From an uncultured Bacteroidales bacterium (lineage in GTDB: Bacteria > Bacteroidota > Bacteroidia > Bacteroidales > P3): DNA of 64,000 nucleotides. A program made the position numbers and the translations under genes. The notes beneath the pieces are model-generated. The model did no database searches. It worked only from the letters and a program-made list of their open reading frames with translations, and had not been told where the DNA came from. Shown here in pieces: positions 1-64,000 of the stretch; position 1 is the stretch's first letter; each line of letters opens with the position of its first letter. The stretch covers positions 37,400-101,399 of the forward strand of contig CAMVMX010000010.1 in NCBI GenBank assembly GCA_947168665.1, in the 5' to 3' direction.

Positions 1-304
1 CCATCTGCGCCATCGGTATCACACATAAACGTCATTCCGTCCCCTCGCGCCGAACATGCTGCTCTGCGTGGACGGGCGGAATAGGGGCCTTGGAGCGGAG
101 TTGGAGCGGGCGGGGACTGCGGCGGCGAGACGGTGTGCCGGACGGGGCAAAAAGGCGGGGGCGCGACGGGGTTGTGGCCGGAGGCCGGCTGCGTATGACT
201 GCGGGCTGCGGATGTGGCTGCGGCGACGGGCGGACGAAATCGGGCAGGGGGTTATAAAATTGGTTAATTCGCCTCTGTGCGCGCTCGGTGTGGTTTATTA
301 TTTG

Positions 305-312
305 TATCTTTG
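305..312 (+). promoter_or_regulatory. Candidate Bacteroidetes -7 promoter box (TATCTTTG = TAnnTTTG)
   Basis: Exact TAnnTTTG match 72 nt upstream of the ATG at 384. It lies in an AT-rich patch after a GC-rich spacer. Confidence 0.4.
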
Positions 313-383
313 TAACTTGTTTGCGTATAGAGAATATTATATATATTGTTTTATATCAATCTGTTAAGAGTTGTAGAGAAATT

Positions 384-3300
384 ATGTTCAAAAATTTTGG
401 AAAACGTTTTGTGTTGTTACAAGCCCTGGTTTGGGTTTTCTTCTTTTCGGCTTCGGCCGTGGCTCAGTCCACCACATCGATGCTGGTGGGGCGTGTGGCC
501 GATGCCGAAGGTCCCTTGGCGGGGGCTCGCCTGACGGCGGTTCATACCCCTACGGGGTTGACTTACCATGTTGTGGCCAATCGGGATGGTGAATACCGCA
601 TTGGCGGCATTGTGGCTGGAGGCCCATATACGGTGAAGGCGGAGATGATGGGTTACCGCCCTTCGACAATCAGCAATGTGACGGCGCCGGTGGGCGGCCG
701 CGAGGTGGTGGACTTCGTGCTGACCATGGCCAGCACCACGCTGGGCGAGGTGGTGGTGAGCGACGAGGCCGTGCGCTCGAACATGGATGTGAAGAATTCG
801 GGTGCCTCGACCTATATCAGCAATAGCGCCTTGATGGCTATGCCTACCACCTCCCGCAGCCTGAACGATGTGATGAGGCTCACGCCGCAGGGCACCGCTT
901 CGGGCAATAGTTTCACGGTGGGCGGCGGGAGCTACCGCAGCTCGGCTGTGACAGTGGACGGCGCCGCCTTCAACAATGCCTACGGACTGGGCAGCACCAG
1001 TCTGCCGGCCGGGGGCAACCCACTGTCGCTCGACGCGATAGACCAGATGTCAATCTGTGTCACGCCGTTTGATGTGCGGCAGAGCGGTTTCCAGGGCGGG
1101 GCCATTAATGTGGTGACCCGTCAGGGCGGCAATGACTGGCACGCCTCGATCTATGACTATTACACAGGCAAGGGCTTAGGCGGGCAACGCCTGGGCGATG
1201 TGAGGCTGGCGCAGGGCAACACGCTGAGCAATGTGACGGGGTTTTCGCTGAGCGGCCCCATTGTGCGCGACAAGCTCTTCTTTTTTCTCAATGCCGAGTA
1301 TTCGCCCGAGCGTGTGCCGGGAGCCACTGCCCTGGCCCGCAGCGAGGGCGGCGCATGGGGCGGCAATGGCTACAACCGGCCCACGGTGGGGAGGATGGAC
1401 AGCATCAGGCAGTTCCTGATGGACGAGTATGGCTATGACCCCGGACGGTATCAGGACTATGCTGTCGACGCGTCGGACTATAAGCTGCTGGCCCGTCTTG
1501 ATTGGATTGTCAACCCCGACAATAGGTTCAATATCCGCTTCAGCCATACCCACACCACTATCGCTGAGGCGTCGAGCAGCATGAGCGGCCTGGGCGGAAC
1601 GAATACCCCGTTCAGCGTGAATGGCGAGTCGTATTCGTTCAACCGCACCTCGGAGGGCCGCCTGTCGGACTATGCGCTGATGTTCGAGTCCGCCCGCTAT
1701 TCGAAGAATCAGGACTTTACGTCTGTGGCGGCGGAACTGAACAGCCGGCTGTGGGAGGGGCGCGGAGGCAATGTGTTGCGCGCCACTTGGTCCTATCAGA
1801 ATGAGCCACGCAGCCACTATGGCGACTATTTTCCCACGGTGGATATACTGGAGCCTTACACCGCCGCCGACGGCAGCCGCAAGTATGCCGTCTATACCAC
1901 CTTCGGTTTGGACCCCAGCACCTATATGACCGCCAACAAGGTGAGCACGTTCAATGTGACTGACGAGTTGACGTATACGGCGGGCATACACAATCTGCTG
2001 GCGGGAGTGCAGGTGGAACACAGCAATGTGCGCAATGTGTATATGCCCGGCGGGGCGGGATGGTATGTGTTCGACTCGTGGGACAGCTTTGTCAACCGCC
2101 GCGACCCGGTGCTTTTCATGGTGGCTTACGCCAACCAACAGGACCGCTTAGCCCTGCCCGAATATGAGTTCAACTATTTCCAGCCCTCGGTCTATGTGCA
2201 GGACGAGGTGGAGTTCAGCCGCTATTTTAAGATGACGGCGGGGGTCCGGTTGGAGATGCCGATGATTCGTTTTGCCACCGACAACTATCATGAAGGCTTT
2301 GCCCGCATGGCCGAGGAAAACCCCGAGAGCAGTTTTGCGGGGTTGAACCCCGGCGACATGCCTAAGGAGCGGATAAATGTGTCGCCCCGTGTGGGATTCA
2401 ACTGGGATGTGGCCAAAGACCGCGGGGTGGTGCTGCGTGGCGGCACGGGCCTGTATACGGGTCGCATACCCAATGTGTGGTTTGTCAATGCATTGTCCAG
2501 TTCGAATATCATGTTAAACCAATATGTGTCCAATACACAGACGCACAACCCTGTGGTGCCGTTCAGCCCCCGCCGCGAGGACATTATCAACAGTGTGCCG
2601 GAGGGTCAGAACACAGCGCTGCCGTCGAGTGCGGTGATACTGGACAAGGAGTTGCGTATGCCCACCAGCTGGAAGAGCTCGCTGGCGATGGATGTGCGGC
2701 TGCCGTGGGGTATCAAAGGCACAGTGGAGGGAATCCTGTCGTACAACTACCATGAGGTGGTGGCCACCACGCTGGGCTATGCCGAGGGCGACTCGCTGCG
2801 GCTGCCCGGCGAACCGCAAGGCCGCACGTCGTATCGCGACGAGGGCATCGGCAATGGGGTGCACGGCTATCGGCTCCGCAATGCCGAGGGGCTGCATGGA
2901 CGCTATTTCTCTGTAGTGGCGCAGGCCGAGAAGCACTTCGGCTTCGGGCTGGATGTGATGGCTGCCTATACTTACAGCAATTCCCTCTCGGTGCAGGATG
3001 GCGGCGGCGACGCGGTGTATACGCTTTCGCAGACCTGCAACGTGAACGGCGACAACAGCCCGGAGCTGGGCTATACCGCCTTTGTGGCCCCGCACAGGGT
3101 GATAGCATCGGCCAACTATACCATTCGCGAAGGACGGCGCATGGCCACCAAGCTCGGCCTGTTCTATGAGGGATACAACGTGGGCATGGTGAACGGCTGG
3201 GGCTATTCGTCGCTGTCGTACCAGATGAACAATGTGGGCGGCATCAGCGCGTCGCGCCTGATGTATGTGCCCACTGATGAGGAGCTGGACGAAATGCCGT

Positions 3301-3671
3301 TTGTGAGCGATGAGAACCGCGCGGCCTTTGCTGATTATATTGCCTCCGACCGCTATTTGAGCCGCCATCGTGGCGAGTATACACGGCGCGGGGCCATGAC
3401 GGCGCCGTGGCACAACCGCATCGACATGAAGGTGTGCCAAGAGTTCTATTTCCGCGCCTTTGGACATACCACTACGCTCGAGGTGGGAGCCGACATCAAC
3501 AATGTGGCCAACCTGCTGAACAGCGAGTGGGGCACCTACAAGCAAATTTCCAGCCAGACGGTGCTGGAGTACAAGGAAGGGAAGTATACCTTTGCTGAAC
3601 CGAAGTGGAATGTATATGCCAACCTGCTGTCGGCCTGGCAGGTGCTGCTGCATGTGCGCTATTCGTTTTAG
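384..3671 (+). CDS. TonB-dependent outer-membrane receptor with N-terminal carboxypeptidase-regulatory-like domain
   Basis: Lies in ORF 288..3671. The internal ATG at 384 gives the signal peptide MFKNFGKRFVLLQALVWVFFFSASAVAQ. The LVGRVADAEGPLAGARLTAV...GPYTVKAEMMGY segment is CarboxypepD_reg-like. A long beta-barrel-type sequence follows, ending in aromatic ...HVRYSF. Confidence 0.85.
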   Translation: MFKNFGKRFVLLQALVWVFFFSASAVAQSTTSMLVGRVADAEGPLAGARLTAVHTPTGLTYHVVANRDGEYRIGGIVAGGPYTVKAEMMGYRPSTISNVTAPVGGREVVDFVLTMASTTLGEVVVSDEAVRSNMDVKNSGASTYISNSALMAMPTTSRSLNDVMRLTPQGTASGNSFTVGGGSYRSSAVTVDGAAFNNAYGLGSTSLPAGGNPLSLDAIDQMSICVTPFDVRQSGFQGGAINVVTRQGGNDWHASIYDYYTGKGLGGQRLGDVRLAQGNTLSNVTGFSLSGPIVRDKLFFFLNAEYSPERVPGATALARSEGGAWGGNGYNRPTVGRMDSIRQFLMDEYGYDPGRYQDYAVDASDYKLLARLDWIVNPDNRFNIRFSHTHTTIAEASSSMSGLGGTNTPFSVNGESYSFNRTSEGRLSDYALMFESARYSKNQDFTSVAAELNSRLWEGRGGNVLRATWSYQNEPRSHYGDYFPTVDILEPYTAADGSRKYAVYTTFGLDPSTYMTANKVSTFNVTDELTYTAGIHNLLAGVQVEHSNVRNVYMPGGAGWYVFDSWDSFVNRRDPVLFMVAYANQQDRLALPEYEFNYFQPSVYVQDEVEFSRYFKMTAGVRLEMPMIRFATDNYHEGFARMAEENPESSFAGLNPGDMPKERINVSPRVGFNWDVAKDRGVVLRGGTGLYTGRIPNVWFVNALSSSNIMLNQYVSNTQTHNPVVPFSPRREDIINSVPEGQNTALPSSAVILDKELRMPTSWKSSLAMDVRLPWGIKGTVEGILSYNYHEVVATTLGYAEGDSLRLPGEPQGRTSYRDEGIGNGVHGYRLRNAEGLHGRYFSVVAQAEKHFGFGLDVMAAYTYSNSLSVQDGGGDAVYTLSQTCNVNGDNSPELGYTAFVAPHRVIASANYTIREGRRMATKLGLFYEGYNVGMVNGWGYSSLSYQMNNVGGISASRLMYVPTDEELDEMPFVSDENRAAFADYIASDRYLSRHRGEYTRRGAMTAPWHNRIDMKVCQEFYFRAFGHTTTLEVGADINNVANLLNSEWGTYKQISSQTVLEYKEGKYTFAEPKWNVYANLLSAWQVLLHVRYSF

Positions 3672-3674
3672 TTG

Positions 3675-4589
3675 ATGGAGCCTGGGAGCTTTTATGTGGC
3701 TTTTGCGCCGCTGCAGGGCTATACCGACTGTGTGTACCGCAAGGTGCATAGCGAGGTGGCTGGTGGGGTGACGGAATATTATACGCCCTTTGTGCGGATT
3801 GAGGGCGGCGAGCTACGGCGGAAGGATTTGCGCGATATTGACATGGCGCGGAATGAGGGAGTGCCGACGGTGCCGCAGGTGATTGCGCGCGACGGTGAAG
3901 AGTTTGCGCGGCTGTGCGACGCCGTGGAGGCGGCGGGCTGGCGGCGCATCGACTTGAACATGGGATGCCCGTTCCCGATGCAGGTGAAGACCGGCCGGGG
4001 CAGCGGACTGTTGGCGCACGAGGAGCTGGTCGCGGCGATGGGAGAGGAGATGAGGCGACGGAAAGAGGTGCGATTTTCGGTGAAGATGCGCCTTGGGCAG
4101 GAGGATGCGGGTGAGTGCATGAGGCTGTTGCCGGTGGTGAATGAGATGCCGTTGGAGCATGTGGTGCTGCATCCCCGTTTAGGCAAGCAGCAGTATAAGG
4201 GCGAGCCGGATAGGGAGGCGTTTGAGCGGTTTATGGCTGAGTGTCATCACCCTGTAGTGTATAACGGCGACTTGCTCACTGTGGCGGATGTGGAGGGGGT
4301 GATGGCTCGTTGGCCGAAGCTGAAAGGGGTGATGCTGGGGCGTGGCCTGTTGGCACGGCCTTGGCTATTGGGTGGGGGAGAGCCACAGGCTGTGGTGGGC
4401 GAGCTGCACCGGAGGATTTACGATTATGCCAGCTCGGTGTTGCAGGGCGACAGCCAGATATTGGCGCGGCTGCATGCCTTCTGGGAGTATCAGACACCGC
4501 TGCTGGACAAGAAGCAATACAAAGCCATCATGAAGAGCGGAAGCCTGAGAAACTACCGTGCGGCCATCGCCGCACTGAGATGGTGCTGA
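3675..4589 (+). CDS. tRNA-dihydrouridine synthase family protein (Dus)
   Basis: Starts FYVAFAPLQGYTDCVYRKV and contains DLNMGCPFPMQVKTGRGSGLL, a Dus active-site-like motif. The ATG is 4 nt after the receptor stop codon. Confidence 0.8.
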   Translation: MEPGSFYVAFAPLQGYTDCVYRKVHSEVAGGVTEYYTPFVRIEGGELRRKDLRDIDMARNEGVPTVPQVIARDGEEFARLCDAVEAAGWRRIDLNMGCPFPMQVKTGRGSGLLAHEELVAAMGEEMRRRKEVRFSVKMRLGQEDAGECMRLLPVVNEMPLEHVVLHPRLGKQQYKGEPDREAFERFMAECHHPVVYNGDLLTVADVEGVMARWPKLKGVMLGRGLLARPWLLGGGEPQAVVGELHRRIYDYASSVLQGDSQILARLHAFWEYQTPLLDKKQYKAIMKSGSLRNYRAAIAALRWC

Positions 4590-4633
4590 GAAGTGGGGGA
4601 AGCATTTTTTTCCTGCGGTTTGAAAAAAAGTTG

Positions 4634-4641
4634 TATCTTTG
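4634..4641 (+). promoter_or_regulatory. Candidate -7 promoter box (TATCTTTG)
   Basis: Exact TAnnTTTG just after the dus stop and ~110 nt upstream of the nested inverted-repeat element. Confidence 0.35.
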
Positions 4642-4748
4642 CATCGTGAAAAGGATGTTTTTCATCATGCTTCTTTATTAAAAGGAGCAAACAAAGAACC
4701 CAATGTGTAACAAATAAAACTGCCCATGAAACATAGCGCATAGATTGA

Positions 4749-4953
4749 TATGCACATCATAGAATAGAAAAAAGCGAAGTAGCTTATCTGGTATTCTGAA
4801 ACTTCGACAACTTCATGAATACTTATCCAGATGGAAGCGACTGAGCCGCGCGTTCAGCGTGGAATTGCTCGTTATAGTTGGATAAGTATAGGTAGTCGAA
4901 GACCTCAGAATACCAATGAAAGCGAATGGTACCACGCTCTTTTTATGTGCATA
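4749..4953. ncRNA. Candidate structured RNA or nested inverted-repeat element (~205 nt extended hairpin; 6S-like shape or MITE-like)
   Basis: Four nested complementary pairs. tatgcacat (4749-4757) pairs with atgtgcata (4945-4953). ggtattctga..cttcgac (4790-4808) pairs with gtcgaag..tcagaatacc (4895-4914) as 10+7 bp. atacttatcca (4820-4830) pairs with tggataagtat (4879-4889). A small apical hairpin is ctga-N9-tcag. There is no ORF. Strand not determined. Confidence 0.4.
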
Positions 4954-5033
4954 GGTTAATGGTGCCACAAAGTAAGATTTATTCAAAAAACTAAAACCGA
5001 CGAGCCGATGGTATATAACGGGCAGAAATCAAA

Positions 5034-5402
5034 GTGAAAAAATTATTGTTTGCATTAGGCATCGTTTCAGCTTTTATTGTAGCAACTGCTTTCGTCTCTG
5101 TTGATAGAACTAACGCCTTGCCTGGACCTGGTGGAATGTGTAAGGTTGTGGGCAATTGTACAGTGGAGCTATCAAACCGTGATGAGGGCTATTATAGAGT
5201 CGAAGCACTCAACAACAATAACTATAAAGTATCAGTCGAATGGACTGCAATTGGATACAAAGATGGAAAGAAGAGGCAGGTTGGTAGCGGAACGCTGGCA
5301 CTTAATCCATGTGGTAATAATGGATACAGACAATTCTCGACTTTTCGTACCTCATGCGAAGATGTCTCATTGGATGTTGTTCGTGTGTTGAAGTGTGAAT
5401 AA
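5034..5402 (+). CDS. Small secreted Cys-containing hypothetical protein
   Basis: GTG start. The hydrophobic N-terminus MKKLLFALGIVSAFIVATAF is signal-like. AT-rich. No family recognised. Confidence 0.5.
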   Translation: MKKLLFALGIVSAFIVATAFVSVDRTNALPGPGGMCKVVGNCTVELSNRDEGYYRVEALNNNNYKVSVEWTAIGYKDGKKRQVGSGTLALNPCGNNGYRQFSTFRTSCEDVSLDVVRVLKCE

Positions 5403-5422
5403 TCAATACGACATTAACACAG

Positions 5423-5453
5423 AAGGGCATTTCGTTTACTACGAGATGCCCTT
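5423..5453. terminator. Hairpin between convergent genes (possible bidirectional terminator)
   Basis: aagggcat (5423-5430) pairs with atgccctt (5446-5453), an 8-bp stem, between the stops at 5402 (+) and 5456 (-). No clear U-run. Confidence 0.4.
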
Positions 5454-5455
5454 GT

Positions 5456-6205
5456 CTATTCAAATAATGCAAGTTGTCGGATGCCTTGGGCGCAGTAGTG
5501 CTGGTAGGGGCAGGGGTAGGGGGTGAGGCAGTGCTGGCCGGTGGGGGTGGCGGGTTCGCCGTGGGTGAGGATGTCTTTCATGACGGCGATGTGGTGCTCG
5601 ATTTCGGGGTGCGCGGCTTGGTGATCGGCGGTGAGGTCGACGATAGTGAAGGGGGTGGCGGAGGGGTCTGAGTGGTCTGAGTTTTCGGAATAATCTGAGT
5701 GTTCTGAATAATCTGAGTTATTGGGGGGATTCGATTTGGGGGCTTTGTGGACGATGTTGAAGGTGTTGATTTGTCGGCAATGGGAGATGACGTAGTGCTG
5801 CAAGGCGGCATCGCGGCGGTAGGTGTCGCTGAGGGTGCTGCCGGACTTGACTTCGTAGATGTCGAGCGAGCCGTCGGGACGGCGGTGCACTACGTCGGCC
5901 AGCACGAGCACGTCGTTGTAGAGGAAGCCCGCTTCGAAGAGGTCGACGGTGTTGTGAGTGTCTAACAGCTGTGCTGTGAGGACGGGGTAGGCGCTGGTGT
6001 CGCGTTTGAGTTGGGCGCTGATGTCTATGCCGTCGGGGAAGGTGGCTTTGAAGGAGTATTCGAATTCACGCCCTTGGTCGAAACGGCGCATCTGCTCGGC
6101 GGAGTAGCGTGCCAGCTTGGGGTTGAAAACGTCGAGCCACAGGGCACGGTCGCACTGCAGGCCACGGATGTATTTGGACTTGGTGAGGATGTAGCCTTGT
6201 GGCAT
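5456..6205 (-). CDS. PD-(D/E)XK nuclease, Cas4/DUF2779-like, with 1+3 cysteine cluster
   Basis: The internal ATG at 6205 gives MPQGYILTKSKYIRGLQCDRALW. Nuclease motifs are ADVV...LDIYEVKSG...QHY, with C-terminal CLTPYPCPYQHYC. The longer ORF (to 6433) overlaps the LOG gene and is Pro/Arg-rich. Confidence 0.65.
   Translation of the reverse strand: MPQGYILTKSKYIRGLQCDRALWLDVFNPKLARYSAEQMRRFDQGREFEYSFKATFPDGIDISAQLKRDTSAYPVLTAQLLDTHNTVDLFEAGFLYNDVLVLADVVHRRPDGSLDIYEVKSGSTLSDTYRRDAALQHYVISHCRQINTFNIVHKAPKSNPPNNSDYSEHSDYSENSDHSDPSATPFTIVDLTADHQAAHPEIEHHIAVMKDILTHGEPATPTGQHCLTPYPCPYQHYCAQGIRQLALFE
5667..5722 (-). repeat. Imperfect 18-nt (and 9-nt) in-frame tandem repeat inside the nuclease gene
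   Basis: tctgag recurs at 5667, 5676, 5694 and 5712. It encodes NSDYSEHSDYSENSDHSD. Confidence 0.7.
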
Positions 6206-6216
6206 GGCGGGAGGGG

Positions 6217-6804
6217 TCAGGCTTTGGAGCGGAGGCGGCGGGCGATGAGGTCGTCGGCGGGTGTGGGGACGAAAGAGGCCAGCATCTGCAGGAGGATGTC
6301 GGGCTGCGAGTCGACAATGAGATAGCGGGCGTCGGTGAGGTTGTAGAAGCCTTCGCCTTGCATGTGGCGGAGCATTTCCATCTGGGGGTCGAAGAAATTG
6401 AGGGTGTTGAGCAGTCCCATGGGTTTGCTGCACTGCCCCAGCTGGTTGGCGACAAGGACTTCGAAGATCTCGTCGATGGTGCCTATGCCGCCCGGGAGGG
6501 CGATAAAGGCGTCGCTGTGAGCGATGAGGTATTCTTTGCGCTCGGCGATGGAGGCGACACGCACCAGCTCGCTGACGGGCTGAGAGAGGATAATCTCCTC
6601 GGAGAAGAATGAGGGGATGACCCCCACGACGTGGCCGCCGTGCTGGAGGGCGGCACCGCTGACGGTACCCATAAGGCCGAGATTGCTGCCGCCATAGAGG
6701 AGTGTGTGGCCCCCTTGGGCAATGAGCTGGCCGAGCAGTTCGGCGGCTTGGATGTATTGGATGTTGCTGGGAAGTGTGGCTCCACAGAAGACGGATATGT
6801 TCAT
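6217..6804 (-). CDS. LOG family protein (TIGR00730, cytokinin riboside 5'-monophosphate phosphoribohydrolase-like)
   Basis: Starts MNISVFCGA and contains the PGGIGTIDEIFE motif. Confidence 0.85.
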   Translation of the reverse strand: MNISVFCGATLPSNIQYIQAAELLGQLIAQGGHTLLYGGSNLGLMGTVSGAALQHGGHVVGVIPSFFSEEIILSQPVSELVRVASIAERKEYLIAHSDAFIALPGGIGTIDEIFEVLVANQLGQCSKPMGLLNTLNFFDPQMEMLRHMQGEGFYNLTDARYLIVDSQPDILLQMLASFVPTPADDLIARRLRSKA

Positions 6805-6864
6805 TGGAAGAGTGGTGAAAGGTAAGTGGTGATTGATTATTTAGATGTTAAAATGTCTGTTTAT

Positions 6865-7479
6865 CTATCGTTTCCAGGCTCCGATGACTTCGCCGATGTA
6901 GACTGCGTGGACACCGGCGCGGAAGTCGGCATACCATTTCTTGGGGGTGTCGTTGCGGAAGTCGGTAGGGGTTTGGTGCCAGGCGGTCATGATTTCACAT
7001 TCTATCACCATGTCGGCTTCGGTGTAGTAGGGAGTGCCGTGCTCGGTGTAGGCGACGTGGAGGCTGAGAGCAGCGGCCTTGTCGCCATCGCGCCCACTGT
7101 GTGAACCCAGGTACTTGGCGATGTCGGGGTTGGAGAACTGCATGATGGTGAAGCGGGGGTAGCGGTTCATGAATTCGTAGGTGTAGCGGGCCGGGGCCAC
7201 GTAGACGGTGACGGCGGGACGGTTGTGGCCAAGATAGTTGCCGATGGAACCCCAGCCGATGGTCATGGCGTTGTTGGCGGCGGTGTCGCCGGAGCAGAGA
7301 ATGAGGTTCTCGGTGAAGAAGGTGAAGCCGTTTTTCTCGAACTCCTTCTGTACGTCGAAGGCTTTGAGTTCGGACTTCGGAGCCCCATGGGGATCCTGTT
7401 TCTTGTCGGGGTTAGAACCGCTGATGTTGAATCGGCCCAGCAGGGCTGCTGTGAGGAGGGCGAAAAAAGAATGTTTCAT
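6865..7479 (-). CDS. Flavin reductase family protein (FMN-binding split barrel)
   Basis: NAMTIGWGSIGNYLGHNRPAVTVYVAPARYTYEFM is typical of Flavin_Reduct proteins of Bacteroidetes. Confidence 0.65.
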   Translation of the reverse strand: MKHSFFALLTAALLGRFNISGSNPDKKQDPHGAPKSELKAFDVQKEFEKNGFTFFTENLILCSGDTAANNAMTIGWGSIGNYLGHNRPAVTVYVAPARYTYEFMNRYPRFTIMQFSNPDIAKYLGSHSGRDGDKAAALSLHVAYTEHGTPYYTEADMVIECEIMTAWHQTPTDFRNDTPKKWYADFRAGVHAVYIGEVIGAWKR

Positions 7480-7817
7480 TGTGCGATGGATGAATCGTGA
7501 TTATTGTATTTTGAAAAATGCTCGCGGTCGCGCTGGCGGAAGCGAATCCAGCAGTAGGATAAGAAGGCAAAGAGAAAAGACAGGAGGATGTCGCAGCCAA
7601 GATACAGGGGTATGCGGACAGGGAGGAAATCGTGGGCGAGGAATAGCTCGTAGAGGATGTAGAGGAGTGTCAGGAGGGAAAAGAAGATGAAGTTGCCAAG
7701 AAAAAGGCGGGCGCAATCCTTTCGGGTGATGGTGCGACGTAGCATCTCGTCGAAGAAGGCTTCGGGGAAAAGAAGCCGCAAGGCTCGTTTCAGTAGGGTG
7801 TTCTTATTCTGGCTCAT
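7476..7817 (-). CDS. Small membrane protein, hypothetical
   Basis: Two hydrophobic helices. Its TGA overlaps the downstream ATG (ATGA at 7476-7479), suggesting translational coupling with the flavin reductase gene. Confidence 0.5.
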   Translation of the reverse strand: MSQNKNTLLKRALRLLFPEAFFDEMLRRTITRKDCARLFLGNFIFFSLLTLLYILYELFLAHDFLPVRIPLYLGCDILLSFLFAFLSYCWIRFRQRDREHFSKYNNHDSSIAQ

Positions 7818-8041
7818 TGTATTGGATTTTTAGTTTTCATAACGTTGATGAGTGCATTTTATTGTGCTGTTTTTTTACGCTATATCCCGTTCTCGTCCTG
7901 TTGCTGTCCGCGATGTTGATTTGGAAAATTGGGGAGTCTACAGGTCTGACATAGGCTGTGATTGGCAGAAAAATAATTGTGCTAATTGAAATATTGTTTG
8001 TATATTTGGTTTGTTTTAGTTGAATATAAATGCTCATTATT

Positions 8042-8488
8042 ATGAAGAAAATCAGTATTATGGCTGCATTTATGGCAGCGTTGTTTGTATTCGGGAGTTG
8101 TGATACACCCGATAAAAAGGTGGTTGACTACGGCGCCCTGCCACAGGCGGCACAAACCTTTGTGAAGACTTATTACCCTGACAGGGTTGTGTCGGTGGTG
8201 TTGAGAGACAAGAATATTTTTGACCGGGATTATGAGGTCATTTTCTCTGATGGGGCAAACATCGATTTCACATCCAAGGGTGAGTGGACAGAAGTGGAGG
8301 ACCGCGACATGGACGGCGTCCCGCAGGCCATCCTGCCAGCTGGCATCATGACGTTTGTGACCAACAGCCATCCTGACCAGGTGGTAGTGAAAATCTCCAA
8401 GGACAGACACGGCTATGAAGTGGAGCTGTCGAACATGATAGAGCTGGAGTTCGATCAGAACGGACAGCTGATGGACTATGACGATTAA
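8042..8488 (+). CDS. PepSY-like (DUF2874-type) lipoprotein
   Basis: MKKISIMAAFMAALFVFGSC lipobox. The LPQAAQTFVKTYYPD... / GVPQAILPAGIMTFVTNSHPD... halves are repeated, typical of PepSY-like beta-lactamase-inhibitor-like proteins. Confidence 0.7.
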   Translation: MKKISIMAAFMAALFVFGSCDTPDKKVVDYGALPQAAQTFVKTYYPDRVVSVVLRDKNIFDRDYEVIFSDGANIDFTSKGEWTEVEDRDMDGVPQAILPAGIMTFVTNSHPDQVVVKISKDRHGYEVELSNMIELEFDQNGQLMDYDD

Positions 8489-8518
8489 GCGTCGGCCATT
8501 TTTGACGCAACCAAACGA

Positions 8519-8550
8519 AAGGAGGACATGGCCTGAGCCGAGTCCTCCTT
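8519..8550. terminator. Hairpin between convergent genes
   Basis: aaggaggac (8519-8527) pairs with gtcctcctt (8542-8550), a 9-bp stem. Confidence 0.4.
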
Positions 8551-8578
8551 GCCTTTAGGGTATTTGGATTTTCGGATG

Positions 8579-9085
8579 TCATTCTTGGCAATCATCGTCT
8601 TTGAAAAAGAGTCGGTCTATCCTGTGCCAGCCTTTGCGCTGGAAGAAGGCGTGGAGGCTGGCATCGTCGACCTTGTGAGCCACGATGATTCCCCCTATCC
8701 AGAGCGCTAACAGCAAAGCGTAAGACAGGAGTCGGGTGGTGGTGAGGGGAAGGCCTTTGGCGATGTGGGACTCCGTCGTGCCTATGCCGTAAACGATGAA
8801 TATCAAAGAGTAGAGCACGTCGAAAAGAAGTCTGCCGCGACGTGTTTTGTTGTCCATCTCGTCTTGGAGCGCATCGTCCAGTTGGGCGGCACGGCGATAG
8901 AAGACGCCGTAGAGGAATGCGATGATTGAGAAGAGCGGCATTAGGATGAGGCCCAGCCAGCCATTGAAATCGTGAGGCCAGATGCCGAGAGTGAGCGGCT
9001 CGCGCCACAGCAAGTATGAAGGGATAGCGAGGACGACTCCACAGACGATTAGAAACAGCCGGATGAAAAGGTCATGTGAGTTCAT
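8579..9085 (-). CDS. Multi-pass membrane protein, hypothetical
   Basis: 168 aa with about 4 hydrophobic helices. No family recognised. Confidence 0.5.
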   Translation of the reverse strand: MNSHDLFIRLFLIVCGVVLAIPSYLLWREPLTLGIWPHDFNGWLGLILMPLFSIIAFLYGVFYRRAAQLDDALQDEMDNKTRRGRLLFDVLYSLIFIVYGIGTTESHIAKGLPLTTTRLLSYALLLALWIGGIIVAHKVDDASLHAFFQRKGWHRIDRLFFKDDDCQE

Positions 9086-9331
9086 GTCTCGGAGGTGTTA
9101 TGTTGATTGATATAGAGTGACAATAATGTTCAACAGGCTGATTAACGCCATCGGGCCGAGTTTATTGTGTCCTGGTTCAACACGAACTATGTGGGCGGAG
9201 CAGGCCGATGCAACTACATCCCGAAGCGGCATGGAGGGTTCCAGGTTGAAAAAAGTATGCAATATCCGAGGACTGGGCTGCATTCTTGTCCCTCCCCGGA
9301 TATTGCATCATTGGTTTGTTCTCGCCAAGGG

Positions 9332-9958
9332 CTATTTCTTGAATGGCCCGAATGCGGACTGCTCTGAGAGTAGGTACCCCGGTTTCTTTCCGAGGTTCCA
9401 ATAGAGTTTGGAGCGGAAACTAAGGATGAAGACTGCGGCAAACCATACGACTGCCAGCACCCAGTCGTACCAGACGAACATCGAGCTGTCGAACACGCCG
9501 CCGAAGAAGTAGCAGCAGGCAATGGCTCCGGCACCCAGCGAGGTGACGAGACCGGCATTGTACAGCGTGCGCAGGCGCACGGGGAAGAGCAAGCAGTGCA
9601 TCACCACCTCGGCGAAGAGGAACATGAAGGCCGCCAGCGTCAAGAAGCGTATGCCCGGCAAGAAGAGCGGCAGCACATAAACCAAAAGCAGGAATCCCCA
9701 GTTGCCGTACATCGAGCTGAGGTTGTTTACGTTCCATTTGGATGGATCCATCTCGTTGCTGCCCATCAGCACCTTCATGCCCATATAGGGGAAGCCACCC
9801 GGCCAGCCGAACTCCTCAAAGAAATGGAGCAGCAGCATCACATTGGCCGCCAGGAGCAGACGTGTGACATCGGCCATCGGCACCAGGATGGCCACCAGAG
9901 CGACCGCACCGGCCAGGAAGACCGAAATGTTGGCCCAGTTGTTGACAATCTTTTTCAT
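9332..9958 (-). CDS. HXXEE domain-containing membrane protein
   Basis: LLLHFFEEFGWPGGFPY contains the HXXEE motif. The start is taken at MKKIVNNWANI (ATG 9958). A candidate -7 box (TACTTTTG) lies upstream near 10015-10030. Confidence 0.65.
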   Translation of the reverse strand: MKKIVNNWANISVFLAGAVALVAILVPMADVTRLLLAANVMLLLHFFEEFGWPGGFPYMGMKVLMGSNEMDPSKWNVNNLSSMYGNWGFLLLVYVLPLFLPGIRFLTLAAFMFLFAEVVMHCLLFPVRLRTLYNAGLVTSLGAGAIACCYFFGGVFDSSMFVWYDWVLAVVWFAAVFILSFRSKLYWNLGKKPGYLLSEQSAFGPFKK

Positions 9959-10127
9959 TTGTATTTTGATTTTGAATTGTTTATATTTTCTCATTGTTTA
10001 TCCAATTTCAAATTGCAAAAGTACAACAGATTTGCCGCTCAACAAAGAGCAAATGGTCGGGGATATTAGGCAAAAAGTATGGTGTCGGAATTATTTCGTA
10101 CCTTTACAGATTATTTTTTGAGTGATT

Positions 10128-10895
10128 ATGGGGCAAAAAGTAGGTATAACTCTATGTACGCGAGGGACTGCGACGCGCATTGTGGGCAGCCGCCTATGCC
10201 GTGTGGAGCCGGGCATGGCGACGGTGGTGACGCCGATGCTGCCGACGGTGGAGGTGGAGCGGAGTGAGGATTACGAGGAATGCGTCATCGTCGAGGAGGC
10301 TGAGCGCATTGTGGGTGAGACGGCGGCGTTTTTTCCAAAGATAATGCCGACAGTGAGCGCGTCGCTGCCCTGCATCAGTCTCGACGCGGATATGGTTCGT
10401 CGCGTCATCGACACGGCCCGCCGCATAGCTGACCGCGAGGCACAACGGCCAGCGTCTGAGATTTTCTGCCAGATGAACGACCGTCTGGTGTCGCTGTTGC
10501 GGATTCAGGCTATACTGGAAGTACTCTACGAGATGGCCTCGGCCGGGCGTCCTGTTGTGGAGAAACCCTCGCGCAGCGAGCAGGTCTTTGAGGGTTTCAT
10601 GCTGTCGCTGTCGCAGCATTATGCCGAGCGGCGCTCAGTGGCGGACTATGCCGCCGAGGCTGCGCTGTCGGTGCGCCATTTCTCGTCGCTTATCCAGCAG
10701 CACACAGGTCAGACTCCGATGCAGTGGATTCATCTCTTCGTCATCGGACAGGCCAAGCACCTGCTGATGCAGAGCGACCTTCAGGTGAAGGAGATAGCCG
10801 ACAGGCTCGGATTCCCCGAGCAGTTCACCTTCCGCAAATACTTCAAGACCCACACCGGCATCTCGCCCACCGAATACCGCAAAGGGAATAAGTAG
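10128..10895 (+). CDS. AraC family transcriptional regulator
   Basis: C-terminal HTH_18 signature: VADYAAEAALSVRHFSSLIQQHTGQTPMQWI...IADRLGFPEQFTFRKYFKTHTGISPTEYRK. Confidence 0.85.
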   Translation: MGQKVGITLCTRGTATRIVGSRLCRVEPGMATVVTPMLPTVEVERSEDYEECVIVEEAERIVGETAAFFPKIMPTVSASLPCISLDADMVRRVIDTARRIADREAQRPASEIFCQMNDRLVSLLRIQAILEVLYEMASAGRPVVEKPSRSEQVFEGFMLSLSQHYAERRSVADYAAEAALSVRHFSSLIQQHTGQTPMQWIHLFVIGQAKHLLMQSDLQVKEIADRLGFPEQFTFRKYFKTHTGISPTEYRKGNK

Positions 10896-10999
10896 TGTCT
10901 GTAGCGTGACGTATTTCAAGCGGACAAGGATATTTCGAAAAAAAGGATGACTCTGTATGAAATCAGTGTCATCCTTGGAACGATTATAGGTGCGCCGCT

Positions 11000-12118
11000 T
11001 CAGACGTGGGCGGCGGGGTCGGGCATGCCCATGTAGGCGTATTCGTAGATCATGTCGCCGTGGGCTTCGCGGGTCTGGCCGCCGGCGGGGGTGAAGCGGA
11101 CTCCGCCCTTGGCGTAGTAGCGGCAGTACTGCATGCGCATGCCGATGGCATCGTAGCGTCGCTTGAGCTCTTCGCCGGCCATCTCGTACATGTCCCAGAA
11201 CTCGAGCTGGTCCTCCCACTCAACATCGAACTCGGCGCGCGAACCGTCGGCGTTGGTGAAGACGTAGTGGCTCTCCTTGGGGAACTCGCGCCCCTGATGC
11301 ACCTCGGGCTCCAGACGGGTCTTGAGGTCGAAGTGGCCGTCGGTCATAAAGACCACCTTGCCAGTCTTGTTGTCCATCAGGCCGAACATGGGCAGCTGCT
11401 TGTAGCCGTACTGGCGGGCGGCGACGAAGTCGTAGATGTAGATGGTGTAGAGGTCGGTGTACATGCGTCCCCACAGCCAGTGGTGGTAGAGGGCAAAGTG
11501 CATCGTGTTCATCCACTGGTGGTCGTGGTAGCCGAGGCCCTTCACCTCGTGCCACTCGCCGTCGTAGAAGATGCGGCCGCTGACCTGGTTTTTGGGCACG
11601 GCGAGGTCGGTGTGATAGAACTCGTCGTTGTCGCCGAAGGCCAGCAAGGATGTGCCCTGGCGGAAGGGCTCGGTGAGGGCGTCGTAGTGCAGGTCGAGAC
11701 CCACGCCGTGGACAGGCTCGAAGTGCAGGTCGTAGTGCTTGAAGTCACCGCGGCACCAGTGGGGACCCACCTTGGTGTCGCATTGCTCGCGGCTGAAGTT
11801 GCCCTCGGCGGCGGGATAGACGATGTCGTCGCGGAACTCCTTGCCTTTAGGACTCTTGACGTAGATGTTCACGTGGGGCGAGTCGACAGTCTTGGTCATG
11901 CCGTCCATCGACTTGGGGCGGTAGCCGACCATAAACTTGGTGCCGTCGTCCATGGTGCCATCGAAGTACCACACCTCGCTGCCCACCTCCTCGGTGTGCG
12001 TGCGGCGTCCGTCTTCCCAAGTCTCCACCTTTTCGGGGTTGATGCCGAGACGTTTGAAATCCTCGGGTTGATCCATCAGTCGTGCGCGGAGCACTTTTGC
12101 TTTGTTTGTGTTTTCCAT
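11000..12118 (-). CDS. CrtC/AttH-like (carotenoid 1,2-hydratase / lipocalin-like) family protein, function unknown
   Basis: EVWYFDGTMDDGTKF and GLGYHDHQWMN resemble hydroxyneurosporene-synthase-family motifs. Start taken at MENTNKAKV (ATG 12118). Confidence 0.5.
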   Translation of the reverse strand: MENTNKAKVLRARLMDQPEDFKRLGINPEKVETWEDGRRTHTEEVGSEVWYFDGTMDDGTKFMVGYRPKSMDGMTKTVDSPHVNIYVKSPKGKEFRDDIVYPAAEGNFSREQCDTKVGPHWCRGDFKHYDLHFEPVHGVGLDLHYDALTEPFRQGTSLLAFGDNDEFYHTDLAVPKNQVSGRIFYDGEWHEVKGLGYHDHQWMNTMHFALYHHWLWGRMYTDLYTIYIYDFVAARQYGYKQLPMFGLMDNKTGKVVFMTDGHFDLKTRLEPEVHQGREFPKESHYVFTNADGSRAEFDVEWEDQLEFWDMYEMAGEELKRRYDAIGMRMQYCRYYAKGGVRFTPAGGQTREAHGDMIYEYAYMGMPDPAAHV

Positions 12119-12263
12119 AACTTGTTGTATTTTAATGTTAAACTTAAATTGATTTCTCTTTGTTTTCACAATGCAAAAGTACTATCAGAAAATGACCTAA
12201 AATACGACTATCCAATGCGAAAATATCCATTTTCTATTTTATACAGTCAATCAAAATAATTAC

Positions 12264-14765
12264 TTATGAAAGCATAAAGTGGAGCCGGTTGTGGACATTG
12301 GCCTCGGAGGTGCCTGAGTCGAAGTCAAGGAAAAGGAGCGAGAGGTTCGGATAGCGTTCTTTGAGGCGCTTCTCGATGCCTTTGGAAATGATGTGGTTGG
12401 CGATACATCCAAAGGGTTGCACACTAACCACCTTGTCGATACCGCTCTCGGCCAGATGGCATATCTCGCCGGGCAGATACCATCCTTCGCCAAAGTTGGC
12501 CGCAGGGTTGACGACCTGCGTCGACAGGCGGTAAATATCGTGGACATCTTCGAACGGACGGTAAAAAGGAAAGGCAGCGCCGACACGGTCGAACTTGCGA
12601 ACCATGTTTTGGATAATGCTTTCGGCACCGCCAAGCAGGCCCGTGGGTACCGCCGGATGGCGTATGTTCAGGCGTTTGTCGGCGTGGACGGTGGCGAAAT
12701 ATTTTAGGAAGAAGGGCGTCAGCGCAGGTGGCACCACCTCGACTCCGTGCTCCATCAGCCAGTCGGCGACGTGCTTGTTGGAGAATGAATTGTATTTGAC
12801 GTAAATCTCGCCCACGAGTCCCACACGCTGCACCTGCTTGTTGCAATCGATGGCACGAGTGAAAGCCTCGACGGCTTCGGCCAGCAGGCGCAGCAGTCCT
12901 CGGCAGTCCTGTGCTGCCACGAGGGGCAGGGCGGCAGCGGTGTAGTGGTCAAAGAGGCGGCGCGCCTCGCCGGTCTTCACCTCGCGTGCAGCGGCGGGAT
13001 AGTAGAGCTTCTGCAAGGTGTCGGCATAGAGCATGGCGTAGAGCGCGATGCGCCATATCTTGAGCCAAGGGATTGAGAACCCGGGCTGATCGTTATGAAG
13101 GTTACCCATAGCCACCGAGATGACCGGCACGTCGGCAAAGCCGTTGCGCACCATGGCGTTCTTGATGAGCGAGTAGTAGTTGCTGGCGCGACATTGCCCA
13201 CCCGTTTGGGTTATGGCCACCGCAGTGTTCTTCAGGTCGTAGCGGCCCGACTTCAGGGCGCGGATGATGCTGCCTACCACGATGGTGGCAGGATAGCAGA
13301 TGTCGTTGTTGGCCTCGCGCAGCCCTTGCTCGGCATCGTCGATATTGCCCATCGGCAGGCACTCCACGCGGTAGCCAATCAGGCCGAACAGTGTAGGCAG
13401 GTACTCCGAATAGCCCTCGGCGAAATAGGGTGCGATGATGGTGCGGCGGCGGTCTTCGGGCATGAAGGGTGCGGTGGTGAATGTTGACGAGGAGGCACTC
13501 TGCTCAGGATGCTGAATGCGTGCTTCTGTGTTTTGGGTGCCGTTCTCCGCTTTGCCCGCAACGCTGGCGGCGCTCTCTACCAGCGAGCGGATGCGCAGTT
13601 TGAGCGAGCCGATGTTGTTGACATCGTCGATTTTGAGCACCGTCAGGTTGCGGTGGTGACGGTCAAGGATGGAACGCACCTCGTCGAGGATGAACGCGTC
13701 GGGGCCGCAACCGAAGGAGGTTAGCTCCACCATGTGCAGGTTGGCATAAGGGTGGCGGCCAGTGAACCAGGCGGCTTTGAAAATCCGATTGGGATATGCC
13801 CACTGGCTGAGGGCGTTGATGTTGCTATAGACGTCGCTGCCGGCATGTGAGGCCACATTCTCGGTGATGACATCGATACCCATATCGGCAATGGCTTGCG
13901 ACACCTTGTGTTCGATGAGTGAGTCGATGTGGTAGGGCCGTGCGGCCAGCAGGATGACCGTGCGGCTGTCGACGATGGCCTGCTGCAGCACCTGCTGCGA
14001 GCGACGCTCCAATTCTGCGAGGTAGCGTTCCTGAGCATCTACGGCTTTGCGCAACGCCTCTTTGGACATGCGCGTCGCCACACCGAGCGTGGCAAGGTAT
14101 TTGGTTATAGACTGCTCGAGCAGTTTGCTGTCTTTGAAGTTGATTACCGGTGCGTCGAGCGGAATGCCATGACGCTCCTCGGGGTTGAGAGCCGCCCGCA
14201 GCACATCGGAGTATCCGCTGACGATAGGGCAGTTGTAGGAATTGCCGCTGGCGCAGTCCTCTTTGCGCTCAAACACAACCCACGGGTACAGGATGCGGTC
14301 CACATGGCGGTCGACGAGGTCGAGTATGTGGCCGTGCATCAGCTTGGCGGGGAAACAGATATTGTCGGCCATCACGCTACGAATGCCTTGCTCGTAAAGT
14401 CGGTTGGTGGAGCTCTTGGATAGCACCACCTCGAAGCCGCACTCCGTCAGCAACGTGCACCAGAAAGGGAAATCCTCGTAGATGCCCAGCCCGCGAGGCA
14501 GGCCGATGCGGATGCCGTTAGGCATGACAGGCTTGGTGGAACGGTTCCATAGCAGGCGGTTTTTCTCGACAAACATGTTGACTCCTTTAGTGCCGGCTTC
14601 GGCGTCCGAGCCGTATATGCGCTCGCATTGGTTGCCGGAGTGGAAAGTGCGGCCGCCGTCGAAGCGGAAGGTCTTGACGGTGCAATGGTTCTCGCAGCCG
14701 GGGCATACCTCGATGCCCCACTCGTAGTGGTTGTTCTTAATTATTTTGTCAAGTGATGTGTTCAT
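12264..14765 (-). CDS. Acyl-CoA dehydratase activase-related protein (DUF2229 / 2-hydroxyacyl-CoA-dehydratase-like, YjiM-type)
   Basis: The start [30 protein letters not shown] at 14765 overlaps the upstream stop as ATGA. Large Cys-rich protein with dehydratase-like repeats. Confidence 0.7.
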
Positions 14766-16543
14766 TGTTCGTTGCTTTTGGAGAGTGCATAAAGTGCCGA
14801 TCCGTAAGCACCAGCCAGTTCGGGAATGTCGGAGAAGCGCACCTCGCAGCCCGTCATCTTCTCGAGGGCGCGAGCCACGGAATGGTTTTTGAATGTGCCG
14901 CCCTGGACGACGATATGGTTGCCCAGCTCGTCGGTGCTGTGCATTTTCAGCACCTTGAAAAGGCAGTTTTTCACCACCGAATAGGAGAATCCTGCAGCGA
15001 TGTCGTCGACGCGTGCTCCCTCGTTCATGGCTTGCTTCACCTTCGAGTTCATAAACACTGTGCAACGTGTGCCGAGGTCGTAGGGATGTGGTGCAAAACA
15101 AGCCATACGGGCAAAGTCGGCGACATTGTATCCCAACTGTCCGGCAAAGGTCATAATAAAGCTGCCGCAACCAGAAGAGCAGGCTTCGTTGATTTCGATG
15201 CGGCGTATGCTGCCGTGTTCCACATAGATGGCTTTCATATCCTGGCCACCAATGTCGAGCACAAAACTCACCTCGGGATCGATGGCTTTTGCCGCCGTGA
15301 AGTGCGCCACCGTCTCGACAATGCCGTGGTCGAGAGCGAAGGCTGACTTGAGCAGCCCCTCGCCATAGCCTGTGACTGCCGAGGCTACGATGTTCACTCC
15401 TTGTGGGTTGTCGGCTGCGGCGTGCATCCGCTCCATGGCGCGCTCAAAGGCACGATAACTGTCACCTTCGTTGAAAGAGTAGTCTTTGAAGGCTATACGC
15501 CCTTCGGCGTCAATCAACACCAGCTTGGTGGTGGTGCTGCCCGAGTCGACCCCCAGCCAATAGTCGCCGGCTTCGAAACATTCGCGTAGCGGTGCCTCGT
15601 AGCCGTGCTTGCTTTCCAGCCAGGTGTCGTACTCCTCGTGGCTGGCAAACAGAGAATCCAAAGTTGAACTATTAGTTATGGCTATGGGTTGCGTCCGCGC
15701 AAAACGTTCTGCCAGTTCGTCTATGCCAATGGCTTTTCCGTCGGCTGCCACTGCACATCCCATAGCCGGCACATAGTGCGGATGCTCTGGCACAAAACAG
15801 TCATTGTCGGTCATCCCCAACGCCATCTGCATAGCCTTGCGCATCTGGGGCATAAAGGCAAAGGGTCCGCCACAGAGCAGCACGCGAGGGTTCACATCGA
15901 TGCCGCGTGCCAACGTGGTCATCACCTGTAGCGCCACGGCCCGGAACATCGAGGCGGCAATGTCGGACTTGCCCACACCTCGCGCCAGCAAGTTTTGTAT
16001 GTCGGTTTTCGAAAAAACTCCGCATCGCGAAGCAATGGGGTACACCGTTTGCGAATGTGCTGCCAATGCATCGAGTTCGTCTGTCTCGATGCCCAGCAGC
16101 GTAGCGGTCTGGTCGATGAACGAACCCGTGCCGCCGGCACAGTTGCCGTTCATCCTCATATCGGGCATGCGTCCCTCGTCGAAGAAAATCATCTTGGCGT
16201 CCTCACCGCCCAGATCGATGAGCGTGTGGATGTCGGGATGGAAACGCTTTACGTACGCTCCGGCGGCAATGACCTCTTGCTCGAATGCGATACCCATACG
16301 CTCGGCATAGCCCATACCCACACTGCCGGTCATCCGCACCGCCATCTGGCAGTCGCCGACCTTTTCCTTCATCCGCTCCAAGGCCGCAATGGCCGTTTGT
16401 TCGGGACTGGCATTGTGGCGCCTGTAATCGCAATGGCTAAGCCTGTTGTTTTTGTCCAATAAGCATATCTTCAGAGTTGTAGAGCCTATGTCGATCCCTA
16501 ATTTATATGTGTTGACTTCCATTTTTTTTGCACTGTTTTTCAA
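14762..16543 (-). CDS. Double BcrAD/BadFG-type ATPase (CoA-substrate-specific enzyme activase, HgdC/YjiL-like)
   Basis: Two ASKHA ATPase halves, [11 protein letters not shown]... and [17 protein letters not shown].... The bridging-cluster cysteine contexts are ...[11 protein letters not shown].. and ..[11 protein letters not shown]... Confidence 0.8.
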
Positions 16544-16664
16544 AATGCAAAAGTACTACCGTTATTCAAAATAAAATATCACTATCCGATGCAAAAATGT
16601 TCATATTCTATTATTGCAATACAATAAAAGGAAAAAGAATACGTTATAAATAAAAATTTTCACA

Positions 16665-17495
16665 ATGAAGATACGCGAGCTTGACAGTAAGAACATCCTC
16701 AACCATCTGGTGCGGCATGGCTATCGCCACTCGGGCGACAATGGCATATTGTATAATGTTTCGCCTGCTGAAGGGGGCGAGTTCTTTCAGCAGGGTGTGC
16801 CCTATCGCCTTGCTGAAGGACGTATTTTGGTTCTGCATCAAGGCTCTGTAGAGGTAGAAATCGATATGCGGACATACACACTTGGTGCCGGCGACCTGGC
16901 AATGCTGCTGCCCGATGCGCTGGTGCTGGTCAACTACATCAGCACCGATGCTCGTGCCAGCGCTTTCCTGTTCCGCCAGATGCCTCAGGTAAAAGGAGAA
17001 ATGGAGAGTTTTGTGGTGAGGGGCGACAGCGTGGCTTTCGCACGCGCAAACCAATACCTGACGATGATTTTCGACCAGTTCGACCGCAATCCGGTCTTCA
17101 CCGACATAATAGTCCATTTCTACGATGCGCTGATACTCGACATGTTCAGCTTGCGGCAGGAGGAACAGTTGTCGCGTGGAGGTGCGTTCATGCATCGTTT
17201 TTTGCATTTGCTCAGCCAGGAGGGACGTGTCAAACACCCCATCGATTTCTATGCTGATCGGTTGTGTGTGTCGACCAACTATATGAGCGCACTTGTCAAG
17301 CGTGAGAGTGGTTTGACCGTCCTCCAGTGGATTGACCGCGCGCTGGTGCGCGAGGCGAAGGTGTTGTTGCACCATACGCAGATGCCCGTTGCCGAGGTGG
17401 CCGAGACGCTGGGCTTCGCCACGCCTTCGTTCTTCATCCGCTTCTTCCGCCAGCAGACAGGGCAGACGCCCTTGCAGTACCGCAAGCAGGGGTAA
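16665..17495 (+). CDS. AraC family transcriptional regulator
   Basis: C-terminal ADRLCVSTNYMSALVKRESGLTVLQWI...VAETLGFATPSFFIRFFRQQTGQTPLQYRK. Divergent from the activase operon. Confidence 0.85.
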   Translation: MKIRELDSKNILNHLVRHGYRHSGDNGILYNVSPAEGGEFFQQGVPYRLAEGRILVLHQGSVEVEIDMRTYTLGAGDLAMLLPDALVLVNYISTDARASAFLFRQMPQVKGEMESFVVRGDSVAFARANQYLTMIFDQFDRNPVFTDIIVHFYDALILDMFSLRQEEQLSRGGAFMHRFLHLLSQEGRVKHPIDFYADRLCVSTNYMSALVKRESGLTVLQWIDRALVREAKVLLHHTQMPVAEVAETLGFATPSFFIRFFRQQTGQTPLQYRKQG

Positions 17496-17615
17496 AGATT
17501 ATGTGTCGCTTTTGGCGGCCAGCCAGCATCCGGCGGTTCCGCTCCGTCCTGCAAGGCTCCGAAAACACTCTTTTCAGCCGTTTTTAAAACAGGTCGGGGT
17601 TAGCACTGGGACGTT

Positions 17616-18779
17616 TTATTTCTTCTTCAATATCTCATGTATCCATTTGTCAAAGTTTGCCCCTGCGGGATATGTGGCTATTGTCTTGTGGTCTGCTCCG
17701 ATGAGGATGGCACGATGGTAGTCTATAGAGAGCACCCGAGTCAGCCCTTTGGCATAGTAGACGTTGTCGGCAAGGCCCAGCGAGTCGGTCAACGCTCGCA
17801 TCAGTTCGGCGTTGTTGCTATTGGGGAATACCATGACGATGTTCTGTATTTGTGGGGCGTATGCGTCGGGGGCGAGAAAATAGTCTTTGCCCATGCCGAA
17901 ATAGGCGTAGTGGAGTAGTGTTGTGCCTTGCATCTGTCGCAGTGTCATGGTGTCGCCTGTGCGGACATTGACCAGCGGGAAGTCCAGCACCGTGTCGTTG
18001 GTTTCTGTATTGGTAGTGCTAACTCGGCTTTGGATGTAAGAGTTTCCCGAAAAGCGGTCATAGTTTGCATACCAGGGAGCATCAAGGTTGAAGATGGAAT
18101 CAATCAATGCTTGACGGCTGTCGAAGCGCACATCACGGATTTCGTACCGGTAGCCACTGCCGTGTTCTATGTCGTCGGCAGCCACAAACATTTCTTTTTC
18201 GCGGTCGTAAAAGAGTGCCAGAGGGTCATCCCGCATCTCGCAGTGGTCGGCGTAACAATGTTTCTGTGTTATCGTGGCTTTTATGCGAAGGCTACCGTCT
18301 GCCATCAGTTTGTAGTGCGACGTCTTTTCCGGTAGGGTCACCATGCACCATTCGCTGTAGGTCGGGTAGTACATAGGGAAATAGTCGATGCCGTACTGCA
18401 GGGTGTTGCACGTCAGTTCATCGTAGAACCGGCTCTCTGTGCTGCCATCGGACAGATTGCGATAGAATGCCACGTCGAAGTCGCGGGAGCATACGTATTT
18501 CGCCCATTGCGGGGTAAGCAAGTTGCATTCGCCGTCGGAACAAAGGCTTGCTATCACCTGCGTCGAGTCGTCAACATTATGTATTACGATGTCGTAGCCA
18601 ATGTTGCTCAGTTCCTTGTTTTTGCCTTCGACCCAATATTTGTCGACATGAAACGAAATCCATTCGTGGCTCATAAACTTGTCCACCGAGACATCGGCGG
18701 CGGTGTATTTGCTTTGTGTGCAAGCGGCGAACATTCCGAGGGAGCACACCATTGTGCTGAGCAAAAACAGTTTCTTCAT
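17616..18779 (-). CDS. Hypothetical lipoprotein
   Basis: MKKLFLLSTMVCSLGMFAAC lipobox. No family recognised. Confidence 0.55.
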   Translation of the reverse strand: MKKLFLLSTMVCSLGMFAACTQSKYTAADVSVDKFMSHEWISFHVDKYWVEGKNKELSNIGYDIVIHNVDDSTQVIASLCSDGECNLLTPQWAKYVCSRDFDVAFYRNLSDGSTESRFYDELTCNTLQYGIDYFPMYYPTYSEWCMVTLPEKTSHYKLMADGSLRIKATITQKHCYADHCEMRDDPLALFYDREKEMFVAADDIEHGSGYRYEIRDVRFDSRQALIDSIFNLDAPWYANYDRFSGNSYIQSRVSTTNTETNDTVLDFPLVNVRTGDTMTLRQMQGTTLLHYAYFGMGKDYFLAPDAYAPQIQNIVMVFPNSNNAELMRALTDSLGLADNVYYAKGLTRVLSIDYHRAILIGADHKTIATYPAGANFDKWIHEILKKK

Positions 18780-19150
18780 ATTGATTGAAATTTTGAGTTT
18801 ACAAAACCATTCATCCGAGCGATGTCAGCTGCATTTGTTGTTTCCATAAAATCTTTATACTTAATAACGTGTCACCGTGAATTTTATTGTGCAGAGGAAC
18901 AGGTTGTATTTGAATCAAAACATTTACGCCCATAATATCACATCCATTTCGCTTTTATTGTCCGATGGCTGCATTTTTTTGGCTCGGCAGTGTGAGCAAG
19001 TTCAAGTTGCCCTCGCTTTGCGAAACCCCGCCTTCGCCCCCAACATTTTTAACAATGCATTCCTCTGTTTCCTCCACTGGCGGTACTTGGGCAAATCCTC
19101 AAACATCGCAGGGAGAGGAACAGAGATTATTTACGCAACCGCCGTCCGGA

Positions 19151-20034
19151 TCAGCTGTCGCTTTTGGCCGCCAACCAGCAGCCTGCGGCCATCACGGCGG
19201 TGGCGACGAGGAAGAGGGGCGTCAGCGGCTCGCCGAGCATTAGGAACGACAGGGCGGCACCGATGAAGGGGGCCAAGGCGTAGTAGGTGCTGGTGCGGGC
19301 GGCGCCGATGGTGCGCTGGGCATAGGATAGCAATAGATGCTCAGACCGTAGGCCACGAAACCGAGCAGCAGCAGGATAGCGATATGTTTGGCCAGCGGGA
19401 AGCCCTCGCCGATGGCCAGCGCGATGCACAACGCCCCGATGCCGGAGCCGAAGCCTTTGACGGTGACTATCTGCATCGGGTCGCGGTCGGCAATCCGGCG
19501 CGTGCAGTTGTTTTCCAGTCCCCAGCAGACGGTGGCGCCGAGCACCAGCAGTGACCCTTTGGAGAAGTGGAACGCCTCGTCCACCGAGCCGCCGTCGAGC
19601 GACAGCAGGATGCTGGCCACAGTGACCAGCCCGATGGCCACCCACAGCCGACGGCCCACCGCCTCGCGGAAGAAGAGTAGTGCGATGAGGGCCGTGGCCA
19701 CAATCTCAAAGTTGTTCAACAGTGCCGTGTTGGCAGCCAGGCAGTCGCGCAGACCATACATCATCAGTATGGGTGCCGCTATGTCAAGCACCACCATCGC
19801 CACGGCGAAGGGCAGGTCTCTCCGTCCGAGCCGTTGTTCCGTCTGCTGTCGGTGGCTGATGCGCCGCCCGATCATCATCGCGCCCATCCCGATGCCCGCA
19901 CCGAGGGAGAGGAACGCCGCCACCATCGTCGGCGGCACCGCCGACAGCAGCATCTTCGACACCGGCGTGCTGACGGCGTAAAGCGCTGCCGCCAGCACCG
20001 CCAACAGGATTGCAGTATTTGTCTTTTGTTTCAT
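19151..20034 (-). pseudogene. EamA/DMT family transporter, frameshifted near 19321-19329
   Basis: Frame A (19240..20034) carries typical EamA helices up to ...GFVAYGLSIYCY. The last helices, YAQRTIGAARTSTYYALAPFIGAALSFLMLGEPLT..., continue in another frame (19151..). A 1-nt indel in the tatcctatg context would rejoin them. Confidence 0.7.
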
Positions 20035-20479
20035 TGTCGTTCAGTAGAGTGACATGTTTGTTTTTTTCTGTTTTCGGCTTCTCGAAATCATTATTCCTTT
20101 TGTGTTAGGCCGTGGAAGTTAAAATTGCGAGATGCTTATTTGTCGGTTATCTCCCAGTACCCAATGTAGCAGCTGTCCTCATAGCGGACATGTGGCATTT
20201 GGGCGATGTAGTGTTTGATGGTCTTTGATGCAACATTACTTTGTTCAGCCTTATAATACTGGGTTTTATTATAATTACACATTCAGGCAATTAGTTATTC
20301 AAGATTTACACATGACGCATCCCATCACTTCATACTTTGATTCCTTTTGCATTTAAATATTTGGCTTTGTTAGAGGTTCGGTGTATGTTTTGTTGACCAC
20401 CCTATCGCGCATACGTTTTAGGTTAGTAAAGTTGCGATAGATGTTTTGGGCTAATTCGAGATAGTTGTCTTCTTGCTTT

Positions 20480-20659
20480 TCATTGATGTAATAATATGGT
20501 TTTATGGAAATGCAATTCGGATGCTCGAATATTGTATTTACCGTTTCCAGCCAATCGTTTACCCCATTGTCCCCAATACCAGTTAATGAAATCTGCGTAG
20601 CTGGTCTTAAGGCCGTGAGCCAAATCGAAGCCGTTGCCTATGAGTACAAGCCTATTCAT
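20480..20659 (-). pseudogene. AbiH-like abortive-infection gene, N-terminal fragment only
   Basis: Manual translation from ATG 20659, which overlaps the hsdR stop: MNRLVLIGNGFDLAHGLKTSYADFINWYWGQW... then TGA at 20480-20482. The LIGNGFDLAHGLKTSY motif is the AbiH N-terminal signature. Downstream frames (to ~20136) are broken. Confidence 0.55.
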
Positions 20660-23600
20660 CTTTAGTGATGCTATTTATAGTTGTTACAAATGGCAAATAT
20701 CTGATTTCGCCCCTTCTCTGTGTCTTGAGAACATCGATGTCGCCTATATTTGATGGACTATCGGGGTTATATTCCAGTAGTAAATATTTTACAGCATCCT
20801 TCTCCATTCTCTTTAAGTAATCTGATGGCACCTTGTCAGGATCCACCAACATGGGTTCTTTTGTTAATAGATAAGCCATCGGATTGCTCCAGTAATGGAA
20901 TAGAAGATACTTCAAGCTCTTGTATGCCGCCAACTGCTCATCCTTTAACAAGACGTCCTTGATACCCAAGGCGATTTTTCCCGCGGCTTCTGTATTCTTT
21001 CTGGCATTTGGCTGTCCGATGGCATACATCAATATCAAATCCAGCTTTTCTCCAACCAAATCCGCTTTTTTTGTATTCGGGAGGTCAACAGGGATACTGC
21101 CATAAATAAAGATGTCTTCTGCAGCCATTGGCATATTTGACGATTCTTCTTCATCATTGTATGGTATCACCTTGGCCTGTTCCGCGTCGTTTTTGAACTT
21201 GAAGTACATAGCCTTCGCTGTGGCTTCCATAACTGTTTTGTAAAACTGTGAGTCTTCAAACAACCGGGCGAAAGCGTCCATTTGCTCTGTATAACACTTC
21301 TGAGCCACCTTGTCGAAGGTCTTCGGGAAGATGTTGTGTGCAAACATATTGACATCCGTAGTCTTGGCTTGCTTTGCCAGTGTCTTGCCTGAGCCTTGCA
21401 AACGGTCGAAAATGCTCTCCACAATCACCCTGTCAGCTTCGGTAAAGTTGCCCTGATACATCAGGTTAATCTTTTCAATAATGTTATCCAGCAGGTCACG
21501 TTTCTCATCCGCCTTCTTGCCCTTGCCGCCTTTCTCGCCTTTGATGGTCTTTTCCTCGGTTGTCGGCTTCAATTGTATAGCTCCGCTAGGCTGTACCTTG
21601 AACAGGTGGTGTTCCAGCGTCAATTTGCCACTCAAATCCACCTTTTCGTGAGGTGTCTTAGGAAGCAGTTTGTAGAGGTATTCGCAGAAGATATACGTTT
21701 TAAACAGGTCTCGGTCGAAAGTTCTGGCAATCTGGGCCATATATGCATAGAAGCGGACAAACGACTTGACGAGGAAACGCACCTTGAAGCGCTCTTCCTC
21801 GTCCAACTGTCCAAAATCGCCCACAACCGGTTTCAGCACACTCGACAGTTTGCCCAGTGTCTTGTTGTCCTGATTTTCGTTATAGACTGCGTAAACTGCC
21901 TCCTCGGTCTCGTCGCTCCACAGGTGATACGATTTTAACTCAGTCAGGTAACGATATACTACATTGACATCTATCGGCTCGGCCAGCAGTGTGTCTTCAT
22001 AGAACGGCTTGAACGAAGCCTGTATGCTCTCGGCAGAATTGACGAAATCGAAGACGTATGTGTCTATCTTGTCCTTGCAACTGCGGTTCAGCCTTGAAAG
22101 TGTCTGCACGGCCTTAACGCCTTTCAGCCCTTTCAGGACGAACATAGTGTGCAACAGCGGCTCGTCAAATCCTGTCTGGTATTTCTCGGCCACTACCAGC
22201 ACATTGTACATATCGCTGGCAAAGTACATGGGCAGTGCCGACTCGCTAATCTTCAAATCACCCGTGCTGTTCAGCTGCGGTTCAGTATATTCCTTACCGC
22301 CGTAGCTGACCGTACCACTGAAGGCCACCAATGGCGACACATCGGTATAGCCTTTCTGTTTGCAGTATTCCTTTATGGCCAGATAGTAGCGCACGGCGTG
22401 TGCTCTGCTTGGCGACACCACCATTGCCTTGGCCCTGCCGTGAATTTTGGTCAGCGTAATCTCTCGGAACTTTTCCACAATCAGTTCTGCTGTCTGCTTG
22501 ATCACAAACTGGTGATTGTCGTGGTATTCGCGCACAGCTTTTAGTGCTGGCGGTTCTTCGTATTCTGGATTATCCTGAATGGTCTTGGCCACCTTGTAGC
22601 TGGTTTCGATGGGCGTGAAGAACTGCAACACGTCGAGGATAAAGCCCTCGTCAATGGCCTGTCGCATCGAGTAGTGATGGAAGGCGGTGTACTGTGGCTG
22701 ACCGTCTTCGCCTTTGCCAGCCTCGATGCCGAATGTCTGCAAGGTTTTCGGTTTGGGTGTGGCAGTGAAAGCATAGAAGTATTCGTTTTTATGCCGTCCT
22801 TGGGTCAGCAGGGTTTCGGTCATTACGTCCATACCGTCTTTCAGCTCCTCTTCGGTACGACCTTCCAGTTCGGCCATTTCTTTCAAAGCCTCGTCGGTGT
22901 CGGCAAGGGCAGCCTTAAGCTTCTCTGCACTCTTGCCGCTCTGCGAGCTGTGGGCTTCGTCCACAATGATGGCAAAACGCTTGCCTTGGTGTCCGTCAAG
23001 TTCTTTGTAGATAAGTGGGAAGCGGTGAAGCGTAGTAATGATGATACGCTTCTTGTCGTTGATAGCCTTGCTTAGTTCAGTCGAATTGTCCTTGTCTGTA
23101 ATGGTGACAACTTGGCCTGTTTTGTGGTCAAAGCCGAGAATGGTTTCCTGCAGCTGTCGGTTCAGCACGCGACGGTCGGTGACAACGAAGACACTCTGGA
23201 ACATCTCGTTGTCTTCCTCGTCGTGCAATGAGGCCAAGCGATAGGTCAGCCACGCAATCGAATTACTCTTGCCGCTGCCAGCCGAATGTTGTATCAGGTA
23301 GTTCTTGCCTGTTTGTGAGGATTTGCAATCTGAACTCCTCAGCGTGTCCTCTACCAGTTTTTCCACCACGTCGAGCTGGTGGTATCGGGGGAAGATAATC
23401 TTGATACTTTTCTTCTTGACTTTCTTGTCTTTCTCCAACAGGATGGTCTCTTTCTCTTCACGGCTGATATAGCGTTGCAGTATGGCCAACAGCATATCAC
23501 GTTTCAGCACCCGCTCCCATAGATAGCTTGTGGCATACCCGTCGGGGTTCTCTGGATTGCCGCCGTCGCCGACATTACCAGCTCCGTTGCTGCCCTGGTT

Positions 23601-24236
23601 GAAGGGCAAGAAGAATGTGTCTTCGCCTTTCAATTCGGTGGTCATATAGACGTTGTAGAGGTCGGCGGCGAAGTAGGCCAGTATGCGGTTGTTGAAATGG
23701 AACAGTGGTTCTTTGGGGTCGCGGTCTTCTCGCCATTGGCGTTTGCCGTTCTCCACGCTCTGCCCTTTCAACTGGTTCTTCAATTCAATGGCCACAACGG
23801 GAATGCCGTTCAGCGACAGCACCATATCAATAGTGTTGTGGTTCTGCGTCGAATAGGAGAACTGGCGTGTACAGGTCAGTATGTTTCGATGGTATTTCTC
23901 TACCAGTTCTTCGTTTTTATGCGAAGCCGGTTGGAAGTAGGCAAATCGAAGCTCAATGCCACGGTCTTTCACACCCTGACGCAATACGTGTATCAGACCG
24001 AAGTCGGCGACATTCTGTTGGAAGATGGTGTACAGTTGCTTCTCGGCTCTCTCGCCGTACACATTCTGATACCTCTGCCACGTCTTCGGCTGCGTCTGCG
24101 ATATAAAACGGATAAGCGTAGCCATATCGATGGCTTTCGCCTTGTCGTAGGTCTTCTGGTCGCCTTTGGTATATTCGCCCTCACTGAGCAGATAGGCTTC
24201 TATGTCGCTTTCAAATCGTTTTTCAGAATCTTCCAT
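20652..24236 (-). CDS. hsdR: Type I restriction endonuclease subunit R
   Basis: N-terminal nuclease region with VLSLNGIPVVAIELKN. Helicase motifs HSAGSGKS, VDEAHSSQ and the FTATP context. 1194 aa with an unassigned C-terminal ~178 aa. Confidence 0.9.
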   Translation of the reverse strand: MEDSEKRFESDIEAYLLSEGEYTKGDQKTYDKAKAIDMATLIRFISQTQPKTWQRYQNVYGERAEKQLYTIFQQNVADFGLIHVLRQGVKDRGIELRFAYFQPASHKNEELVEKYHRNILTCTRQFSYSTQNHNTIDMVLSLNGIPVVAIELKNQLKGQSVENGKRQWREDRDPKEPLFHFNNRILAYFAADLYNVYMTTELKGEDTFFLPFNQGSNGAGNVGDGGNPENPDGYATSYLWERVLKRDMLLAILQRYISREEKETILLEKDKKVKKKSIKIIFPRYHQLDVVEKLVEDTLRSSDCKSSQTGKNYLIQHSAGSGKSNSIAWLTYRLASLHDEEDNEMFQSVFVVTDRRVLNRQLQETILGFDHKTGQVVTITDKDNSTELSKAINDKKRIIITTLHRFPLIYKELDGHQGKRFAIIVDEAHSSQSGKSAEKLKAALADTDEALKEMAELEGRTEEELKDGMDVMTETLLTQGRHKNEYFYAFTATPKPKTLQTFGIEAGKGEDGQPQYTAFHHYSMRQAIDEGFILDVLQFFTPIETSYKVAKTIQDNPEYEEPPALKAVREYHDNHQFVIKQTAELIVEKFREITLTKIHGRAKAMVVSPSRAHAVRYYLAIKEYCKQKGYTDVSPLVAFSGTVSYGGKEYTEPQLNSTGDLKISESALPMYFASDMYNVLVVAEKYQTGFDEPLLHTMFVLKGLKGVKAVQTLSRLNRSCKDKIDTYVFDFVNSAESIQASFKPFYEDTLLAEPIDVNVVYRYLTELKSYHLWSDETEEAVYAVYNENQDNKTLGKLSSVLKPVVGDFGQLDEEERFKVRFLVKSFVRFYAYMAQIARTFDRDLFKTYIFCEYLYKLLPKTPHEKVDLSGKLTLEHHLFKVQPSGAIQLKPTTEEKTIKGEKGGKGKKADEKRDLLDNIIEKINLMYQGNFTEADRVIVESIFDRLQGSGKTLAKQAKTTDVNMFAHNIFPKTFDKVAQKCYTEQMDAFARLFEDSQFYKTVMEATAKAMYFKFKNDAEQAKVIPYNDEEESSNMPMAAEDIFIYGSIPVDLPNTKKADLVGEKLDLILMYAIGQPNARKNTEAAGKIALGIKDVLLKDEQLAAYKSLKYLLFHYWSNPMAYLLTKEPMLVDPDKVPSDYLKRMEKDAVKYLLLEYNPDSPSNIGDIDVLKTQRRGEIRYLPFVTTINSITKDE

Positions 24237-24290
24237 TGTGGTTTATTTCTTATCAGTTACATACTCACAAGACGGCCTCCGGTTTTGGGG

Positions 24291-24704
24291 TTATATCTCA
24301 GTGATTGGAGTTGTGAAGCAATACTCTTCATCTGTACTCCACTGTACTTGGTAGGTGTTTCCGTTGTATGTGTCAATCATTATGAAGTTGAACATATTCT
24401 TGGTTGGGTAGAGTTCAAACCGACCATTCCAACTTTCTTCTTCCGTGATTATATGGGAACGGTTGATTAAGTTTTCCAAGGCAGGAGTATCCGAGAGCCC
24501 ATATTGAACCATCCAAGTCTTTCCAGTACGGGTATCCCATTTCAGCAGGATATGGATATTGTCGGTCTCAATCATTTTGAATCGAGGGGTATCCATTGTG
24601 GCTTTCTGGATAGCCTGCTCTGGTGATAGATTCTCCGTGTTAATGGTGTTGTTACAGGAAGCAACCAACAAGGCCATAAGGCACACTAATAAAACTCTTT
24701 TCAT
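24291..24704 (-). CDS. Small hypothetical lipoprotein embedded in the R-M operon
   Basis: MKRVLLVCLMALLVASCNN lipobox. The gaps are 20 nt after the hsdS stop and 54 nt before the hsdR start. Confidence 0.55.
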   Translation of the reverse strand: MKRVLLVCLMALLVASCNNTINTENLSPEQAIQKATMDTPRFKMIETDNIHILLKWDTRTGKTWMVQYGLSDTPALENLINRSHIITEEESWNGRFELYPTKNMFNFIMIDTYNGNTYQVQWSTDEEYCFTTPITEI

Positions 24705-24724
24705 AATCTATTCTGTTTGATTGT

Positions 24725-26005
24725 TTATATTTCTTTTTTGCCAGTTACATATTCGTAAATGATGCTCTTCTTGTAGTCTTTCAATTCCTCAATCTTCTGT
24801 TGCTTGATGGCAATAAGACTATCAATCTCGATGCATTTTTGGTCGAGATGACGGATGATTTGCAATTGTTCCTCATAGGGTGGTAATGTAATAGGCGTTA
24901 CACCTATTTTACCTGAATTAAGATGTGGTAATAAGGCACCTGTCTTACATTGAAGTAATAGTTCTTTGCCCACAACGCTCCGTAAATAGTAGCAAATATA
25001 TTGTGCTATACAAATCTTGGCGTTAGGCGTTAGAATAATTAGAGCGTGACAGTTGCAATCATCATATTCGTCCGTAACCACAGCCACCTGACCAATATCT
25101 CCAGTTTGAACTATCAACAAGTCGCCAGTATGTATTTTGGGATGTACTTTTGCCCACTCGTCAGAAACGAAATAACTACGCCGTCCAAAATCAATAATGC
25201 CATCTTTAAGGTGGAGTGATTGAATGTATTTTACCCCGTCTTCCTTAAACAAATTTCTTGTTGGACCAACGTAGCCATTTCTAACATTAACAGCCAATGA
25301 TTGTAATAGCACCACTTTCCACCCTTGCGGTATCTCGCCAATCCAATCAATGCCACTGTCTTTGAACTTTACATTGGGATTGAGGCCGCGGGTGACGGCC
25401 TTGGTGATAACGGACTGCTTATAGGCTTTCAGTTCCTCGATGAACTCTTCCTGCAAAGCTATCGCTTCGCCAATCTCACCACACTTCCTATCCAAGAACT
25501 CCGCAATACGTTGCTGCTCTGAAAGGGGCGGTTGCAATGTTGGGAAAGTATAAAACTGCTCTGGATAAAGGCGTAATCTACTGTCTATGATTCCACGTGA
25601 TAAGGTCTTAAATGCTGCTTGATAACCGTTTATTCTCAACAAATAGTGATAATACCTTTTGTTGGAATCATTGCGAAAGTAGTAGACACAGTATGCAGGA
25701 CTTATCATTCCGTCATAATCTGAAACAGCATAGCTGCCATTCCACGCAAGCATTATGTTCATTACTAAATCGCCTTTGTGTACGACTTTGTAGCCCTCAT
25801 AGTTTGCAGCGATATGGGAGTCTGCGATTTCGGTCTCTGATTTGGGTTTTATACCTGTATACTGAGAGAGACTTAGCAATGTCTCTTCCCCAGTAGTTGA
25901 CTTCTCTTCTCTTTCCCGAAAAACGCCTTTCAATAATGGAGTATTCCAATCCTTTGGAACCTTCCCAATCCACGGTATTCCACTGTATTTCATTGCTCTG
26001 CTCAT
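24725..26005 (-). CDS. hsdS: Type I restriction-modification specificity subunit
   Basis: Two target-recognition halves are separated by conserved coiled regions: ...QQRIAEFLDRKCGEIGEAIALQEEFIEELKAYKQSVITKAVTRG... and ...QLQIIRHLDQKCIEIDSLIAIKQQKIEELKDYKKSIIYEYVTGKK. Confidence 0.9.
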   Translation of the reverse strand: MSRAMKYSGIPWIGKVPKDWNTPLLKGVFREREEKSTTGEETLLSLSQYTGIKPKSETEIADSHIAANYEGYKVVHKGDLVMNIMLAWNGSYAVSDYDGMISPAYCVYYFRNDSNKRYYHYLLRINGYQAAFKTLSRGIIDSRLRLYPEQFYTFPTLQPPLSEQQRIAEFLDRKCGEIGEAIALQEEFIEELKAYKQSVITKAVTRGLNPNVKFKDSGIDWIGEIPQGWKVVLLQSLAVNVRNGYVGPTRNLFKEDGVKYIQSLHLKDGIIDFGRRSYFVSDEWAKVHPKIHTGDLLIVQTGDIGQVAVVTDEYDDCNCHALIILTPNAKICIAQYICYYLRSVVGKELLLQCKTGALLPHLNSGKIGVTPITLPPYEEQLQIIRHLDQKCIEIDSLIAIKQQKIEELKDYKKSIIYEYVTGKKEI

Positions 26006-27186
26006 TTCTCTTCCTCCTGCTTATTATGCTCGAAAAGTTCTTTTTGTAGTTCTATCTCGCGGCGCAGTTCTTCCTGCGTTGGCATATATGTCAAATATTT
26101 GGCAGCATACATCTGCGGGTTGGTCGCCAATGTGGAGAATTGAGCCACATCGGCATTGGTCTCGGAACATAGTATTATTCCAATGGATGGATTGTCGCCC
26201 TCGGGTCGTTTGTAGGTGTCGTACAGTTTAAGGTACATCTCCATCTGCCCTACGTCCTGATAGCTTATTCGTGTGGTTTTAAGATCTATCAGCACAAAAC
26301 ATTTCAGCAGATAGTTGTAAAAGACCAGGTCTATATAATAGTCGTCGTCTTGTGTGTGTATGTGTTGCTGTCGTGCTACGAAGGCGTAGCCTTTACCCAT
26401 CTCGATAAGGAATGTCTGCAGATGGCTTATAATGGCCTCTTCCAGTTTGCTTTCGGTAAAAGCCGCATCATGGTTCAAGCCGAGAAATTCAACGAGCATA
26501 GGATTCTTGACAAAAGCCGATTTCTCCTGCTGATAGATGGCTGTTTTTTCGACCATCTCTTTTCCCACCTCGGGCTTATGGGCTGCTGGTGTCTGCATCA
26601 GCCGATAGTAGTATTGCGTGTCGATATTGCGCTTCAAGGTGCGGTAGTCCCACTGCTGCGACGCTGCTTCCTGCATATACCACATACGGGCCTCCTTGTC
26701 CGGGATACGCATAAGCTTCTCATAATGCATCCACGACAGCTGTGGAGGCATTGGGATAGAGCCTGTTGCGGATTGGGCAACCAATGGTGACCGAATTGGG
26801 CAAGCAATGCTTGCCCTTTTTGCATTGTCTTTAGCAAGAAGCGTTTGCTGAATTGGGGAAATCCGTTCGACAAATTGGGTAGGCAATGCCTGCCCAATTT
26901 GCAAAGTGTTGAATTCTAAGTAAAATCTACGATAGTTTTTCAATGCAGAGACAGAATAACCTTTCCCAAACTCGGCAGTCAAAGCCTCCGATGCCTGCTT
27001 GATAATCTGTTTGCCATATTCGGCACGCTGCTTGCCGTGCTGTTCCTGCTCCACGATGCGCCAGCCAATAAGCCAATTGCTGGCCACCTGCATTGTGTTG
27101 GCCGCACGGTAGCTATATTCTCTTGCCGACCCAACAATAGTTTTCAGGTCCGAAACAAAGATGTTGTTTTCTGCGATATCACTCAT
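26002..27186 (-). CDS. PDDEXK nuclease domain protein (DUF1016 / YhcG family)
   Basis: Architecture typical of YhcG: N-terminal VASNWLIGWRIVEQEQ..., C-terminal YIDLVFYNYLLKCFVLIDLKT nuclease core. Overlaps hsdS by 4 nt. Confidence 0.75.
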   Translation of the reverse strand: MSDIAENNIFVSDLKTIVGSAREYSYRAANTMQVASNWLIGWRIVEQEQHGKQRAEYGKQIIKQASEALTAEFGKGYSVSALKNYRRFYLEFNTLQIGQALPTQFVERISPIQQTLLAKDNAKRASIACPIRSPLVAQSATGSIPMPPQLSWMHYEKLMRIPDKEARMWYMQEAASQQWDYRTLKRNIDTQYYYRLMQTPAAHKPEVGKEMVEKTAIYQQEKSAFVKNPMLVEFLGLNHDAAFTESKLEEAIISHLQTFLIEMGKGYAFVARQQHIHTQDDDYYIDLVFYNYLLKCFVLIDLKTTRISYQDVGQMEMYLKLYDTYKRPEGDNPSIGIILCSETNADVAQFSTLATNPQMYAAKYLTYMPTQEELRREIELQKELFEHNKQEEEK

Positions 27187-27211
27187 AACATTCTTGCATT
27201 TGGATATGTTA

Positions 27212-28924
27212 CTATCTCCCCATTATTTTATTCATCAGCTCCTGCTCGCGCCGGTCAAGCTCTTGCAGGTGGGCGAAAATATCTTCACTGCGGCGTGGGG
27301 CAACATATTTGTAGAACTCGCGAGTAAAGGGTATCTCGTAGCCAATCTTGGTTTTCTTGGGGTCTATCTTGGCCTTCGGCAGGTATGGGTAGACATTGCG
27401 CTGCATATAATCATCAACGTCCTCTTTCCAAGGGATAGTCTCGGTGTCCTTCTCCTTGCTGTCGACAACCGTCACCTTTCGGAACTTGAAGTCGTCGTTG
27501 TCCTTGATCTTGACCTCGACCTGCAAGTCTCCGTCTTCGTACACGCCATCTTTAAAGGCCAGATATGCTTTCCGCACCAGAGCGATGCAGTCGTCCGTGA
27601 ACTCATTGCGTTTGTTTCCTATGGGCTTGCGGCGTTTGTGGCTGCAATGGCTGGCATCGATTAGCTGCACCTTGCCGCGACGTTTGGCCGTCTTACTTTT
27701 TGTGACAATCCAGATATAAGTGGCGATACCCGTGTTGTAGAACATATCGTTTGGTATCTGCACGATGGCTTCCAGCCAGTCGTTTCCCAGCAGATATCCT
27801 CGTATCTCGCTCTCACCGCTGCCAGCGTCGCCCTTGAACAGCGGCGAACCATTCTGAATGATAGCCATTCGGCCATCATCTTTCAGTTTGGCCACACCAT
27901 TGAGCATAAAGAGCTGCTGGCTGTCGCCAATGGCTGGCAGCCCCGGTGCAAATCGTCCGGCAGCGCCGCGCCGATGCTCGGCTTCGACAGCAGCTTTTTC
28001 GTTCTTCCACTCGATTCCAAACGGGGGATTGGAAATGATATAGTCGAAGCGATAGCCGTCAAACTTGTCGTCGCTCAGGGTGTTCCCGTGTTGCATATTG
28101 TCAGCCTGACCGCCTTTGATGAGCAGGTTTGATTTGGCAATGGCAAAGGTCTGTTCGTTCAGCTCTTGCCCGAACTCTGTCAGCTGAGCGTCGGGGTCAA
28201 TCTCGCGGAGCTTTTCGCCCAGACAGTCGAGCATCTGGCTTGTCCCCATCGCCATATCGTAAATGGAAGCCGTCACACCTTGTTTTTTGAGTATGTCGGA
28301 CTGTTCGGCAATCAGCAGCTCGGCCATTAGATAGATAATGTCACGGGCTGTAAAATGGGCTCCAGCCTGTTCGTCGTAGCTCTCAGAGAACTTTCGAACC
28401 AGCTCTTCAAATATGTAGCCCATATCGACAGCTGAAATAGCGTCGGCACCCATATAGGCTTTCTTGGAACAGAACTCAGCAATGACATTGTAGAGTATGC
28501 CGTTATGCTCCATTTTGGAGATTTCCTTGTCGAAGTCAAACTTCTCGATAATGTCAATCACATTCTTGGAGAAGTGGTTAAGGTAACTGCGGAAGTTGTC
28601 GGCTATGTTGTCGGCATCGGCCAGCAAGCCGTCGAAAGTGAAGCGAGAGGTGTTGTAGAAGTCGAAACCAGCAGCATCACGCAGGAAGCCGTCATAGACT
28701 GCCAGCTTACGCTTCACGGCATAAAGTTCGTAGGCGTCCAGCACGGCTTGCTTGGTCGGTGCAAGAGTGTCGGAGAATCGTTTGATGACGCACATAGGCA
28801 ATACCACATTGCCGTATTCGTGTGGCTTGTATGTGCCTACCAGCTTGTCGGCAATAGCCCAAATCAGATTGGCTTTCTCTTGTATATTGACGGTTGTCCG
28901 TTTTTGTAGTTCTTCTGTTGACAT
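27212..28924 (-). CDS. hsdM: Type I restriction-modification methyltransferase subunit (N6-adenine)
   Basis: HsdM N-terminal domain (IWAIADKLVGTYKPHEYGNVVLPM), IYDMAMGTSQML (AdoMet motif I-like) and the catalytic motif FDYIISNPPFG. Confidence 0.9.
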   Translation of the reverse strand: MSTEELQKRTTVNIQEKANLIWAIADKLVGTYKPHEYGNVVLPMCVIKRFSDTLAPTKQAVLDAYELYAVKRKLAVYDGFLRDAAGFDFYNTSRFTFDGLLADADNIADNFRSYLNHFSKNVIDIIEKFDFDKEISKMEHNGILYNVIAEFCSKKAYMGADAISAVDMGYIFEELVRKFSESYDEQAGAHFTARDIIYLMAELLIAEQSDILKKQGVTASIYDMAMGTSQMLDCLGEKLREIDPDAQLTEFGQELNEQTFAIAKSNLLIKGGQADNMQHGNTLSDDKFDGYRFDYIISNPPFGIEWKNEKAAVEAEHRRGAAGRFAPGLPAIGDSQQLFMLNGVAKLKDDGRMAIIQNGSPLFKGDAGSGESEIRGYLLGNDWLEAIVQIPNDMFYNTGIATYIWIVTKSKTAKRRGKVQLIDASHCSHKRRKPIGNKRNEFTDDCIALVRKAYLAFKDGVYEDGDLQVEVKIKDNDDFKFRKVTVVDSKEKDTETIPWKEDVDDYMQRNVYPYLPKAKIDPKKTKIGYEIPFTREFYKYVAPRRSEDIFAHLQELDRREQELMNKIMGR

Positions 28925-28936
28925 ACTCTTTTCGAT

Positions 28937-29227
28937 TTAGAAGCCTACTGGTTCATGCTTCAACCTAAAGGCTTCAGGGTCAAAAGTCATTTGGTAAATT
29001 TTGATGTCGGGGTTGCACTTGCGGACAGCCTCGATTATTTTTTCTCTGCTTTCTGCGTTCTTTTTCTCTTTGAGGTGCACTCCCGAGTAGACAAAATGAG
29101 TGTATGCTGGGTGGCAGTCGAACGGATCGTTCAACTGTGTGGCATTAGTGAACATCAGAGTGCCATAATAAAGCATCATCAGTCCCCCGTCTGCATCAAG
29201 GTATTTGTATAACCTGTCGTTGCACAT
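28937..29227 (-). CDS. DUF2971-like protein, apparently truncated (96 aa)
   Basis: LYKYLDADGGLMMLYYGTLMFTNATQLNDPFDC matches the DUF2971 N-terminal signature. The ORF stops 12 nt before hsdM. Recalled full-length family members are much longer. Confidence 0.45.
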   Translation of the reverse strand: MCNDRLYKYLDADGGLMMLYYGTLMFTNATQLNDPFDCHPAYTHFVYSGVHLKEKKNAESREKIIEAVRKCNPDIKIYQMTFDPEAFRLKHEPVGF

Positions 29228-29244
29228 GTCTTTTTTTCAAACTG

Positions 29245-29252
29245 CAAAGATA
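29245..29252 (-). promoter_or_regulatory. Candidate -7 promoter box (TATCTTTG on minus strand) for the DUF2971-hsdM operon
   Basis: The plus strand reads caaagata. The box is ~20 nt upstream of the ATG at 29227. Confidence 0.4.
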
Positions 29253-29510
29253 CTCTTTTTTTCTTGAATGGCAAAATGTATTTTATAATGGATAGTAAAA
29301 ATGAGATGTGTATTCGGGTGACGGATACGGGCTGAGGTTTGGAGGCTCTGCTCGAGGAGGTGGTCAGTGAAGGGAAGTCCGCTGGCGGGAGCACGCAATA
29401 TCCTTATTCAATGACATCCATCTTTCTTTCCGTTATTGATGGAATAGGTGCTTCCGTGCAATTTGTCGTCCCATCGTGTCAATTTCACTGTCCGCGAGGA
29501 TGGCGGCTGG

Positions 29511-29990
29511 TCATACGTATTGACGTATCAAGTCGGTAATCTTCTTGGCCAAGGCGGCTCGCTCGGAATCGGATAGGCACAGGCCGAACCTGCAACCCGT
29601 ATTGGAATAGACCAGGTACAACGTTTCGGGTCGCCATCCACTATAATCGTCATAGTATTCTACATCCTTTATTGCCGACAATGGTATCTCCATTTTCCGC
29701 TTCAGGATGCACCTGCGACATTCGATGACAAACATTTCGTCTCTCACAGCAATGGTTTCCACAGCACAATGCCACCTCATATCCCTGTCGATGGACATGA
29801 TTGACAATGGAATCATAACCACTGTAAGTGCAGGGATAATAATCAAGCCTACGCCTTCGCCGTTGTTCAGTTCAACCAATGTTAGAACAATCATGCACAA
29901 AGTCGCAAAGGCAGCCACTCTTCCACGGAATGTGGCAAAACCGTCGTATCTCTGGGTTTCGTGGGCTTTGTTTATGGACAAGATTTCCAT
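29511..29990 (-). CDS. Hypothetical membrane protein (2 TM + cytosolic beta-rich domain); last cassette of the array
   Basis: 159 aa with hydrophobic segments FATLCMIVLTLVEL and GLIIIPALTVVMIPLSI. Preceded by leader repeat R1. Confidence 0.55.
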   Translation of the reverse strand: MEILSINKAHETQRYDGFATFRGRVAAFATLCMIVLTLVELNNGEGVGLIIIPALTVVMIPLSIMSIDRDMRWHCAVETIAVRDEMFVIECRRCILKRKMEIPLSAIKDVEYYDDYSGWRPETLYLVYSNTGCRFGLCLSDSERAALAKKITDLIRQYV

Positions 29991-30097
29991 CTTTATTGTC
30001 TGTGCTTATTGTTTCTATTCATTTTATTGTTTCATTCGTGCATTTTCACCTCGCACAGGTGCGGGGTGTCGTTTTTGTGCGGGAGCGACGCCCCGAT
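29991..30097 (-). repeat. Cassette leader repeat R1
   Basis: The plus strand reads ..tgtctgtgcttattgtttctattcattttattgtttcattcgtgcattttcacctcgcacaggtgcggggtgtcgtttttgtgcgggagcgacgccccg. Dyad box cgcacaggtgcg at 30052-30063. Confidence 0.85.
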
Positions 30098-30172
30098 GCG
30101 GCGGATGTTTTGGGGTATGTTGTATCGGATTTGCAATCTGATACTGTTTTCAGGATTTTAAATCCGCAAACA

Positions 30173-30452
30173 TTAGAACAGGTCTGAATGTGAGCCTGTA
30201 CGGTATAGAGAAACAATGCGAACGGTCTCTTTTCGGCTGTAAATGGGAAGCCAGTCTGGATTAATGTGACACTCTCGATACCCACGGTAGTTTCCTGTCA
30301 ACACGTGGTCGCGGTATTTATCGGGCAGCGGTGCCTTCCTGCAGCATATCGGTCACCGTTTTGAGCTGGGCAAGGTCAAGGCCGCGCCGTTTGGCAAGTT
30401 TCAGGTCTTTAACAAACTTGCCACCATATTCCAATTTGTAGCGTATGCCCAT
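30173..30452 (-). pseudogene. yafQ: YafQ/RelE-family toxin, frameshifted
   Basis: Manual translation from ATG 30452: MGIRYKLEYGGKFVKDLKLAKRRGLDLAQLKTVTDMLQEGTAAR then TAA. In a shifted reading frame it continues LPDKYRDHVLTGNYRGYRECHINPDWLPIYSRKETVRIVSLYRTGSHSDLF, a canonical YafQ C-terminus, ending at 30173. Confidence 0.75.
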
Positions 30453-30454
30453 AA

Positions 30455-30688
30455 CTACAAGGTGGCAATTAGGTCATCAATACTTTCGGCGCATTGCACT
30501 CCGTGTCCAGCCTCGACATCGCGAATAGCCTGCATTGTTTCTTCGTTGAGAAAGCATCCGCATTCAGGGTCGAAAAGTGCGTCGGCAGGTTTGGCTTCTG
30601 TAAGCGTCCAGCCCATTCTTTTGGCCAATTTCTGCATAAATGGGAGATCTGCCTTTGGTAACCCGACATTATAAGTGGCTGTGTTCAT
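30455..30688 (-). CDS. DinJ-like antitoxin
   Basis: MNTATYNVGLPKADLPFMQKLAKRMGW...NEETMQAIRDVEAGHGVQCAESIDDLIATL. The C-terminus parallels the E. coli DinJ toxin-binding tail. The stop is 2 nt before the toxin ATG. Confidence 0.6.
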   Translation of the reverse strand: MNTATYNVGLPKADLPFMQKLAKRMGWTLTEAKPADALFDPECGCFLNEETMQAIRDVEAGHGVQCAESIDDLIATL

Positions 30689-30864
30689 AACTTTTAATAT
30701 TAAATGGTTATATTTCAACAACGAAATAATAACTTTTTTATTGTGTCTGTCAATCGGAATATTTCTAATATTATTCAGCGTCGGATCGCAGATCCGCCGC
30801 AACGGGAGCCGTTTCCCATATCGGTTGGGGCTGGCGCAGGGGGGCGACAGCCGTTCTCAAACAG

Positions 30865-31338
30865 CTATTGATTGTGCCTGACAAGAACGGTGATGTCTGT
30901 TGCGCTTACTAACGTGCTTTGCTTTTTTTCAATCAGAGCCAAAGTGTCCGTTGTCAACTTTGTAATTTGGATTTCCCCTTTCTTGTCGCCGTCGGAAAGC
31001 ACAATTGTGCCATTGGCAACATGGTACTGGAAAGACTGGAGAATCGTGTCCATCTCGACAGAGAAGTTTCCATCGGAGAAATCCATTGTCCCGTTAACGA
31101 ATGTGTAAATGCACTTGCCGTCATTTGTGAACTCTATGCCAAGAAGAGGGCTGCATTTGGAGTCGCAAGTGTCGTAAATAACGCCATCGCTTGCTTTCCA
31201 ATCGTTAATCTCATAGACAAAATCCCACTGCCCTACGAGCAGTGTTTCATCAATGTTTTCGTTTCCAGTCCCGCTCTTGCAGGCGGTCATCATTCCGATG
31301 GCGCCCACCATAGCGCCGAGCAAAAATATCTTCTTCAT
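30865..31338 (-). CDS. Lipoprotein, lipocalin-like (tentative)
   Basis: MKKIFLLGAMVGAIGMMTAC lipobox. LVGQWDFVYE... resembles lipocalin-like domain proteins. Preceded by leader R2. Confidence 0.55.
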   Translation of the reverse strand: MKKIFLLGAMVGAIGMMTACKSGTGNENIDETLLVGQWDFVYEINDWKASDGVIYDTCDSKCSPLLGIEFTNDGKCIYTFVNGTMDFSDGNFSVEMDTILQSFQYHVANGTIVLSDGDKKGEIQITKLTTDTLALIEKKQSTLVSATDITVLVRHNQ

Positions 31339-31455
31339 CGTCTGTCTGTGTTTATTGTTTTACTTCATTTTGTTGTTTCATACGGTCATTTTCACCGCGC
31401 ACGGGTGCGGGGTGGCGTTTCAGGGTTGCCGTCCGTAAGGATGGCAGCCGTTGGT
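31339..31455 (-). repeat. Cassette leader repeat R2
   Basis: ctgtctgtgtttattgtttt...ttgttgtttcatacggtcattttcaccgcgcacgggtgcggggtggcg...aaggatggcagccgttgg. Dyad box at 31398-31409. Confidence 0.85.
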
Positions 31456-31932
31456 TCATTTCTTCGACTTTCGAAATTGCTTGTGGTACTTCCTCAGTTG
31501 CCGTTTCAGAAAGAGATGTGTTGGTTCCATAACAGCAAAACGATACTCCATACCTTTGGTCGGTTCCACAATTATGTAGTAGTAATAATCCACACGAAAA
31601 GATATTTCCGAGAATTGTTTGATATTTGACCACTCAATGTCAATTGTACCGAGGTCCTCCCATTCGTAGTCTTTTGTCCGTCTTTGCACATGTTCTATAC
31701 GCAAAAAATCGGGACAGACGACAATGGTGTTTCTTTTTCTCACGATGGCATAGATGATGTGCAGAAGCAAACTGACGGCTGCAACTCCAAGCAATATATA
31801 TCCCCATATGTCGAGCGAGCATGCAAACCAAACCCACGCCCATAACGCTAACATAACGACCAGAAATATTATGCCGACCCACACCCATGCGGTGTCCTTG
31901 TAAACCTTGACGGCATTCTCGGGTATATTCAT
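31456..31932 (-). CDS. Hypothetical membrane protein (2 TM + C-terminal domain)
   Basis: Start taken at MNIPENAV (ATG 31932). The longer ORF start at 31962 lies inside the leader repeat. Confidence 0.55.
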   Translation of the reverse strand: MNIPENAVKVYKDTAWVWVGIIFLVVMLALWAWVWFACSLDIWGYILLGVAAVSLLLHIIYAIVRKRNTIVVCPDFLRIEHVQRRTKDYEWEDLGTIDIEWSNIKQFSEISFRVDYYYYIIVEPTKGMEYRFAVMEPTHLFLKRQLRKYHKQFRKSKK

Positions 31933-31988
31933 TATCTGTCTGTGTTTATTGTTTCCGTTCATTCTGTTGTTTCATTTTTGTTGACGCT
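31933..31988 (-). repeat. Cassette leader repeat R3 (short form)
   Basis: tatctgtctgtgtttattgtttccgttcattctgttgtttcattttt. It has the proximal modules only. Confidence 0.8.
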
Positions 31989-32213
31989 TTAATCAATCAG
32001 TACACAAGCAATGACACCGATGACAAAAGCGGAGATGTTGATGATTAGAATCCATATCTGAAACTTATCCTTTTCTTTTCTACACATTCTCCAGTATCTC
32101 ACAATATCAAATGGGGAGTACCACAGTTTGTCGTAGTAATGGTTCACTGTATAACTGATGTACCACCCTGAGACAAGCCATATCACGCCGAAAACTATAG
32201 CAATTGTTTCCAT
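31989..32213 (-). CDS. Small 2-TM membrane protein, hypothetical
   Basis: 74 aa: METIAIVFGVIWLVSGWYISY...ISAFVIGVIACVLID. Preceded by leader R4. Confidence 0.5.
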   Translation of the reverse strand: METIAIVFGVIWLVSGWYISYTVNHYYDKLWYSPFDIVRYWRMCRKEKDKFQIWILIINISAFVIGVIACVLID

Positions 32214-32289
32214 TATGTCTGTGTTTATTGTTTCCTTTCATTCGGCAGCGACGAGCCGCAGAAGACTGCTATGTGCATATTTACTTGTT
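32214..32289 (-). repeat. Cassette leader repeat R4 (subtype B)
   Basis: tgtctgtgtttattgtttcctttcattcggcagcgacgagccgcagaagactgctatgtgcat. Confidence 0.85.
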
Positions 32290-32706
32290 TCAATCCTTGT
32301 GATAGCCTGCCCAGCTGCTGTTGGACGGGTTGCCTTTCTCGTAGGCAATCTCTATTGGGTCGTGAGGGGCGAACTTCTCCCAGACCGACTTCTTCAATTG
32401 TGTTTTGCCGTGATACAAGCTGTCGTCAATGTAGAAATAATACGACACATAGTAATCACACTTGCGGCCACCGCTAACAGTATATGTTTTCTCAACGCGT
32501 GCAGTAGTCTTGACTGAGTCCTGCTCAATCCTATGGAATTGTATTCGTGCCTGAACGATAGCCACCAACACAACCAGCCCTGAAATCCATACAGGGGACC
32601 AGCGCAGGATGCTGTGTCCAATCTTCTTACGTTTGGCTTTGGCCTGCAGATTTTTATTACTGCCCTTTGTCGGGTAGTTGGGACGGCGGTTGATGTTGTG
32701 GGACAT
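32290..32706 (-). CDS. DUF3592-like membrane-anchored protein
   Basis: Start taken at MSHNINRRPNY (ATG 32706). One TM (WISGLVVLVAIV) followed by ...TTARVEKTYTVSGGRKCDYYVSYYFYIDDSLYHGKT..., typical of DUF3592. Confidence 0.55.
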   Translation of the reverse strand: MSHNINRRPNYPTKGSNKNLQAKAKRKKIGHSILRWSPVWISGLVVLVAIVQARIQFHRIEQDSVKTTARVEKTYTVSGGRKCDYYVSYYFYIDDSLYHGKTQLKKSVWEKFAPHDPIEIAYEKGNPSNSSWAGYHKD

Positions 32707-32795
32707 AGTGTTTATTGTTTTTGTTTCTTCGGCAGCGACGAGCCGCAGAAGACTGCTATGTGCATAGTGGTTATTTCGGTTATGTGATTGGTCTA
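32707..32795 (-). repeat. Cassette leader repeat R5 (subtype B)
   Basis: gtgtttattgtttttgtttcttcggcagcgacgagccgcagaagactgctatgtgcat. The distal module is near-identical to that of R4. Confidence 0.85.
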
Positions 32796-33236
32796 TTATC
32801 CCCAGAAGGGCAATGTCATTGAGTGAGGGAGATACACTATCTTGAACGACACGGCCATCAGAACGGCGCTGGCGACGAAGTAGGCTATCAGTAGCCAGCG
32901 GTTCCTCTTGCGCGCTTTCGGGGGCTCTTCTTTCCACCGGGCCTCGCAGTCGTCGTACAGCTTCTCTTTGTTAAGGATGAAGACGTTGAAAACGGCGATT
33001 GCCACCACGATAATCCACAGCAGGTTGGCCGACAGCTGGTGGCCGAACAGCAGAACGGGCAGGATCAGCAGCGTGTTGAGGTTGGAGATTTGAAGCAGCG
33101 ATACGATGCCCATCGAGGATATCAGATGGGTCGGATCGACCTTCTGCGTCAGCGGGTCATAGGACAAGGAGTAATGCACGGGATGGTCCCAGAACCGCGT
33201 TATCCTGTAGAAACAGTATTTGTAAAACTTTAGCAT
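32796..33236 (-). CDS. Hypothetical multi-pass membrane protein
   Basis: 146 aa with about 3 hydrophobic helices. Preceded by leader R6. Confidence 0.5.
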   Translation of the reverse strand: MLKFYKYCFYRITRFWDHPVHYSLSYDPLTQKVDPTHLISSMGIVSLLQISNLNTLLILPVLLFGHQLSANLLWIIVVAIAVFNVFILNKEKLYDDCEARWKEEPPKARKRNRWLLIAYFVASAVLMAVSFKIVYLPHSMTLPFWG

Positions 33237-33335
33237 CTTTTATCTGTTGTTTCATTTCTGCATTTTCACTGCGCTCGGGTGCGACGCCCCGCAGAAGACT
33301 GAGATGTTCATTGTGTCTGTGTTTTTGTGTCGTTG
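33237..33335 (-). repeat. Cassette leader repeat R6 (subtype A)
   Basis: ctgttgtttcatttctgcattttcactgcgctcgggtgcgacgccccgcagaagactgagatgttcattgtgtctgtgttt. Confidence 0.85.
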
Positions 33336-33665
33336 TCAGAACACGCGGTCGCCGTTCTTCACCGGGTGGGTGGGGCGCAGGAGGACGACACCCTGGGCGG
33401 AGTCGGTGCCGAGAATGCGCACCTCGCTCTTGACGGAGCCGATGTGCATCGGCTGCAGGTTGACGCAGCACACCACCTGCGTGCCGACGAGGTCGTCGGG
33501 AGTGTAGAGGGCGGTGATTTGCGCCGACGATTTCTTCAGCCCGATTTCGGGGCCGAAGTCGATGGTGACCGCATAGGCGGGATGGCGTGCTTTCTTGTTT
33601 TCGGCGACGGCCACCACGGTGCCCACCCGCACTTCCACTTTGTCAAAGTCTGTTACTTCTATCAT
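33336..33665 (-). CDS. tRNA-binding domain protein (CsaA/YgjH-like OB fold)
   Basis: FDKVEVRVGTVVAVAENKKARHPAYAVTIDFGPEIGLKKSSAQIT...LVGTQVVCCVNLQPMHIGSVKSEVRILG is the classic stand-alone tRNA_bind domain. Visibly GC-richer than its neighbours. Confidence 0.75.
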   Translation of the reverse strand: MIEVTDFDKVEVRVGTVVAVAENKKARHPAYAVTIDFGPEIGLKKSSAQITALYTPDDLVGTQVVCCVNLQPMHIGSVKSEVRILGTDSAQGVVLLRPTHPVKNGDRVF

Positions 33666-33848
33666 ATTGTTTCTTTTAAATCTGTTGTTTCATTTCTGCA
33701 TTTTCACCGCGCACGGGTGCGACGCCCCGCAGAAGACTGAGATGTGCATTGTGATGTTTCTGTTTTCTTTGCCGTCACCTCCGCTATGGTCGGTGGCCAT
33801 AGCACGCAAGGATGGCAGCCGATTGTCTTTTGTAGAGTGTATGTAATG
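33666..33848 (-). repeat. Cassette leader repeat R7 (subtype A, long form)
   Basis: ctgttgtttcatttctgcattttcaccgcgcacgggtgcgacgccccgcagaagactgagatgtgcattgtg...aaggatggcagccgattg. Confidence 0.85.
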
Positions 33849-34364
33849 TTATTTCTTTTGCGATGGGTAAATGGGTTGGCCATTCCAACTTGCGGTAAAT
33901 ATTCCGTATAGTTCATCGTCAAAGTCAATAACATAATTCTCGTCAACGAACTGCAACGTCCCCTTGTCATCTACATATAATGTAGACCAACCTGTACGGC
34001 TATCTTCACACGCCCACCAGTCATGAAATCCTTTGGGCAGGTCTTCGAGTGCCTTATCAACGACCAAACCTTTTGGATTCACGTTGACGACCATATCGAA
34101 TATTGGATCAGCCATATCCAGTCGTGAAATACATTCGCTAAACACTTCATCCCATTTGCAGCCTACCCGAGACAAAAGAAACCTATATAATGGAGCGTAG
34201 TCATTGAAATGCCTTCTTTGCCTTCGCTTGATGGGCAGTTGCGATGGCAGCACATCTTGTTTCTTATGGCGCTCGTTTCTGTACCTATCCGTCTCTTGGC
34301 TGTAAAACCGAAATCCATTATGCGTAATTTTGTTTACTTTGCGATAAAGCGGCTTCTTCTCCAT
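33849..34364 (-). CDS. Hypothetical cytoplasmic protein
   Basis: Start taken at MEKKPLYRKV (ATG 34364). The longer start (34394) reads through the leader repeat. No family recognised. Confidence 0.5.
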   Translation of the reverse strand: MEKKPLYRKVNKITHNGFRFYSQETDRYRNERHKKQDVLPSQLPIKRRQRRHFNDYAPLYRFLLSRVGCKWDEVFSECISRLDMADPIFDMVVNVNPKGLVVDKALEDLPKGFHDWWACEDSRTGWSTLYVDDKGTLQFVDENYVIDFDDELYGIFTASWNGQPIYPSQKK

Positions 34365-34569
34365 TTTCTGTCTGTGTTTATTGTTTCTATTCAATCTGTT
34401 GTTTCATTTCTGCATTTTCACCGCGCTCATGAGCGGGGTATTGTTTTTGTGCGAAAGTCGGCCGCGCTCATGAGCGGAGGACACTTTCCGAGTGAAAATC
34501 GGCCGCGCTCGTGAGCGGGGTGCGTTTTCCGGCCTCGTCCGTGGTTGCGCTCATGAGCGCGGTGTGTTT
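34365..34569 (-). repeat. Cassette leader repeat R8 plus a 4 x ~41-bp tandem array of palindromic boxes (34421-34569)
   Basis: The proximal modules match R3/R7. They are followed by boxes cgctcatgagcg (34424-34435, 34465-34476), cgctcgtgagcg (34506-34517) and gcgctcatgagcgc (34547-34560), spaced 41, 41 and 42 nt apart. Confidence 0.9.
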
Positions 34570-35091
34570 TCACGCCTCCGTCGGCTCTTCGCCCGGTGTC
34601 GCGGGCTCAGCGTCGGGCTCGGGCGTCTTCTTGTCGCGGTGCGAGGGTGCCATCGCGTGCTTGCGGAAGTATTCGAGGTCTTCGCTGACGAGGGCGACGA
34701 GTTTCTGCGCCTCGGCGCGGTCGGGGTTGAGGAGGGCGTAGGCGTTGGTGAGGCGCACGAGGGTGAGGTAGGCGCGGTCGGTGGCCTCGCGGGCGGCCTT
34801 GAGCTCGCCCATGATTTGCGCCGAGCGCTCGTCGTTGCGTTCGGTGAGGAGCTGGCGCACGCGGTCGTCGTCGGCCTTGATGGGGTCGGTGAGCTCGCTG
34901 TCGCGGTAGCGCTTGAAGGCTTCGTCCTCGGCCCTGAAGGCGGTGTCGAACTCGTCCTTGCCCTTGCGCCAGAGCTCGTGGTCGACGGGCAGCTCGGCGG
35001 TGCGCTTGCCGAAGGTGGTCATGTACTCGTAGTGCGGCGCGTTGGCCGCGCGGCCGACGGTGACGTCGGGAATCTGTGCTGTGAGTTCCAT
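34570..35091 (-). CDS. Hypothetical protein, strikingly GC-rich gene
   Basis: 173 aa, acidic and helical (…DEFDTAFRAEDEAFKRYRDSELTDPIKADDDRVRQLL…). Its codon usage is unlike all neighbouring island genes. No family recognised. Confidence 0.5.
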   Translation of the reverse strand: MELTAQIPDVTVGRAANAPHYEYMTTFGKRTAELPVDHELWRKGKDEFDTAFRAEDEAFKRYRDSELTDPIKADDDRVRQLLTERNDERSAQIMGELKAAREATDRAYLTLVRLTNAYALLNPDRAEAQKLVALVSEDLEYFRKHAMAPSHRDKKTPEPDAEPATPGEEPTEA

Positions 35092-35117
35092 AATGTTTTT
35101 GTTTTATAGGTGAATTA

Positions 35118-35663
35118 TTATTGTTCCGAATATTCTTGTCCGTACAGGAAATCCATAAGGTCAACAAACTCAAACTGGCAACCTGGTTTGACGATGAGCA
35201 CCCCACTTGTACAACTGTCCTGGGGGATGAAAGCAATGTCGCCTTGACAAAATATCTTTTTGTCCGCCGAGGTCTTGTGATATTTAACACCCATCTTTTC
35301 CAGTTTTTGGCCGCACTCATAATAGTAATACCCCCAGTCGTCCGCCGCAACATAGAAGCCTTCCAGTGCCGCGGAGTCGTTTTCCAGGTCGTGCAGCATT
35401 TTTTCCCAACATTCATTGGAACGGAATATCAAAACATATTCTGTTTGCTTCCCGTCCACATACACATCCGCCGTCTCTCGATATTGAGATACGGTGTCGC
35501 CGACGGAAACAACACCATTGAAAGAGGTATCTCCTGCGGTCTCGTTTGCCGTGCCGCCCTTGCATCCGGCCATCATCGCCACGGCGCACAGCACCGCGAG
35601 TGTGAAGAAAGTCCAGTGGACTTTAGATAGCGTAGCGGAGAATAAATTAAATACTTTCTTCAT
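35118..35663 (-). CDS. Hypothetical lipoprotein (shared signal peptide family)
   Basis: ...FFTLAVLCAVAMMAGCKGG lipobox. The mature domain is unrecognised. Confidence 0.55.
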   Translation of the reverse strand: MKKVFNLFSATLSKVHWTFFTLAVLCAVAMMAGCKGGTANETAGDTSFNGVVSVGDTVSQYRETADVYVDGKQTEYVLIFRSNECWEKMLHDLENDSAALEGFYVAADDWGYYYYECGQKLEKMGVKYHKTSADKKIFCQGDIAFIPQDSCTSGVLIVKPGCQFEFVDLMDFLYGQEYSEQ

Positions 35664-35675
35664 GATGTTTTTGTT

Positions 35676-36188
35676 TTATTGGTTAGACTCTTCTTTCTTT
35701 TCTTTGTTTATTCTTTCAAATGCTTTCTCGGCTGCTTGGGAGCCTCTGAAAACGTAAAGGTCATCGGAAAACTCGGCCCATGTGTAGGTGTGCTCATCCG
35801 CCATAATGTCTATCGACATTAATTCAATCATCGACGCAAGCACCTGTTCCCGTCTTTCGGGGGAAAGTTTGTCGAGGCCTTCCAGTTCCATATTCTCCAA
35901 GAACCTGATGTACTGCATGCTTTTGTATAGGCTGTAGCCCATATCTTCGGAGTACCCGCCGTCCGCTTTGTCGATGTTCTGGAAGAGGAAAGACCATTCT
36001 TCTGGAAGGAGTGTGTCGCCCCCGCGCATTTTTTCCGCCAGCCGCTCCCATTCGTCAACGTTGAACGTGTCGGTCGCGGTCTCGGTTGCCGTTGACTCAT
36101 CAAGTTTGGCAGGCGTACCACCGCCCTTGCATCCGGCCATCATCGCCACGGCGCACAGTATCGCGAGGGTTAAAAATACTTTCTTCAT
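35676..36188 (-). CDS. Hypothetical lipoprotein (shared signal peptide family)
   Basis: Start taken at MKKVFLTLAILCAVAMMAGCKGG (ATG 36188). Helical mature domain. Confidence 0.55.
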   Translation of the reverse strand: MKKVFLTLAILCAVAMMAGCKGGGTPAKLDESTATETATDTFNVDEWERLAEKMRGGDTLLPEEWSFLFQNIDKADGGYSEDMGYSLYKSMQYIRFLENMELEGLDKLSPERREQVLASMIELMSIDIMADEHTYTWAEFSDDLYVFRGSQAAEKAFERINKEKKEESNQ

Positions 36189-36211
36189 TTTTAGGAATTG
36201 TTTGTGGGACA

Positions 36212-36799
36212 TTATTTGATTTGTATTGATTCATCGAATGCAGGTTCGGTGAGGGTTACGGTCTTGTATGTGTTGTCCGGAGTGTCGTAGACGCGCCAGT
36301 CGCCAATGCCGAGGAAGCCGTCGTGTATAAACCCTTCGTATCCGGTGTAATATCCGTCGCCTTCCTTGTTGATGGTGGTGCCGTCATCGGTGTACTCCTT
36401 GTAGTGCGCCCTGTATTCGAACCTGTTCAGGCCAATCACAGTGTCCGTTTTTTCGATGCCGGTGAAATGGCAGTATAGTTTCCCCTTGATATACACCTTT
36501 AGTTCTCCACATTCGTTGCCGTTGCAGTAGTTAACCTCCGAAATCATCCTATCGCTCTCTTCATACAGCCACAGGCCGTCTTTTTTGCCATTGGCATTGT
36601 ACCGGTTTATTTTTCCCGCCAAGGAATCGTTTGCGGTCTCGGTTGCCGTTGCCTCATCAAGTTCGGCAGGCATACCACGCTCGGCAAGCTCGCCGGGCAT
36701 ACCAGCCTCATCGAGTTCGGCAGGCGTGCCACCGCCCTTGCATCCGGCCATCATCGCGAGGGCGACCACCGCCGTGCATATCATCTTTGTCTTCTTCAC
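36212..36799 (-). CDS. Lipoprotein with MORN-variant/YwqK-like repeats (tentative)
   Basis: GTG start. (M)KKTKMICTAVVALAMMAGCKGG lipobox. Internal duplication GTPAELDEAGMPGELAERGMPAELDEA. NANGKKDGLWLYEE...EVNYCNGNECGELKVY resembles YwqK-type antitoxin/immunity repeats. Confidence 0.5.
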   Translation of the reverse strand: MKKTKMICTAVVALAMMAGCKGGGTPAELDEAGMPGELAERGMPAELDEATATETANDSLAGKINRYNANGKKDGLWLYEESDRMISEVNYCNGNECGELKVYIKGKLYCHFTGIEKTDTVIGLNRFEYRAHYKEYTDDGTTINKEGDGYYTGYEGFIHDGFLGIGDWRVYDTPDNTYKTVTLTEPAFDESIQIK

Positions 36800-36870
36800 T
36801 GTCTGTCTGTGTGTCTTGGTGTTTCCGTGTAAACTGTTGTTTTGTTGCTTGCATCATTGTTTTACCAAGT
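36800..36870 (-). repeat. Degenerate ninth copy of the cassette leader (R9)
   Basis: ctgtctgtctgtgtgtcttggtgtttccgtgtaaactgttgttttgttgcttgcat aligns loosely with the proximal and middle leader modules. Confidence 0.5.
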
Positions 36871-36944
36871 GGCAAGGTTGGCTACCGGCCCGATAGTGTC
36901 CAATAGGGCGTATCCAGCCTTACATGCACCATAGAATGGTGTTT

Positions 36945-36997
36945 GTTTCTTCATACTTTCTATTTCGTTTCTTCATACTTTCTATTTTGTTTCTCAT
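36945..36997. repeat. 22-bp direct tandem repeat (2.4 copies)
   Basis: gtttcttcatactttctatttc / gtttcttcatactttctatttt / gtttctcat. Confidence 0.85.
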
Positions 36998-37135
36998 ATT
37001 AGAGCCAACTAGTGTATAAAAAGTGACAAAGCAGAAACAAAATAACGGCACCAGACTTGCCCGTGGAAGCCGGGGGAGGGGTGTGGCTTTATGGCGTCGT
37101 GCTGCGGGAGGCGAGGCGTTGTCGCCGGACCCTGT

Positions 37136-37654
37136 TCAAAGTTGCTTCATTGGAGAGGACATAGGGATTCGTTTTAGGGTCAGTGTGGTCACGATGGTAT
37201 CGTGTTCGGATGGGTCGACATTGGTAAGCGCCATGCTTTCTTGCGAAAGCATGTCTATCCTGAGCCATGGATTCCATTGCCCGGAATCCTCCCTGAGCAT
37301 TATGCTGTCATTTCGCAGTGTGTAGCCGTATTGATATGTATTCGTGTCGCCGTGGTGCCACGCGGTTTCATAATAATAGCCGTCATCGTCAAAACGCCAT
37401 ATAAGATTAGGCACAACAGTATCGTTCCGTTCTTTTCCGGAGGTGATTGTTCTCCTGTCCAACCGAACCACTTTCCACTCGCCGAGCAACAGCAGTTGCC
37501 AGTCGTGCTCTAATCCGCCTTTGCTATGCTGGGTGTCGGTGCTCTCAATTCCGATAATGCTGTCGGCTGCGTCTTCGTTTGCCGCCCCACTCTTGCATCC
37601 GGCCATCATCGCCACGGCACACAGCACCGTGAGGGTTAAAAATGCTTTCTTCAT
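37136..37654 (-). CDS. Lipoprotein, lipocalin-like (tentative; shared signal peptide family)
   Basis: MKKAFLTLTVLCAVAMMAGCKSG lipobox, followed by LLLGEWKVVRLD.... Confidence 0.55.
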   Translation of the reverse strand: MKKAFLTLTVLCAVAMMAGCKSGAANEDAADSIIGIESTDTQHSKGGLEHDWQLLLLGEWKVVRLDRRTITSGKERNDTVVPNLIWRFDDDGYYYETAWHHGDTNTYQYGYTLRNDSIMLREDSGQWNPWLRIDMLSQESMALTNVDPSEHDTIVTTLTLKRIPMSSPMKQL

Positions 37655-37773
37655 ATACCTTTTATGTTATATGTTATGCATCAATCTTTCGGCGGGGTTT
37701 TGTTGCGGCGCGGCGGCAAGCCGCCGCGAAGAACAGGAATCCACGTGCAAGTTTGTCTTCCATTTCTCGTGCT

Positions 37774-38697
37774 CTACCAACGAAGCCAGTTGCCCCGTTT
37801 CATCAGTTTGTCAATTAGTGTTGCCTTGGTCACGGGCTTCTGTATCTCGAAGATGCCGGAGGGGTTGATGAAGCCGTGCGTGTCGCCGATACGGGCATAG
37901 GCAAGACCTTCGGAGAAGGAGTGCAGATTGTCGAAACGGGCTTCGATGATGAGGTTGCCCGCCTTGTCGATGGCACCGCTTTTGTTGCCAATCTCGACGA
38001 TGGAGCGTCCTTCAATGAGGGTGTCGACATGGTCGAATCTCTCGCCGAGCAGCACCACGTCGTGACCGTCGTGGTCGATGAAGCGCCATTTGCCCTCTTT
38101 CTTCGCTGGCGCCAACCCTTCGGAGAAGGACTCGGTCTCGTCGAATTCGGGTGCTATGGCGAATTTGCCTTCCTTGTTGACGAACCCGCACTTGTCCCCG
38201 TCGTTAACGACGACAGGCATAAGGTCTTCCTCGAAGGTGTAGGCAAAGCTGAACTTTGGCTTTATTACCAGTTTGCCGGTCCTGTCGATGGCACCGTATC
38301 GCCAGTCGCCATCTCCAACGATGAATTCAGCGGCCGCCAACCCGCAGGAGAAGTTCTCCACGTCGGTACAGTCCTCGCCGAGTTCGGCGAGGACTCTGCC
38401 GTTCCTGTCTATGATGTGGAAGCCGTCGCCGATAGAGCATGCTGCCACTCCCTCGGTGAAGGCAAGGGCGAAGTCGTACTGCGGCTTGATCACCATCTTG
38501 CCGTAGCGGTCGATGAAACCGTACTTATTGTTGACCTCGACGGCCGCCAGCCCCTCAGAGAAGCCGGATGCTGCGGTGTACTGCGGTGCGATGGCAACAT
38601 GCCCTTGCCGGTCGATGTATCCCCATTTGTTCTTTATCAACACCGCCGCAAGCCCGTCAGAGAAGAGCCAGGGGGATCCTGCCAAACTGTTCTTCAT
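37774..38697 (-). CDS. WG-repeat (KWG) containing protein
   Basis: There are 7-8 repeats of the type KWGYIDRQGHVAIAPQY / KYGFIDRYGKMVIKPQY / KCGFVNKEGKFAIAPEF. No signal peptide. Confidence 0.8.
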   Translation of the reverse strand: MKNSLAGSPWLFSDGLAAVLIKNKWGYIDRQGHVAIAPQYTAASGFSEGLAAVEVNNKYGFIDRYGKMVIKPQYDFALAFTEGVAACSIGDGFHIIDRNGRVLAELGEDCTDVENFSCGLAAAEFIVGDGDWRYGAIDRTGKLVIKPKFSFAYTFEEDLMPVVVNDGDKCGFVNKEGKFAIAPEFDETESFSEGLAPAKKEGKWRFIDHDGHDVVLLGERFDHVDTLIEGRSIVEIGNKSGAIDKAGNLIIEARFDNLHSFSEGLAYARIGDTHGFINPSGIFEIQKPVTKATLIDKLMKRGNWLRW

Positions 38698-38700
38698 AGG

Positions 38701-38982
38701 CTATTCTTTTTGCCAGCGTTTGAGCTGGGGGAAGTACTGGCGGAGCTGCTCGCGGTATTCATCGGCGGTGAGGTGCTGGCCGGTATTCTGGTTAAACTGG
38801 TCGACAAACTGGACGCAGAAGTCTATCATCTGCTCCATGGTGCAGTCCTGCGTGAAGTGGCCGTCGGCAAAGCAGTACTTGCAGTAGTCGGGGTTCTCGC
38901 TCACGACCTCGTCGCTCAGCGGCATGCCGCAACTCTGGCAGAAGCGCATTTGTGCGGGGTCGGGTGTCTTGTTTTCGTCCAT
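38701..38982 (-). CDS. Zinc-ribbon domain protein
   Basis: MRFCQSCGMPL...YCKYCF CxxC pairs. The stop is 3 nt before the WG-repeat gene start. Confidence 0.6.
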   Translation of the reverse strand: MDENKTPDPAQMRFCQSCGMPLSDEVVSENPDYCKYCFADGHFTQDCTMEQMIDFCVQFVDQFNQNTGQHLTADEYREQLRQYFPQLKRWQKE

Positions 38983-39007
38983 ATTTGATTGTTTTTATTT
39001 GTTTGAT

Positions 39008-39036
39008 AATGTCCCGCGCCGAAGGCGCGGGACATT
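39008..39036 (-). terminator. Strong hairpin after dgkA (13-bp stem, GAA loop)
   Basis: aatgtcccgcgcc gaa ggcgcgggacatt. No obvious U-run. Lies 26 nt upstream of the zinc-ribbon gene ATG. Confidence 0.45.
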
Positions 39037-39045
39037 GAATGGGTG

Positions 39046-39429
39046 TCAGTTGATGATCAACGAAAGGATTTTCGGCAAGAAGATGATCAACCCTACGATG
39101 GCAGCAGCTATGGCGGTTAGGAGTACCGCCGCTGCGCCAAGGTCTTTGATATCCCGCTTGCGGTCGTCCCGTTCGGCCTTGACAAAATCGGCGGTTCGCT
39201 CAAGCGACGAGTTTATAGCCTCCGCACTGAGGACCATCCCGATTACTATCGTCACCGCTATCCATTCATAGGCCGAGATGCGGAAGGCGAATCCTGCAGT
39301 TACGGCGCATAATGCCGCAAAGGCGTGAATCCGTGAGTTGTGCTCTTCGCGAAACAGGACACGCAGCCCCGCAAAGGCATAGCGGAAGCTCTTTATCCGT
39401 TTCTTTATAGAAAACCTTTCGTTGTTCAT
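39046..39429 (-). CDS. dgkA: Diacylglycerol kinase family (prokaryotic DAGK/undecaprenol kinase-like) membrane protein
   Basis: 127 aa. RIKSFRYAFAGLRVLFREEHNSRIH...SAEAINSSLERTADF...KDLGAAAVLL are typical DgkA motifs. Confidence 0.8.
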   Translation of the reverse strand: MNNERFSIKKRIKSFRYAFAGLRVLFREEHNSRIHAFAALCAVTAGFAFRISAYEWIAVTIVIGMVLSAEAINSSLERTADFVKAERDDRKRDIKDLGAAAVLLTAIAAAIVGLIIFLPKILSLIIN

Positions 39430-39435
39430 GTGGCG

Positions 39436-40389
39436 TTACTTCCGTTTCAGCACCGCGTGCACCTTCTCGACGATGTCGGCGGCGCGGAGGTGGTAGTTGG
39501 TGAGCATCTCGTCGGGGGTGCCGCTCTCGCCGAACTTGTCGTCCACGGCCACGTACTCCATCGGCGTGGGGCAGTGCAGGGCGAGGGTCTGGGCCACGCT
39601 ATCGCCGAGGCCGCCGTTGAAGAGGTGCTCCTCGCAGGTCACCACGGCGCGGGTCTTCTTGGCGCTGGCCACGATGGCCTCCACGTCGAGCGGCTTGATG
39701 GTGTGGATGTTGATGACTTCGGCGCTGATGCCTTCCTTCTCCAGGGCTTCGGCGGCCTGCAGGGCTTCCCACACAAGGTGGCCGCAGGCGAAGAGGGTCA
39801 CGTCCTTGCCCTCGCTCAGCAGCTGGGCTTTGCCGATCTCGAACTTCTCATTCTCCGGCAGGAAGCAGGGCATCTTCGAGCGGCCGAGGCGCAGGTAGAC
39901 GGGGCCGACGTGCTCGGCGGCGGCCAGCGTGGCGGCCTTGGCCTGGTTGAAGTCGGCGGGCACCAGCACGGTCATATTGGGCAGGGCCTTCATCAGGGCG
40001 ATGTCCTCCATCGTCTGGTGCGTGGCGCCGTCCTCGCCGAGCGAGATGCCGGCGTGCGAGCCGCAGATCTTCACGTTCTTGTTGCTGTAGGCCACGACCT
40101 GGCGGATCTGGTCGTAGACGCGGCCGGTGACGAACTCGGCGAAGCCGCCCAGGAAGGGCACCTTGCCGCAGAGGCTCAGACCGGCGGCGATGCCGACCAT
40201 ATTGGCCTCGGCGATGCCGCACTGGATGAAGCGCTCGGGGAACTCCTTGGCGAAGCCGTCCATCTTGACGCTGCCTTTCACGTCGGCGCTCAGCGCCACG
40301 ACATTCTCATTGCGCTTGCCAGCTTCCACAAGGCCTTCGCCCATACCGGCGCGCAGTTCTTTCATTGATTGTTTTTCGTAGTGGGTCAT
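39436..40389 (-). CDS. Transketolase, C-terminal (pyrimidine-binding + C-terminal domain) subunit
   Basis: FPERFIQCGIAEANMVGIAAGLS...GEDGATHQTMEDIALMKALPNMTVLVPAD...INIHTIKPLD. Confidence 0.9.
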   Translation of the reverse strand: MTHYEKQSMKELRAGMGEGLVEAGKRNENVVALSADVKGSVKMDGFAKEFPERFIQCGIAEANMVGIAAGLSLCGKVPFLGGFAEFVTGRVYDQIRQVVAYSNKNVKICGSHAGISLGEDGATHQTMEDIALMKALPNMTVLVPADFNQAKAATLAAAEHVGPVYLRLGRSKMPCFLPENEKFEIGKAQLLSEGKDVTLFACGHLVWEALQAAEALEKEGISAEVINIHTIKPLDVEAIVASAKKTRAVVTCEEHLFNGGLGDSVAQTLALHCPTPMEYVAVDDKFGESGTPDEMLTNYHLRAADIVEKVHAVLKRK

Positions 40390-40403
40390 AATATTTGTTG
40401 TTT

Positions 40404-41027
40404 TTATTGTTTTATAGGAATGCGTATTACTGTCTTTGTCTTTTCGGGGGCGGTCTTTCTGGGGTCGGACAGGTAGATCTCATGGTGGAGTCGTTCCCCC
40501 ATGTCGATATGGTAGCCTTGGTTGGCGGCAAAGCGTTCCATGGCATCGATGGTTGCCGGCTCGTTGTCGTATGGGCCGATGTGCATGCACTGCACGCAGA
40601 GGCCTTCGTCATAGGTGAAGAAATCTACCGCCCGGTAGTCGGCTTTTTTCTTCCGGGCCGCCTCGTCTTTTGCCCAGTCGACATCGGTGGGCCGCACAAA
40701 GTCCGGGAGTCGGATCATGGATATGAAATTGAACGCTTGCTTGTCCGAATAGTCAAACACACCCGCCTCTGTCCACCACAGCCCCTCCAGCGGAGGCACC
40801 ACGTAGTCGAAATACCCCTCCATTTTGCGACTGCCCATTTTGCTCATCTTGATGGTATAAGCTATCCCGTAAAGCAACTCTATAGAGTGTTTGTATTCAC
40901 TCCCTTCGGTATTGGGGTCACCTTTGCCCCTGACCGCTATATAGTTTATCGGCGGCACCTGCACAATGGACGGGGCTGTTGCAGGTTTATAAAATTCCTT
41001 ATATTCTTTTTTGAAGTCGAATGCCAT
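40404..41027 (-). CDS. GyrI-like small-molecule-binding domain protein
   Basis: FDFKKEYKEFYKP...PPINYIAVRGKGDPN...PLEGLWW...HHEIYLSDPRK is typical GyrI-like/SOUL-type. Confidence 0.7.
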   Translation of the reverse strand: MAFDFKKEYKEFYKPATAPSIVQVPPINYIAVRGKGDPNTEGSEYKHSIELLYGIAYTIKMSKMGSRKMEGYFDYVVPPLEGLWWTEAGVFDYSDKQAFNFISMIRLPDFVRPTDVDWAKDEAARKKKADYRAVDFFTYDEGLCVQCMHIGPYDNEPATIDAMERFAANQGYHIDMGERLHHEIYLSDPRKTAPEKTKTVIRIPIKQ

Positions 41028-41035
41028 ATTGCGTT

Positions 41036-42040
41036 TTATTGGTTATTCTTGTTTATCAAATTCACTACTACCTTCACCATCACGTCCTTCTCCTCGGGAC
41101 GGCTCTCGGCTATCATCAGGGTGAGGGCTACGAGGGTGCCGTCTGCAATGCGCTTGGTGCCGTCCTCGCGGTAGAGGATGCGGTTGTTGTTCAGGAACCA
41201 GAGGAACAGCGTGGCGGCGATGCGCTTGTTGCCGTCACTGAACGAGTGGTTCTTGGTGACGAGGTAAAGCAGCATTGCGGCCTTCTCCTCCACAGAAGGG
41301 TAGAACTCCACGCCGTCGAAGGTCTGATATATCTGTCCGATACTGCTGCGGAACGACTCGTCCTTCTCGTTGCCGAAGAGAGGGCTCTCGCCGAACCGTT
41401 CCTTGACGGCTTGGATGGCTTGCATCGCGTTGTCGTAGGTGGCGTGGAAAGGAGCCTCGGCGGTGGTGTCGGCCACGGCAAGGCGCTGGTAGTCGTAACT
41501 GTCGAGAGTGGAGAGGGCATAGGTGTAGTCCACCACCACGTCGAGCAGTCCTTGGCTGTCCACAGGTTTCTCCTCGTCGCTCTGCTTCAGCGTGCGCCCC
41601 ACGAGCTGCACCAGCTGCCGCAACTCGGTGAGGTTCTCCTGCCGTATCTTCTCGTTGATGGCAAAACCCTTGGTGAGGTAATCTTTCAGCACGCGGTTGG
41701 CCCATTGGCGAAACCGTGTGGCGACCTTGGATTTGATGCGGTAGCCCAATGCAATTATCATATCAAGGTTGTAGTATGATATATTGTAGTTCTTGCCATC
41801 GGAAGCAGTTGTTCGGAATTTCCGAACAACTTCACTCTGTACAAGCTCTTCTTCCTCGAAGATATGCTTGATATGCTCACTTACATTGGCTTTACTGGAT
41901 TGATACAGTTCTACCATTTGCTGTTGTGTCAGCCAAATGGTCTCATCCGCCAATTTTACTTCTAAATTGGTACTTCCATCTTTGGATTGATAGATTACTA
42001 TCTCCCCTCGGTTCTCCATATTTTCGTTTTGATTCATCAT
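41036..42040 (-). CDS. RhuM-family virulence protein fused to a Fic/Doc domain
   Basis: The N-terminus, IVIYQSKDGSTNLEVKLADETIWLTQQQMVELYQSSKANVSEHIKHIF...YYNLDMIIALGYRIKSKVATRFRQWA, is RhuM-like. The C-terminus carries HSFSDGNKRIAA, a Fic/Doc core-motif variant. The ATG at 42040 overlaps the upstream TGA (ATGA). Confidence 0.75.
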   Translation of the reverse strand: MMNQNENMENRGEIVIYQSKDGSTNLEVKLADETIWLTQQQMVELYQSSKANVSEHIKHIFEEEELVQSEVVRKFRTTASDGKNYNISYYNLDMIIALGYRIKSKVATRFRQWANRVLKDYLTKGFAINEKIRQENLTELRQLVQLVGRTLKQSDEEKPVDSQGLLDVVVDYTYALSTLDSYDYQRLAVADTTAEAPFHATYDNAMQAIQAVKERFGESPLFGNEKDESFRSSIGQIYQTFDGVEFYPSVEEKAAMLLYLVTKNHSFSDGNKRIAATLFLWFLNNNRILYREDGTKRIADGTLVALTLMIAESRPEEKDVMVKVVVNLINKNNQ

Positions 42041-42834
42041 CTCATCCAGCCCTCCATGCGGTATATTTTCTCCATCAGCTTGCGGGCTTTGCCTTTTGTG
42101 GGCTTGTGCCATACCTCGACGCGCACGGCGTAGTAGTCCTCCCAGTCGCCCTCGTAGATGGTGAACGACTTATGGTTTGGCTCAACTATCTGTCCAAAAC
42201 CGTTGTGGTTCAGCACCTGCGTGGTGGTGCGCGGTTTCAGCCTGTCTTTTGACAGTTCGATGTTCTCTGTCACCTCAAAGCAGCGGAGGTAAATCTCGCC
42301 GTCCTCCAAAGCCGGCCAATAGAATGCAAAATTATATATGCCGCCCTGGTCGCCATTCCATATCTGCAGCCACGTGGTGGTGTCGGTGCTGTCTATGACG
42401 ACGGGGGTGAAGATGTCCCCATCGGTGGCATTCCATCTGTGAGCGGTGTCGGTGATGGGTATGTTATATTCCAGCCCTTCGGGTATAGGGTGGCTCTTGC
42501 CGAAATCGTCAGGTGCCATACTGAACAACCCTGCTACAAACATTGAGAAAAACATAAAACCGATGACAGCCTCCAAAACCAAACTGGCAATTCCTGCCAG
42601 AAATGCCCCGACGGCACGTCGCCATTCCTTCCTCAGCAAGAGAATGATGAAAACCGGCAGCTGCAAAAGAAACACAAAGGCAGAAATGCTTGCAAAGACG
42701 AGCCCCCACACGGTGGATTCTGCACCAACAAACAGCGAGGCCACAAGCAACAGTCCCGTCGCCAGCGGGAACACCCACCAGAACCGCACTATCCAATCAT
42801 TGAAACACTTTCCCGTCATACCCTCAATCCTCAT
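42037..42834 (-). CDS. Hypothetical membrane protein (4 TM N-terminal, soluble C-terminal domain)
   Basis: 265 aa. Coupled to both neighbours by overlaps. No family recognised. Confidence 0.5.
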   Translation of the reverse strand: MRIEGMTGKCFNDWIVRFWWVFPLATGLLLVASLFVGAESTVWGLVFASISAFVFLLQLPVFIILLLRKEWRRAVGAFLAGIASLVLEAVIGFMFFSMFVAGLFSMAPDDFGKSHPIPEGLEYNIPITDTAHRWNATDGDIFTPVVIDSTDTTTWLQIWNGDQGGIYNFAFYWPALEDGEIYLRCFEVTENIELSKDRLKPRTTTQVLNHNGFGQIVEPNHKSFTIYEGDWEDYYAVRVEVWHKPTKGKARKLMEKIYRMEGWMR

Positions 42835-43606
42835 AATAAATTATCTCGCGGTCTTCAGCAGCCTCTGTGCCGTCAGGGAAAGTAATTTTCCGCCATGTCC
42901 AGTTGCCGTGGTCGTCATAGAAGTGTTGGTCGTAGGTGAACCCTTTCTCGCCGAGGACAACCGTGTTCAAGCTGCGCTCCTGTGTCAGCTCTCCCTTGTC
43001 ATTATACTGATAGAAAGTCTTCTCATTCTGGCTGACCACACTGTCCACCCCATACTGACCATAGTAAGTGACCGTCGGTTTGTCAAATATTGTCAAGGTG
43101 GAAGTCCGCAGCGAGCCATCTGGCTTATAGCTGAAGTTATACAGGAATCCCGAGGCGGTATCCTTCATGGCCAAGGGTCGGCCCGAGGCATCGTGTGCGG
43201 TCACAATATGGCTCCATCGGCTGCCGTCGTGATAGGTGGTCTCTATGCGCAGCATCCTCCCGTCGGAGGCATAGACATATCGCTCTTCGCGTCTGCTGTC
43301 GCCACCCCACCAGCTTGTTGAAGCCAAGCGTCCCTGTCCGTCATGGCGGTAGATGACCCCGCCGTCTATGCCGTCTTCGCTCATGTCAACACTGGTGGTG
43401 AGCCGTCCGCTCCTGTCGTATAGGTTGGTGGTGGCCGAACTGATGCAGGCATCGCCCTGCTCGTTGTTGAATATCATGGTCGTCATCACCATCTTCACCG
43501 GCCCCCGGAGGTTTTCCCTGGCCGCTGTGGGGGGTACGACATCGGGCTGGGCCGTGACGGTCATCCAGACGCATAGCATGATTATTGTCAGGGATATCCT
43601 CTTCAT
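42824..43606 (-). CDS. Secreted protein with YD/RHS-like short repeats (tentative)
   Basis: Signal peptide MKRISLTIIMLCVWMTVTAQ. Repeats of the type YDRSGRL, YRHDGQGRL, YASDGRML and YKPDGSL. Confidence 0.5.
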   Translation of the reverse strand: MKRISLTIIMLCVWMTVTAQPDVVPPTAARENLRGPVKMVMTTMIFNNEQGDACISSATTNLYDRSGRLTTSVDMSEDGIDGGVIYRHDGQGRLASTSWWGGDSRREERYVYASDGRMLRIETTYHDGSRWSHIVTAHDASGRPLAMKDTASGFLYNFSYKPDGSLRTSTLTIFDKPTVTYYGQYGVDSVVSQNEKTFYQYNDKGELTQERSLNTVVLGEKGFTYDQHFYDDHGNWTWRKITFPDGTEAAEDREIIYYED

Positions 43607-43650
43607 CGTTCAGGTTTATTGTCGGTTCTTGTACTAATGGTGTTTCGGGG

Positions 43651-45126
43651 TCACATAATGCCTTTCAGCCAGCCGAACAGCTCGTCCAGCGCATAGTCGC
43701 CGCTGTGGGGTCTGTTCCAGGCCAGCAGGAAGTTCACATCGCATCCCGCCTCATTCAGCTTCAGGGCCAAGTTCAACGGCACGGGGAATCCCGTGTCGCG
43801 GTCCCTTGCCCCGTGGCGGATATACCAATGCTGGGCCACAGTGTGTCCCTCCTTGCTTTTTGCCTTGTTCTCCTCGCTGGCTTGGGGAACAATAAAATTC
43901 ATCGGGTTCATCAGATACACATTGTCCACCACCTCCTTGCTCAGCTCTTTGCCGTTCTTGTAGGCGCTGAAAACCGTAAAGTTCACGCTGCTGCCGTCCG
44001 TGCCGCCAAACACCTCGTTCTCCGCCGAGGCCGGCTGCCCCAGCACCCCCTTCGTGTCGAAAGCGGGGGCCGTCTTCAGCGGCTGCGTGTTGGCCACATA
44101 GTTCAGATACCGCTGCAAGTCCAGCCCCACCACATACTCGCCGCGTTGCGGCTGAGGTGGACGCATGGCGGCCATTCCCTTCTTCTTGCCTCCGTTCATC
44201 GGGGGCATATTGCCCATCTCCTCTTGGCTGAAGCTGAAACCCAGCGAGTCGCTGATGTCTGCGCCCGCGTTCTTGGCTGTCTGCGCCGAGCGTATCAGCT
44301 CCCTCCGCAGCAGCTCCATATAATTGTCGGCCGTCACCGGGTTGCCGTTCCAGTCTTTCAGGTTCAAACTGTTGATATACGCTGGGAACTGCTCCTTCAG
44401 CTGGTTGCTGATGGGCAGCAGATGGGCCGACCGTTGGCGGCTCGACGTGCCGTTGAACAACCACTCATACGCCATGTCGGCATGCTCCAAGTCTGTGATA
44501 GGGCAGAAGCAGACAGCGGCATACACATCGTCGCTCTCCTTGGCGGCACCCATGGCCGCCAGCATCGGCTCGTACAGCGGATGGTTTCCCGTGGCTCCCA
44601 CCAGGGCCGCCATTGCCCCGCCCGCGCTCGTGCCGTCGATGACGATACGCTCGGCATTGCCCGGCATCTCGCGGTCAAACAGCCGCAAGTAGCGCACCGC
44701 CGCCTTCAAGTCCAGCAGCCCCTTCGGTGCGCGGCCTGTATACACGCCTTCCTGCATCGAGTTGCGCCCCCGCGAGCCGGGAATCACTACCACATATCCC
44801 TCCTTCAGCGCCCGTCCCGTGGCGTCGCCCGCCTGTGGGGCGCGTGCCTTGGCGGCCATATAGCCGCCGATATACGTGCGCAGCAGGATGGGCGTGGTCT
44901 TCGTGGCCCCCTCCGGCACATACACATTCAGATACTGATAAGCCGTATCCTCCACATTCTTCACATAATACAGATGCTCATAAGCGGTGTATCGCACCAC
45001 CTCGCCGTCGGGCATCGTCAACTCCGCCTCATAGCCGTCGTTGGGATTGAAACTGAGTCCCTGCTTGCTGTGGCCACACGCGCACAGAGCCAAAACGGCA
45101 ACCACCACAATTAATATTCTCCTCAT
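43651..45126 (-). CDS. Alpha/beta-hydrolase (carboxylesterase-like) lipoprotein
   Basis: LALCACG lipobox. Nucleophile elbow IDGTSAGGAMAALVG (GxSxG). Confidence 0.65.
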   Translation of the reverse strand: MRRILIVVVAVLALCACGHSKQGLSFNPNDGYEAELTMPDGEVVRYTAYEHLYYVKNVEDTAYQYLNVYVPEGATKTTPILLRTYIGGYMAAKARAPQAGDATGRALKEGYVVVIPGSRGRNSMQEGVYTGRAPKGLLDLKAAVRYLRLFDREMPGNAERIVIDGTSAGGAMAALVGATGNHPLYEPMLAAMGAAKESDDVYAAVCFCPITDLEHADMAYEWLFNGTSSRQRSAHLLPISNQLKEQFPAYINSLNLKDWNGNPVTADNYMELLRRELIRSAQTAKNAGADISDSLGFSFSQEEMGNMPPMNGGKKKGMAAMRPPQPQRGEYVVGLDLQRYLNYVANTQPLKTAPAFDTKGVLGQPASAENEVFGGTDGSSVNFTVFSAYKNGKELSKEVVDNVYLMNPMNFIVPQASEENKAKSKEGHTVAQHWYIRHGARDRDTGFPVPLNLALKLNEAGCDVNFLLAWNRPHSGDYALDELFGWLKGIM

Positions 45127-45390
45127 GATTCAAAAGTTTTATTTGCATATACAACGAAACGCCTTTCTGCCAAATCTGAGACAGAAAACGTTTTTTTATT
45201 TTTATTAACGCTGCAGAGTCGAAAATAGTATGCCCGGATTCTTTTTTTCATGCCATGAGGGTCCAACAGCAAGATGAAACTCCGTTGTTGAACCTTCATC
45301 CCGAATAAAAAGGCGGGACACTGTTGCTAATCCGTTTTTTTTATGTATTTTTGCATTTTGTAATTTGTAACATGTAAACAGACACACGCA

Positions 45391-46305
45391 ATGACTCAAC
45401 GCAACACTTTCTGCCGACGTTTCTCCGCCGTGATGCTGCTGGCGGTCCTCCTCGGCCCGCTGAACCCCGCCAAGCTCCGGGCTCAATCCCCGGCACCCGG
45501 ACTGGACATCTTCGCGGGACTCAGCGTCAATTTCCGCGATGTATACTATCGTCGCCAATACGACTTCCTCATCAACCTCACTCCCGGCTTCAGGTGGGAA
45601 ATGGGCAAAAACTGGCAGTTGACCGGCCAAGTTCTCGTACCCATAGTCAACCAGTACGGCAATTACGGCAACGGATTTAAGGTGAACAATTTCGCCCTCA
45701 GCAAAGAGCTGCGTCTGGGCAGCCTCCACGCCAAAGCCACCGCCGGCCTCTTCAGCCTCAACCGCTACGGTCTCGACCTCAAACTCTTCCTGCCGCTGAC
45801 TCGCTGGTTCGCCCTCGAAGCCCAGGGCGGATATATCGGCTGGCTCTACACCGACACCTACTGGCGCATCAACAGTCCCGACCGTTTCGTCGGCACCATT
45901 GGGGGCGACATCTACCTCAGCCAGTGGAACACACAGCTCAGAGGCGTCGCCGGCCTCTATGTCTACCGCGACTTCTGCCTCGAAGCCGAGGCCATGCGCC
46001 ACTTCAAGCACACAACCGTCAGCGTCTTTGCCCACTGGAGCGACACCTACAGCTATGACGCCGGCTTCAAAGTCATCGTCATGCTGCCCCCCTACCACCG
46101 CACCCGCCGCGCCGTCAACTTCCGGCCCGCCTCCAACTACAGGCTCTCCTACAGCGTCATGACCAACATCACCGGCAACCGCATCTACCGCACCGACCCC
46201 GAAGAGAACGAGCGCGACGGATGGTTCAGCCGCACCACCCTCGACTGGGGCAGCCACACCATGCAACCCGATTTCATCATCAACCAAAAGACCACCCAAG
46301 AATGA
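45391..46305 (+). CDS. YjbH-like outer-membrane beta-barrel protein (tentative)
   Basis: Signal peptide ...LLAVLLGPLNPAKLRAQ. Alternating beta-strand pattern. Paralogous in style to the next gene. Its stop overlaps the next ATG (ATGA). Confidence 0.5.
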   Translation: MTQRNTFCRRFSAVMLLAVLLGPLNPAKLRAQSPAPGLDIFAGLSVNFRDVYYRRQYDFLINLTPGFRWEMGKNWQLTGQVLVPIVNQYGNYGNGFKVNNFALSKELRLGSLHAKATAGLFSLNRYGLDLKLFLPLTRWFALEAQGGYIGWLYTDTYWRINSPDRFVGTIGGDIYLSQWNTQLRGVAGLYVYRDFCLEAEAMRHFKHTTVSVFAHWSDTYSYDAGFKVIVMLPPYHRTRRAVNFRPASNYRLSYSVMTNITGNRIYRTDPEENERDGWFSRTTLDWGSHTMQPDFIINQKTTQE

Positions 46306-47066
46306 GACGACACTTAGCCATCATAGTCCTCGCGGCCGCAGCCCTGCTGCCCCTTGCCAGCCGCGCACAGCAATATACAGGCCTCTCCGGCCTCATCCAC
46401 GTCCCCTCGGCCGAGATGAACCACGAGGGCGACGCCTCCCTCGGCATCCATTTCCTCAACAAGGCCATGACCCCCGACACGGGCTTCCTGCTCCTGGGCC
46501 AGAAGTACGACACCTACGACTACTACCTATCCCTCACCCCATTCCCCTGGATTGAATTCAGCTACGTTTGCGTCAAGCGCAAAAGCGCCGAATCCGAGCA
46601 ACTCTGGGACTACCACCGCAAAGACCGCTCGGCATCGCTCAAAATCCGCCCCATCAAAGAAGGCCGCTACCATCCCGCCATAGCCATCGGCACCAACGAC
46701 TTCGGCACCGGCATTTTCAAGAAAGACCGCACCGACGTGCAGCTCTATTTCTTCAACTACTATATCGCCGCCACCAAGCACCTGTCCTTCGGCGGCAACG
46801 AGCTGGGCGTCACCCTCGCCTACCGCCACTTCTATCGCGGCTACAACGCCAAGTGGAACGGACTGGTGGGCGGCGTGACCTTCCGCCCCGCCTTTTTCCC
46901 CCAGGCCCGCGCCGTGGTCGAATACACGGGCAACGAGTTCCAAGTGGGCCTCGACGCCCTCCTGTGGCGGCACCTCCGCCTCCAGGCCAGTCTCAAAGAC
47001 TTCAAATACCTCAACTTCGGGTTCAGCTTCCAAATCAACCTCCTTGGCGAAAAACATGCCTATTAG
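46302..47066 (+). CDS. YjbH domain-containing protein
   Basis: MRRHLAIIVLAAAALLPLASRAQQYTGLSGLIHVPSAEM... is typical of the YjbH N-terminus. Confidence 0.6.
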   Translation: MRRHLAIIVLAAAALLPLASRAQQYTGLSGLIHVPSAEMNHEGDASLGIHFLNKAMTPDTGFLLLGQKYDTYDYYLSLTPFPWIEFSYVCVKRKSAESEQLWDYHRKDRSASLKIRPIKEGRYHPAIAIGTNDFGTGIFKKDRTDVQLYFFNYYIAATKHLSFGGNELGVTLAYRHFYRGYNAKWNGLVGGVTFRPAFFPQARAVVEYTGNEFQVGLDALLWRHLRLQASLKDFKYLNFGFSFQINLLGEKHAY

Positions 47067-47260
47067 CACCCCGCGTCACGGCTTTTCGAACCCGTCGGCT
47101 CAAAAAAAAATCGAAAAAAAGTCACTCATCAAAAAAAAAATACTATCTTTGCATTGTTGAATAGAATGTTGCCAAGCGGCTTTTAAGGCTGTAAGGCAAC
47201 TTGGTTCAGCATATTAAGGACAACAAAACGGAATATAGAAACATAAAAATAATCAAAACG

Positions 47261-47638
47261 ATGAAGAAAAAGAAAGTCATCCTGTTCACTCTTGTGGCAG
47301 CTTTCGCTTTGGTCGCTGCCTTCAGCTACACCAGCTGCAGCAAAGTCGAGGCCGACCCCAACGTCCCCGTAGTCTACGACACCCTTCTCCCCCCGAAGGA
47401 TCCCACGTTGACCACCATCTGTCCCCACCACAGCGCGACCGACCCCGCACGCGTCATGATTATTGATGCTGCCGACCCCACCGCTATGGTTCACCACACC
47501 CATGAGTATATGGAAGGCGACTCTTGCCCCATCAGCACCTGCGAGTGGAACGGCCGTCACCACATCCACGAAGTCTACTTCTGGCGTGGCCATTTCGAAG
47601 ACAACTGGGAGCATCTCGGCGGTGGCACTATCGATTAA
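47261..47638 (+). CDS. Small His-rich lipoprotein, hypothetical
   Basis: MKKKKVILFTLVAAFALVAAFSYTSC lipobox. A TATCTTTG box lies ~110 nt upstream. Confidence 0.5.
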   Translation: MKKKKVILFTLVAAFALVAAFSYTSCSKVEADPNVPVVYDTLLPPKDPTLTTICPHHSATDPARVMIIDAADPTAMVHHTHEYMEGDSCPISTCEWNGRHHIHEVYFWRGHFEDNWEHLGGGTID

Positions 47639-47669
47639 ATGAGATAAGTTTTAGTTTGAATTTCATGTG

Positions 47670-47701
47670 AAATCCGTGTCGTTTGACACGGATTTTTTTT
47701 C
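47670..47701 (+). terminator. Rho-independent terminator
   Basis: aatccgtgtc gttt gacacggatt followed by a T8 run. Confidence 0.75.
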
Positions 47702-48072
47702 ATTCCTCCCGGCGGAGGCCCTTCCCCCGCACCTCCTCCAGCCCGCCTTCCACCCCCTTATGCCGCCACCCGGCCGGCCCGTTTTTCCTCGCCCCCTGCC
47801 GCCAGGTGCTTATGCCGCCCCCATGCCCTGCGGCCCACGGAGGCCTTGGCGGGCGGGCTCGCCCCCGGTTCGCTCATTCTTCGGCCGTTGTGCCTCGTTT
47901 CAACCCCATTTCATCGGCGCCCCTGCGGCGAAGTGGGTGGCCGCGGATTGGGGCGTGGAGTGCAATGAGCGGACTTGCACCGTGCCGGGCGGGCGGTGGG
48001 GGAGAGGGGAGGAAAGTGAGGGGGCGGTGGGGCTGCGATGGCGGCGCTAAGCGGGCCGGGGTCAGCACCTTG

Positions 48073-49455
48073 TTATTTGATGGCGACGCCCGTCTGCTGG
48101 GCAGAGTGGATGGTGAAGGTGGCGGTCTGGACGGCGTCGTAGTCGGTCTCGTCGTCCGGGCGGAGGATGACGATGTAGTTGCCGGGCATCAGGACGATGC
48201 GCTCGTTGATGTTGGCGGGGTCGAGGTCGCAGACCCATTCGAGGCCGTCGGGCTGCAGGGCGTAGATGCTGCCTGTGGCGGGGACGGGGGGCTTGGTGAG
48301 GGCCAGTTGGCCGGGCAGCGGGATTTGCAAGTCGGTGTCGGAGCCGCTGCGGATGGCTATGTTGTCGAGGTGGATGGCGGGGAGTGAGAGAATGTCGACG
48401 TCGTAGCGCCCGGCTAGGTAGTAGGCCTTGTCGTTGAGGCGCTGGGTGGCAAGGAGTGCGGGGTCGGCGTGGCGCCGCACGAAGATGGTGTAGTCGGGCA
48501 GCTGGAAGGAGGTGCGCTTGTTGGGCAGGTGGAGCCGTAGGCTGCCTTGGGGGGCTGTGATTTCGAGGCGGGTGTGCTGGCCGGGTTTGAAGCGGAGGTC
48601 GGTGAGTTGCACGGGCGGGCGGGTGGCGAGGGTGATGTCGTAGGCGAGCAGGGGGTCGAGGGCCAGGGTGTCGGGCGGGGTGTCGGTGCCGTAGTGGTGG
48701 ATGGTGGCGTGGCGGAGGGTGTGGGTGGAGTGGTCGAAGAGGGCCAGCGGGATGTCGGTCTCGTAGGGGTGGTGGTCGGCGTCGGTCACGTCGATGGTGA
48801 GGAGGGCTTGTTGGTCGGAGAGGAGGAGGATTTGGTAGAGGGTTTCGGCAAAGCGCTCTTCGTCGGAGAGGAGGGTGAAGCGGCCTGCGCAGTCGAGGGA
48901 GGTGGTGAAGTTTTCGGCGCTTCCGATGCCGATGATGAAGGTTTGCACCACGGCGCCGCTGCCGTTGACCCGGCGGGCGACGTCGCAGATGTCGCCGTCG
49001 CATTCGTCAAGGCCGTCGGTGATGATGAGCAGCAGGTTGCGCGATTGGGGCGAGCGGGGGAAGTCGTTGAGCGAGTTGGTGAGGGCGGAGGCGGCGGTGC
49101 AGCCGCCGTTGGGGACGAGGGTTTTGATTTTGCTGCGCAGTTTGTAGAGGTTGTCCGGGCCGAAGGGTACTTCGAGTTGGGTGCCGAGGTCGCGGTCGTT
49201 GAGGTGGCCGAAGACGCGCAGGGCTATGTCGATGTGGTGTTGGCCTTCGATGCTGTCGAGCAGCCGGAGGAGTACTTGCTGGGTGACTTTGATTTTGGAG
49301 TCGCTCTGCCATTTGTCCCACATGGAGTTGGAGCAGTCGAGTATGAGCAGCAGGTTGGTTTTTTCCTGCTTGGGGGATGGGGCTTTCTGGGCGCAGGCCG
49401 GAATCCACGCGCCGCATGCTGCGATGAGCATTATTGTTATGAGCAGTCTGCGCAT
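48073..49455 (-). CDS. VWA domain-containing lipoprotein
   Basis: Start taken at MRRLLITIMLIAACGAWIPAC (ATG 49455). LLLILDCSNSMWD contains the MIDAS DxSxS motif, followed by ...LLLIITDGLDECDGD. Confidence 0.75.
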   Translation of the reverse strand: MRRLLITIMLIAACGAWIPACAQKAPSPKQEKTNLLLILDCSNSMWDKWQSDSKIKVTQQVLLRLLDSIEGQHHIDIALRVFGHLNDRDLGTQLEVPFGPDNLYKLRSKIKTLVPNGGCTAASALTNSLNDFPRSPQSRNLLLIITDGLDECDGDICDVARRVNGSGAVVQTFIIGIGSAENFTTSLDCAGRFTLLSDEERFAETLYQILLLSDQQALLTIDVTDADHHPYETDIPLALFDHSTHTLRHATIHHYGTDTPPDTLALDPLLAYDITLATRPPVQLTDLRFKPGQHTRLEITAPQGSLRLHLPNKRTSFQLPDYTIFVRRHADPALLATQRLNDKAYYLAGRYDVDILSLPAIHLDNIAIRSGSDTDLQIPLPGQLALTKPPVPATGSIYALQPDGLEWVCDLDPANINERIVLMPGNYIVILRPDDETDYDAVQTATFTIHSAQQTGVAIK

Positions 49456-49479
49456 TGTGCTGTTGTGTTTTCGGGATTG

Positions 49480-49487
49480 CAAAGATA
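49480..49487 (-). promoter_or_regulatory. Candidate -7 promoter box (TATCTTTG on minus strand) for the VWA gene
   Basis: The plus strand reads caaagata. The box is 25-32 nt upstream of ATG 49455. Confidence 0.4.
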
Positions 49488-49572
49488 CGAAAAAGGTGCG
49501 GTGGGCTGAGGTGTTTTTGCCGGCAGGAGGGAGGGCGGTGGGCGGGGAGTGGGGGGTCGGACGGAAACGGAA

Positions 49573-49605
49573 CCGGCGGCCCCGGACGCAGTCCGGGGCC
49601 GCCGG
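49573..49605 (-). terminator. GC-rich hairpin after the transketolase N-subunit gene
   Basis: ccggcggccccggac gca gtccggggccgccgg, a 15-bp stem. Weak U-run. Confidence 0.45.
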
Positions 49606-49627
49606 AGGGGTATGGTGTGCGGTGGGG

Positions 49628-50476
49628 TTAGAAGTCGCCGAGGGTTTCGGGCAGTTGGGCGAGGGCGCGGGGGAGGTCGTCGGCGGAGAGGACGGAGCCG
49701 TGGTATTTGTTGATGCCTTGCATGAAGTCGACGCCGTAGCCCATCTCGGTGGTGAGGATGACGCAGACGGGGCTGCCGTGGCTGGTGAGGGCTTTGGCTT
49801 GGGCCATGCCGTCGAGCACTTGCTGCATGTCGTTGCCGTTGGCGATGGTGACGACGGTCCATTGGAAGGCTTCGAATTTGGCTTTGAGGTCGCCGAGGTC
49901 CATGACCTGCTGGGTGGTGCCGTCGATTTGCTGGTGGTTGTAGTCGATGGTGGCGATGAGGTTGTCGACGTGTTTGGCACCGGCGAACATGGCGGCTTCC
50001 CAGATTTGGCCTTCCTGCAGTTCGCCGTCGCCGTGGAGGGTGTAGACGAGGTGGTTGTCGGCGGTGAGTTTTTTGCCGAGGGCGGCGCCGATGCCGACGC
50101 TGAGGCCCTGGCCGAGGGAGCCGCTGGCCATGCGGATGCCGGGCAGGCCGTGCTCGGTGGAGGGGTGGCCCTGCAGACGGGTGCCGAACTGGCGGAAGGT
50201 TTTCAACTCGTCGACGGGGAAGAAGCCGCGGCGCGCCATGGTGCTGTAGATGACGGGGGTGATGTGGCCTTGGGAGACGAAGAGCATGTCTTGTCCCTGG
50301 CCGTCCATGGTGAAGTGGGCGGGGTCGTGGTCGAGGATGTTGAATTGCATGGCGGTCATCCAGTCGGCGGTGCCGAGGGAGCCACCGGGGTGGCCGGACT
50401 TGGCGGCGGTGGTCATGCGGAGTATGTCGCGACGCACTTGCGTGGCGATAGATTGGAGTTCTTTAGTGGTTTTCAT
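49628..50476 (-). CDS. Transketolase, N-terminal (TPP-binding) subunit
   Basis: Start taken at MKTTKELQSIATQVRRDILRM (ATG 50476). SGHPGGSLGTADW and GDGELQEGQIWEAAMFA are thiamine-diphosphate-binding motifs. Confidence 0.9.
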   Translation of the reverse strand: MKTTKELQSIATQVRRDILRMTTAAKSGHPGGSLGTADWMTAMQFNILDHDPAHFTMDGQGQDMLFVSQGHITPVIYSTMARRGFFPVDELKTFRQFGTRLQGHPSTEHGLPGIRMASGSLGQGLSVGIGAALGKKLTADNHLVYTLHGDGELQEGQIWEAAMFAGAKHVDNLIATIDYNHQQIDGTTQQVMDLGDLKAKFEAFQWTVVTIANGNDMQQVLDGMAQAKALTSHGSPVCVILTTEMGYGVDFMQGINKYHGSVLSADDLPRALAQLPETLGDF

Positions 50477-50517
50477 GTTGAGTATGAATTTGGAATGTAT
50501 TGAAAAGTGTGTATTTG

Positions 50518-50922
50518 TCAGAGGCGGAAGATGTATTGGCGGCTGTTCTGGTCGTAGCAGATGAGTTCTTCGCCTTGGCGGGTGCAGGTGACGGTGAGGG
50601 CGTTTTCGTGTTCGTCGGTGACGGTGCCTTTGCCTTTGTTGCCTTTCATGGTGATATGGCCCCATACGCGGCCGTTGGCTCCGTGGCCGGAGATGTAGAG
50701 GACTTCCTCTTTCTGGGGTTCTTTGCGCACTACGGGACGGGGAGCGGGTTTGACGGCTGGGGCTTCGATGATTTCGGGTTCGGGTTCGGGTTCGGGCTCC
50801 GGTTCGAAGGCTATGGTGTCGTAAACGGGCTCGTCGGGGGTCTGGCTGCGGTTGCACCCATAGAGCAGGACGGGTGCTACTGCCAACAGAATGAGTGCTA
50901 AACGGATTTTCTTGCTATTCAT
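50518..50922 (-). CDS. Hypothetical lipoprotein with (EP)n linker
   Basis: LLAVAPVLLYGC lipobox. FEPEPEPEPEPE repeat. Confidence 0.5.
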   Translation of the reverse strand: MNSKKIRLALILLAVAPVLLYGCNRSQTPDEPVYDTIAFEPEPEPEPEPEIIEAPAVKPAPRPVVRKEPQKEEVLYISGHGANGRVWGHITMKGNKGKGTVTDEHENALTVTCTRQGEELICYDQNSRQYIFRL

Positions 50923-51088
50923 TGTACACTATTATTTGAGAGTACAAAATTACACATTTCTTTTGAATAATGGAGCCTTTTTTGAAAAAATATTTTGGCA
51001 GTTCTGTTTGTATGAGAAAATAATCGTAACTTTGCAAACCCGCCCGTAGCGTCGATTGGTGGCGGATTGTGATGAATATTAAACAGAT

Positions 51089-53071
51089 ATGAATAAAAAA
51101 TCGATAGTAGGACTTGTCTTGATTTTCGCCATCTTTGTTGGCTACATGTGGTGGGTTGCCCCCAGTAAAGAGGAGATTGCCGAGCGGCAGCGCGTCAATG
51201 ATTCGATTCGCCAGGCTTATATGGACAGTGTGGCATACGCCGACAGCGTGGCGGCAGTGAAGGCTCACCTTGACAGTTTGGCTATGCAGGGCGACACCAA
51301 TGCCCAGCGGCAGCTGCAGATGCACCGCCGCGGCGACATGGGTGTGTTCAATGCCAGCGCTTTCGGCGACACGGTGAATGTGACGGTGAAGAATGAGCGC
51401 ATGGCTGTGACGTTTACTAATATGGGTGCGCAGGTGCGCGAGGTGGTGCTGAGTGAGTATACCACTTACGACAGTTTGCCGTTGCAGCTGATCAGTCCCG
51501 CCGACGATAATATGAATCTGATTTTCTCGACTGAGGACACGAGGGTGATTAATACTAAGGATTTGGTGTTTGTGCCTTATAGGGAGTATGGCGGCAAGTT
51601 GCTGAGGATTGATACCGACAGCGTGTATCAGATCGCCTCTAACGAGGCCATTGATTTGCATTTCCGCGCTTATGTGGGTGACAGCAACGGGATGAGCATG
51701 GACAGGTATGTGGAGTTCCATTATGTGGTGGGAGGCGATGAGTATGATGTGAATTTTGAGATTAATTTCCATGGGTTGAAGAATGTGGTGCGCGCCACGG
51801 ATTATATGGATTTTGAATGGCACAACCGGATGAACCGCCAGGAGAAGGTGGACGCTGGCAGCCGCGGCAGCCGGAACCGCCAGAAGGACCCGGAGAAGTT
51901 CTATTCGAGTATCTATTATAAGGCCGATGCCGATGTGGACGAGGTGGGCCGTGGCCGCGATGGGGAGAAGAATGTGAAGACCCGCGTGGAGTGGGTGGCT
52001 TTCAAACAGCAGTTCTTTGCAGCCATTTTGGTGGCGGACAGCACTTTCGAGAACGCTTATCTGAAGCAGGAGGCTGCCAAGGATGTGAAAGACCCGCACT
52101 ATCTGTGTGATATGAGCAGCACTATCGGGCTGACGTATGACAATGAGCGCGACTGCAGCATGGGGATGCACTTTTATTTCGGCCCCACGAAGTATCGCGA
52201 CTTGCGGGCTATGCATCGCGGTTTTGAGAAGATGCTGCCGTTGGGATGGTGGATTTTCTCGAAGTTTGTGAGTCGTTATCTGATTATTCCTGTCTTCAAC
52301 TTTTTGGAGACTTTCAATTGGAATTATGGCATTATCATCATAGTGTTTACCATCTTGCTGCGACTGGTGCTGTTCCCCTTGACATTCAAGTCGTATCAGG
52401 GGTCGGCCATTATGCGGATTCTGAAGCCTGAGATGGAGGCACTGAACAAGAAGTATCCCAATCCCGAACAGGCTTTGCAGAAGCAGCAGGAGATGAGCAA
52501 GCTGCAGAAGAAGGCGGGTTACAGCCCTGTGGCAGGATGTTTGCCTGTACTGTTGCAGATGCCTATCCTGACGGCTATGTTCATGTTCTACCCTGTGGCT
52601 ATAGAGTTGCGCCAAAAGCCTTTCCTGTGGTGCCAGGACCTTTCGACGTATGATAGTATTCTTGACCTTGGATTCAATATCCCGCTGTATGGCGACCACG
52701 TATCGCTGTTCTGTCTGCTGATGTTTGGCATGCAGTTCTTCTACACGTGGTATACAATGCGTGGGCAGCAGGCTCAGGCCAATATGCCGGGCATGAAGTT
52801 TATGATGTATTTTATGCCATTCATGATGCTCTTTATGTTCAACAGTATGGCCGCAGGATTGAACCTCTATTATTTCTGCTCTCTTACCATTACGATGTTG
52901 CAGATGGTGCTGATTCGGAAGTTTACCAGTGAGAAGAAAGTGCGCGCCCGTATGGCAGCCTATGACAGCAAGCACAAGAATGCTCCCCAGAAGAAGAGCA
53001 GTTTCCAGAAGCGTCTGGAGCAAATGCAACGGATGACGGAGGAGATGCAGAAACAGCAGAACAGGAGATGA
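51089..53071 (+). CDS. yidC: Membrane protein insertase YidC (long Bacteroidetes form)
   Basis: N-terminal TM followed by a large periplasmic domain. The conserved C-terminal core reads GIIIIVFTILLRLVLFPLTFKSYQGSAIMRILKPEMEALNKKY.... Confidence 0.9.
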   Translation: MNKKSIVGLVLIFAIFVGYMWWVAPSKEEIAERQRVNDSIRQAYMDSVAYADSVAAVKAHLDSLAMQGDTNAQRQLQMHRRGDMGVFNASAFGDTVNVTVKNERMAVTFTNMGAQVREVVLSEYTTYDSLPLQLISPADDNMNLIFSTEDTRVINTKDLVFVPYREYGGKLLRIDTDSVYQIASNEAIDLHFRAYVGDSNGMSMDRYVEFHYVVGGDEYDVNFEINFHGLKNVVRATDYMDFEWHNRMNRQEKVDAGSRGSRNRQKDPEKFYSSIYYKADADVDEVGRGRDGEKNVKTRVEWVAFKQQFFAAILVADSTFENAYLKQEAAKDVKDPHYLCDMSSTIGLTYDNERDCSMGMHFYFGPTKYRDLRAMHRGFEKMLPLGWWIFSKFVSRYLIIPVFNFLETFNWNYGIIIIVFTILLRLVLFPLTFKSYQGSAIMRILKPEMEALNKKYPNPEQALQKQQEMSKLQKKAGYSPVAGCLPVLLQMPILTAMFMFYPVAIELRQKPFLWCQDLSTYDSILDLGFNIPLYGDHVSLFCLLMFGMQFFYTWYTMRGQQAQANMPGMKFMMYFMPFMMLFMFNSMAAGLNLYYFCSLTITMLQMVLIRKFTSEKKVRARMAAYDSKHKNAPQKKSSFQKRLEQMQRMTEEMQKQQNRR

Positions 53072-53102
53072 TTATTAATCCTAAAAACTCAATAAAACTA
53101 TC

Positions 53103-54467
53103 ATGTTAGTAGCAATTGTCGCAACATTTATCATCGGATACGCCTGCATCGCGCTCGAGCATCCCTTGAAAGTAAACAAGACGGCCACAGCCCTTCTGCT
53201 GGGTGTATTATTGTGGACATTATATGCTTTTGCACACGTCCAGTTTGCGGGACTCATCCCGGAAGGTTCGACGTGGACCAATGAGCTGACACACCACCTT
53301 GGCTCCACAGCGGAGATTGTTTTCTTCCTGCTCGGTGCCATGACTATTGTCACGCTGGTGGACGAGTACCAGGGCTTCCGTATTATCACGGACCTGATTA
53401 CCACCCGCGACAAGAAGAAGCTCCTTTGGACGCTGAGCATCATTACCTTCTTCTTGTCGGCCATACTTGACAATATGACTACGGCCATTGTGATGTGTGC
53501 CCTGCTGCGCAAGCTCATAGCAGACCAGAAGGAGCGCTGGCTCTTTGCCGGTATGATTATTCTTGCCGCCAATGCCGGCGGAGCATGGAGCCCCATCGGC
53601 GACGTGACAACCATCATGCTCTGGATTGGTGGTCAGGTGACTACTGTCAACATTATGGTGAAGACTCTTCTTGCATCGTTGGCTTGCTTGGTGGTGCCTT
53701 GCGCCATACTGGGTGCTACGCTGAAGGGTGAAGTGGTGTCGCCAGACGACAGTGCAGAGGGAGTTGTCATCGACCAGAAGTGGCAGCGCCTCATCTTTTT
53801 TGTTGGCATCGCCGCTCTGGTGTTTGTCCCAGTCTTCAAAACCATCACCCATCTGCCGCCCTATCTGGGTATGCTCTTCGGTCTGTCCGTCCTGTGGGTT
53901 CTCACTGAGATTATCAGCCGCAAGCATTCGAAGGACAATGTCGCCCTGCCTACTGCATCGAAGACTCTCGAGCATATCGATACGCCCAGCATCCTTTTCT
54001 TCCTGGGTATCTTGATGGCTGTGGCTTGCCTCGAAACCTGCGGAGCCCTTGCCATTTTGGCGAGCGGCCTCAACAACACATTTATTGACATGCATGTGGG
54101 GTCAGAGCCAGTCGGCTTCTTCCTCATCGACCTTATTATCGGTGTCCTGTCGTCGATTATTGACAATGTGCCTCTGGTGGCAGCTTCGATGGGCATGTAT
54201 CCCATCCACGGTGCCGAGGTGATGTTCGATGTCAACCATCCTTTCTGGGAGTTCCTGGCCTACTGTGCTGGTACGGGTGGAAGCCTCCTCATTATCGGTT
54301 CGGCAGCTGGTGTGGCAGTCATGGGCATGGAGAAGATTGACTTTATCTGGTATCTGAAGAAAATCACTCCGCTGGCTTTCGCTGGCTACATTGCTGGTGC
54401 CATTGTGTTTATCTTGATGGATGTAACCCTTTTTGAGAAGATAGAATGGCTTCGAGATTTAGCATAG
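53103..54467 (+). CDS. nhaD: NhaD-type Na+/H+ antiporter (ArsB/NhaD permease superfamily)
   Basis: IIGYACIALEHPLKVNKTATALLLG...SAILDNMTTAIVM...SSIIDNVPLVAA are typical NhaD motifs. Confidence 0.75.
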   Translation: MLVAIVATFIIGYACIALEHPLKVNKTATALLLGVLLWTLYAFAHVQFAGLIPEGSTWTNELTHHLGSTAEIVFFLLGAMTIVTLVDEYQGFRIITDLITTRDKKKLLWTLSIITFFLSAILDNMTTAIVMCALLRKLIADQKERWLFAGMIILAANAGGAWSPIGDVTTIMLWIGGQVTTVNIMVKTLLASLACLVVPCAILGATLKGEVVSPDDSAEGVVIDQKWQRLIFFVGIAALVFVPVFKTITHLPPYLGMLFGLSVLWVLTEIISRKHSKDNVALPTASKTLEHIDTPSILFFLGILMAVACLETCGALAILASGLNNTFIDMHVGSEPVGFFLIDLIIGVLSSIIDNVPLVAASMGMYPIHGAEVMFDVNHPFWEFLAYCAGTGGSLLIIGSAAGVAVMGMEKIDFIWYLKKITPLAFAGYIAGAIVFILMDVTLFEKIEWLRDLA

Positions 54468-55765
54468 CTCTTCGCAATTGGACTAAGCGAAGTGTCGGAC
54501 GTAAAATCTTCGACATTGTTGTCGGTCTCTTTGCGTTAGCTGGATTCACAATTATAGGAGCCTGGGCTGTTTATCAGCTCGGGCTCACCCATAATAAGGG
54601 CGCCGAGGATCGCAATTCGCGCTATATGCTTTCTGTGTCGGAAATGGAATCCATCAACGATGCAGAGTATACCCCCGAGCAGGTGCAGCGGCGATGGATG
54701 CGCCAGTATGTCAAACTGGCGGTCTTCAGTAAGTTCTTCCCCACCAATGCGCGGTTGATTACTACGGCAGCCCAGTATGGACACGACCCTATGCTGGTAG
54801 ACCGTATGATTGCCGCCTCCGGCCTGTATATTGATGATCTCACGGAATACAACAAGTTGCTGCAAGAGGTCGAGGCCGTGCTGAACCGTGTGCCGCAACA
54901 GCAGCATCCCAATGTCATCACTTGGATGACGGGTGCTGAGTGGCCGGCTCTGAAGGATGCCATTGTGCGCGACAAGGCCCTTATCACTGAGGTGGGACGG
55001 CTGACGGGTGTCGAGCCGCGTTTGATTGTTGGGTGCCTCATTGGTGAGCAGATTAGGTTGTTTAATTCCAATCGCGAGACGGTCAAGAAGTATCTTGGTC
55101 CGGTCAAGGTCCTCAATGTCCAGTCGCAGTTCTCCTATGGGGTCAATGGAATCAAGCTGTCAACAGCCAAGGCTATCGAAGAGCATCTCAAAGACCCTAC
55201 CTCTCCGTACTATATGGGGCCGCGATACGAGCATCTGCTCGACTACACGGTCGAGGGTGCGGCTCAGGACGACGAGCGTTACAACCGCCTCGTTGACTAC
55301 CGCAACCATCTCTACTCCTATCTTTATACTGCCTGCATTCTTCATCAGACTATGCTCCAGTGGAAACGGGCGGGATATGACATCAGCGACCGCCCCGACA
55401 TCCTGTTTACCCTGTTCAATGTGGGATTTGCCCAGTCCGTACCTAAGCCGAACCCCGTGTGTGGCGGCAGCCATATCAAAATCCATGGCCAGACATACAC
55501 TTTCGGTGCCATTGGCTTTGATTTCTATTATTCGGGTGAATTGGTAGAAGATTTTCCGTTCTGGCGTCAGCGGTTCATCCCTGGCGACAAAGAGCTCACA
55601 GACGAAGAGATTGCCTATATCCAAGGCAGTGTAAGCAATTGCAAACGTCCGCCACGGGGGTGGGAGTATGTCAAGAAAGACAGCGTCGCGGCACCTCAGC
55701 AACCCGATGCACCCATCTATGTTGAGGAAGAAGATGAATTTGCCGGTACCTATGCCAACGAATAG
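54446..55765 (+). CDS. Hypothetical membrane-anchored protein
   Basis: 439 aa with one N-terminal TM (IFDIVVGLFALAGFTIIGAWAVY). Overlaps the nhaD 3' end by 22 nt. No family recognised. Confidence 0.5.
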   Translation: MASRFSIALRNWTKRSVGRKIFDIVVGLFALAGFTIIGAWAVYQLGLTHNKGAEDRNSRYMLSVSEMESINDAEYTPEQVQRRWMRQYVKLAVFSKFFPTNARLITTAAQYGHDPMLVDRMIAASGLYIDDLTEYNKLLQEVEAVLNRVPQQQHPNVITWMTGAEWPALKDAIVRDKALITEVGRLTGVEPRLIVGCLIGEQIRLFNSNRETVKKYLGPVKVLNVQSQFSYGVNGIKLSTAKAIEEHLKDPTSPYYMGPRYEHLLDYTVEGAAQDDERYNRLVDYRNHLYSYLYTACILHQTMLQWKRAGYDISDRPDILFTLFNVGFAQSVPKPNPVCGGSHIKIHGQTYTFGAIGFDFYYSGELVEDFPFWRQRFIPGDKELTDEEIAYIQGSVSNCKRPPRGWEYVKKDSVAAPQQPDAPIYVEEEDEFAGTYANE

Positions 55766-56117
55766 TGTGTCAGTGTTATACGGAATAGTTGCCAAATGGG
55801 TGCGATAATGTTCTTCTTTTTTATGCCTAAAATGCTGATTCACTCCCTTTCACGAACCTCAATTAGTTGTAATGAGACGTCATGAGAGATAAAAAGTTTG
55901 ATGAGCAAGTTGTTGTAAATAATATACTTGTGTTATTATGGAAGAAATTTTCGCTTCAAACGTTTGATAATTCAAAAAAAAGTAGTAATTTTGCAACCGC
56001 TTTTGAGGGAATAGTAGCAGATTGTTGATGCTCGTTCTGCGCAGTTTCTCTCCGAGCAAAAGCTAACAAAACCGTATTACGGTTGTTTCAAAGAACAAAG
56101 TAGCAATAGTATAAAAA

Positions 56118-56306
56118 ATGGCAAAGAAAAACAAGGACGCAAGAGTGCAGGTAATTCTCGAATGCACCGAGCAGAAGAATAGCGGTGTTCCCGGCATGAG
56201 CCGCTACGTCACCACCAAGAATAAAAAGAATACTCCTGAACGTCTGGAGTTGAAAAAGTACAATCCGTACTTGAAGAAAATGACTGTCCACAAAGAAATC
56301 AAATAA
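56118..56306 (+). CDS. rpmG: 50S ribosomal protein L33
   Basis: [62 protein letters not shown]. Confidence 0.9.
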
Positions 56307-56326
56307 AGAATAGGAGATAGATAACT

Positions 56327-56482
56327 ATGGCAAAAAAAGTTGTTGCAACCCTTAAGACCGCTACTGGTAAGAGCTATGCCAAAGTAATCCGTATGGTCCG
56401 CTCTCCGAAAACCAATGCTTATACCTTCCAAGAGACTGTCGTTCCCTCTGATCAGGTTCAAGAATTCCTGAAACAGAAATAG
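56327..56482 (+). CDS. DUF4295 family small protein
   Basis: Manual translation gives MAKKVVATLKTATGKSYAKVIRMVRSPKTNAYTFQETVVPSDQVQEFLKQK (51 aa, below the ORF-track cutoff). This is the usual partner downstream of rpmG in Bacteroidetes. Confidence 0.75.
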   Translation: MAKKVVATLKTATGKSYAKVIRMVRSPKTNAYTFQETVVPSDQVQEFLKQK

Positions 56483-56533
56483 ATATAGATAGAGCACAGT
56501 AATAATATTTTTTTTCATACGCTTTTGTTTTAC

Positions 56534-56560
56534 CCTCCGTTGTGAAACGGGGGTTTTTTA
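56534..56560 (+). terminator. Rho-independent terminator after the rpmG operon
   Basis: ccctccgtt gtga aacggggg followed by a T6 run. Confidence 0.7.
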
Positions 56561-56847
56561 TTTTTGCCCCCTGACATTGGCGGCAGCATTTGCTCGGCGC
56601 GTGGCGGATTGTGCCGTTTTTGAGCCTGTCGACCCCAGGCGTGGTCCCCATGTCATGGTGGGCGAAATCGTGCCGCAGAGAGGCTCTTCTGGCCCAAATC
56701 GGGCCATGTTGCGGATTCTGTGTGATAACAATTAGTCAGCCCTCCATCGAAAGGCAAAGCCAAAAGATGGAGGGCTGATAGATTTTAGCACCGATGTTGG
56801 TGACTTTCGATGGGACGATGCTTTTTGGCGCGTCAGCAGTGGATTTG

Positions 56848-57705
56848 CTATGACCCGAAGTGAAGCTTAAGGTCTTGGAGTTTCTTCTCCCTTCCACGTT
56901 TCCACACTTCGGTGATACACTCTTTAGTAGAGAGCGGAAACTCTGCTTTCATCATCCAGTCATAATAAGCGGGTTCGTTGCTGAACACAGATTCAAGAGT
57001 TTTCCCTTTGTGTTTGCCAAAGTTAAATATTTCGCGGTGCTGTTTGTCGTAGCCTATGTGTCCTACAAGATCGGCCCATTGGCTGTTGGACGTAAATTGG
57101 CTGAGTCGTTCCATGTCGTTGACTATGGGTTTGCTGACCGACCCGTCAGGGGCGGTATATTCGCAGTCCTGATAGCGGTCCAGCTGCGCCATAAGCACCT
57201 CGTAGGTGGCCAGAGTGTCGGCATCGGCTGTATGGGCGTGGTCCAGATTCTTGCCGCAATAGAACTTGTATGCGGCCTTCAGGGTGCGCTGCTCCATCTT
57301 GTGGAAGATGTTTTGCACATCAATAAGACGGCGGCACTTGAGGTCAAAATGGTGTCCGCAGCGGAGAAACTCTTCCACCAGCATGGGAACATCAAACTTG
57401 TTGGAGTTGTAGCCTGCGATATCGGCGTCGCCAATGAAATGGGCAATCTCATCCACCTTTTGGGCGAATGTGGGCTTGTCGGCGACGTCGGCGTCGCTAA
57501 TCCCGTGAATGGCAGTGGTGACTTCGGGGATGTGGATGGTTTTGCCTTGGGTGTCAACAGGGCGAAGGCGTTGGACGTACTGCTCGGAACTTTGGTCGGG
57601 GTTGACTTTGTAGAGGCATATCTCGACGATGTGGTCGCTTCCGACGTTCACACCAGTTGTCTCGAGGTCGAAAAATACGATGGGTTTTTCTAAGTTGAGT
57701 AACAT
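56848..57705 (-). CDS. DEDD 3'-5' exonuclease (DnaQ/epsilon-like) with ExoX-like C-terminal domain
   Basis: FFDLETTG (Exo I), IAGYNSNKFDVPML (Exo II), HTADADTLATYEV (Exo III) and C-terminal FNFGKHKGKTLESV. Confidence 0.8.
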   Translation of the reverse strand: MLLNLEKPIVFFDLETTGVNVGSDHIVEICLYKVNPDQSSEQYVQRLRPVDTQGKTIHIPEVTTAIHGISDADVADKPTFAQKVDEIAHFIGDADIAGYNSNKFDVPMLVEEFLRCGHHFDLKCRRLIDVQNIFHKMEQRTLKAAYKFYCGKNLDHAHTADADTLATYEVLMAQLDRYQDCEYTAPDGSVSKPIVNDMERLSQFTSNSQWADLVGHIGYDKQHREIFNFGKHKGKTLESVFSNEPAYYDWMMKAEFPLSTKECITEVWKRGREKKLQDLKLHFGS

Positions 57706-57751
57706 AGCTATTTGAGTGGATGTTGTTGTCTGGATAGGTTCAGAAGCCGGG

Positions 57752-58570
57752 CTACCGGTTTGTGGCCGCCTGGTGTATGCGCTTCAAGGTTTGCAGGAGA
57801 TCTTCAGCCAGGTCGAGACGCAGCATGTTGGCTCCGTCCGATTTTGCCACTGCGGGGTTGGGGTGGGTCTCCATGAAGATGCCGTCGCACCCTACGGCAA
57901 CGGCAGCCCGGCCAATAGTCTCAATCATTTCCGGATTGCCGCCGGTCACCCCCGATGTCTGGTTGGGCCGCTGCAGCGAGTGGGTGATGTCCACCACCAC
58001 CGGAACCCGGTTCTTCTGCATAACCGGGATGCCGCGGAAGTCCACAACCAAGTCCTGATAGCCGAAAGTCGTGCCGCGCTCGGTGAGCATGATGTTGCGG
58101 TTGCCGAAATAAGTGATTTTGTCGACGGCGTGTGTCATGGCTTCGGGCGAGAGGAACTGGCCCTTTTTGACATTCACGCAGCGGCCGGTCTTGGCGGCAG
58201 CCTCGAGCAGCGAAGTCTGCCGGCACAGGAACGCTGGAATTTGCAGCACATCAACGTATGGGGCAGCCGTTGCAGCCTCCTGCTCAGAGTGGATGTCCGT
58301 CACCACTGGGATGCCGTAGCGTTGGCGGATGGCGCTGAGGATGTCCAGTCCGGCCTGGTCGCCGATGCCGGTGAAGGAGTCGATGCGCGAGCGGTTTGCC
58401 TTGCGGTAAGAGGCTTTGAACGCAAAGGGGATGGCAAGGCGTTGAGTAATGGTTAGCAGTTTTTCGGCGATGAGGAAAGGGCTTTCCTCATCCTCTATGA
58501 CACAAGGACCGGCAATTAAAAAGAAATTGCCGGTCTCAGTGTGTTGTAAATTGTCTAAAAAAGGATACAT
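57752..58570 (-). CDS. kdsA: 3-deoxy-8-phosphooctulonate synthase
   Basis: FLIAGPCVIE...FKASYRKANRSS-like...VNVKKGQF...VVDITHSLQ are typical KdsA motifs. Confidence 0.85.
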   Translation of the reverse strand: MYPFLDNLQHTETGNFFLIAGPCVIEDEESPFLIAEKLLTITQRLAIPFAFKASYRKANRSRIDSFTGIGDQAGLDILSAIRQRYGIPVVTDIHSEQEAATAAPYVDVLQIPAFLCRQTSLLEAAAKTGRCVNVKKGQFLSPEAMTHAVDKITYFGNRNIMLTERGTTFGYQDLVVDFRGIPVMQKNRVPVVVDITHSLQRPNQTSGVTGGNPEMIETIGRAAVAVGCDGIFMETHPNPAVAKSDGANMLRLDLAEDLLQTLKRIHQAATNR

Positions 58571-58618
58571 GAATTCTCTTAGGGGAGGTGTGCGGGAGTT
58601 TGTGATGGGCGCAGATCC

Positions 58619-59095
58619 TTAAAAGTTAGTGTCGATGTTGTCAATGTCGCTTGTCGTATCGTCGATGGTGTTGTCGTTGTCGTCGTTTTCATACTCCTCG
58701 CGGCGGCGCGAACTGCCTCGTTGCAGCGAAATGATGAGGGCACCGATCATGCGGGTGAGCTCCATGAGGTACTCACGCGACTGCTCGCATGTCTCATCAT
58801 CGAACAGGCCGATGTTGTGGGCGATGGCAGTGTAGACGATGCACTCGCGGATGGCGGATTTTGAGATTTTCAGGTAGTGCTCAAACTGGTTCTTGTTGCG
58901 CGAGGAGCCTTCTGCGATATTCAGGGCGATGTCGTAGGAGGAGTGGCAAAAAGAGTTGACAAGATTGCGCTGCATGTCGTTCTCGGGTTGCCCGATGTTG
59001 TTGATAATCCATGTGCTGAAGTCAGTGGCTTTGGCATAAATGCGAAGATCCTCGAATCGGAAAAAGCTCACGGGTTTTTCTTGTGTGTTGTCCAT
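58619..59095 (-). CDS. Four-helix-bundle protein (TIGR02436, 23S rRNA IVS-protein family) with acidic D/N-rich tail
   Basis: FRFEDLRIYAKATDFSTWI...IALNIAEGSSR...YLKISKSAIRECI. C-terminus EEYENDDNDNTIDDTTSDIDNIDTNF. Confidence 0.7.
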   Translation of the reverse strand: MDNTQEKPVSFFRFEDLRIYAKATDFSTWIINNIGQPENDMQRNLVNSFCHSSYDIALNIAEGSSRNKNQFEHYLKISKSAIRECIVYTAIAHNIGLFDDETCEQSREYLMELTRMIGALIISLQRGSSRRREEYENDDNDNTIDDTTSDIDNIDTNF

Positions 59096-59200
59096 GATGT
59101 GATAGTGTTTACATTATTAATTCAATTGTTCAATTCGTTGGGGGCTATAACATTGAGTTTTTTCTTCTCTACAGTGCAACGCTCTTGAAACTCATTGGTA

Positions 59201-60184
59201 CTATTTGATTTCTGCAAAATAATTCATAAACTGGGTGCGCATCAGCATACTGGCCTTGTCGTTCTGGGTGAGGGCCAGCTTGCCGCGGAACTGGTCGAGG
59301 TTCTCATACCCCTTCGCCTCCATCCAGCTTTTCAGCCCTGCGTTCAGCTCCTTGACATACTCCACCCCGTTGCGGTAGAGGCTCGAAGCCACCTGTATTG
59401 CTGTGGCGCCCGCAAGCAGCAGCTTGACTACATCGTGGGCGTTGCTCACACCGGTGGTGGCGCAGAGGTCGCAGCGCAGTTTCTTGCTCAGGATTGCTGT
59501 CCAGCGCAGCGTGTTGTAAATCTCGCCCGGCTGAGTCAGCGAGTCGGCGTTGCGGAGGCATTCCTCGTCAATGTCGATGTCGACCTGAAGCGACTTGTTG
59601 AACATCGTGATGCCCTGCACACCCGACCACGAAAGCTGTTGCATGAACTTGGCCAGGTCGGTGAAATAAGTACCCACCTTGATGCTGATAGGGATGGAAA
59701 TCGACTTGCGCAGCGACTGGATGATGTTGCTGAACGTGCGTTCCACATCATCGGCCGAAAGCGAAGTGTCGAAAGGCATGATGGCCATATTCAGCTCCAG
59801 CGCATCGCAGCCAGTGTCTTGGAATTGTTTGGCGTAAGTAATCCAGTTCTCGTGCGAGAAACAGTTGATACTTCCAATCACCGGGACCGAAAGTTTCGAC
59901 TTGGCCTCCTTTATCAGCGAGAAATACTTCGACACCGAGTCGGCAGCCACATGCTGGGCTATGTACTCATAGCTGTCGCCATAGTTGCCCACAGGGGCGT
60001 GGATATGGGTGTTCCGCTTTATATCATATATAATCTGTTCCTCAAAGATGGATTTCAGCACCACCGCACCCACACCGCACTCCTCCATTTTCATGAGGTT
60101 GTCGATGTTGGCCGTGAGGCCGCAACTGCCCGCAATGATAGGGCTGTTGAGCTCCATGCCGAGATATTTTGTCTTTGTGTTCAT
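59201..60184 (-). CDS. Dihydroorotate dehydrogenase-like protein
   Basis: YLGMELNSPIIAGSCGLT...GAVVLKSIFEEQI...VPVIGSIN... shows the class-1 DHOD-like TIM-barrel pattern. Confidence 0.7.
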   Translation of the reverse strand: MNTKTKYLGMELNSPIIAGSCGLTANIDNLMKMEECGVGAVVLKSIFEEQIIYDIKRNTHIHAPVGNYGDSYEYIAQHVAADSVSKYFSLIKEAKSKLSVPVIGSINCFSHENWITYAKQFQDTGCDALELNMAIMPFDTSLSADDVERTFSNIIQSLRKSISIPISIKVGTYFTDLAKFMQQLSWSGVQGITMFNKSLQVDIDIDEECLRNADSLTQPGEIYNTLRWTAILSKKLRCDLCATTGVSNAHDVVKLLLAGATAIQVASSLYRNGVEYVKELNAGLKSWMEAKGYENLDQFRGKLALTQNDKASMLMRTQFMNYFAEIK

Positions 60185-60430
60185 AATCTCATTTTTTTTG
60201 GTATTCTATTCATAAAAATCCAATTTGCAAAGATAGATAAAAAATGCAATTAAAACTTTTTTTTTTCGAAAAAAAAGCCTGTTGTGAATATAATGTTCTC
60301 GAAATTAGAATATTGTGAAATGTTAAATTTTCCTTGCCGTCCCGAAATGCCCTTGAGAATAAAATTTATTTCGTCTCAATGGAAAAAAATGACTAATTTT
60401 GCACTCTCGAAAAATCAAAAATACTACATA

Positions 60431-61099
60431 ATGAAAGAGAATAACGAAGAGAAAAACCTTGAGGTTGGCGGCGTTATCGCCAAAACCGAACAGTACATCA
60501 GAAAGAACAAAAAAATGCTCACCGCCGTAGGTTGCGCCGTCGTCGTGGTGGCTTTGGCCATCTGGGCCTACGTCGCTCTTGTGGCTCAGCCCCGCCAAGT
60601 CCGTGCTGCCGAAGACATGTTTGCTGCCGAGCAGTGGTTCAACGAAGGCGACTTCGAGAAGGCCCTCAACGGCAACGACGAGTTCATGGGCTTCAACGCC
60701 GTCATCGACGAGTATGGCTGCACCAAGTCTGCCAATCTGGCCAAGTATTACGCCGGCATCTGCGAACTCAACCTTGGCAACTACGACCAAGCCATCGACC
60801 GTCTCAAGTCCTATAAGGGCAAAGACCTCTTCACCGGTGCCCTGGCCCAGATGCTCATCGGCGATGCCTATGCCGAGAAAGGCAGCCCCGCCGAAGCCGT
60901 CAAATATTACGAGAAAGCCGCTGACTGCAGCTCCGACAACTACACCGTCGCCCCGGTTGCCCTCTGGAAAGCCGGCATGATGTACCTCCAGCAGAACGAC
61001 AAAGCCGGTGCCACCAAAGCCTTCCAGAAAATCAAAGACAACTATCCCGAAAGCCCCGAGTGGAACGAAGTAGACAAATATCTGGCCCTCGCCGAATAA
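60431..61099 (+). CDS. Tetratricopeptide-repeat membrane-anchored protein (YfgM-like)
   Basis: Start taken at MKENNEEKNLE (ATG 60431). One TM (LTAVGCAVVVVALAIWAYVAL) followed by TPR-like helices. A TAATTTTG box lies ~30 nt upstream. Confidence 0.65.
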   Translation: MKENNEEKNLEVGGVIAKTEQYIRKNKKMLTAVGCAVVVVALAIWAYVALVAQPRQVRAAEDMFAAEQWFNEGDFEKALNGNDEFMGFNAVIDEYGCTKSANLAKYYAGICELNLGNYDQAIDRLKSYKGKDLFTGALAQMLIGDAYAEKGSPAEAVKYYEKAADCSSDNYTVAPVALWKAGMMYLQQNDKAGATKAFQKIKDNYPESPEWNEVDKYLALAE

Positions 61100-61116
61100 G
61101 ACTGATTTCAGTCCTG

Positions 61117-61160
61117 AAAACGAAGCAGCCTCCATTCCTGGAGGCTGCTTCGTTTTTATC
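61117..61160. terminator. Bidirectional rho-independent terminator
   Basis: aaaacgaagcagcctcc attcct ggaggctgcttcgtttt, a 17-bp stem flanked by A and T runs, between convergent genes. Confidence 0.8.
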
Positions 61161-61179
61161 TCATGGATTGGAATAAGCT

Positions 61180-62202
61180 TCATTCCGTAGTTGAGAACCG
61201 ATAAACCGAATGGCTTTCAAACCGTTCGCCGGGGTTAAGGAACGGGTTCGACTCCACCCAGTTGTGGTTCGGGCTGTCGGGATACTTTTGCGTCTCCAGA
61301 CACACGGCGCTGCGCCGTCCATAGGCCGTCCCGCCTTTCCCCACCACACTTCCGTCCAGGAAATTACCCGTATACACCTGCATCCCCGGTTCGGTCGTGA
61401 ACACCTCCAGGGCAATACCCGTCGCCGGGCTCTCCAATCGGGCGCACGGGCGGCTCATATCCCCCCTATGGTTCAACACCCAGCAGTGGTCATAGCCGCT
61501 GCCGTTGCGCAGCTGCACATCCTCCTTGTCGATATCGAGGCCGATGGTCTTGGGTAGGCGGAAATCAAACGGCGTATTCTCCACCCCGACCATCATTCCA
61601 AGCGGCAGGCTGGTGGGGTCGATAGGCAAATAGCGGTCGGCATCGATTGTCAGCACATGATTCATCGCCGACCCCTGTGCGCTCCCGTTGAGATTAAAAT
61701 AGCTGTGGTTCGTCATATTGATGACCGTGGGTGCATCCGTCGTGGCCGAATAGTCTATCGCCAAGGCGTTGTCGTCCGTCAGCCGGTAGACCATCTCCAC
61801 CCGCACCCTGCCCGGGAAACCGTTGTCCCCGTCGGGGCTCTCCAGCACCATCTTAATCGAACTGCCGGAGGCGTTCACCACCTCAAACGGCCTGTACTGC
61901 CATCCGTCAGGCCCCCCATGCAGGCAATGGGGCCCGTTGTTCTGCGGCAGCTGCCATTCCCGTCCGCCAATCGCCAGCCTCCCGTTCCCAATCCGGTTGG
62001 CATAGCGACCTATGGCTGCGCCAAAGTCGCCCAGGTGGTTCTCCTTCCGGTACTCCTCAGCCCGGTCATACCCCAGCACCACATCCTGCCATTCTCCCTG
62101 CCGGTCGGCAACCACCAGCTGCATTATGCGTCCGCCATAGTTCGTCACCACAGCCCGTATCCCGTTCTTATTGCTTAGCACATAAGTTTTCATAATCTCC
62201 AT
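61180..62202 (-). CDS. galM: Galactose mutarotase (aldose 1-epimerase)
   Basis: NKNGIRAVVTNYGGRIMQL...GRYANRIGNGRL...HGGPDGW...TNHSYFNL are typical motifs. The start is either 62202 or 62193. Confidence 0.85.
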   Translation of the reverse strand: MEIMKTYVLSNKNGIRAVVTNYGGRIMQLVVADRQGEWQDVVLGYDRAEEYRKENHLGDFGAAIGRYANRIGNGRLAIGGREWQLPQNNGPHCLHGGPDGWQYRPFEVVNASGSSIKMVLESPDGDNGFPGRVRVEMVYRLTDDNALAIDYSATTDAPTVINMTNHSYFNLNGSAQGSAMNHVLTIDADRYLPIDPTSLPLGMMVGVENTPFDFRLPKTIGLDIDKEDVQLRNGSGYDHCWVLNHRGDMSRPCARLESPATGIALEVFTTEPGMQVYTGNFLDGSVVGKGGTAYGRRSAVCLETQKYPDSPNHNWVESNPFLNPGERFESHSVYRFSTTE

Positions 62203-62227
62203 TCTTTGCTGTTCAGAACCAAGTGCA

Positions 62228-62599
62228 TCAAAGTGTCTCGCCCAACAGCCGGGCCGCGCACGCCACAAGGTCGTTGCATGAGTGTTCGCGCCCCTGCTTC
62301 TGCAGCAGACTGAAACAGTTCAGGTCGCCGTTCTCCTCGCGGAACCGGTTGCCCAGCCCCTTCACCATCATCGTTTGGTCGAGCAAGCCGCACACCAGCG
62401 CCATGCCCGTCACACAGCCGCACGTCTCTTTCAGTCCCGATATGCCCCGGCCGAAAGCCGAAGCCATCTGCGCCGCCGCCTGTTCGTCGACGGGCAGCAG
62501 GTCGGCATAAGCCAGCACCACCGACTGGCAGCAGTTGCAGCCCTGCTCGTGCAGTTGGCGGGCTCTGCCCACGCGTCGTTCAATTTCTACTTTATCCAT
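62228..62599 (-). CDS. C_GCAxxG_C_C family protein
   Basis: GCNCCQSVVLAYADLL...TCGCVTGMALVCGL. Confidence 0.75.
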   Translation of the reverse strand: MDKVEIERRVGRARQLHEQGCNCCQSVVLAYADLLPVDEQAAAQMASAFGRGISGLKETCGCVTGMALVCGLLDQTMMVKGLGNRFREENGDLNCFSLLQKQGREHSCNDLVACAARLLGETL

Positions 62600-62816
62600 A
62601 TTTCAGTTTCCTTTCATTGTTGGTTTGTAACCTGTTGATATCCGTGACGCTTAAATCGCGCGGTCCCGCAAACCTTCCCTCCGGGCGGACGGCCACCCGC
62701 ATGTCGTGGCGCTGCTGGCCGAAAAAGCAAGGGCGGCAAAGTGTTGTGCGACTTTTCGCGCTGCGTCTTCAGAATGCAAAGATACAATATTTTTTTCATC
62801 TGTCCGTTATTGGGGC

Positions 62817-63380
62817 ATGAAAAAAGCACTCATTGCACTCCTGCTGGTCCTCCCGCTCTGTCTCGCGGCGCAGGACTACGATTTCGCCAAAAAAATTGGC
62901 GGCAACACTCTCTATTTCTACATCACCTCCACCGGTGGCAAAAACGGCCCCACTGTCGAGGTGACCTATCCCGGTGGCAGCGAGGAGCAGCCCTGGAAAG
63001 GGTTCCGAAAGCCCAGCGGCCAGCTCGCCATACCCGAAACCGTCACCCCCGACCGCTCGCGTGGGCGCAATGCCGACCCCGACGACGACGATACCACCGT
63101 CTACACCGTCACCTCCATCCGCTATTTTGCCTTTGCCGGGTGCGACCGCATCAAGCGGCTCACCCTTCCGCCCACCATCCGCGACATCGGCGAGGGGGCT
63201 TTCGCCGGCTGCAAACGGATGGAGTACATCGTATCCCAGGCGGCTGTGCCTCCCCGGCTTGACGAGTCCTCTTTCGACCAAGTCGACCTCGACATCCCCC
63301 TCCGTGTCCCCACTGGCACATACGAGCAGTATCACGAGGCTGTCGGCTGGCGGCTCTTCACCGAGATTGTCGAGTACTGA
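62817..63380 (+). CDS. Leucine-rich-repeat (BspA-type) secreted protein
   Basis: Start taken at MKKALIALLLVLPLCLAAQ (ATG 62817). SIRYFAFAGCDRIKRLTLPPTIRDIGEGAFAGCKRMEYI is an LRR_5-like repeat. Confidence 0.65.
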   Translation: MKKALIALLLVLPLCLAAQDYDFAKKIGGNTLYFYITSTGGKNGPTVEVTYPGGSEEQPWKGFRKPSGQLAIPETVTPDRSRGRNADPDDDDTTVYTVTSIRYFAFAGCDRIKRLTLPPTIRDIGEGAFAGCKRMEYIVSQAAVPPRLDESSFDQVDLDIPLRVPTGTYEQYHEAVGWRLFTEIVEY

Positions 63381-63562
63381 GCATCCTCTTCACTCCGTTT
63401 TCATCGCGCCGCTCTGAGTGGCCCGCCGCGTCGTTCTCGGTTCGCCCGTTGTTCAATAATGGTGCGACGCGTACTTGTCAGTTACACTTGCAGCGCGGGT
63501 ATAACCGACGGGTTTGTTGTGTGGAATAGGTGTGTAAGGAGTGGACTTGCTGGGTGGCGGGC

Positions 63563-64000
63563 CTAATGCTTCAGCTGGTTGAACCGCGTGCTGCGCCGTG
63601 TGGGGTGCGATTTGGCGAGGGCGGGGAAGTACTGCTCCAGATTGCGGTCGATGCGTTTGTCGATACTGAGGTTTGACGGCGTGGCGGCGAGACTGTCGCG
63701 CACGGCTTGAATCTCGTCGGGGTCGTAGCAGAGTTCCAGCAGGGCCCGGTTGATGAAACCGCCTCCCAGGTTGTAGAGTGACACGGTGCAGTGGGAAATC
63801 ATCACATAGTCGGCGTCGAGCAGTTGTTCGACGAGGTCTATGTCGGCCACGTTGTCGTAGTCCGGGTCGTAGTAGATGGTGCTGAAGTAGTACCAGTAGC
63901 GGAAGTGCGCGAAAAGTTCCTGGATGGGGAAGTTGTAGAGGATGTTCCAGAAGAAGGAGTCGCCGATGACCACGAGCGAGGGGTTGCGGGCCGGGATGGG
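63563..64000 (-). CDS. Hypothetical protein, C-terminal part (gene continues beyond the window edge)
   Basis: The reading frame is open from 64000 down to the stop at 63563 (…PSLVVIGDSFFWNILYNF…). Function not recognised. Confidence 0.4.
   Translation of the reverse strand, partial: PIPARNPSLVVIGDSFFWNILYNFPIQELFAHFRYWYYFSTIYYDPDYDNVADIDLVEQLLDADYVMISHCTVSLYNLGGGFINRALLELCYDPDEIQAVRDSLAATPSNLSIDKRIDRNLEQYFPALAKSHPTRRSTRFNQLKH

Follow-up and report, generated by a model that had tools for sequence, protein, structure and literature searches.

The locus is a chromosomal array of promoter-less gene cassettes. In this uncultured rumen Bacteroidales genome, small, unrelated and co-oriented genes are parted by a common junction sequence, within a stretch of 64 kb (hereafter the window). 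The same junction was found in about 45 species-level rumen and gut Bacteroidales MAGs, among which cassettes are held in common and their order differs, and 73 metagenome contigs hold it as well (111 core-like matches, with at most three mismatches). As to how cassettes move, we prefer host homologous or short-homology recombination between junction modules, with no dedicated linked recombinase, and give this reading an even chance; a dedicated enzyme acting in trans is possible but comes second.

Position of the array and its repeats

In related genomes the array belongs to a co-oriented gene string, transketolase - Zn_ribbon_2 - array - LOG - 249-aa gene. In the window genome the last two genes (5456..6804) lie 22 kb away from the array. 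The main landmarks are:

29440..38700, minus strand: whole variable array, between the Zn_ribbon_2 gene and the promoter of a type I R-M operon
29440-34569, minus strand: leader-repeat-bearing part of the array
37774..40389, minus strand: upstream frame
39436-40389, minus strand: transketolase C-terminal subunit
39046-39429, minus strand: diacylglycerol kinase
38701-38982, minus strand: Zn_ribbon_2
37774-38697, minus strand: WG-repeat gene, itself cassette-like
6217-6804, minus strand: intact LOG-family gene, downstream frame in related genomes
5456-6205, minus strand: conserved 249-aa gene after LOG, downstream frame in related genomes

The original prediction placed eight copies of a modular leader directly upstream of minus-strand starts at 29990, 31338, 31932, 32213, 32706, 33236, 33665 and 34364, and all eight were found there. 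Module counts against shuffled sequences showed that the repeats are real and far above chance, with five matches versus 0.01 expected for the proximal module, three versus 0 for the middle module and two versus 0 for the distal module. A profile made from the leader copies gave E values of 1e-7 to 1e-21 for six of them and of 0.026 for R4. The repeats are confined to the array: neither the other ~54 kb of the window nor the housekeeping flanks at related loci contain the leader element. The modular make-up and the distinct R4/R5 subtype were as first described. The proposed ninth copy (36798-36843, gene start at 36799) is plausible by eye, but its E value of 0.37 is not significant alone.

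A composite junction

The modules first described are parts of one composite junction. Four parts make it up: either a GC hairpin, which may be missing, or the 5' stub of a LOG-family gene (the "distal module"); then a palindrome of 12 nt whose changes are compensatory; then an invariant block of ~30 nt, GCGCGGTGAAAATGCAGAAATGAAACAAC; and last an unstructured A-rich leader in fixed register to the ATG. Linkage analysis tied the hairpin, the LOG stub and the palindrome to the upstream cassette, and the remaining middle module together with the proximal module to the downstream ORF; the switch lies between about -5 and +25 relative to the invariant block. Each ORF is thus followed by a 3' module (variable GC hairpin or LOG 5' stub, then the palindrome), and the invariant block sits between this module and the leader of the next cassette. 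The leader had been placed wholly 5' of each ORF. This holds for its right part; its left part follows the upstream gene, and a degenerate junction also lies beyond the last gene, at 29440-29510. Therefore, the element is only partly 5' of the ORFs.

The junctions of the window are as follows:

J8 (R8), 34365..34569, minus strand: four tandem ~41-nt palindrome units (34421-34435, 34462-34476, 34503-34517, 34548-34562), invariant core, middle and proximal leader, ATG at 34364
J7 (R7), 33666..33848, minus strand: tail hairpin, LOG 5' UTR, LOG stub (33719-33749), palindrome CGCACCCGTGCG, core (33697-33712), short leader, ATG at 33665
J6 (R6), 33237..33335, minus strand: LOG 5' UTR, LOG stub (33281-33311), hybrid palindrome, core (33259-33274), truncated leader, ATG at 33236
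J5 (R5), 32707..32795, minus strand: type b LOG stub (32735-32765) fused straight to the proximal leader, without core
J4 (R4), 32214..32289, minus strand: type b LOG stub (32248-32278) fused to the proximal leader, without core
J3 (R3), 31933..31988, minus strand: right half of the middle module (ATGAAACAACAG) and full proximal leader, without palindrome or core
J2 (R2), 31339..31455, minus strand: tail hairpin CGGCTGCCATCCTTACGGACGGCA, CCCTGAAACGCCAC, palindrome, core (31385-31400), middle and proximal leader
J1 (R1), 29991..30172, minus strand: partial LOG stub (30076-30094), palindrome CGCACCTGTGCG, core (30039-30054), middle and proximal leader
J0, 29440..29510, minus strand: degenerate terminal junction, tail-like hairpin and core-like AGTGAAATTG, no ORF behind (E = 0.033)
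Ninth copy, 36798..36860, minus strand: weak degenerate leader upstream of the lipoprotein gene starting at 36799 (E = 0.37)

The core is missing from four of the nine inter-ORF junctions (J3, J4, J5 and the weak ninth copy), or from five of ten when J0 is included. Pairing of the palindrome is kept in 89.9% of cells, and 29 cells carry double changes, against 10.5 +/- 2.3 in shuffles, none of 500 reaching the observed value. Palindrome units occur in two to five tandem copies of ~41 nt, and two optional ORF-less inserts, of 48 nt and ~70 nt, recur at one leader position. The distal module is the 5' UTR of a LOG-family (TIGR00730) gene together with that gene's first ~11 codons (M-N/H-I-S/A-V-F-C-G-A/S-S), and intact LOG genes with 5' ends identical to it exist in other genomes. 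The LOG stubs measure 31-115 nt and are of two allele types, both foreign to the window genome. Stubs of a DUF6261 gene vary likewise, from 23 to 107 aa.

The Bacteroidetes promoter consensus TAnnTTTG was found in none of the leaders. Each cassette has a leader of ~60-70 nt; among 50 cassette families, position -3 is A in 94% and position -13 in 88%, and the last ~55 nt before each ATG are predicted to be unpaired. Adenines at -3 and -13/-14 fit determinants reported for Bacteroidetes translation (PMC6847099). The junction may thus be the expression module of each cassette, the hairpin protecting or delimiting the upstream message and the A-rich leader acting as a Shine-Dalgarno-free translation initiation region. 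We propose that the junction is kept uniform because it has this role and because recombination homogenises it.

Cassette genes and their turnover

29511..29990, minus strand: last cassette, 159 aa, 2-TM, weak DUF2244 match
30173..30688, minus strand: toxin-antitoxin cassette, intact antitoxin (30455-30688) and inactivated YafQ toxin (30173-30452)
30865..31338, minus strand: 157 aa, lipoprotein
31456..31932, minus strand: 158 aa, 2-TM, weak DUF2244 match
31989..32213, minus strand: 74 aa, 2-TM
32290..32706, minus strand: 138 aa, one TM segment, weak DUF3592 match
32796..33236, minus strand: 146 aa, membrane protein
33336..33665, minus strand: 109 aa, tRNA_bind OB-fold
33849..34364, minus strand: 171 aa, without family match
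34570..37654, minus strand: upstream cassettes with a short A-rich leader only, each recurring in other arrays
34570-35091, minus strand: DUF6261 gene, internally deleted
35118-35663, 35676-36212, 36212-36799 and 37136-37654, minus strand: four lipoprotein genes with near-identical signal-peptide DNA

The gene labels given at first fared unevenly. The tRNA-binding label was firm (E = 5e-12); the YafQ label was right, but the gene is a pseudogene that has lost 2 nt present in the intact copy of locus L055; DUF3592 remained weak (E = 0.052), and the window proteins gave no support to the lipocalin-like and DinJ labels. The uneven base composition was borne out, with 38% to 68% G+C.

Turnover of cassettes, expected of a capture system, was evident. 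Every window cassette recurs elsewhere at 93-98% nucleotide identity with different neighbours. The 109-aa tRNA_bind protein is identical in 69 blocks of the collection and was seen in at least five gene neighbourhoods among the contigs read. In some genomes, transketolase DNA is 97.5-99.1% identical to that of the window and the arrays nevertheless differ, identity falling from this level in TK_C to 86-88% in the next gene. Filled and empty sites were seen in pairs of loci, and arrays occupy three or more unrelated chromosomal sites.

Several joints could be placed. The 74-aa and 138-aa cassettes, both without core, swap order in L062 relative to the window, with a crossover inside AAACAATAAACAC. 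A glyoxalase cassette has its own leader, whose joint with the shared leader falls at +17 or +45 of the latter, and the 146-aa membrane gene has two alternative leaders, other genomes joining a different one near the ATG. Breakpoints also lie inside the proximal module and the LOG stub, not only in the invariant block. One insertion, in L084 relative to L044, is clean and begins ...TATAAA|TGCAC, matching ...GAAAA|TGCA.

Recombination mechanism and known systems

The absence of a recombinase from the 64 kb, noted at first, held as far as tested, by Pfam on 40 window ORFs, a regular expression for tyrosine-recombinase box II, which does match the genuine rAID recombinase, and tblastn with that recombinase and an IS91 Y2 transposase as queries. 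Precomputed Pfam annotation gave no recombinase in flanks of up to 10 kb at 21 loci (L001-L010, L090-L093 and L097-L103), and the vicinity of about 145 related loci yielded no recombinase gene either. The cassette-capture reading stands as an array with turnover and no linked recombinase; a dedicated system is less likely, as breakpoints extend beyond the block and stub lengths vary.

Under host recombination, repeated junction modules would be the places where cassettes are gained, lost and reordered, probably once DNA has passed between related rumen strains, and the conserved flanking genes would let whole arrays be swapped too. Imprecise joins would leave the LOG and DUF6261 stubs behind, and the variable lengths of these stubs point to homology-driven and illegitimate recombination. 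Two known situations are alike. In CDI/Rhs orphan toxin/immunity arrays, a conserved-gene stub before each orphan unit provides a homology patch with no dedicated recombinase; there the toxin gene supplies the stub and a toxin is restored by recombination, whereas here a housekeeping LOG gene supplies it, with its 5' end, and unrelated small proteins are encoded by the cassettes. In minimal mobile elements, for example in Neisseria, DNA uptake is followed by homologous recombination that swaps the cassettes lying between conserved flanking genes, without an element-encoded recombinase, but there is one alternative cassette per slot and no internal repeated junction or shared leader.

Several observations weigh against host recombination. 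An invariant, non-coding 30-nt block after a covarying hairpin, in about 45 species, has the classic look of a site for a site-specific or HUH-type enzyme, and expression needs alone do not obviously account for it: the block lies 40-70 nt upstream of the ATG and holds two upstream AUGs, something that initiation regions in Bacteroidetes tend to lack (PMC6847099). At 13-31 nt, the homology tracts do not exceed the minimum that RecA-dependent exchange usually needs. Homology alone does not explain the presence of arrays at unrelated chromosomal sites, and homologous recombination leaves unexplained how a common leader, in a common register, first came to unrelated ORFs. Metagenome assemblers can also mis-join at repeats, yet the arrangements recur in independent assemblies (L003/L007/L008 and L002/L004/L060).

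An integron analogue, served by an enzyme encoded elsewhere in the genome, is a tentative alternative. The folded palindrome would be the recognition site of a tyrosine or serine recombinase, or of an HUH nickase/transposase, which would cut the neighbouring core at about GGTGAAAA^TGCA; cassettes between two direct copies of the site would be excised and re-inserted at another copy, and the LOG 5' end would be a secondary target. This would suit the covarying palindrome directly 5' of the core, a hairpin able to reach into the first core bases, the linkage switch at the core, the clean L084 insertion, the ORF-less inserts at a fixed leader position, the co-orientation of all cassettes and the several chromosomal sites. 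Sedentary integrons, moreover, include toxin-antitoxin cassettes, as these arrays do, and attC arrays without integrase (CALINs) are a known integron state. Both resemble the window array in their promoter-less cassettes, mostly of unknown function, their structured repeat with pairing kept and sequence variable, beside a conserved core, repeats uniform within a lineage (cf. Vibrio VCRs) and persistence of arrays without integrase. Classical integrons are rare in this taxon, however, and the window array differs from them in that intI, attI and Pc were not recognised, the R''-L''/L'-R' layout and GTTRRRY core are missing, and a long conserved leader stands at the 5' end of each cassette. The enzyme itself had no candidate in the regions searched; coreless junctions are frequent in the window, yet two such cassettes change order between genomes; and the many stub lengths and truncated leaders contrast with the precise boundaries of integron cassettes.

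It is improbable that the repeat is a MITE/REP/BIME-like mobile element colonising the spacers of an older variable island whose genes are not cassettes. The tandem palindrome units, the optional inserts and the modular make-up would fit such an element, but it is confined to the array, always gene-oriented and in fixed register with the ATG; leader variants move with their own ORF and 3' modules with theirs, and entire ORF-plus-leader units shift between genomes. An artefact or trivial origin, by chimeric assembly across repeats or by tandem duplication and divergence of one gene, is less probable still. All data are MAGs or metagenome contigs, and repeats of 60-100 nt can mislead assemblers; however, independent assemblies repeat identical arrangements, stub lengths and inserts are reproducible across loci, and the ORFs are unlike in fold class, length and G+C.

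The likeness to rAID-1, gut Bacteroidales clusters for recombinase-associated acquired interbacterial defence (Ross et al. 2019, bioRxiv 10.1101/471110; PMC12247911), is one of logic only. Both comprise short (about 100-300 codon), co-oriented genes in the same order of bacteria, with a repeat in every spacer, uneven G+C and variation from strain to strain; a further likeness is that the mechanism of rAID-1 biogenesis is still unknown (PMC12247911). Unlike the window array, rAID-1 has an XerD-family tyrosine recombinase directly upstream, an attC-like inverted repeat as spacer 3' of each ORF, mostly SUKH/Imm immunity genes and mobile-element backgrounds, whereas the window junction, about 60-70 nt of which is a 5' leader, is unrelated and the array is placed between housekeeping genes. 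At the genuine rAID-1 loci L094-L096, a tyrosine recombinase is present and the attC-like repeat is unrelated to this junction; the array was therefore rejected as rAID-1 or a classical integron. That it is an ordinary case of either, with its recombinase outside the window, is highly improbable: the rAID-1 recombinase abuts the first cassette and here both array ends, in view, are ordinary genes, the rAID-1 repeat (TAAC-AAGCGGATnAATC...GATTATCCGCCGAACATTA) has nothing in common with the junction, tblastn found no rAID recombinase homologue in any locus, the cassettes span 38-68% G+C rather than lying below 41%, and the dominant SUKH and Imm families are nearly missing.

The immunity content of the cassettes is thin: the immunity functions first suggested came down to a Pfam match (Imm11) in one of 50 cassette families, and to none among those of the window. 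The array is probably a stock, differing between strains, of genes for small envelope proteins, of an orphan antitoxin and of some genes of the immunity or resistance type.

The repeat and its parts

The original observation, that eight minus-strand genes are each preceded directly by a copy of the same repeat, is confirmed for all eight (8/8). The three modules into which the repeat had been divided gave 5, 3 and 2 matches (≤3 mismatches), versus 0.01, 0 and 0 in shuffles of the window. With a profile built from the copies, six were recovered (E = 1e-7 to 1e-21) together with a seventh, R4 (E = 0.026). The ninth copy proposed at 36799 was matched by this profile too, at a weak score (E = 0.37), and a degenerate junction was found with it after the last gene (29440–29510, E = 0.033). 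Read in gene direction, the junction has the following parts:

(a) optional: a GC-rich hairpin of variable sequence then CCCTGCAACGCCAC; alternatively a 5′ stub of a LOG gene (family TIGR00730), or one to four extra palindrome units of ~41 nt
(b) a 12-nt palindrome, in three main versions, CGCAC-nn-GTGCG, CGCTC-nn-GAGCG and CGCAT-AT-ATGCG, each self-complementary
(c) a nearly invariant block, the core, GCGCGGTGAAAATGCAGAAATGAAACAAC
(d) a leader, AGATTGAAnAGAAACAATAAACACAGACAGaca-ATG, A-rich (56% A) and predicted unpaired

A motif scan of the whole 64-kb window found palindrome and core nowhere outside 29.4–34.6 kb. Among 67 distinct copies of the palindrome, 89.9% of cells were paired, and 29 compensatory double changes were counted versus 10.5 +/− 2.3 in shuffles, a number as high being reached in 0 of 500. 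Whether the hairpin acts as RNA or DNA was approached through the asymmetry of G-T wobbles in the palindrome, a test dropped as uninformative because the counts were equal on both strands. No Rfam 15 covariance model matched at E ≤ 1 on either strand of 28000–40000.

The leader keeps a fixed register to the ATG: of 50 cassette families, 94% have A at −3 and 88% have A at −13. In Bacteroidetes, initiation without a Shine-Dalgarno sequence is reported to depend on adenines at −3 and −12/−13 and on an unstructured start region (PMC6847099). A promoter function of the leader was rejected: the TAnnTTTG element was in none of the junctions examined, and the TAnnTTTG/TTTG consensus on neither strand of any junction. 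The sole full consensus (TAnnTTTG plus a −33 TTTG) in 28.9–39.1 kb is at ~29252 and serves a type I restriction-modification (R-M) operon lying directly downstream of the array (window 20652–29260):

27212–28924, hsdM
26002–27186, DUF1016/YhcG nuclease gene
24725–26005, hsdS
20652–24236, hsdR

Many arrays are headed by two to five tandem palindrome units of ~41 nt, as at 34421–34562 in the window and, in the related loci L020 and L057, right after the stop of the Zn_ribbon_2 gene. Units other than the terminal one have, in place of the core TGAAAATG, its approximate complement CGATTTTCG. Two optional structured inserts occur in several species at the same exact leader position, directly after ATGAAACA(A)C. 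One is 48 nt long (L003, 9935–9982; L006, L012, L014, L046) and the other ~70 nt (L048, L016, L046, L014, L062); either might be an ORF-less cassette or a miniature insertion. A 22-nt sequence, TTYGTTTCTTCATACTTTCTAT, is duplicated in tandem (two copies, 36942–36985) within the long spacer ahead of the lipoprotein gene at 36799. Four lipoprotein cassettes share near-identical signal-peptide DNA (64–84%; 35534–35609, 36101–36176, 37567–37642 and 31251–31326) followed by unrelated mature parts, and their common 5′ region reaches into the ORF.

Ownership of the junction and gene stubs within it

The conserved element had been described as a 5′ leader belonging to each ORF. This was not borne out by a linkage analysis, in which 77 junction copies were grouped by upstream and by downstream gene. 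Copies with the same upstream gene agree in all that lies to the left of about −5 (palindrome, stub, hairpin), and copies with the same downstream gene in all that lies to the right of about +12 to +25. The end of the glyoxalase cassette, TAA followed by CGCGGTGAAAATG, recurs in six species before at least four different downstream genes, and the tRNA_bind gene is always found with its own shortened proximal leader. The element is therefore a two-sided junction, in which the 3′ end of one cassette meets the 5′ leader of its downstream neighbour. A crossover at one single bond was not retained: the switch can be placed only somewhere between about −5 and +25, since the block is invariant.

The distal module of the repeat translates to M-(N/H)-I-(S/A)-V-F-C-G-(A/S)-S and is the 5′ UTR of a LOG-family gene together with roughly its first 11 codons. 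At the downstream end of related arrays stands an intact LOG gene, the first 31 nt of which are the same as the stub. The window's own LOG gene (6217–6804), 22 kb from the array, is of a third allele type. Stubs of type a in the window match the LOG genes of L002, L084 and L037, and those of type b the LOG genes of L003, L006, L012 and L057; it follows that the stubs came in with cassettes of other genomes. Site-specific insertion at LOG codon ~12, restoring the gene, is weakened by three observations: stub lengths vary from 31 to 115 nt, the palindromes at LOG-type junctions are hybrid and non-complementary, and a DUF6261 gene has left comparable stubs. These observations fit short-homology joins between LOG nt 24–38 and the palindrome region, which is similar; this resemblance explains why the join recurs there.

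The DUF6261 gene (68% G+C) heads several arrays (window 34570–35091; L084, 4362–5141). It has an internal deletion in the window, and in other species stubs of 23–107 aa are fused to palindromes. As it is so often deleted down to stubs it is not essential, and it was rejected as an array-linked enzyme. In related genomes LOG is always followed by a gene for a 249-aa protein (window 5456–6205; 56–86% amino acid identity), which has no Pfam or NCBIfam match; by eye, its D...EVK motif and a cluster of Cys near the C-terminus give it a putative likeness to nucleases of the Cas4/RecB type.

Distribution, turnover and content of the cassettes

An exact-pattern scan of species-representative genomes gave 79 stretches, about 55 of which carry further modules. 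These ~55 belong to about 45 uncultured Bacteroidales MAGs from the gut of cattle, yak, goat, sheep and deer; matches in other phyla were isolated chance matches. The window, too, comes from an uncultured Bacteroidales MAG. Another 73 contigs, with 111 core-like matches (≤3 mismatches), came from a scan of metagenomes. Viral or phage carriage was rejected: the six pattern matches in IMG/VR arose by chance on contigs of low G+C, none of which has an array or more than scattered matches to single modules. Many genomes have the array between transketolase/Zn_ribbon_2 and LOG with the conserved 249-aa gene, and arrays are found at other sites too, for example adjoining groEL.

Every cassette of the window has copies of 93–98% nucleotide identity in other species, next to different neighbours, and the Zn_ribbon_2 gene beside the array is only 84–93% identical. 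The 109-aa tRNA_bind protein is identical in 69 blocks of the collection and has at least five gene neighbourhoods in the contigs read. There are pairs of loci told apart by the clean insertion of one or two cassettes. Contigs whose gene for the transketolase C-terminal subunit (TK_C) is 97.5–99.1% identical to that of the window carry entirely different arrays, and identity falls to 86–88% in the gene directly after TK_C on the same contigs. The same arrangements occur in independent assemblies, which argues against an assembly artefact. The two transketolase subunit genes of the window (N-terminal, 49628–50665; C-terminal, 39436–40389) themselves lie about 9 kb apart, with variable genes between them (VWA, esterase, RhuM/Fic, GyrI-like), sets of which differ among genomes with TK_C ≥97.5% nucleotide-identical. 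This gap forms a second hypervariable slot that lacks the leader repeat.

The cassettes recovered fall into about 50 families (median length 168 aa). Crude criteria class 37 of the families as lipoproteins, signal-anchored or membrane proteins, and only 14 have Pfam matches:

Imm11, Rce1-like, DUF3592, DUF2244, glyoxalase/bleomycin-resistance, cation efflux, arginase
alpha/beta-hydrolase, TonB_C, lipocalin, WG repeat, NADase_transloc, DUF5714, tRNA_bind

By Pfam, Imm11 is matched by one cassette family (1/50) and Rce1-like by another (1/50), and at E ≤ 0.01 no cassette of the window matches a family of the Imm or SUKH kind. A homologue search with the Imm11 cassette returned 12 close relatives only and no wider context. 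As first noted, base composition of the genes is uneven (38% to 68% G+C, versus 57–65% in flanking housekeeping genes). The functions originally assigned to the window proteins held in part: tRNA_bind is solid and the YafQ toxin real, if frameshifted, whereas DUF3592 is weak and lipocalin and DinJ are unsupported. Toxin-antitoxin modules are present, with the toxin decayed in the window and in L018. In the window module (30173–30688) YafQ has a 2-nt deletion relative to the intact copy of L055, and in L018 the same gene has lost 151 nt. The antitoxin is intact in the window, which therefore holds an orphan antitoxin inside the array.

Comparison with known systems, and mechanism

The cassette-capture interpretation survives in part: the array is genuine, widespread and integron-like; it is neither an integron nor a recombinase-associated immunity cluster (rAID-1). 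Three genuine rAID-1 loci (L094–L096) were fetched with a rAID protein sequence from a paper supplement. Each has a 372–376-aa tyrosine recombinase then SUKH/Imm genes, rAID-1 being defined by a co-oriented XerD-family recombinase gene immediately upstream; the genes upstream of the present array encode WG-repeat, Zn_ribbon_2, DAGK and transketolase proteins. Co-orientation and short genes are shared, whereas rAID-1 calls for at least two co-oriented short genes of <41% G+C and the genes here have 38–68%, mostly >43%. The rAID-1 spacers of L094 and L095 read ...TAACAAGCGGATnAATC...GATTATCCGCCGAACATTA... and contain no core or proximal-leader match and one chance match to the middle-module pattern. 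These spacers of ~80 nt, TAAC-AAGCGGATnAATC...GATTATCCGCCGAACATTA, are attC-like, with cassette-specific complementary ends (e.g. GCAACTAAC ... CATTAGTTGC) resembling the R″/R′ boxes. Membership in rAID-1 was rejected, its repeat and recombinase being unrelated to this array. In L094 (7087–8316) and L096 (7738–8967) a gene for an IS91-family Y2 transposase lies between the rAID recombinase and the first cassette. How rAID arrays arise in Bacteroidales is still open (PMC12247911).

An integron has intI, attI and Pc beside the array; no Phage_integrase match was found among the window ORFs tested or in the Pfam labels of the flanks. Its attC site, R″(RYYYAAC)-L″...L′-R′(GTTRRRY), lies 3′ of each ORF, whereas the junction, read by eye, has one 12-nt palindrome and an optional hairpin and no RYYYAAC/GTTRRRY pair. 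The functional analogy holds: cassettes are promoter-less (no TAnnTTTG in leaders), assort independently, and are bounded by a repeated structured site, as the palindrome covariation indicates. Their content is closer to that of chromosomal integrons, mostly unknown, than to SUKH/Imm-rich rAID-1 arrays. REP/BIME elements are palindromes dispersed genome-wide in extragenic DNA and accompanied by a RAYT transposase, in contrast to a palindrome and core confined to 29.4–34.6 kb of the window. The array thus lacks the defining features of rAID-1 and integrons and follows the same logic; no description of such a junction or array was found in the searchable literature.

No recombinase or transposase was found by Pfam above threshold among 40 window ORFs, nor any integrase, resolvase or transposase among precomputed Pfam labels in flanks of up to 10 kb of 21 related loci. 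A box II regular expression, which matches HLLRHSFA in the rAID enzyme as positive control, and tblastn with the genuine rAID recombinases of L094 and L095 gave nothing in the window and about 145 loci, and tblastn with the IS91 Y2 transposase nothing over about 145 loci. Serine recombinases, DDE and HUH enzymes were screened by Pfam on a subset only; Y1_Tnp had no match in the proteins so tested.

The anatomy of the junction is compatible with two mechanisms. Exchange driven by host recombination on the repeated modules has, in our estimate, an even chance of being the right one. Conservation of the junction would then reflect its role in expression, with the exchange itself keeping the copies uniform. 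Nearly half of the window junctions have no core, and two cassettes with such junctions are reordered in L062 with the crossover in the proximal module; these reordered cassettes, and leaders truncated at different points, count for host exchange. The LOG stubs (31–115 nt) and DUF6261 stubs (23–107 aa) show imprecise, microhomology-type joins and add to the case, as do the likeness of LOG nt 24–38 to the palindrome region and the sharp identity step at the transketolase boundary.

A dedicated enzyme acting in trans is less probable. Site-specific exchange would join at the single bond between GGTGAAAA and TGCA. In favour of an enzyme, the covarying hairpin abuts the invariant core where linkage switches, arrays occupy several chromosomal sites, and ORF-less inserts recur at one fixed point. 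A leader shared in the same register by unrelated ORFs is accounted for neither by such an enzyme nor by host recombination. Tentatively, the covarying hairpin and invariant core GCGCGGTGAAAATGCA might be where a new system for mobilising cassettes recombines, one related neither to integrons nor to rAID-1. The enzyme of such a system, perhaps an HUH nickase or a recombinase of a kind not yet recognised, would have its gene at a distance from the arrays and act on several of them in each genome, and every cassette would bring along a translation leader that needs no Shine-Dalgarno sequence.

Much of the storage and exchange of accessory genes among bacteria runs through cassette arrays, of which, to our knowledge, only integrons are understood mechanistically. 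In about 45 rumen/gut Bacteroidales species the same logic occurs with a different junction and without a linked recombinase: either host recombination and a conserved expression-and-homology module run integron-like shuffling, or an unknown enzyme is at work. The family offers a catalogue of roughly 50 strain-variable families of small envelope proteins, most without a function assigned by Pfam, and may provide a natural, portable Shine-Dalgarno-free leader for expression in Bacteroidota.

Follow-up and report, generated by a model that had tools for sequence, protein, structure and literature searches.

The window, that is, the whole 64-kb stretch of DNA analyzed here, contains a variable region of small genes enclosed in a frame that is conserved between related loci. 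The frame consists of tktN, a VWA gene, tktC (tktN and tktC are transketolase genes), a Zn-ribbon gene, a DUF6261 gene, tandem palindromic units, cassettes, a LOG-family gene, a gene for a 235-aa protein, Dus, and an outer-membrane protein gene. The DUF6261 gene (34570..35091, minus strand), which is the conserved 5' neighbor of the units, has an in-frame internal deletion of approximately 75 aa in the window (173 vs. 259 aa). An intact LOG-family gene (Lysine_decarbox/SLOG; 6217..6804, minus strand) closes the variable region on its 3' side and is conserved there. The 235-aa gene that follows LOG was considered as a candidate nuclease and rejected, as its product had no match in Pfam or PDB.

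From the stop codon of DUF6261 to the leader of the first cassette, the DNA is taken up by a tandem array of four units of approximately 41 nt (34421..34573, minus strand), in which Tandem Repeats Finder called a period-41 repeat at 34421-34531; orthologous arrays of two to six units occur in other loci. Four perfect palindromes, CGCTC(A/G)TGAGCG, start at 34424, 34465, 34506, and 34548, with a spacing of 41, 41, and 42 nt, so that all four boxes of the first-pass annotation, the last of which it had placed at 34547, were located. Counted in the coding direction and given without strand, the core of unit 1 (34547..34560) is a 14-nt perfect palindrome GCGCTCATGAGCGC, i.e., (G)CGCTCATGAGCG(C), with the DUF6261 stop codon lying inside its left flank GTGAAAAC; the core of unit 2 (34506..34517) is CGCTCGTGAGCG (coding strand CGCTCACGAGCG), while those of unit 3 (34465..34476) and unit 4 (34424..34435) are both CGCTCATGAGCG. 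Every unit as a whole makes up a longer but imperfect palindrome, GAAAr...CyC-CGCTCAyGAGCG-CGGyCGATTTTC. The 8-mer that had been noticed in both orientations around the boxes is indeed an exact inverted pair, ATTTTCAC (34414-34421) and GTGAAAAT (34492-34499). The placement of the boxes between the gene ending at 34570 and leader R8 was also correct, but the frame had to be revised: the genes are on the minus strand, and the units lie downstream of DUF6261 and upstream of the ORF at 33849-34364.

Unit 4 is joined straight onto leader R8 (coding strand ...GAGCG-CGGTGAAAATG...), which opens a leader-bearing array of eight co-oriented cassettes, R8 to R1 (29996..34440, minus strand). In front of each of the eight small ORFs there is a complete or partial leader, a conserved 5' untranslated module with the consensus CGGTGAAAATGCAGAAATGAAACAACAGATTGAAyAGAAACAATAAACACAGACAGAnA-ATG. 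Leader R8 (34365..34423, minus strand; CGGTGAAAATGCAGAAATGAAACAACAGATTGAATAGAAACAATAAACACAGACAGAAA; nhmmer E = 4.5e-21) ends at the ATG (34364) of the first cassette ORF (33849..34364, minus strand), which encodes a protein of 171 aa without a Pfam family. Most cassette proteins have no Pfam family; several are lipoproteins or small membrane proteins. The G+C content is 0.44-0.53 in the cassette array vs. 0.55-0.62 in the flanks. Direct reading of the leader sequences revealed no Bacteroidetes-type promoter motif, and none of the sizeable ORFs in the 64-kb window was found to encode a domain of a recombinase (Phage_integrase or other) or of a transposase.

A cassette starts with the leader (from ...GCG|CGGTGAAAATG), continues with the ORF and ends with a short 3' module that terminates in CyC-CGC-xyNNy'x'-; thus, a dyad straddles every junction. 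In the window, the R7 dyad CGCACGGGTGCG (33710..33721) has on its coding-direction 5' side a fragment of the LOG 5' end (33722-33749), and the R6 dyad CGCTCGGGTGCG (33272..33283), which is of a mixed class, has a similar fragment at 33284-33311. The R2 dyad CGCACGGGTGCG (31398..31409) is preceded by a unit-derived module (…CTGAAACGCCACCC), and the R1 dyad CGCACAGGTGCG (30052..30063) by a LOG 5' fragment fused to a unit-type spacer; none of these four dyads is assigned a strand. At the R4 junction (32243..32278, minus strand) there is no dyad, and a second-allele LOG 5' fragment (ATGCACATAGCAGTCTTCTGCGGCTCGTCGCTGCCG) is followed by a truncated leader; the R5 junction (32730-32765) is its twin. 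The box next to leader R8 had been said to occupy the place where other leaders carry CGCACAGGTGCG or CGCACGGGTGCG, and R1, R2, R7, and R8 do align in register; the form at R6 described as half-changed is the mixed dyad at 33272.

The degenerate pattern CGCWCNNGWGCG has nine matches in the window vs. 0.46 ± 0.70 expected from shuffled sequences. Eight of the nine fall within 30052-34559, and the only match outside the array, at 27573, is non-palindromic. All true copies of the dyad and of the leader in the 64-kb window are confined to 29996-34573, a single array of 4.6 kb.

Conservation of the module in related Bacteroidales

One genome per species was scanned with a leader anchor that excluded the dyad, yielding 106 loci, of which approximately 55 were real; additional loci were obtained by scanning metagenomes with the DUF6261 protein and by looking up identical proteins. 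All real leader loci belong to Bacteroidales metagenome-assembled genomes from rumen and gut samples, and the anchor was not found in named Bacteroides or Parabacteroides in the one-genome-per-species scan. A tie to cultured Bacteroides via the cassettes was rejected as well, since homologs of the c1 lipoprotein occurred only in metagenomes of the same lineage. Phage or plasmid origin was rejected because blastn gave no matches in phage or plasmid collections, and the IMG/VR matches to the leader anchor and to the unit pattern were attributable to chance. Full-text searches found no description of the locus in the literature; DUF6261 is mentioned there in one unrelated paper.

The order DUF6261, two to six tandem units, leader and cassettes was found in more than 25 genome and metagenome loci. 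The units follow the DUF6261 stop codon in the window and in the loci that we number L001, L014, L030, L035, L041, L048, L062, L072, L082, L084, L102, L232-L237, L240, L241, and L247. The module is also present beside DUF6261 homologs of approximately 55% identity in unrelated gene neighborhoods, with five CGCTCAyGAGCG units in L261 and three or four units with a period of 42 and the core TGCA-ATGG-TGCG in L262, L264, and L265; a more distant DUF6261 gene (L275) has no units. The possibility that a shared platform gene lies upstream of the distant DUF6261 loci was rejected, as the genes found there (an Asp-protease-like gene, a KilA-N gene, and a 383-aa ORF) are mutually unrelated.

The spacers between the cores are position-specific and orthologous between genomes: the first one is …CCACGGACGAGGCCGGAAAACGCACC, the last one …TTTTCGCACCGAAACAACACCC, and the middle ones are CGGyCGATTTTCACyCGGAAAGTGyCCyC. 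As the order of units and the spacers are conserved across diverged genomes and core classes, the array is an old, stable structure and not a product of recent amplification. The tandem array is a conserved feature and not a local accident.

These observations bear on the explanation that the units are a selfish or neutral repeat without function, multiplied through replication slippage or unequal exchange and owing its symmetry to template-switch correction, and that the fragility of the palindrome makes the locus a rearrangement hotspot. The variation of the copy number from two to six is consistent with such a history, as are microhomology deletions near the array (e.g., in L054, between GACCACGAGC in DUF6261 and the unit-1 spacer), and any two copies of the palindrome can pair, which favors slippage. 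However, a repeat of this kind would hardly retain its unit order and unit-specific spacers in diverged genomes with different core classes, nor would the module be kept beside the 55%-identity homologs in unrelated contexts, and the repeat is not dispersed over the window. We regard this explanation as quite improbable.

The DUF6261 gene itself is often truncated, internally deleted, or nearly lost in loci where the units are kept (the window, L014, L020, L054, L240, and L258). An AlphaFold model of the protein is an all-helical bundle (pLDDT 79), for which Foldseek gave no match at E ≤ 0.001, and a sequence search of PDB returned only coiled-coil noise. DUF6261 was accordingly rejected as a recombinase or a DNA binder, given the lack of a fold match and its frequent truncation in persisting arrays.

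Core classes and symmetry of the dyad

The dyad has invariant arms and a variable center, which falls into three symmetric classes, TC..GA, AT..AT, and AC..GT, the last of which is found at cassette junctions; in addition, there is the degenerate form TGCA-N4-TGCG. All cores of one array belong to the same class, either CGCTCAyGAGCG or CGCAT(AT/CG)ATGCG depending on the genome, and the class switches over the entire array while the spacers stay orthologous between classes. The junction dyads of a genome are often of a class other than that of its units.

The first-pass annotation had suggested that the box variants differ by paired substitutions that preserve the dyad. For 55 distinct leader junctions, chosen by the anchor without the dyad, positions 4/9 were A-T in 30, T-A in 15, and unpaired in ten, and positions 5/8 were C-G in 40 and T-A in six. 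Double-change cells numbered 24 vs. 9.6 ± 2.2 in shuffles (none of the 500 shuffles was as high), although the cores are inherited as three or four class blocks, so that independent compensatory events are few and this statistic overstates the evidence. The signal collapses in slid registers. The paired substitutions are thus real, but the rule is not general, as symmetry holds at only 10 of the 16 junctions whose left half derives from LOG; it is the tandem units, and the junctions derived from them, that are strictly palindromic. The LOG-derived left halves carry either T or A at position 4, which suggests that blockwise exchange of the 6-bp center is possible, the crossovers falling to either side of it.

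Selection on a hairpin or on a dimeric binding site had been proposed to explain the symmetry. The symmetry itself agrees with both, and mismatches do not decide between them: neither strand is favored by the wobble pairs of the three main classes (13 G-U vs. 11 A-C). A binding-site array for a dimeric DNA-binding protein, phased at about four helical turns and serving as an operator, a silencer, or a centromere similar to sopC, with the classes co-evolving, would fit this lack of strand bias. It would also account for the strict 41-bp spacing, for the simultaneous change of class at all sites of an array with unchanged spacers, for the conserved flanking GATTTTC and GAAAG tracts, and for the many cores that are palindromic through the center (TCATGA, ATATAT, ATCGAT, ACATGT, ACCGGT). 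Nevertheless, no candidate binder is linked to the array; DUF6261 has no recognizable DNA-binding fold and is often truncated or deleted while the array persists (in L014, L240, L258, L020, and L054). In addition, junction dyads often differ in class from the units of the same genome, the sites of the L262 lineage are no longer palindromic as duplex DNA, and neither partition genes nor copies on plasmids or phages were detected. Both this explanation and neutral slippage are less likely than the others considered here, and a role in protein binding seems rather unlikely.

The main rival to a recombination site is an RNA structure. The dyads could be intercistronic RNA hairpins acting as 3' stabilizers, processing sites, or insulators in the manner of REP/BIME elements in operons of E. 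coli, with the cassettes being shuffled by homologous recombination between leaders. Several features point in this direction. First, the leaders carry no promoter motif, hence the cassettes are probably co-transcribed and the hairpins would be intercistronic. Second, in many cassettes the dyad lies only 2-10 nt after the stop codon. Third, each unit is predicted to fold into a hairpin of approximately 36 nt closed by an A-tract/U-tract stem, the T-tract of the sense strand beginning 6-7 nt past the stem and pairing with the upstream A-tract. Fourth, in L262, L264, and L265 the stems persist only by virtue of G-U pairs of the sense strand (-8 to -9.6 vs. approximately -2 kcal/mol). Finally, the array folds better than its shuffles do (z = -4.3 as RNA), although folds of the whole array are uninformative, because identical copies of the palindrome pair with each other.

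Other results run against RNA hairpins as the sole role of the dyads. Rfam gave no match, either at gathering thresholds or at E ≤ 1, RNAalifold found no consensus structure in the mixed junction set, and the wobble pairs of the three main classes are strand-neutral. Terminator-like sites are not enriched (8 found vs. 7.6 expected), and the two dyads that were flagged are on the antisense strand; given also that the U-tract does not follow directly after the stem, intrinsic terminators were rejected. The array-wide switch of class is not predicted by a simple model in which one hairpin evolves at a time, and a hairpin-only role explains neither this concerted switch nor the joining of unrelated sequences at a fixed point that is described below. 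An RNA role of the dyads on its own is doubtful. It does not exclude a role in recombination, as attC sites of integrons also fold in mRNA.

Cassette shuffling, junctions, and a putative recombination site

Among the arrays compared, 37 ORF families with 76 leader-preceded instances were distinguished, and the number of distinct upstream neighbors per family is nearly as large as the number of loci. In a genome with tktC 98% identical to that of the window, the units are separated from LOG by no more than two cassettes. The cassette proteins are mostly small lipoproteins or membrane proteins without assigned function.

The 5' end of the LOG gene is duplicated at many cassette 3' ends across the arrays. 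The sequence ATGAACATCTCAGTCTTCTGCGGGGCGTCGC, which is the 5' end of LOG (encoding MNISVFCGAS…), precedes many junction dyads, including those of R4-R7 in the window. The intact gene continues as …CGCTCCCG|CACAGCGAA, whereas the cassette copies continue as …CGCTCCCG|AGCGCGGTGAAAATG. Derivation of the units from the 5' coding sequence of LOG was rejected: only the 8-mer CGCTCCCG is common to both, and the alignment score of 16 does not exceed that of shuffles (16.7 ± 2.5).

Unrelated left partners meet the leader at positions 8-10 of the dyad. They include the LOG 5' end (…GCGTCGCTCCCG|AGCGCGGTG), the stop codon of a glyoxalase gene (TAA|CGCGGTG) in four loci, codon ~24 of DUF6261 in L020, and the partner in L036. 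Where two loci share the downstream cassette and differ in the DNA upstream, identity begins at positions 9-13 of the dyad. The expectation that cassette junctions in other genomes would fall at the dyad has thus been borne out. The fixed fusion point and the onset of identity indicate that the left end of the leader is fixed inside the right arm of the dyad, so that the larger part of the dyad is contributed by the cassette before it, at its 3' end; where the crossover falls in attC is analogous. A linkage test, in which the first 5-mer of the leader was associated with the upstream side (p = 0.002) more strongly than with the family of the ORF (p = 0.08), did not single out the dyad as the place of the breakpoint, and common descent of the loci confounds it.

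The repeat anatomy, the conservation of the module, the cassette shuffling, the breakpoints at the dyad, and the concerted class switching lead us to the following reading, to which we assign a probability of about 0.5: the palindromes serve as the core sites for recombination in a cassette hotspot similar to integrons or rAID, with the tandem units being head sites without cargo. They lie in a chromosomal hypervariable locus of a lineage of uncultured rumen or gut Bacteroidales, in which small promoter-less cassettes would be joined at the dyads. The invariant arms (CGC/GCG with CyC/CGG and CA/TG) would be the part that is recognized, and the 6-bp center would be the crossover region, which must match between partner sites; such matching would result in block inheritance of the classes and in their identity over the array. 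The four units would be copies of the site without cargo, placed one after another every 41 bp where the array begins, and they could serve there as a landing pad or as accessory binding sites, or could merely be amplified sites. The dyads would be acted upon by a site-specific recombinase encoded elsewhere in the genome, possibly a tyrosine recombinase of the Xer or rAID type or an enzyme recognizing a single-stranded hairpin.

Two observations are expected under recombination at the dyad. Duplicates of the LOG 5' end at cassette ends are the pattern that integration and excision would produce at a site overlapping the end of a gene, and a concerted switch of class would be expected of sites that have to fit one another or a partner common to them all. 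Other observations weigh against it. Neither the window ORFs nor the neighborhoods of the arrays in related loci contain a recombinase or a transposase, hence the enzyme would have to act in trans, and DUF6261 is modeled as a plain helical bundle without a fold match. The conserved leader of approximately 60-75 nt and the LOG 5' repeats are long enough for shuffling by enzyme-free homologous recombination, and exchange between leader and LOG modules of 60-120 nt could yield much of the shuffling observed. A fully palindromic site has no directionality, yet all cassettes are co-oriented, and dyad symmetry is poor at the LOG-derived junctions. Finally, neither a circular cassette nor an empty site was seen among the loci compared.

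A more specific version of the recombination-site reading is that the locus represents a Bacteroidales cassette-capture system that has no linked integrase and a distinct mechanism, with CGC-N6-GCG being the site of an enzyme acting in trans. We consider this version possible but tentative. The enzyme might then act on a hairpin of the sense strand, the cassettes would carry a common leader for translation, the empty sites proximal to DUF6261 would be an acquisition platform, and the LOG 5' end would be a secondary site.

Comparison with known systems

In kind, the locus is an array of cassettes with repeats at the junctions, and it looks like an undescribed integron-like gene-capture locus. 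Its interest lies in a simple, defined site with natural specificity classes, in a conserved platform of empty sites, and in the traces that earlier events have left in the duplicated LOG 5' ends and the fixed point of fusion. Uncultured rumen Bacteroidales, which are abundant, thus carry a hypervariable locus rich in small surface or membrane proteins without assigned function.

Among tandem repeats with internal symmetry, the sopC centromere of plasmid F consists of 12 tandem 43-bp repeats with one inverted repeat in each. The array described here is similar in having units of approximately 41-43 bp, each with one palindrome, and in being homogeneous, but differs in that it is chromosomal, lies at the head of a cassette array and lacks ParA/ParB-type genes, and in that the dyad also occurs singly at the junctions. 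A CRISPR array was rejected, because the "spacers" of 29 nt have conserved orthologs in other genomes and no cas domains were found. REP/BIME elements of enterobacteria and pseudomonads are likewise imperfect palindromes of approximately 35-40 nt that form tandem clusters in intergenic and 3' regions of operons and can yield stable RNA hairpins. However, REPs are present in hundreds of copies over a genome and are accompanied by a RAYT, while here there is a single 4.6-kb array in 64 kb, and no RAYT (IS200/IS605-like) transposase was found in the 64-kb window or in the related loci compared.

In Neisseria, palindromic dRS3 repeats, which are targets of site-specific integration, alternate with conserved spacers in intergenic mosaic elements, and "minimal mobile elements" are variable regions between conserved flanking genes that contain different genes in different strains. 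The likeness to our locus, a repeat/spacer array in a variable region, is an analogy only, since the sequence and the phylum are different and the Neisseria elements have neither a regular 41-bp period nor a cassette leader. Xer/dif sites, including the pdif modules of Acinetobacter plasmids, have short inverted arms and a 6-bp center that must match between partner sites, and their recombinase is encoded elsewhere. By analogy, matching of this type would explain the block-inherited core classes found here; a difference is that pdif modules are plasmid-borne and have flanking sites in inverted orientation.

Cassette arrays, among them integrons and the rAID immunity arrays of gut Bacteroidales, are an important means by which genes are gained. 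The locus shares with integrons co-oriented, mostly promoter-less single-ORF cassettes without assigned function, a palindromic site at every boundary, a breakpoint close to the base of the palindrome, in its right arm, with most of the site staying with the upstream ORF, homogeneity of the sites within an array, and a cassette order that is heavily shuffled between genomes. Of the features by which membership was judged, co-oriented single-ORF cassettes with an order varying by genome and with junctions at the repeat were found. The differences are that no IntI-type integrase is adjacent, within 64 kb, or in the annotated neighborhoods of related arrays; that the dyad is of 12 nt (22 nt with outer arms), compared to attC sites of 57-141 bp with R''/L''-L'/R' boxes; that every cassette here has a conserved 60-75-nt leader; and that the head of the array consists of two to six empty sites after DUF6261.

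The rAID-1 arrays of gut Bacteroidales contain short co-oriented genes with a XerD-like recombinase at the 5' end and repetitive intergenic motifs "reminiscent of integrons" (10.1101/471110); the mechanism of their formation is still undescribed (PMC12247911). Our locus resembles them in the Bacteroidales host, co-directional genes, repetitive intergenic motifs, and a G+C content below that of the host genome. On the other hand, the XerD-like recombinase (>44% identity to BF9343_RS08045) is absent from the 5' end, where DUF6261 takes its place, the cassette G+C content is 0.44-0.53 over 29-34 kb vs. the published cut-off of ≤ 41% (10.1101/471110), and no recognized immunity domains were found in the cassettes tested. 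rAID-1 is the closest described system, from which the locus is set apart by the recombinase and the G+C content. If the version with a distinct mechanism is true, the locus would be a second, independent solution to the problem solved by integrons, and possibly a key to how rAID-type arrays are built.

Fragments of the LOG gene at cassette ends and the broken end of the array

Many cassette 3' ends carry a copy of the first ~35-45 nt, start codon included, of the LOG gene, which encodes a lysine-decarboxylase-like (SLOG) protein and bounds the variable region on its 3' side. Such LOG 5' fragments lie at 33722-33749, 33284-33311, 32730-32765 and 32243-32278 in the window, and also occur in the related loci L240 (10735-10775), L245, L252 and L258. 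They represent at least two alleles, …GGGGCGTCGC… and …GGCTCGTCGCTGCCG…. As the 5' sequence of the window's own LOG gene (6217-6804, minus strand) differs from them, the fragments derive from other alleles or genomes.

A decayed copy of the leader (AGTGAAATTGACACGATGGGACGACAAATTGCACGGAAGCA), the conserved untranslated module preceding each cassette start codon, was found at ~29440-29500, after the last cassette ORF (29511-29990). The cassette array formerly extended past this ORF and was interrupted by an insertion bearing a restriction-modification system.

This type I system (HsdR, HsdS and HsdM; 20652-28924), with a gene for a DUF1016/YhcG PDDEXK nuclease located between hsdM and hsdS, is found within the variable region, in the stretch that separates the leader cassettes from LOG. 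The corresponding position is empty in the related genomes L240 and L258. In locus L255 (9627-10667), a homolog of the c1 lipoprotein cassette adjoins a peptidase M13 gene. Its upstream region is its own, bearing a TAATTTG (-7-like) motif in place of the leader, yet a LOG 5' fragment and then a further cassette come after it. An array may have a second location here, or this may be the context from which a cassette originated.

Upstream ORF and optional inserts of the leader

All full leaders share, at the same position, a short upstream ORF starting with ATGAAACAA (MKQ…), variable in length from 3 to 9 codons, e.g., MKQQIE* at 34387-34407 in R8, one of the window's leader copies. This ORF may encode a translated leader peptide or may have arisen by chance. 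In addition, two different hairpin-containing inserts (CCCGTTAGGGGAACCGAACACCGCTTAATTAAATCAAATAAAGTGAGG and CCCATTCGCAAGAGCGAGAGCAATGAGAGCTTGCTCGC…) share a single point of the leader, directly after ATGAAACA(A/C)C: one of 48 nt in L002, L007, L054 and L082, and one of ~55 nt in L057, L245 and L252. Each insert might represent an optional module of the leader or a miniature insertion.

Rearrangements and repeats around the DUF6261 gene

The DUF6261 gene (34570-35091, minus strand), the 5' neighbor of the array, is itself a rearrangement hotspot. Compared with 259-aa homologs, the window copy lacks ~75 aa by an in-frame internal deletion, and in metagenome loci L242-L254 unrelated genes are inserted after codon ~33 or ~43.

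Upstream of DUF6261, the lipoprotein genes, which have no leader, share near-identical signal-peptide DNA (…MMAGCKGG…) and look like a paralogous family; one of them contains three copies of a 27-bp in-frame tandem repeat. These features lie at 36652-36733, and at 31271-31357, 35534-35609, 36101-36207, 36732-36818 and 37567-37673.

A second variable segment of ~7 kb (40404-47614), situated between the VWA gene and tktC, separates the transketolase halves tktN (49631-50476) and tktC (39436-40389). It contains an RHS-repeat fragment, genes for a RhuM/Fic protein, a GyrI-like protein and an esterase, and ORFs without family assignment; in the related locus L014 its place is taken by one 216-aa gene.
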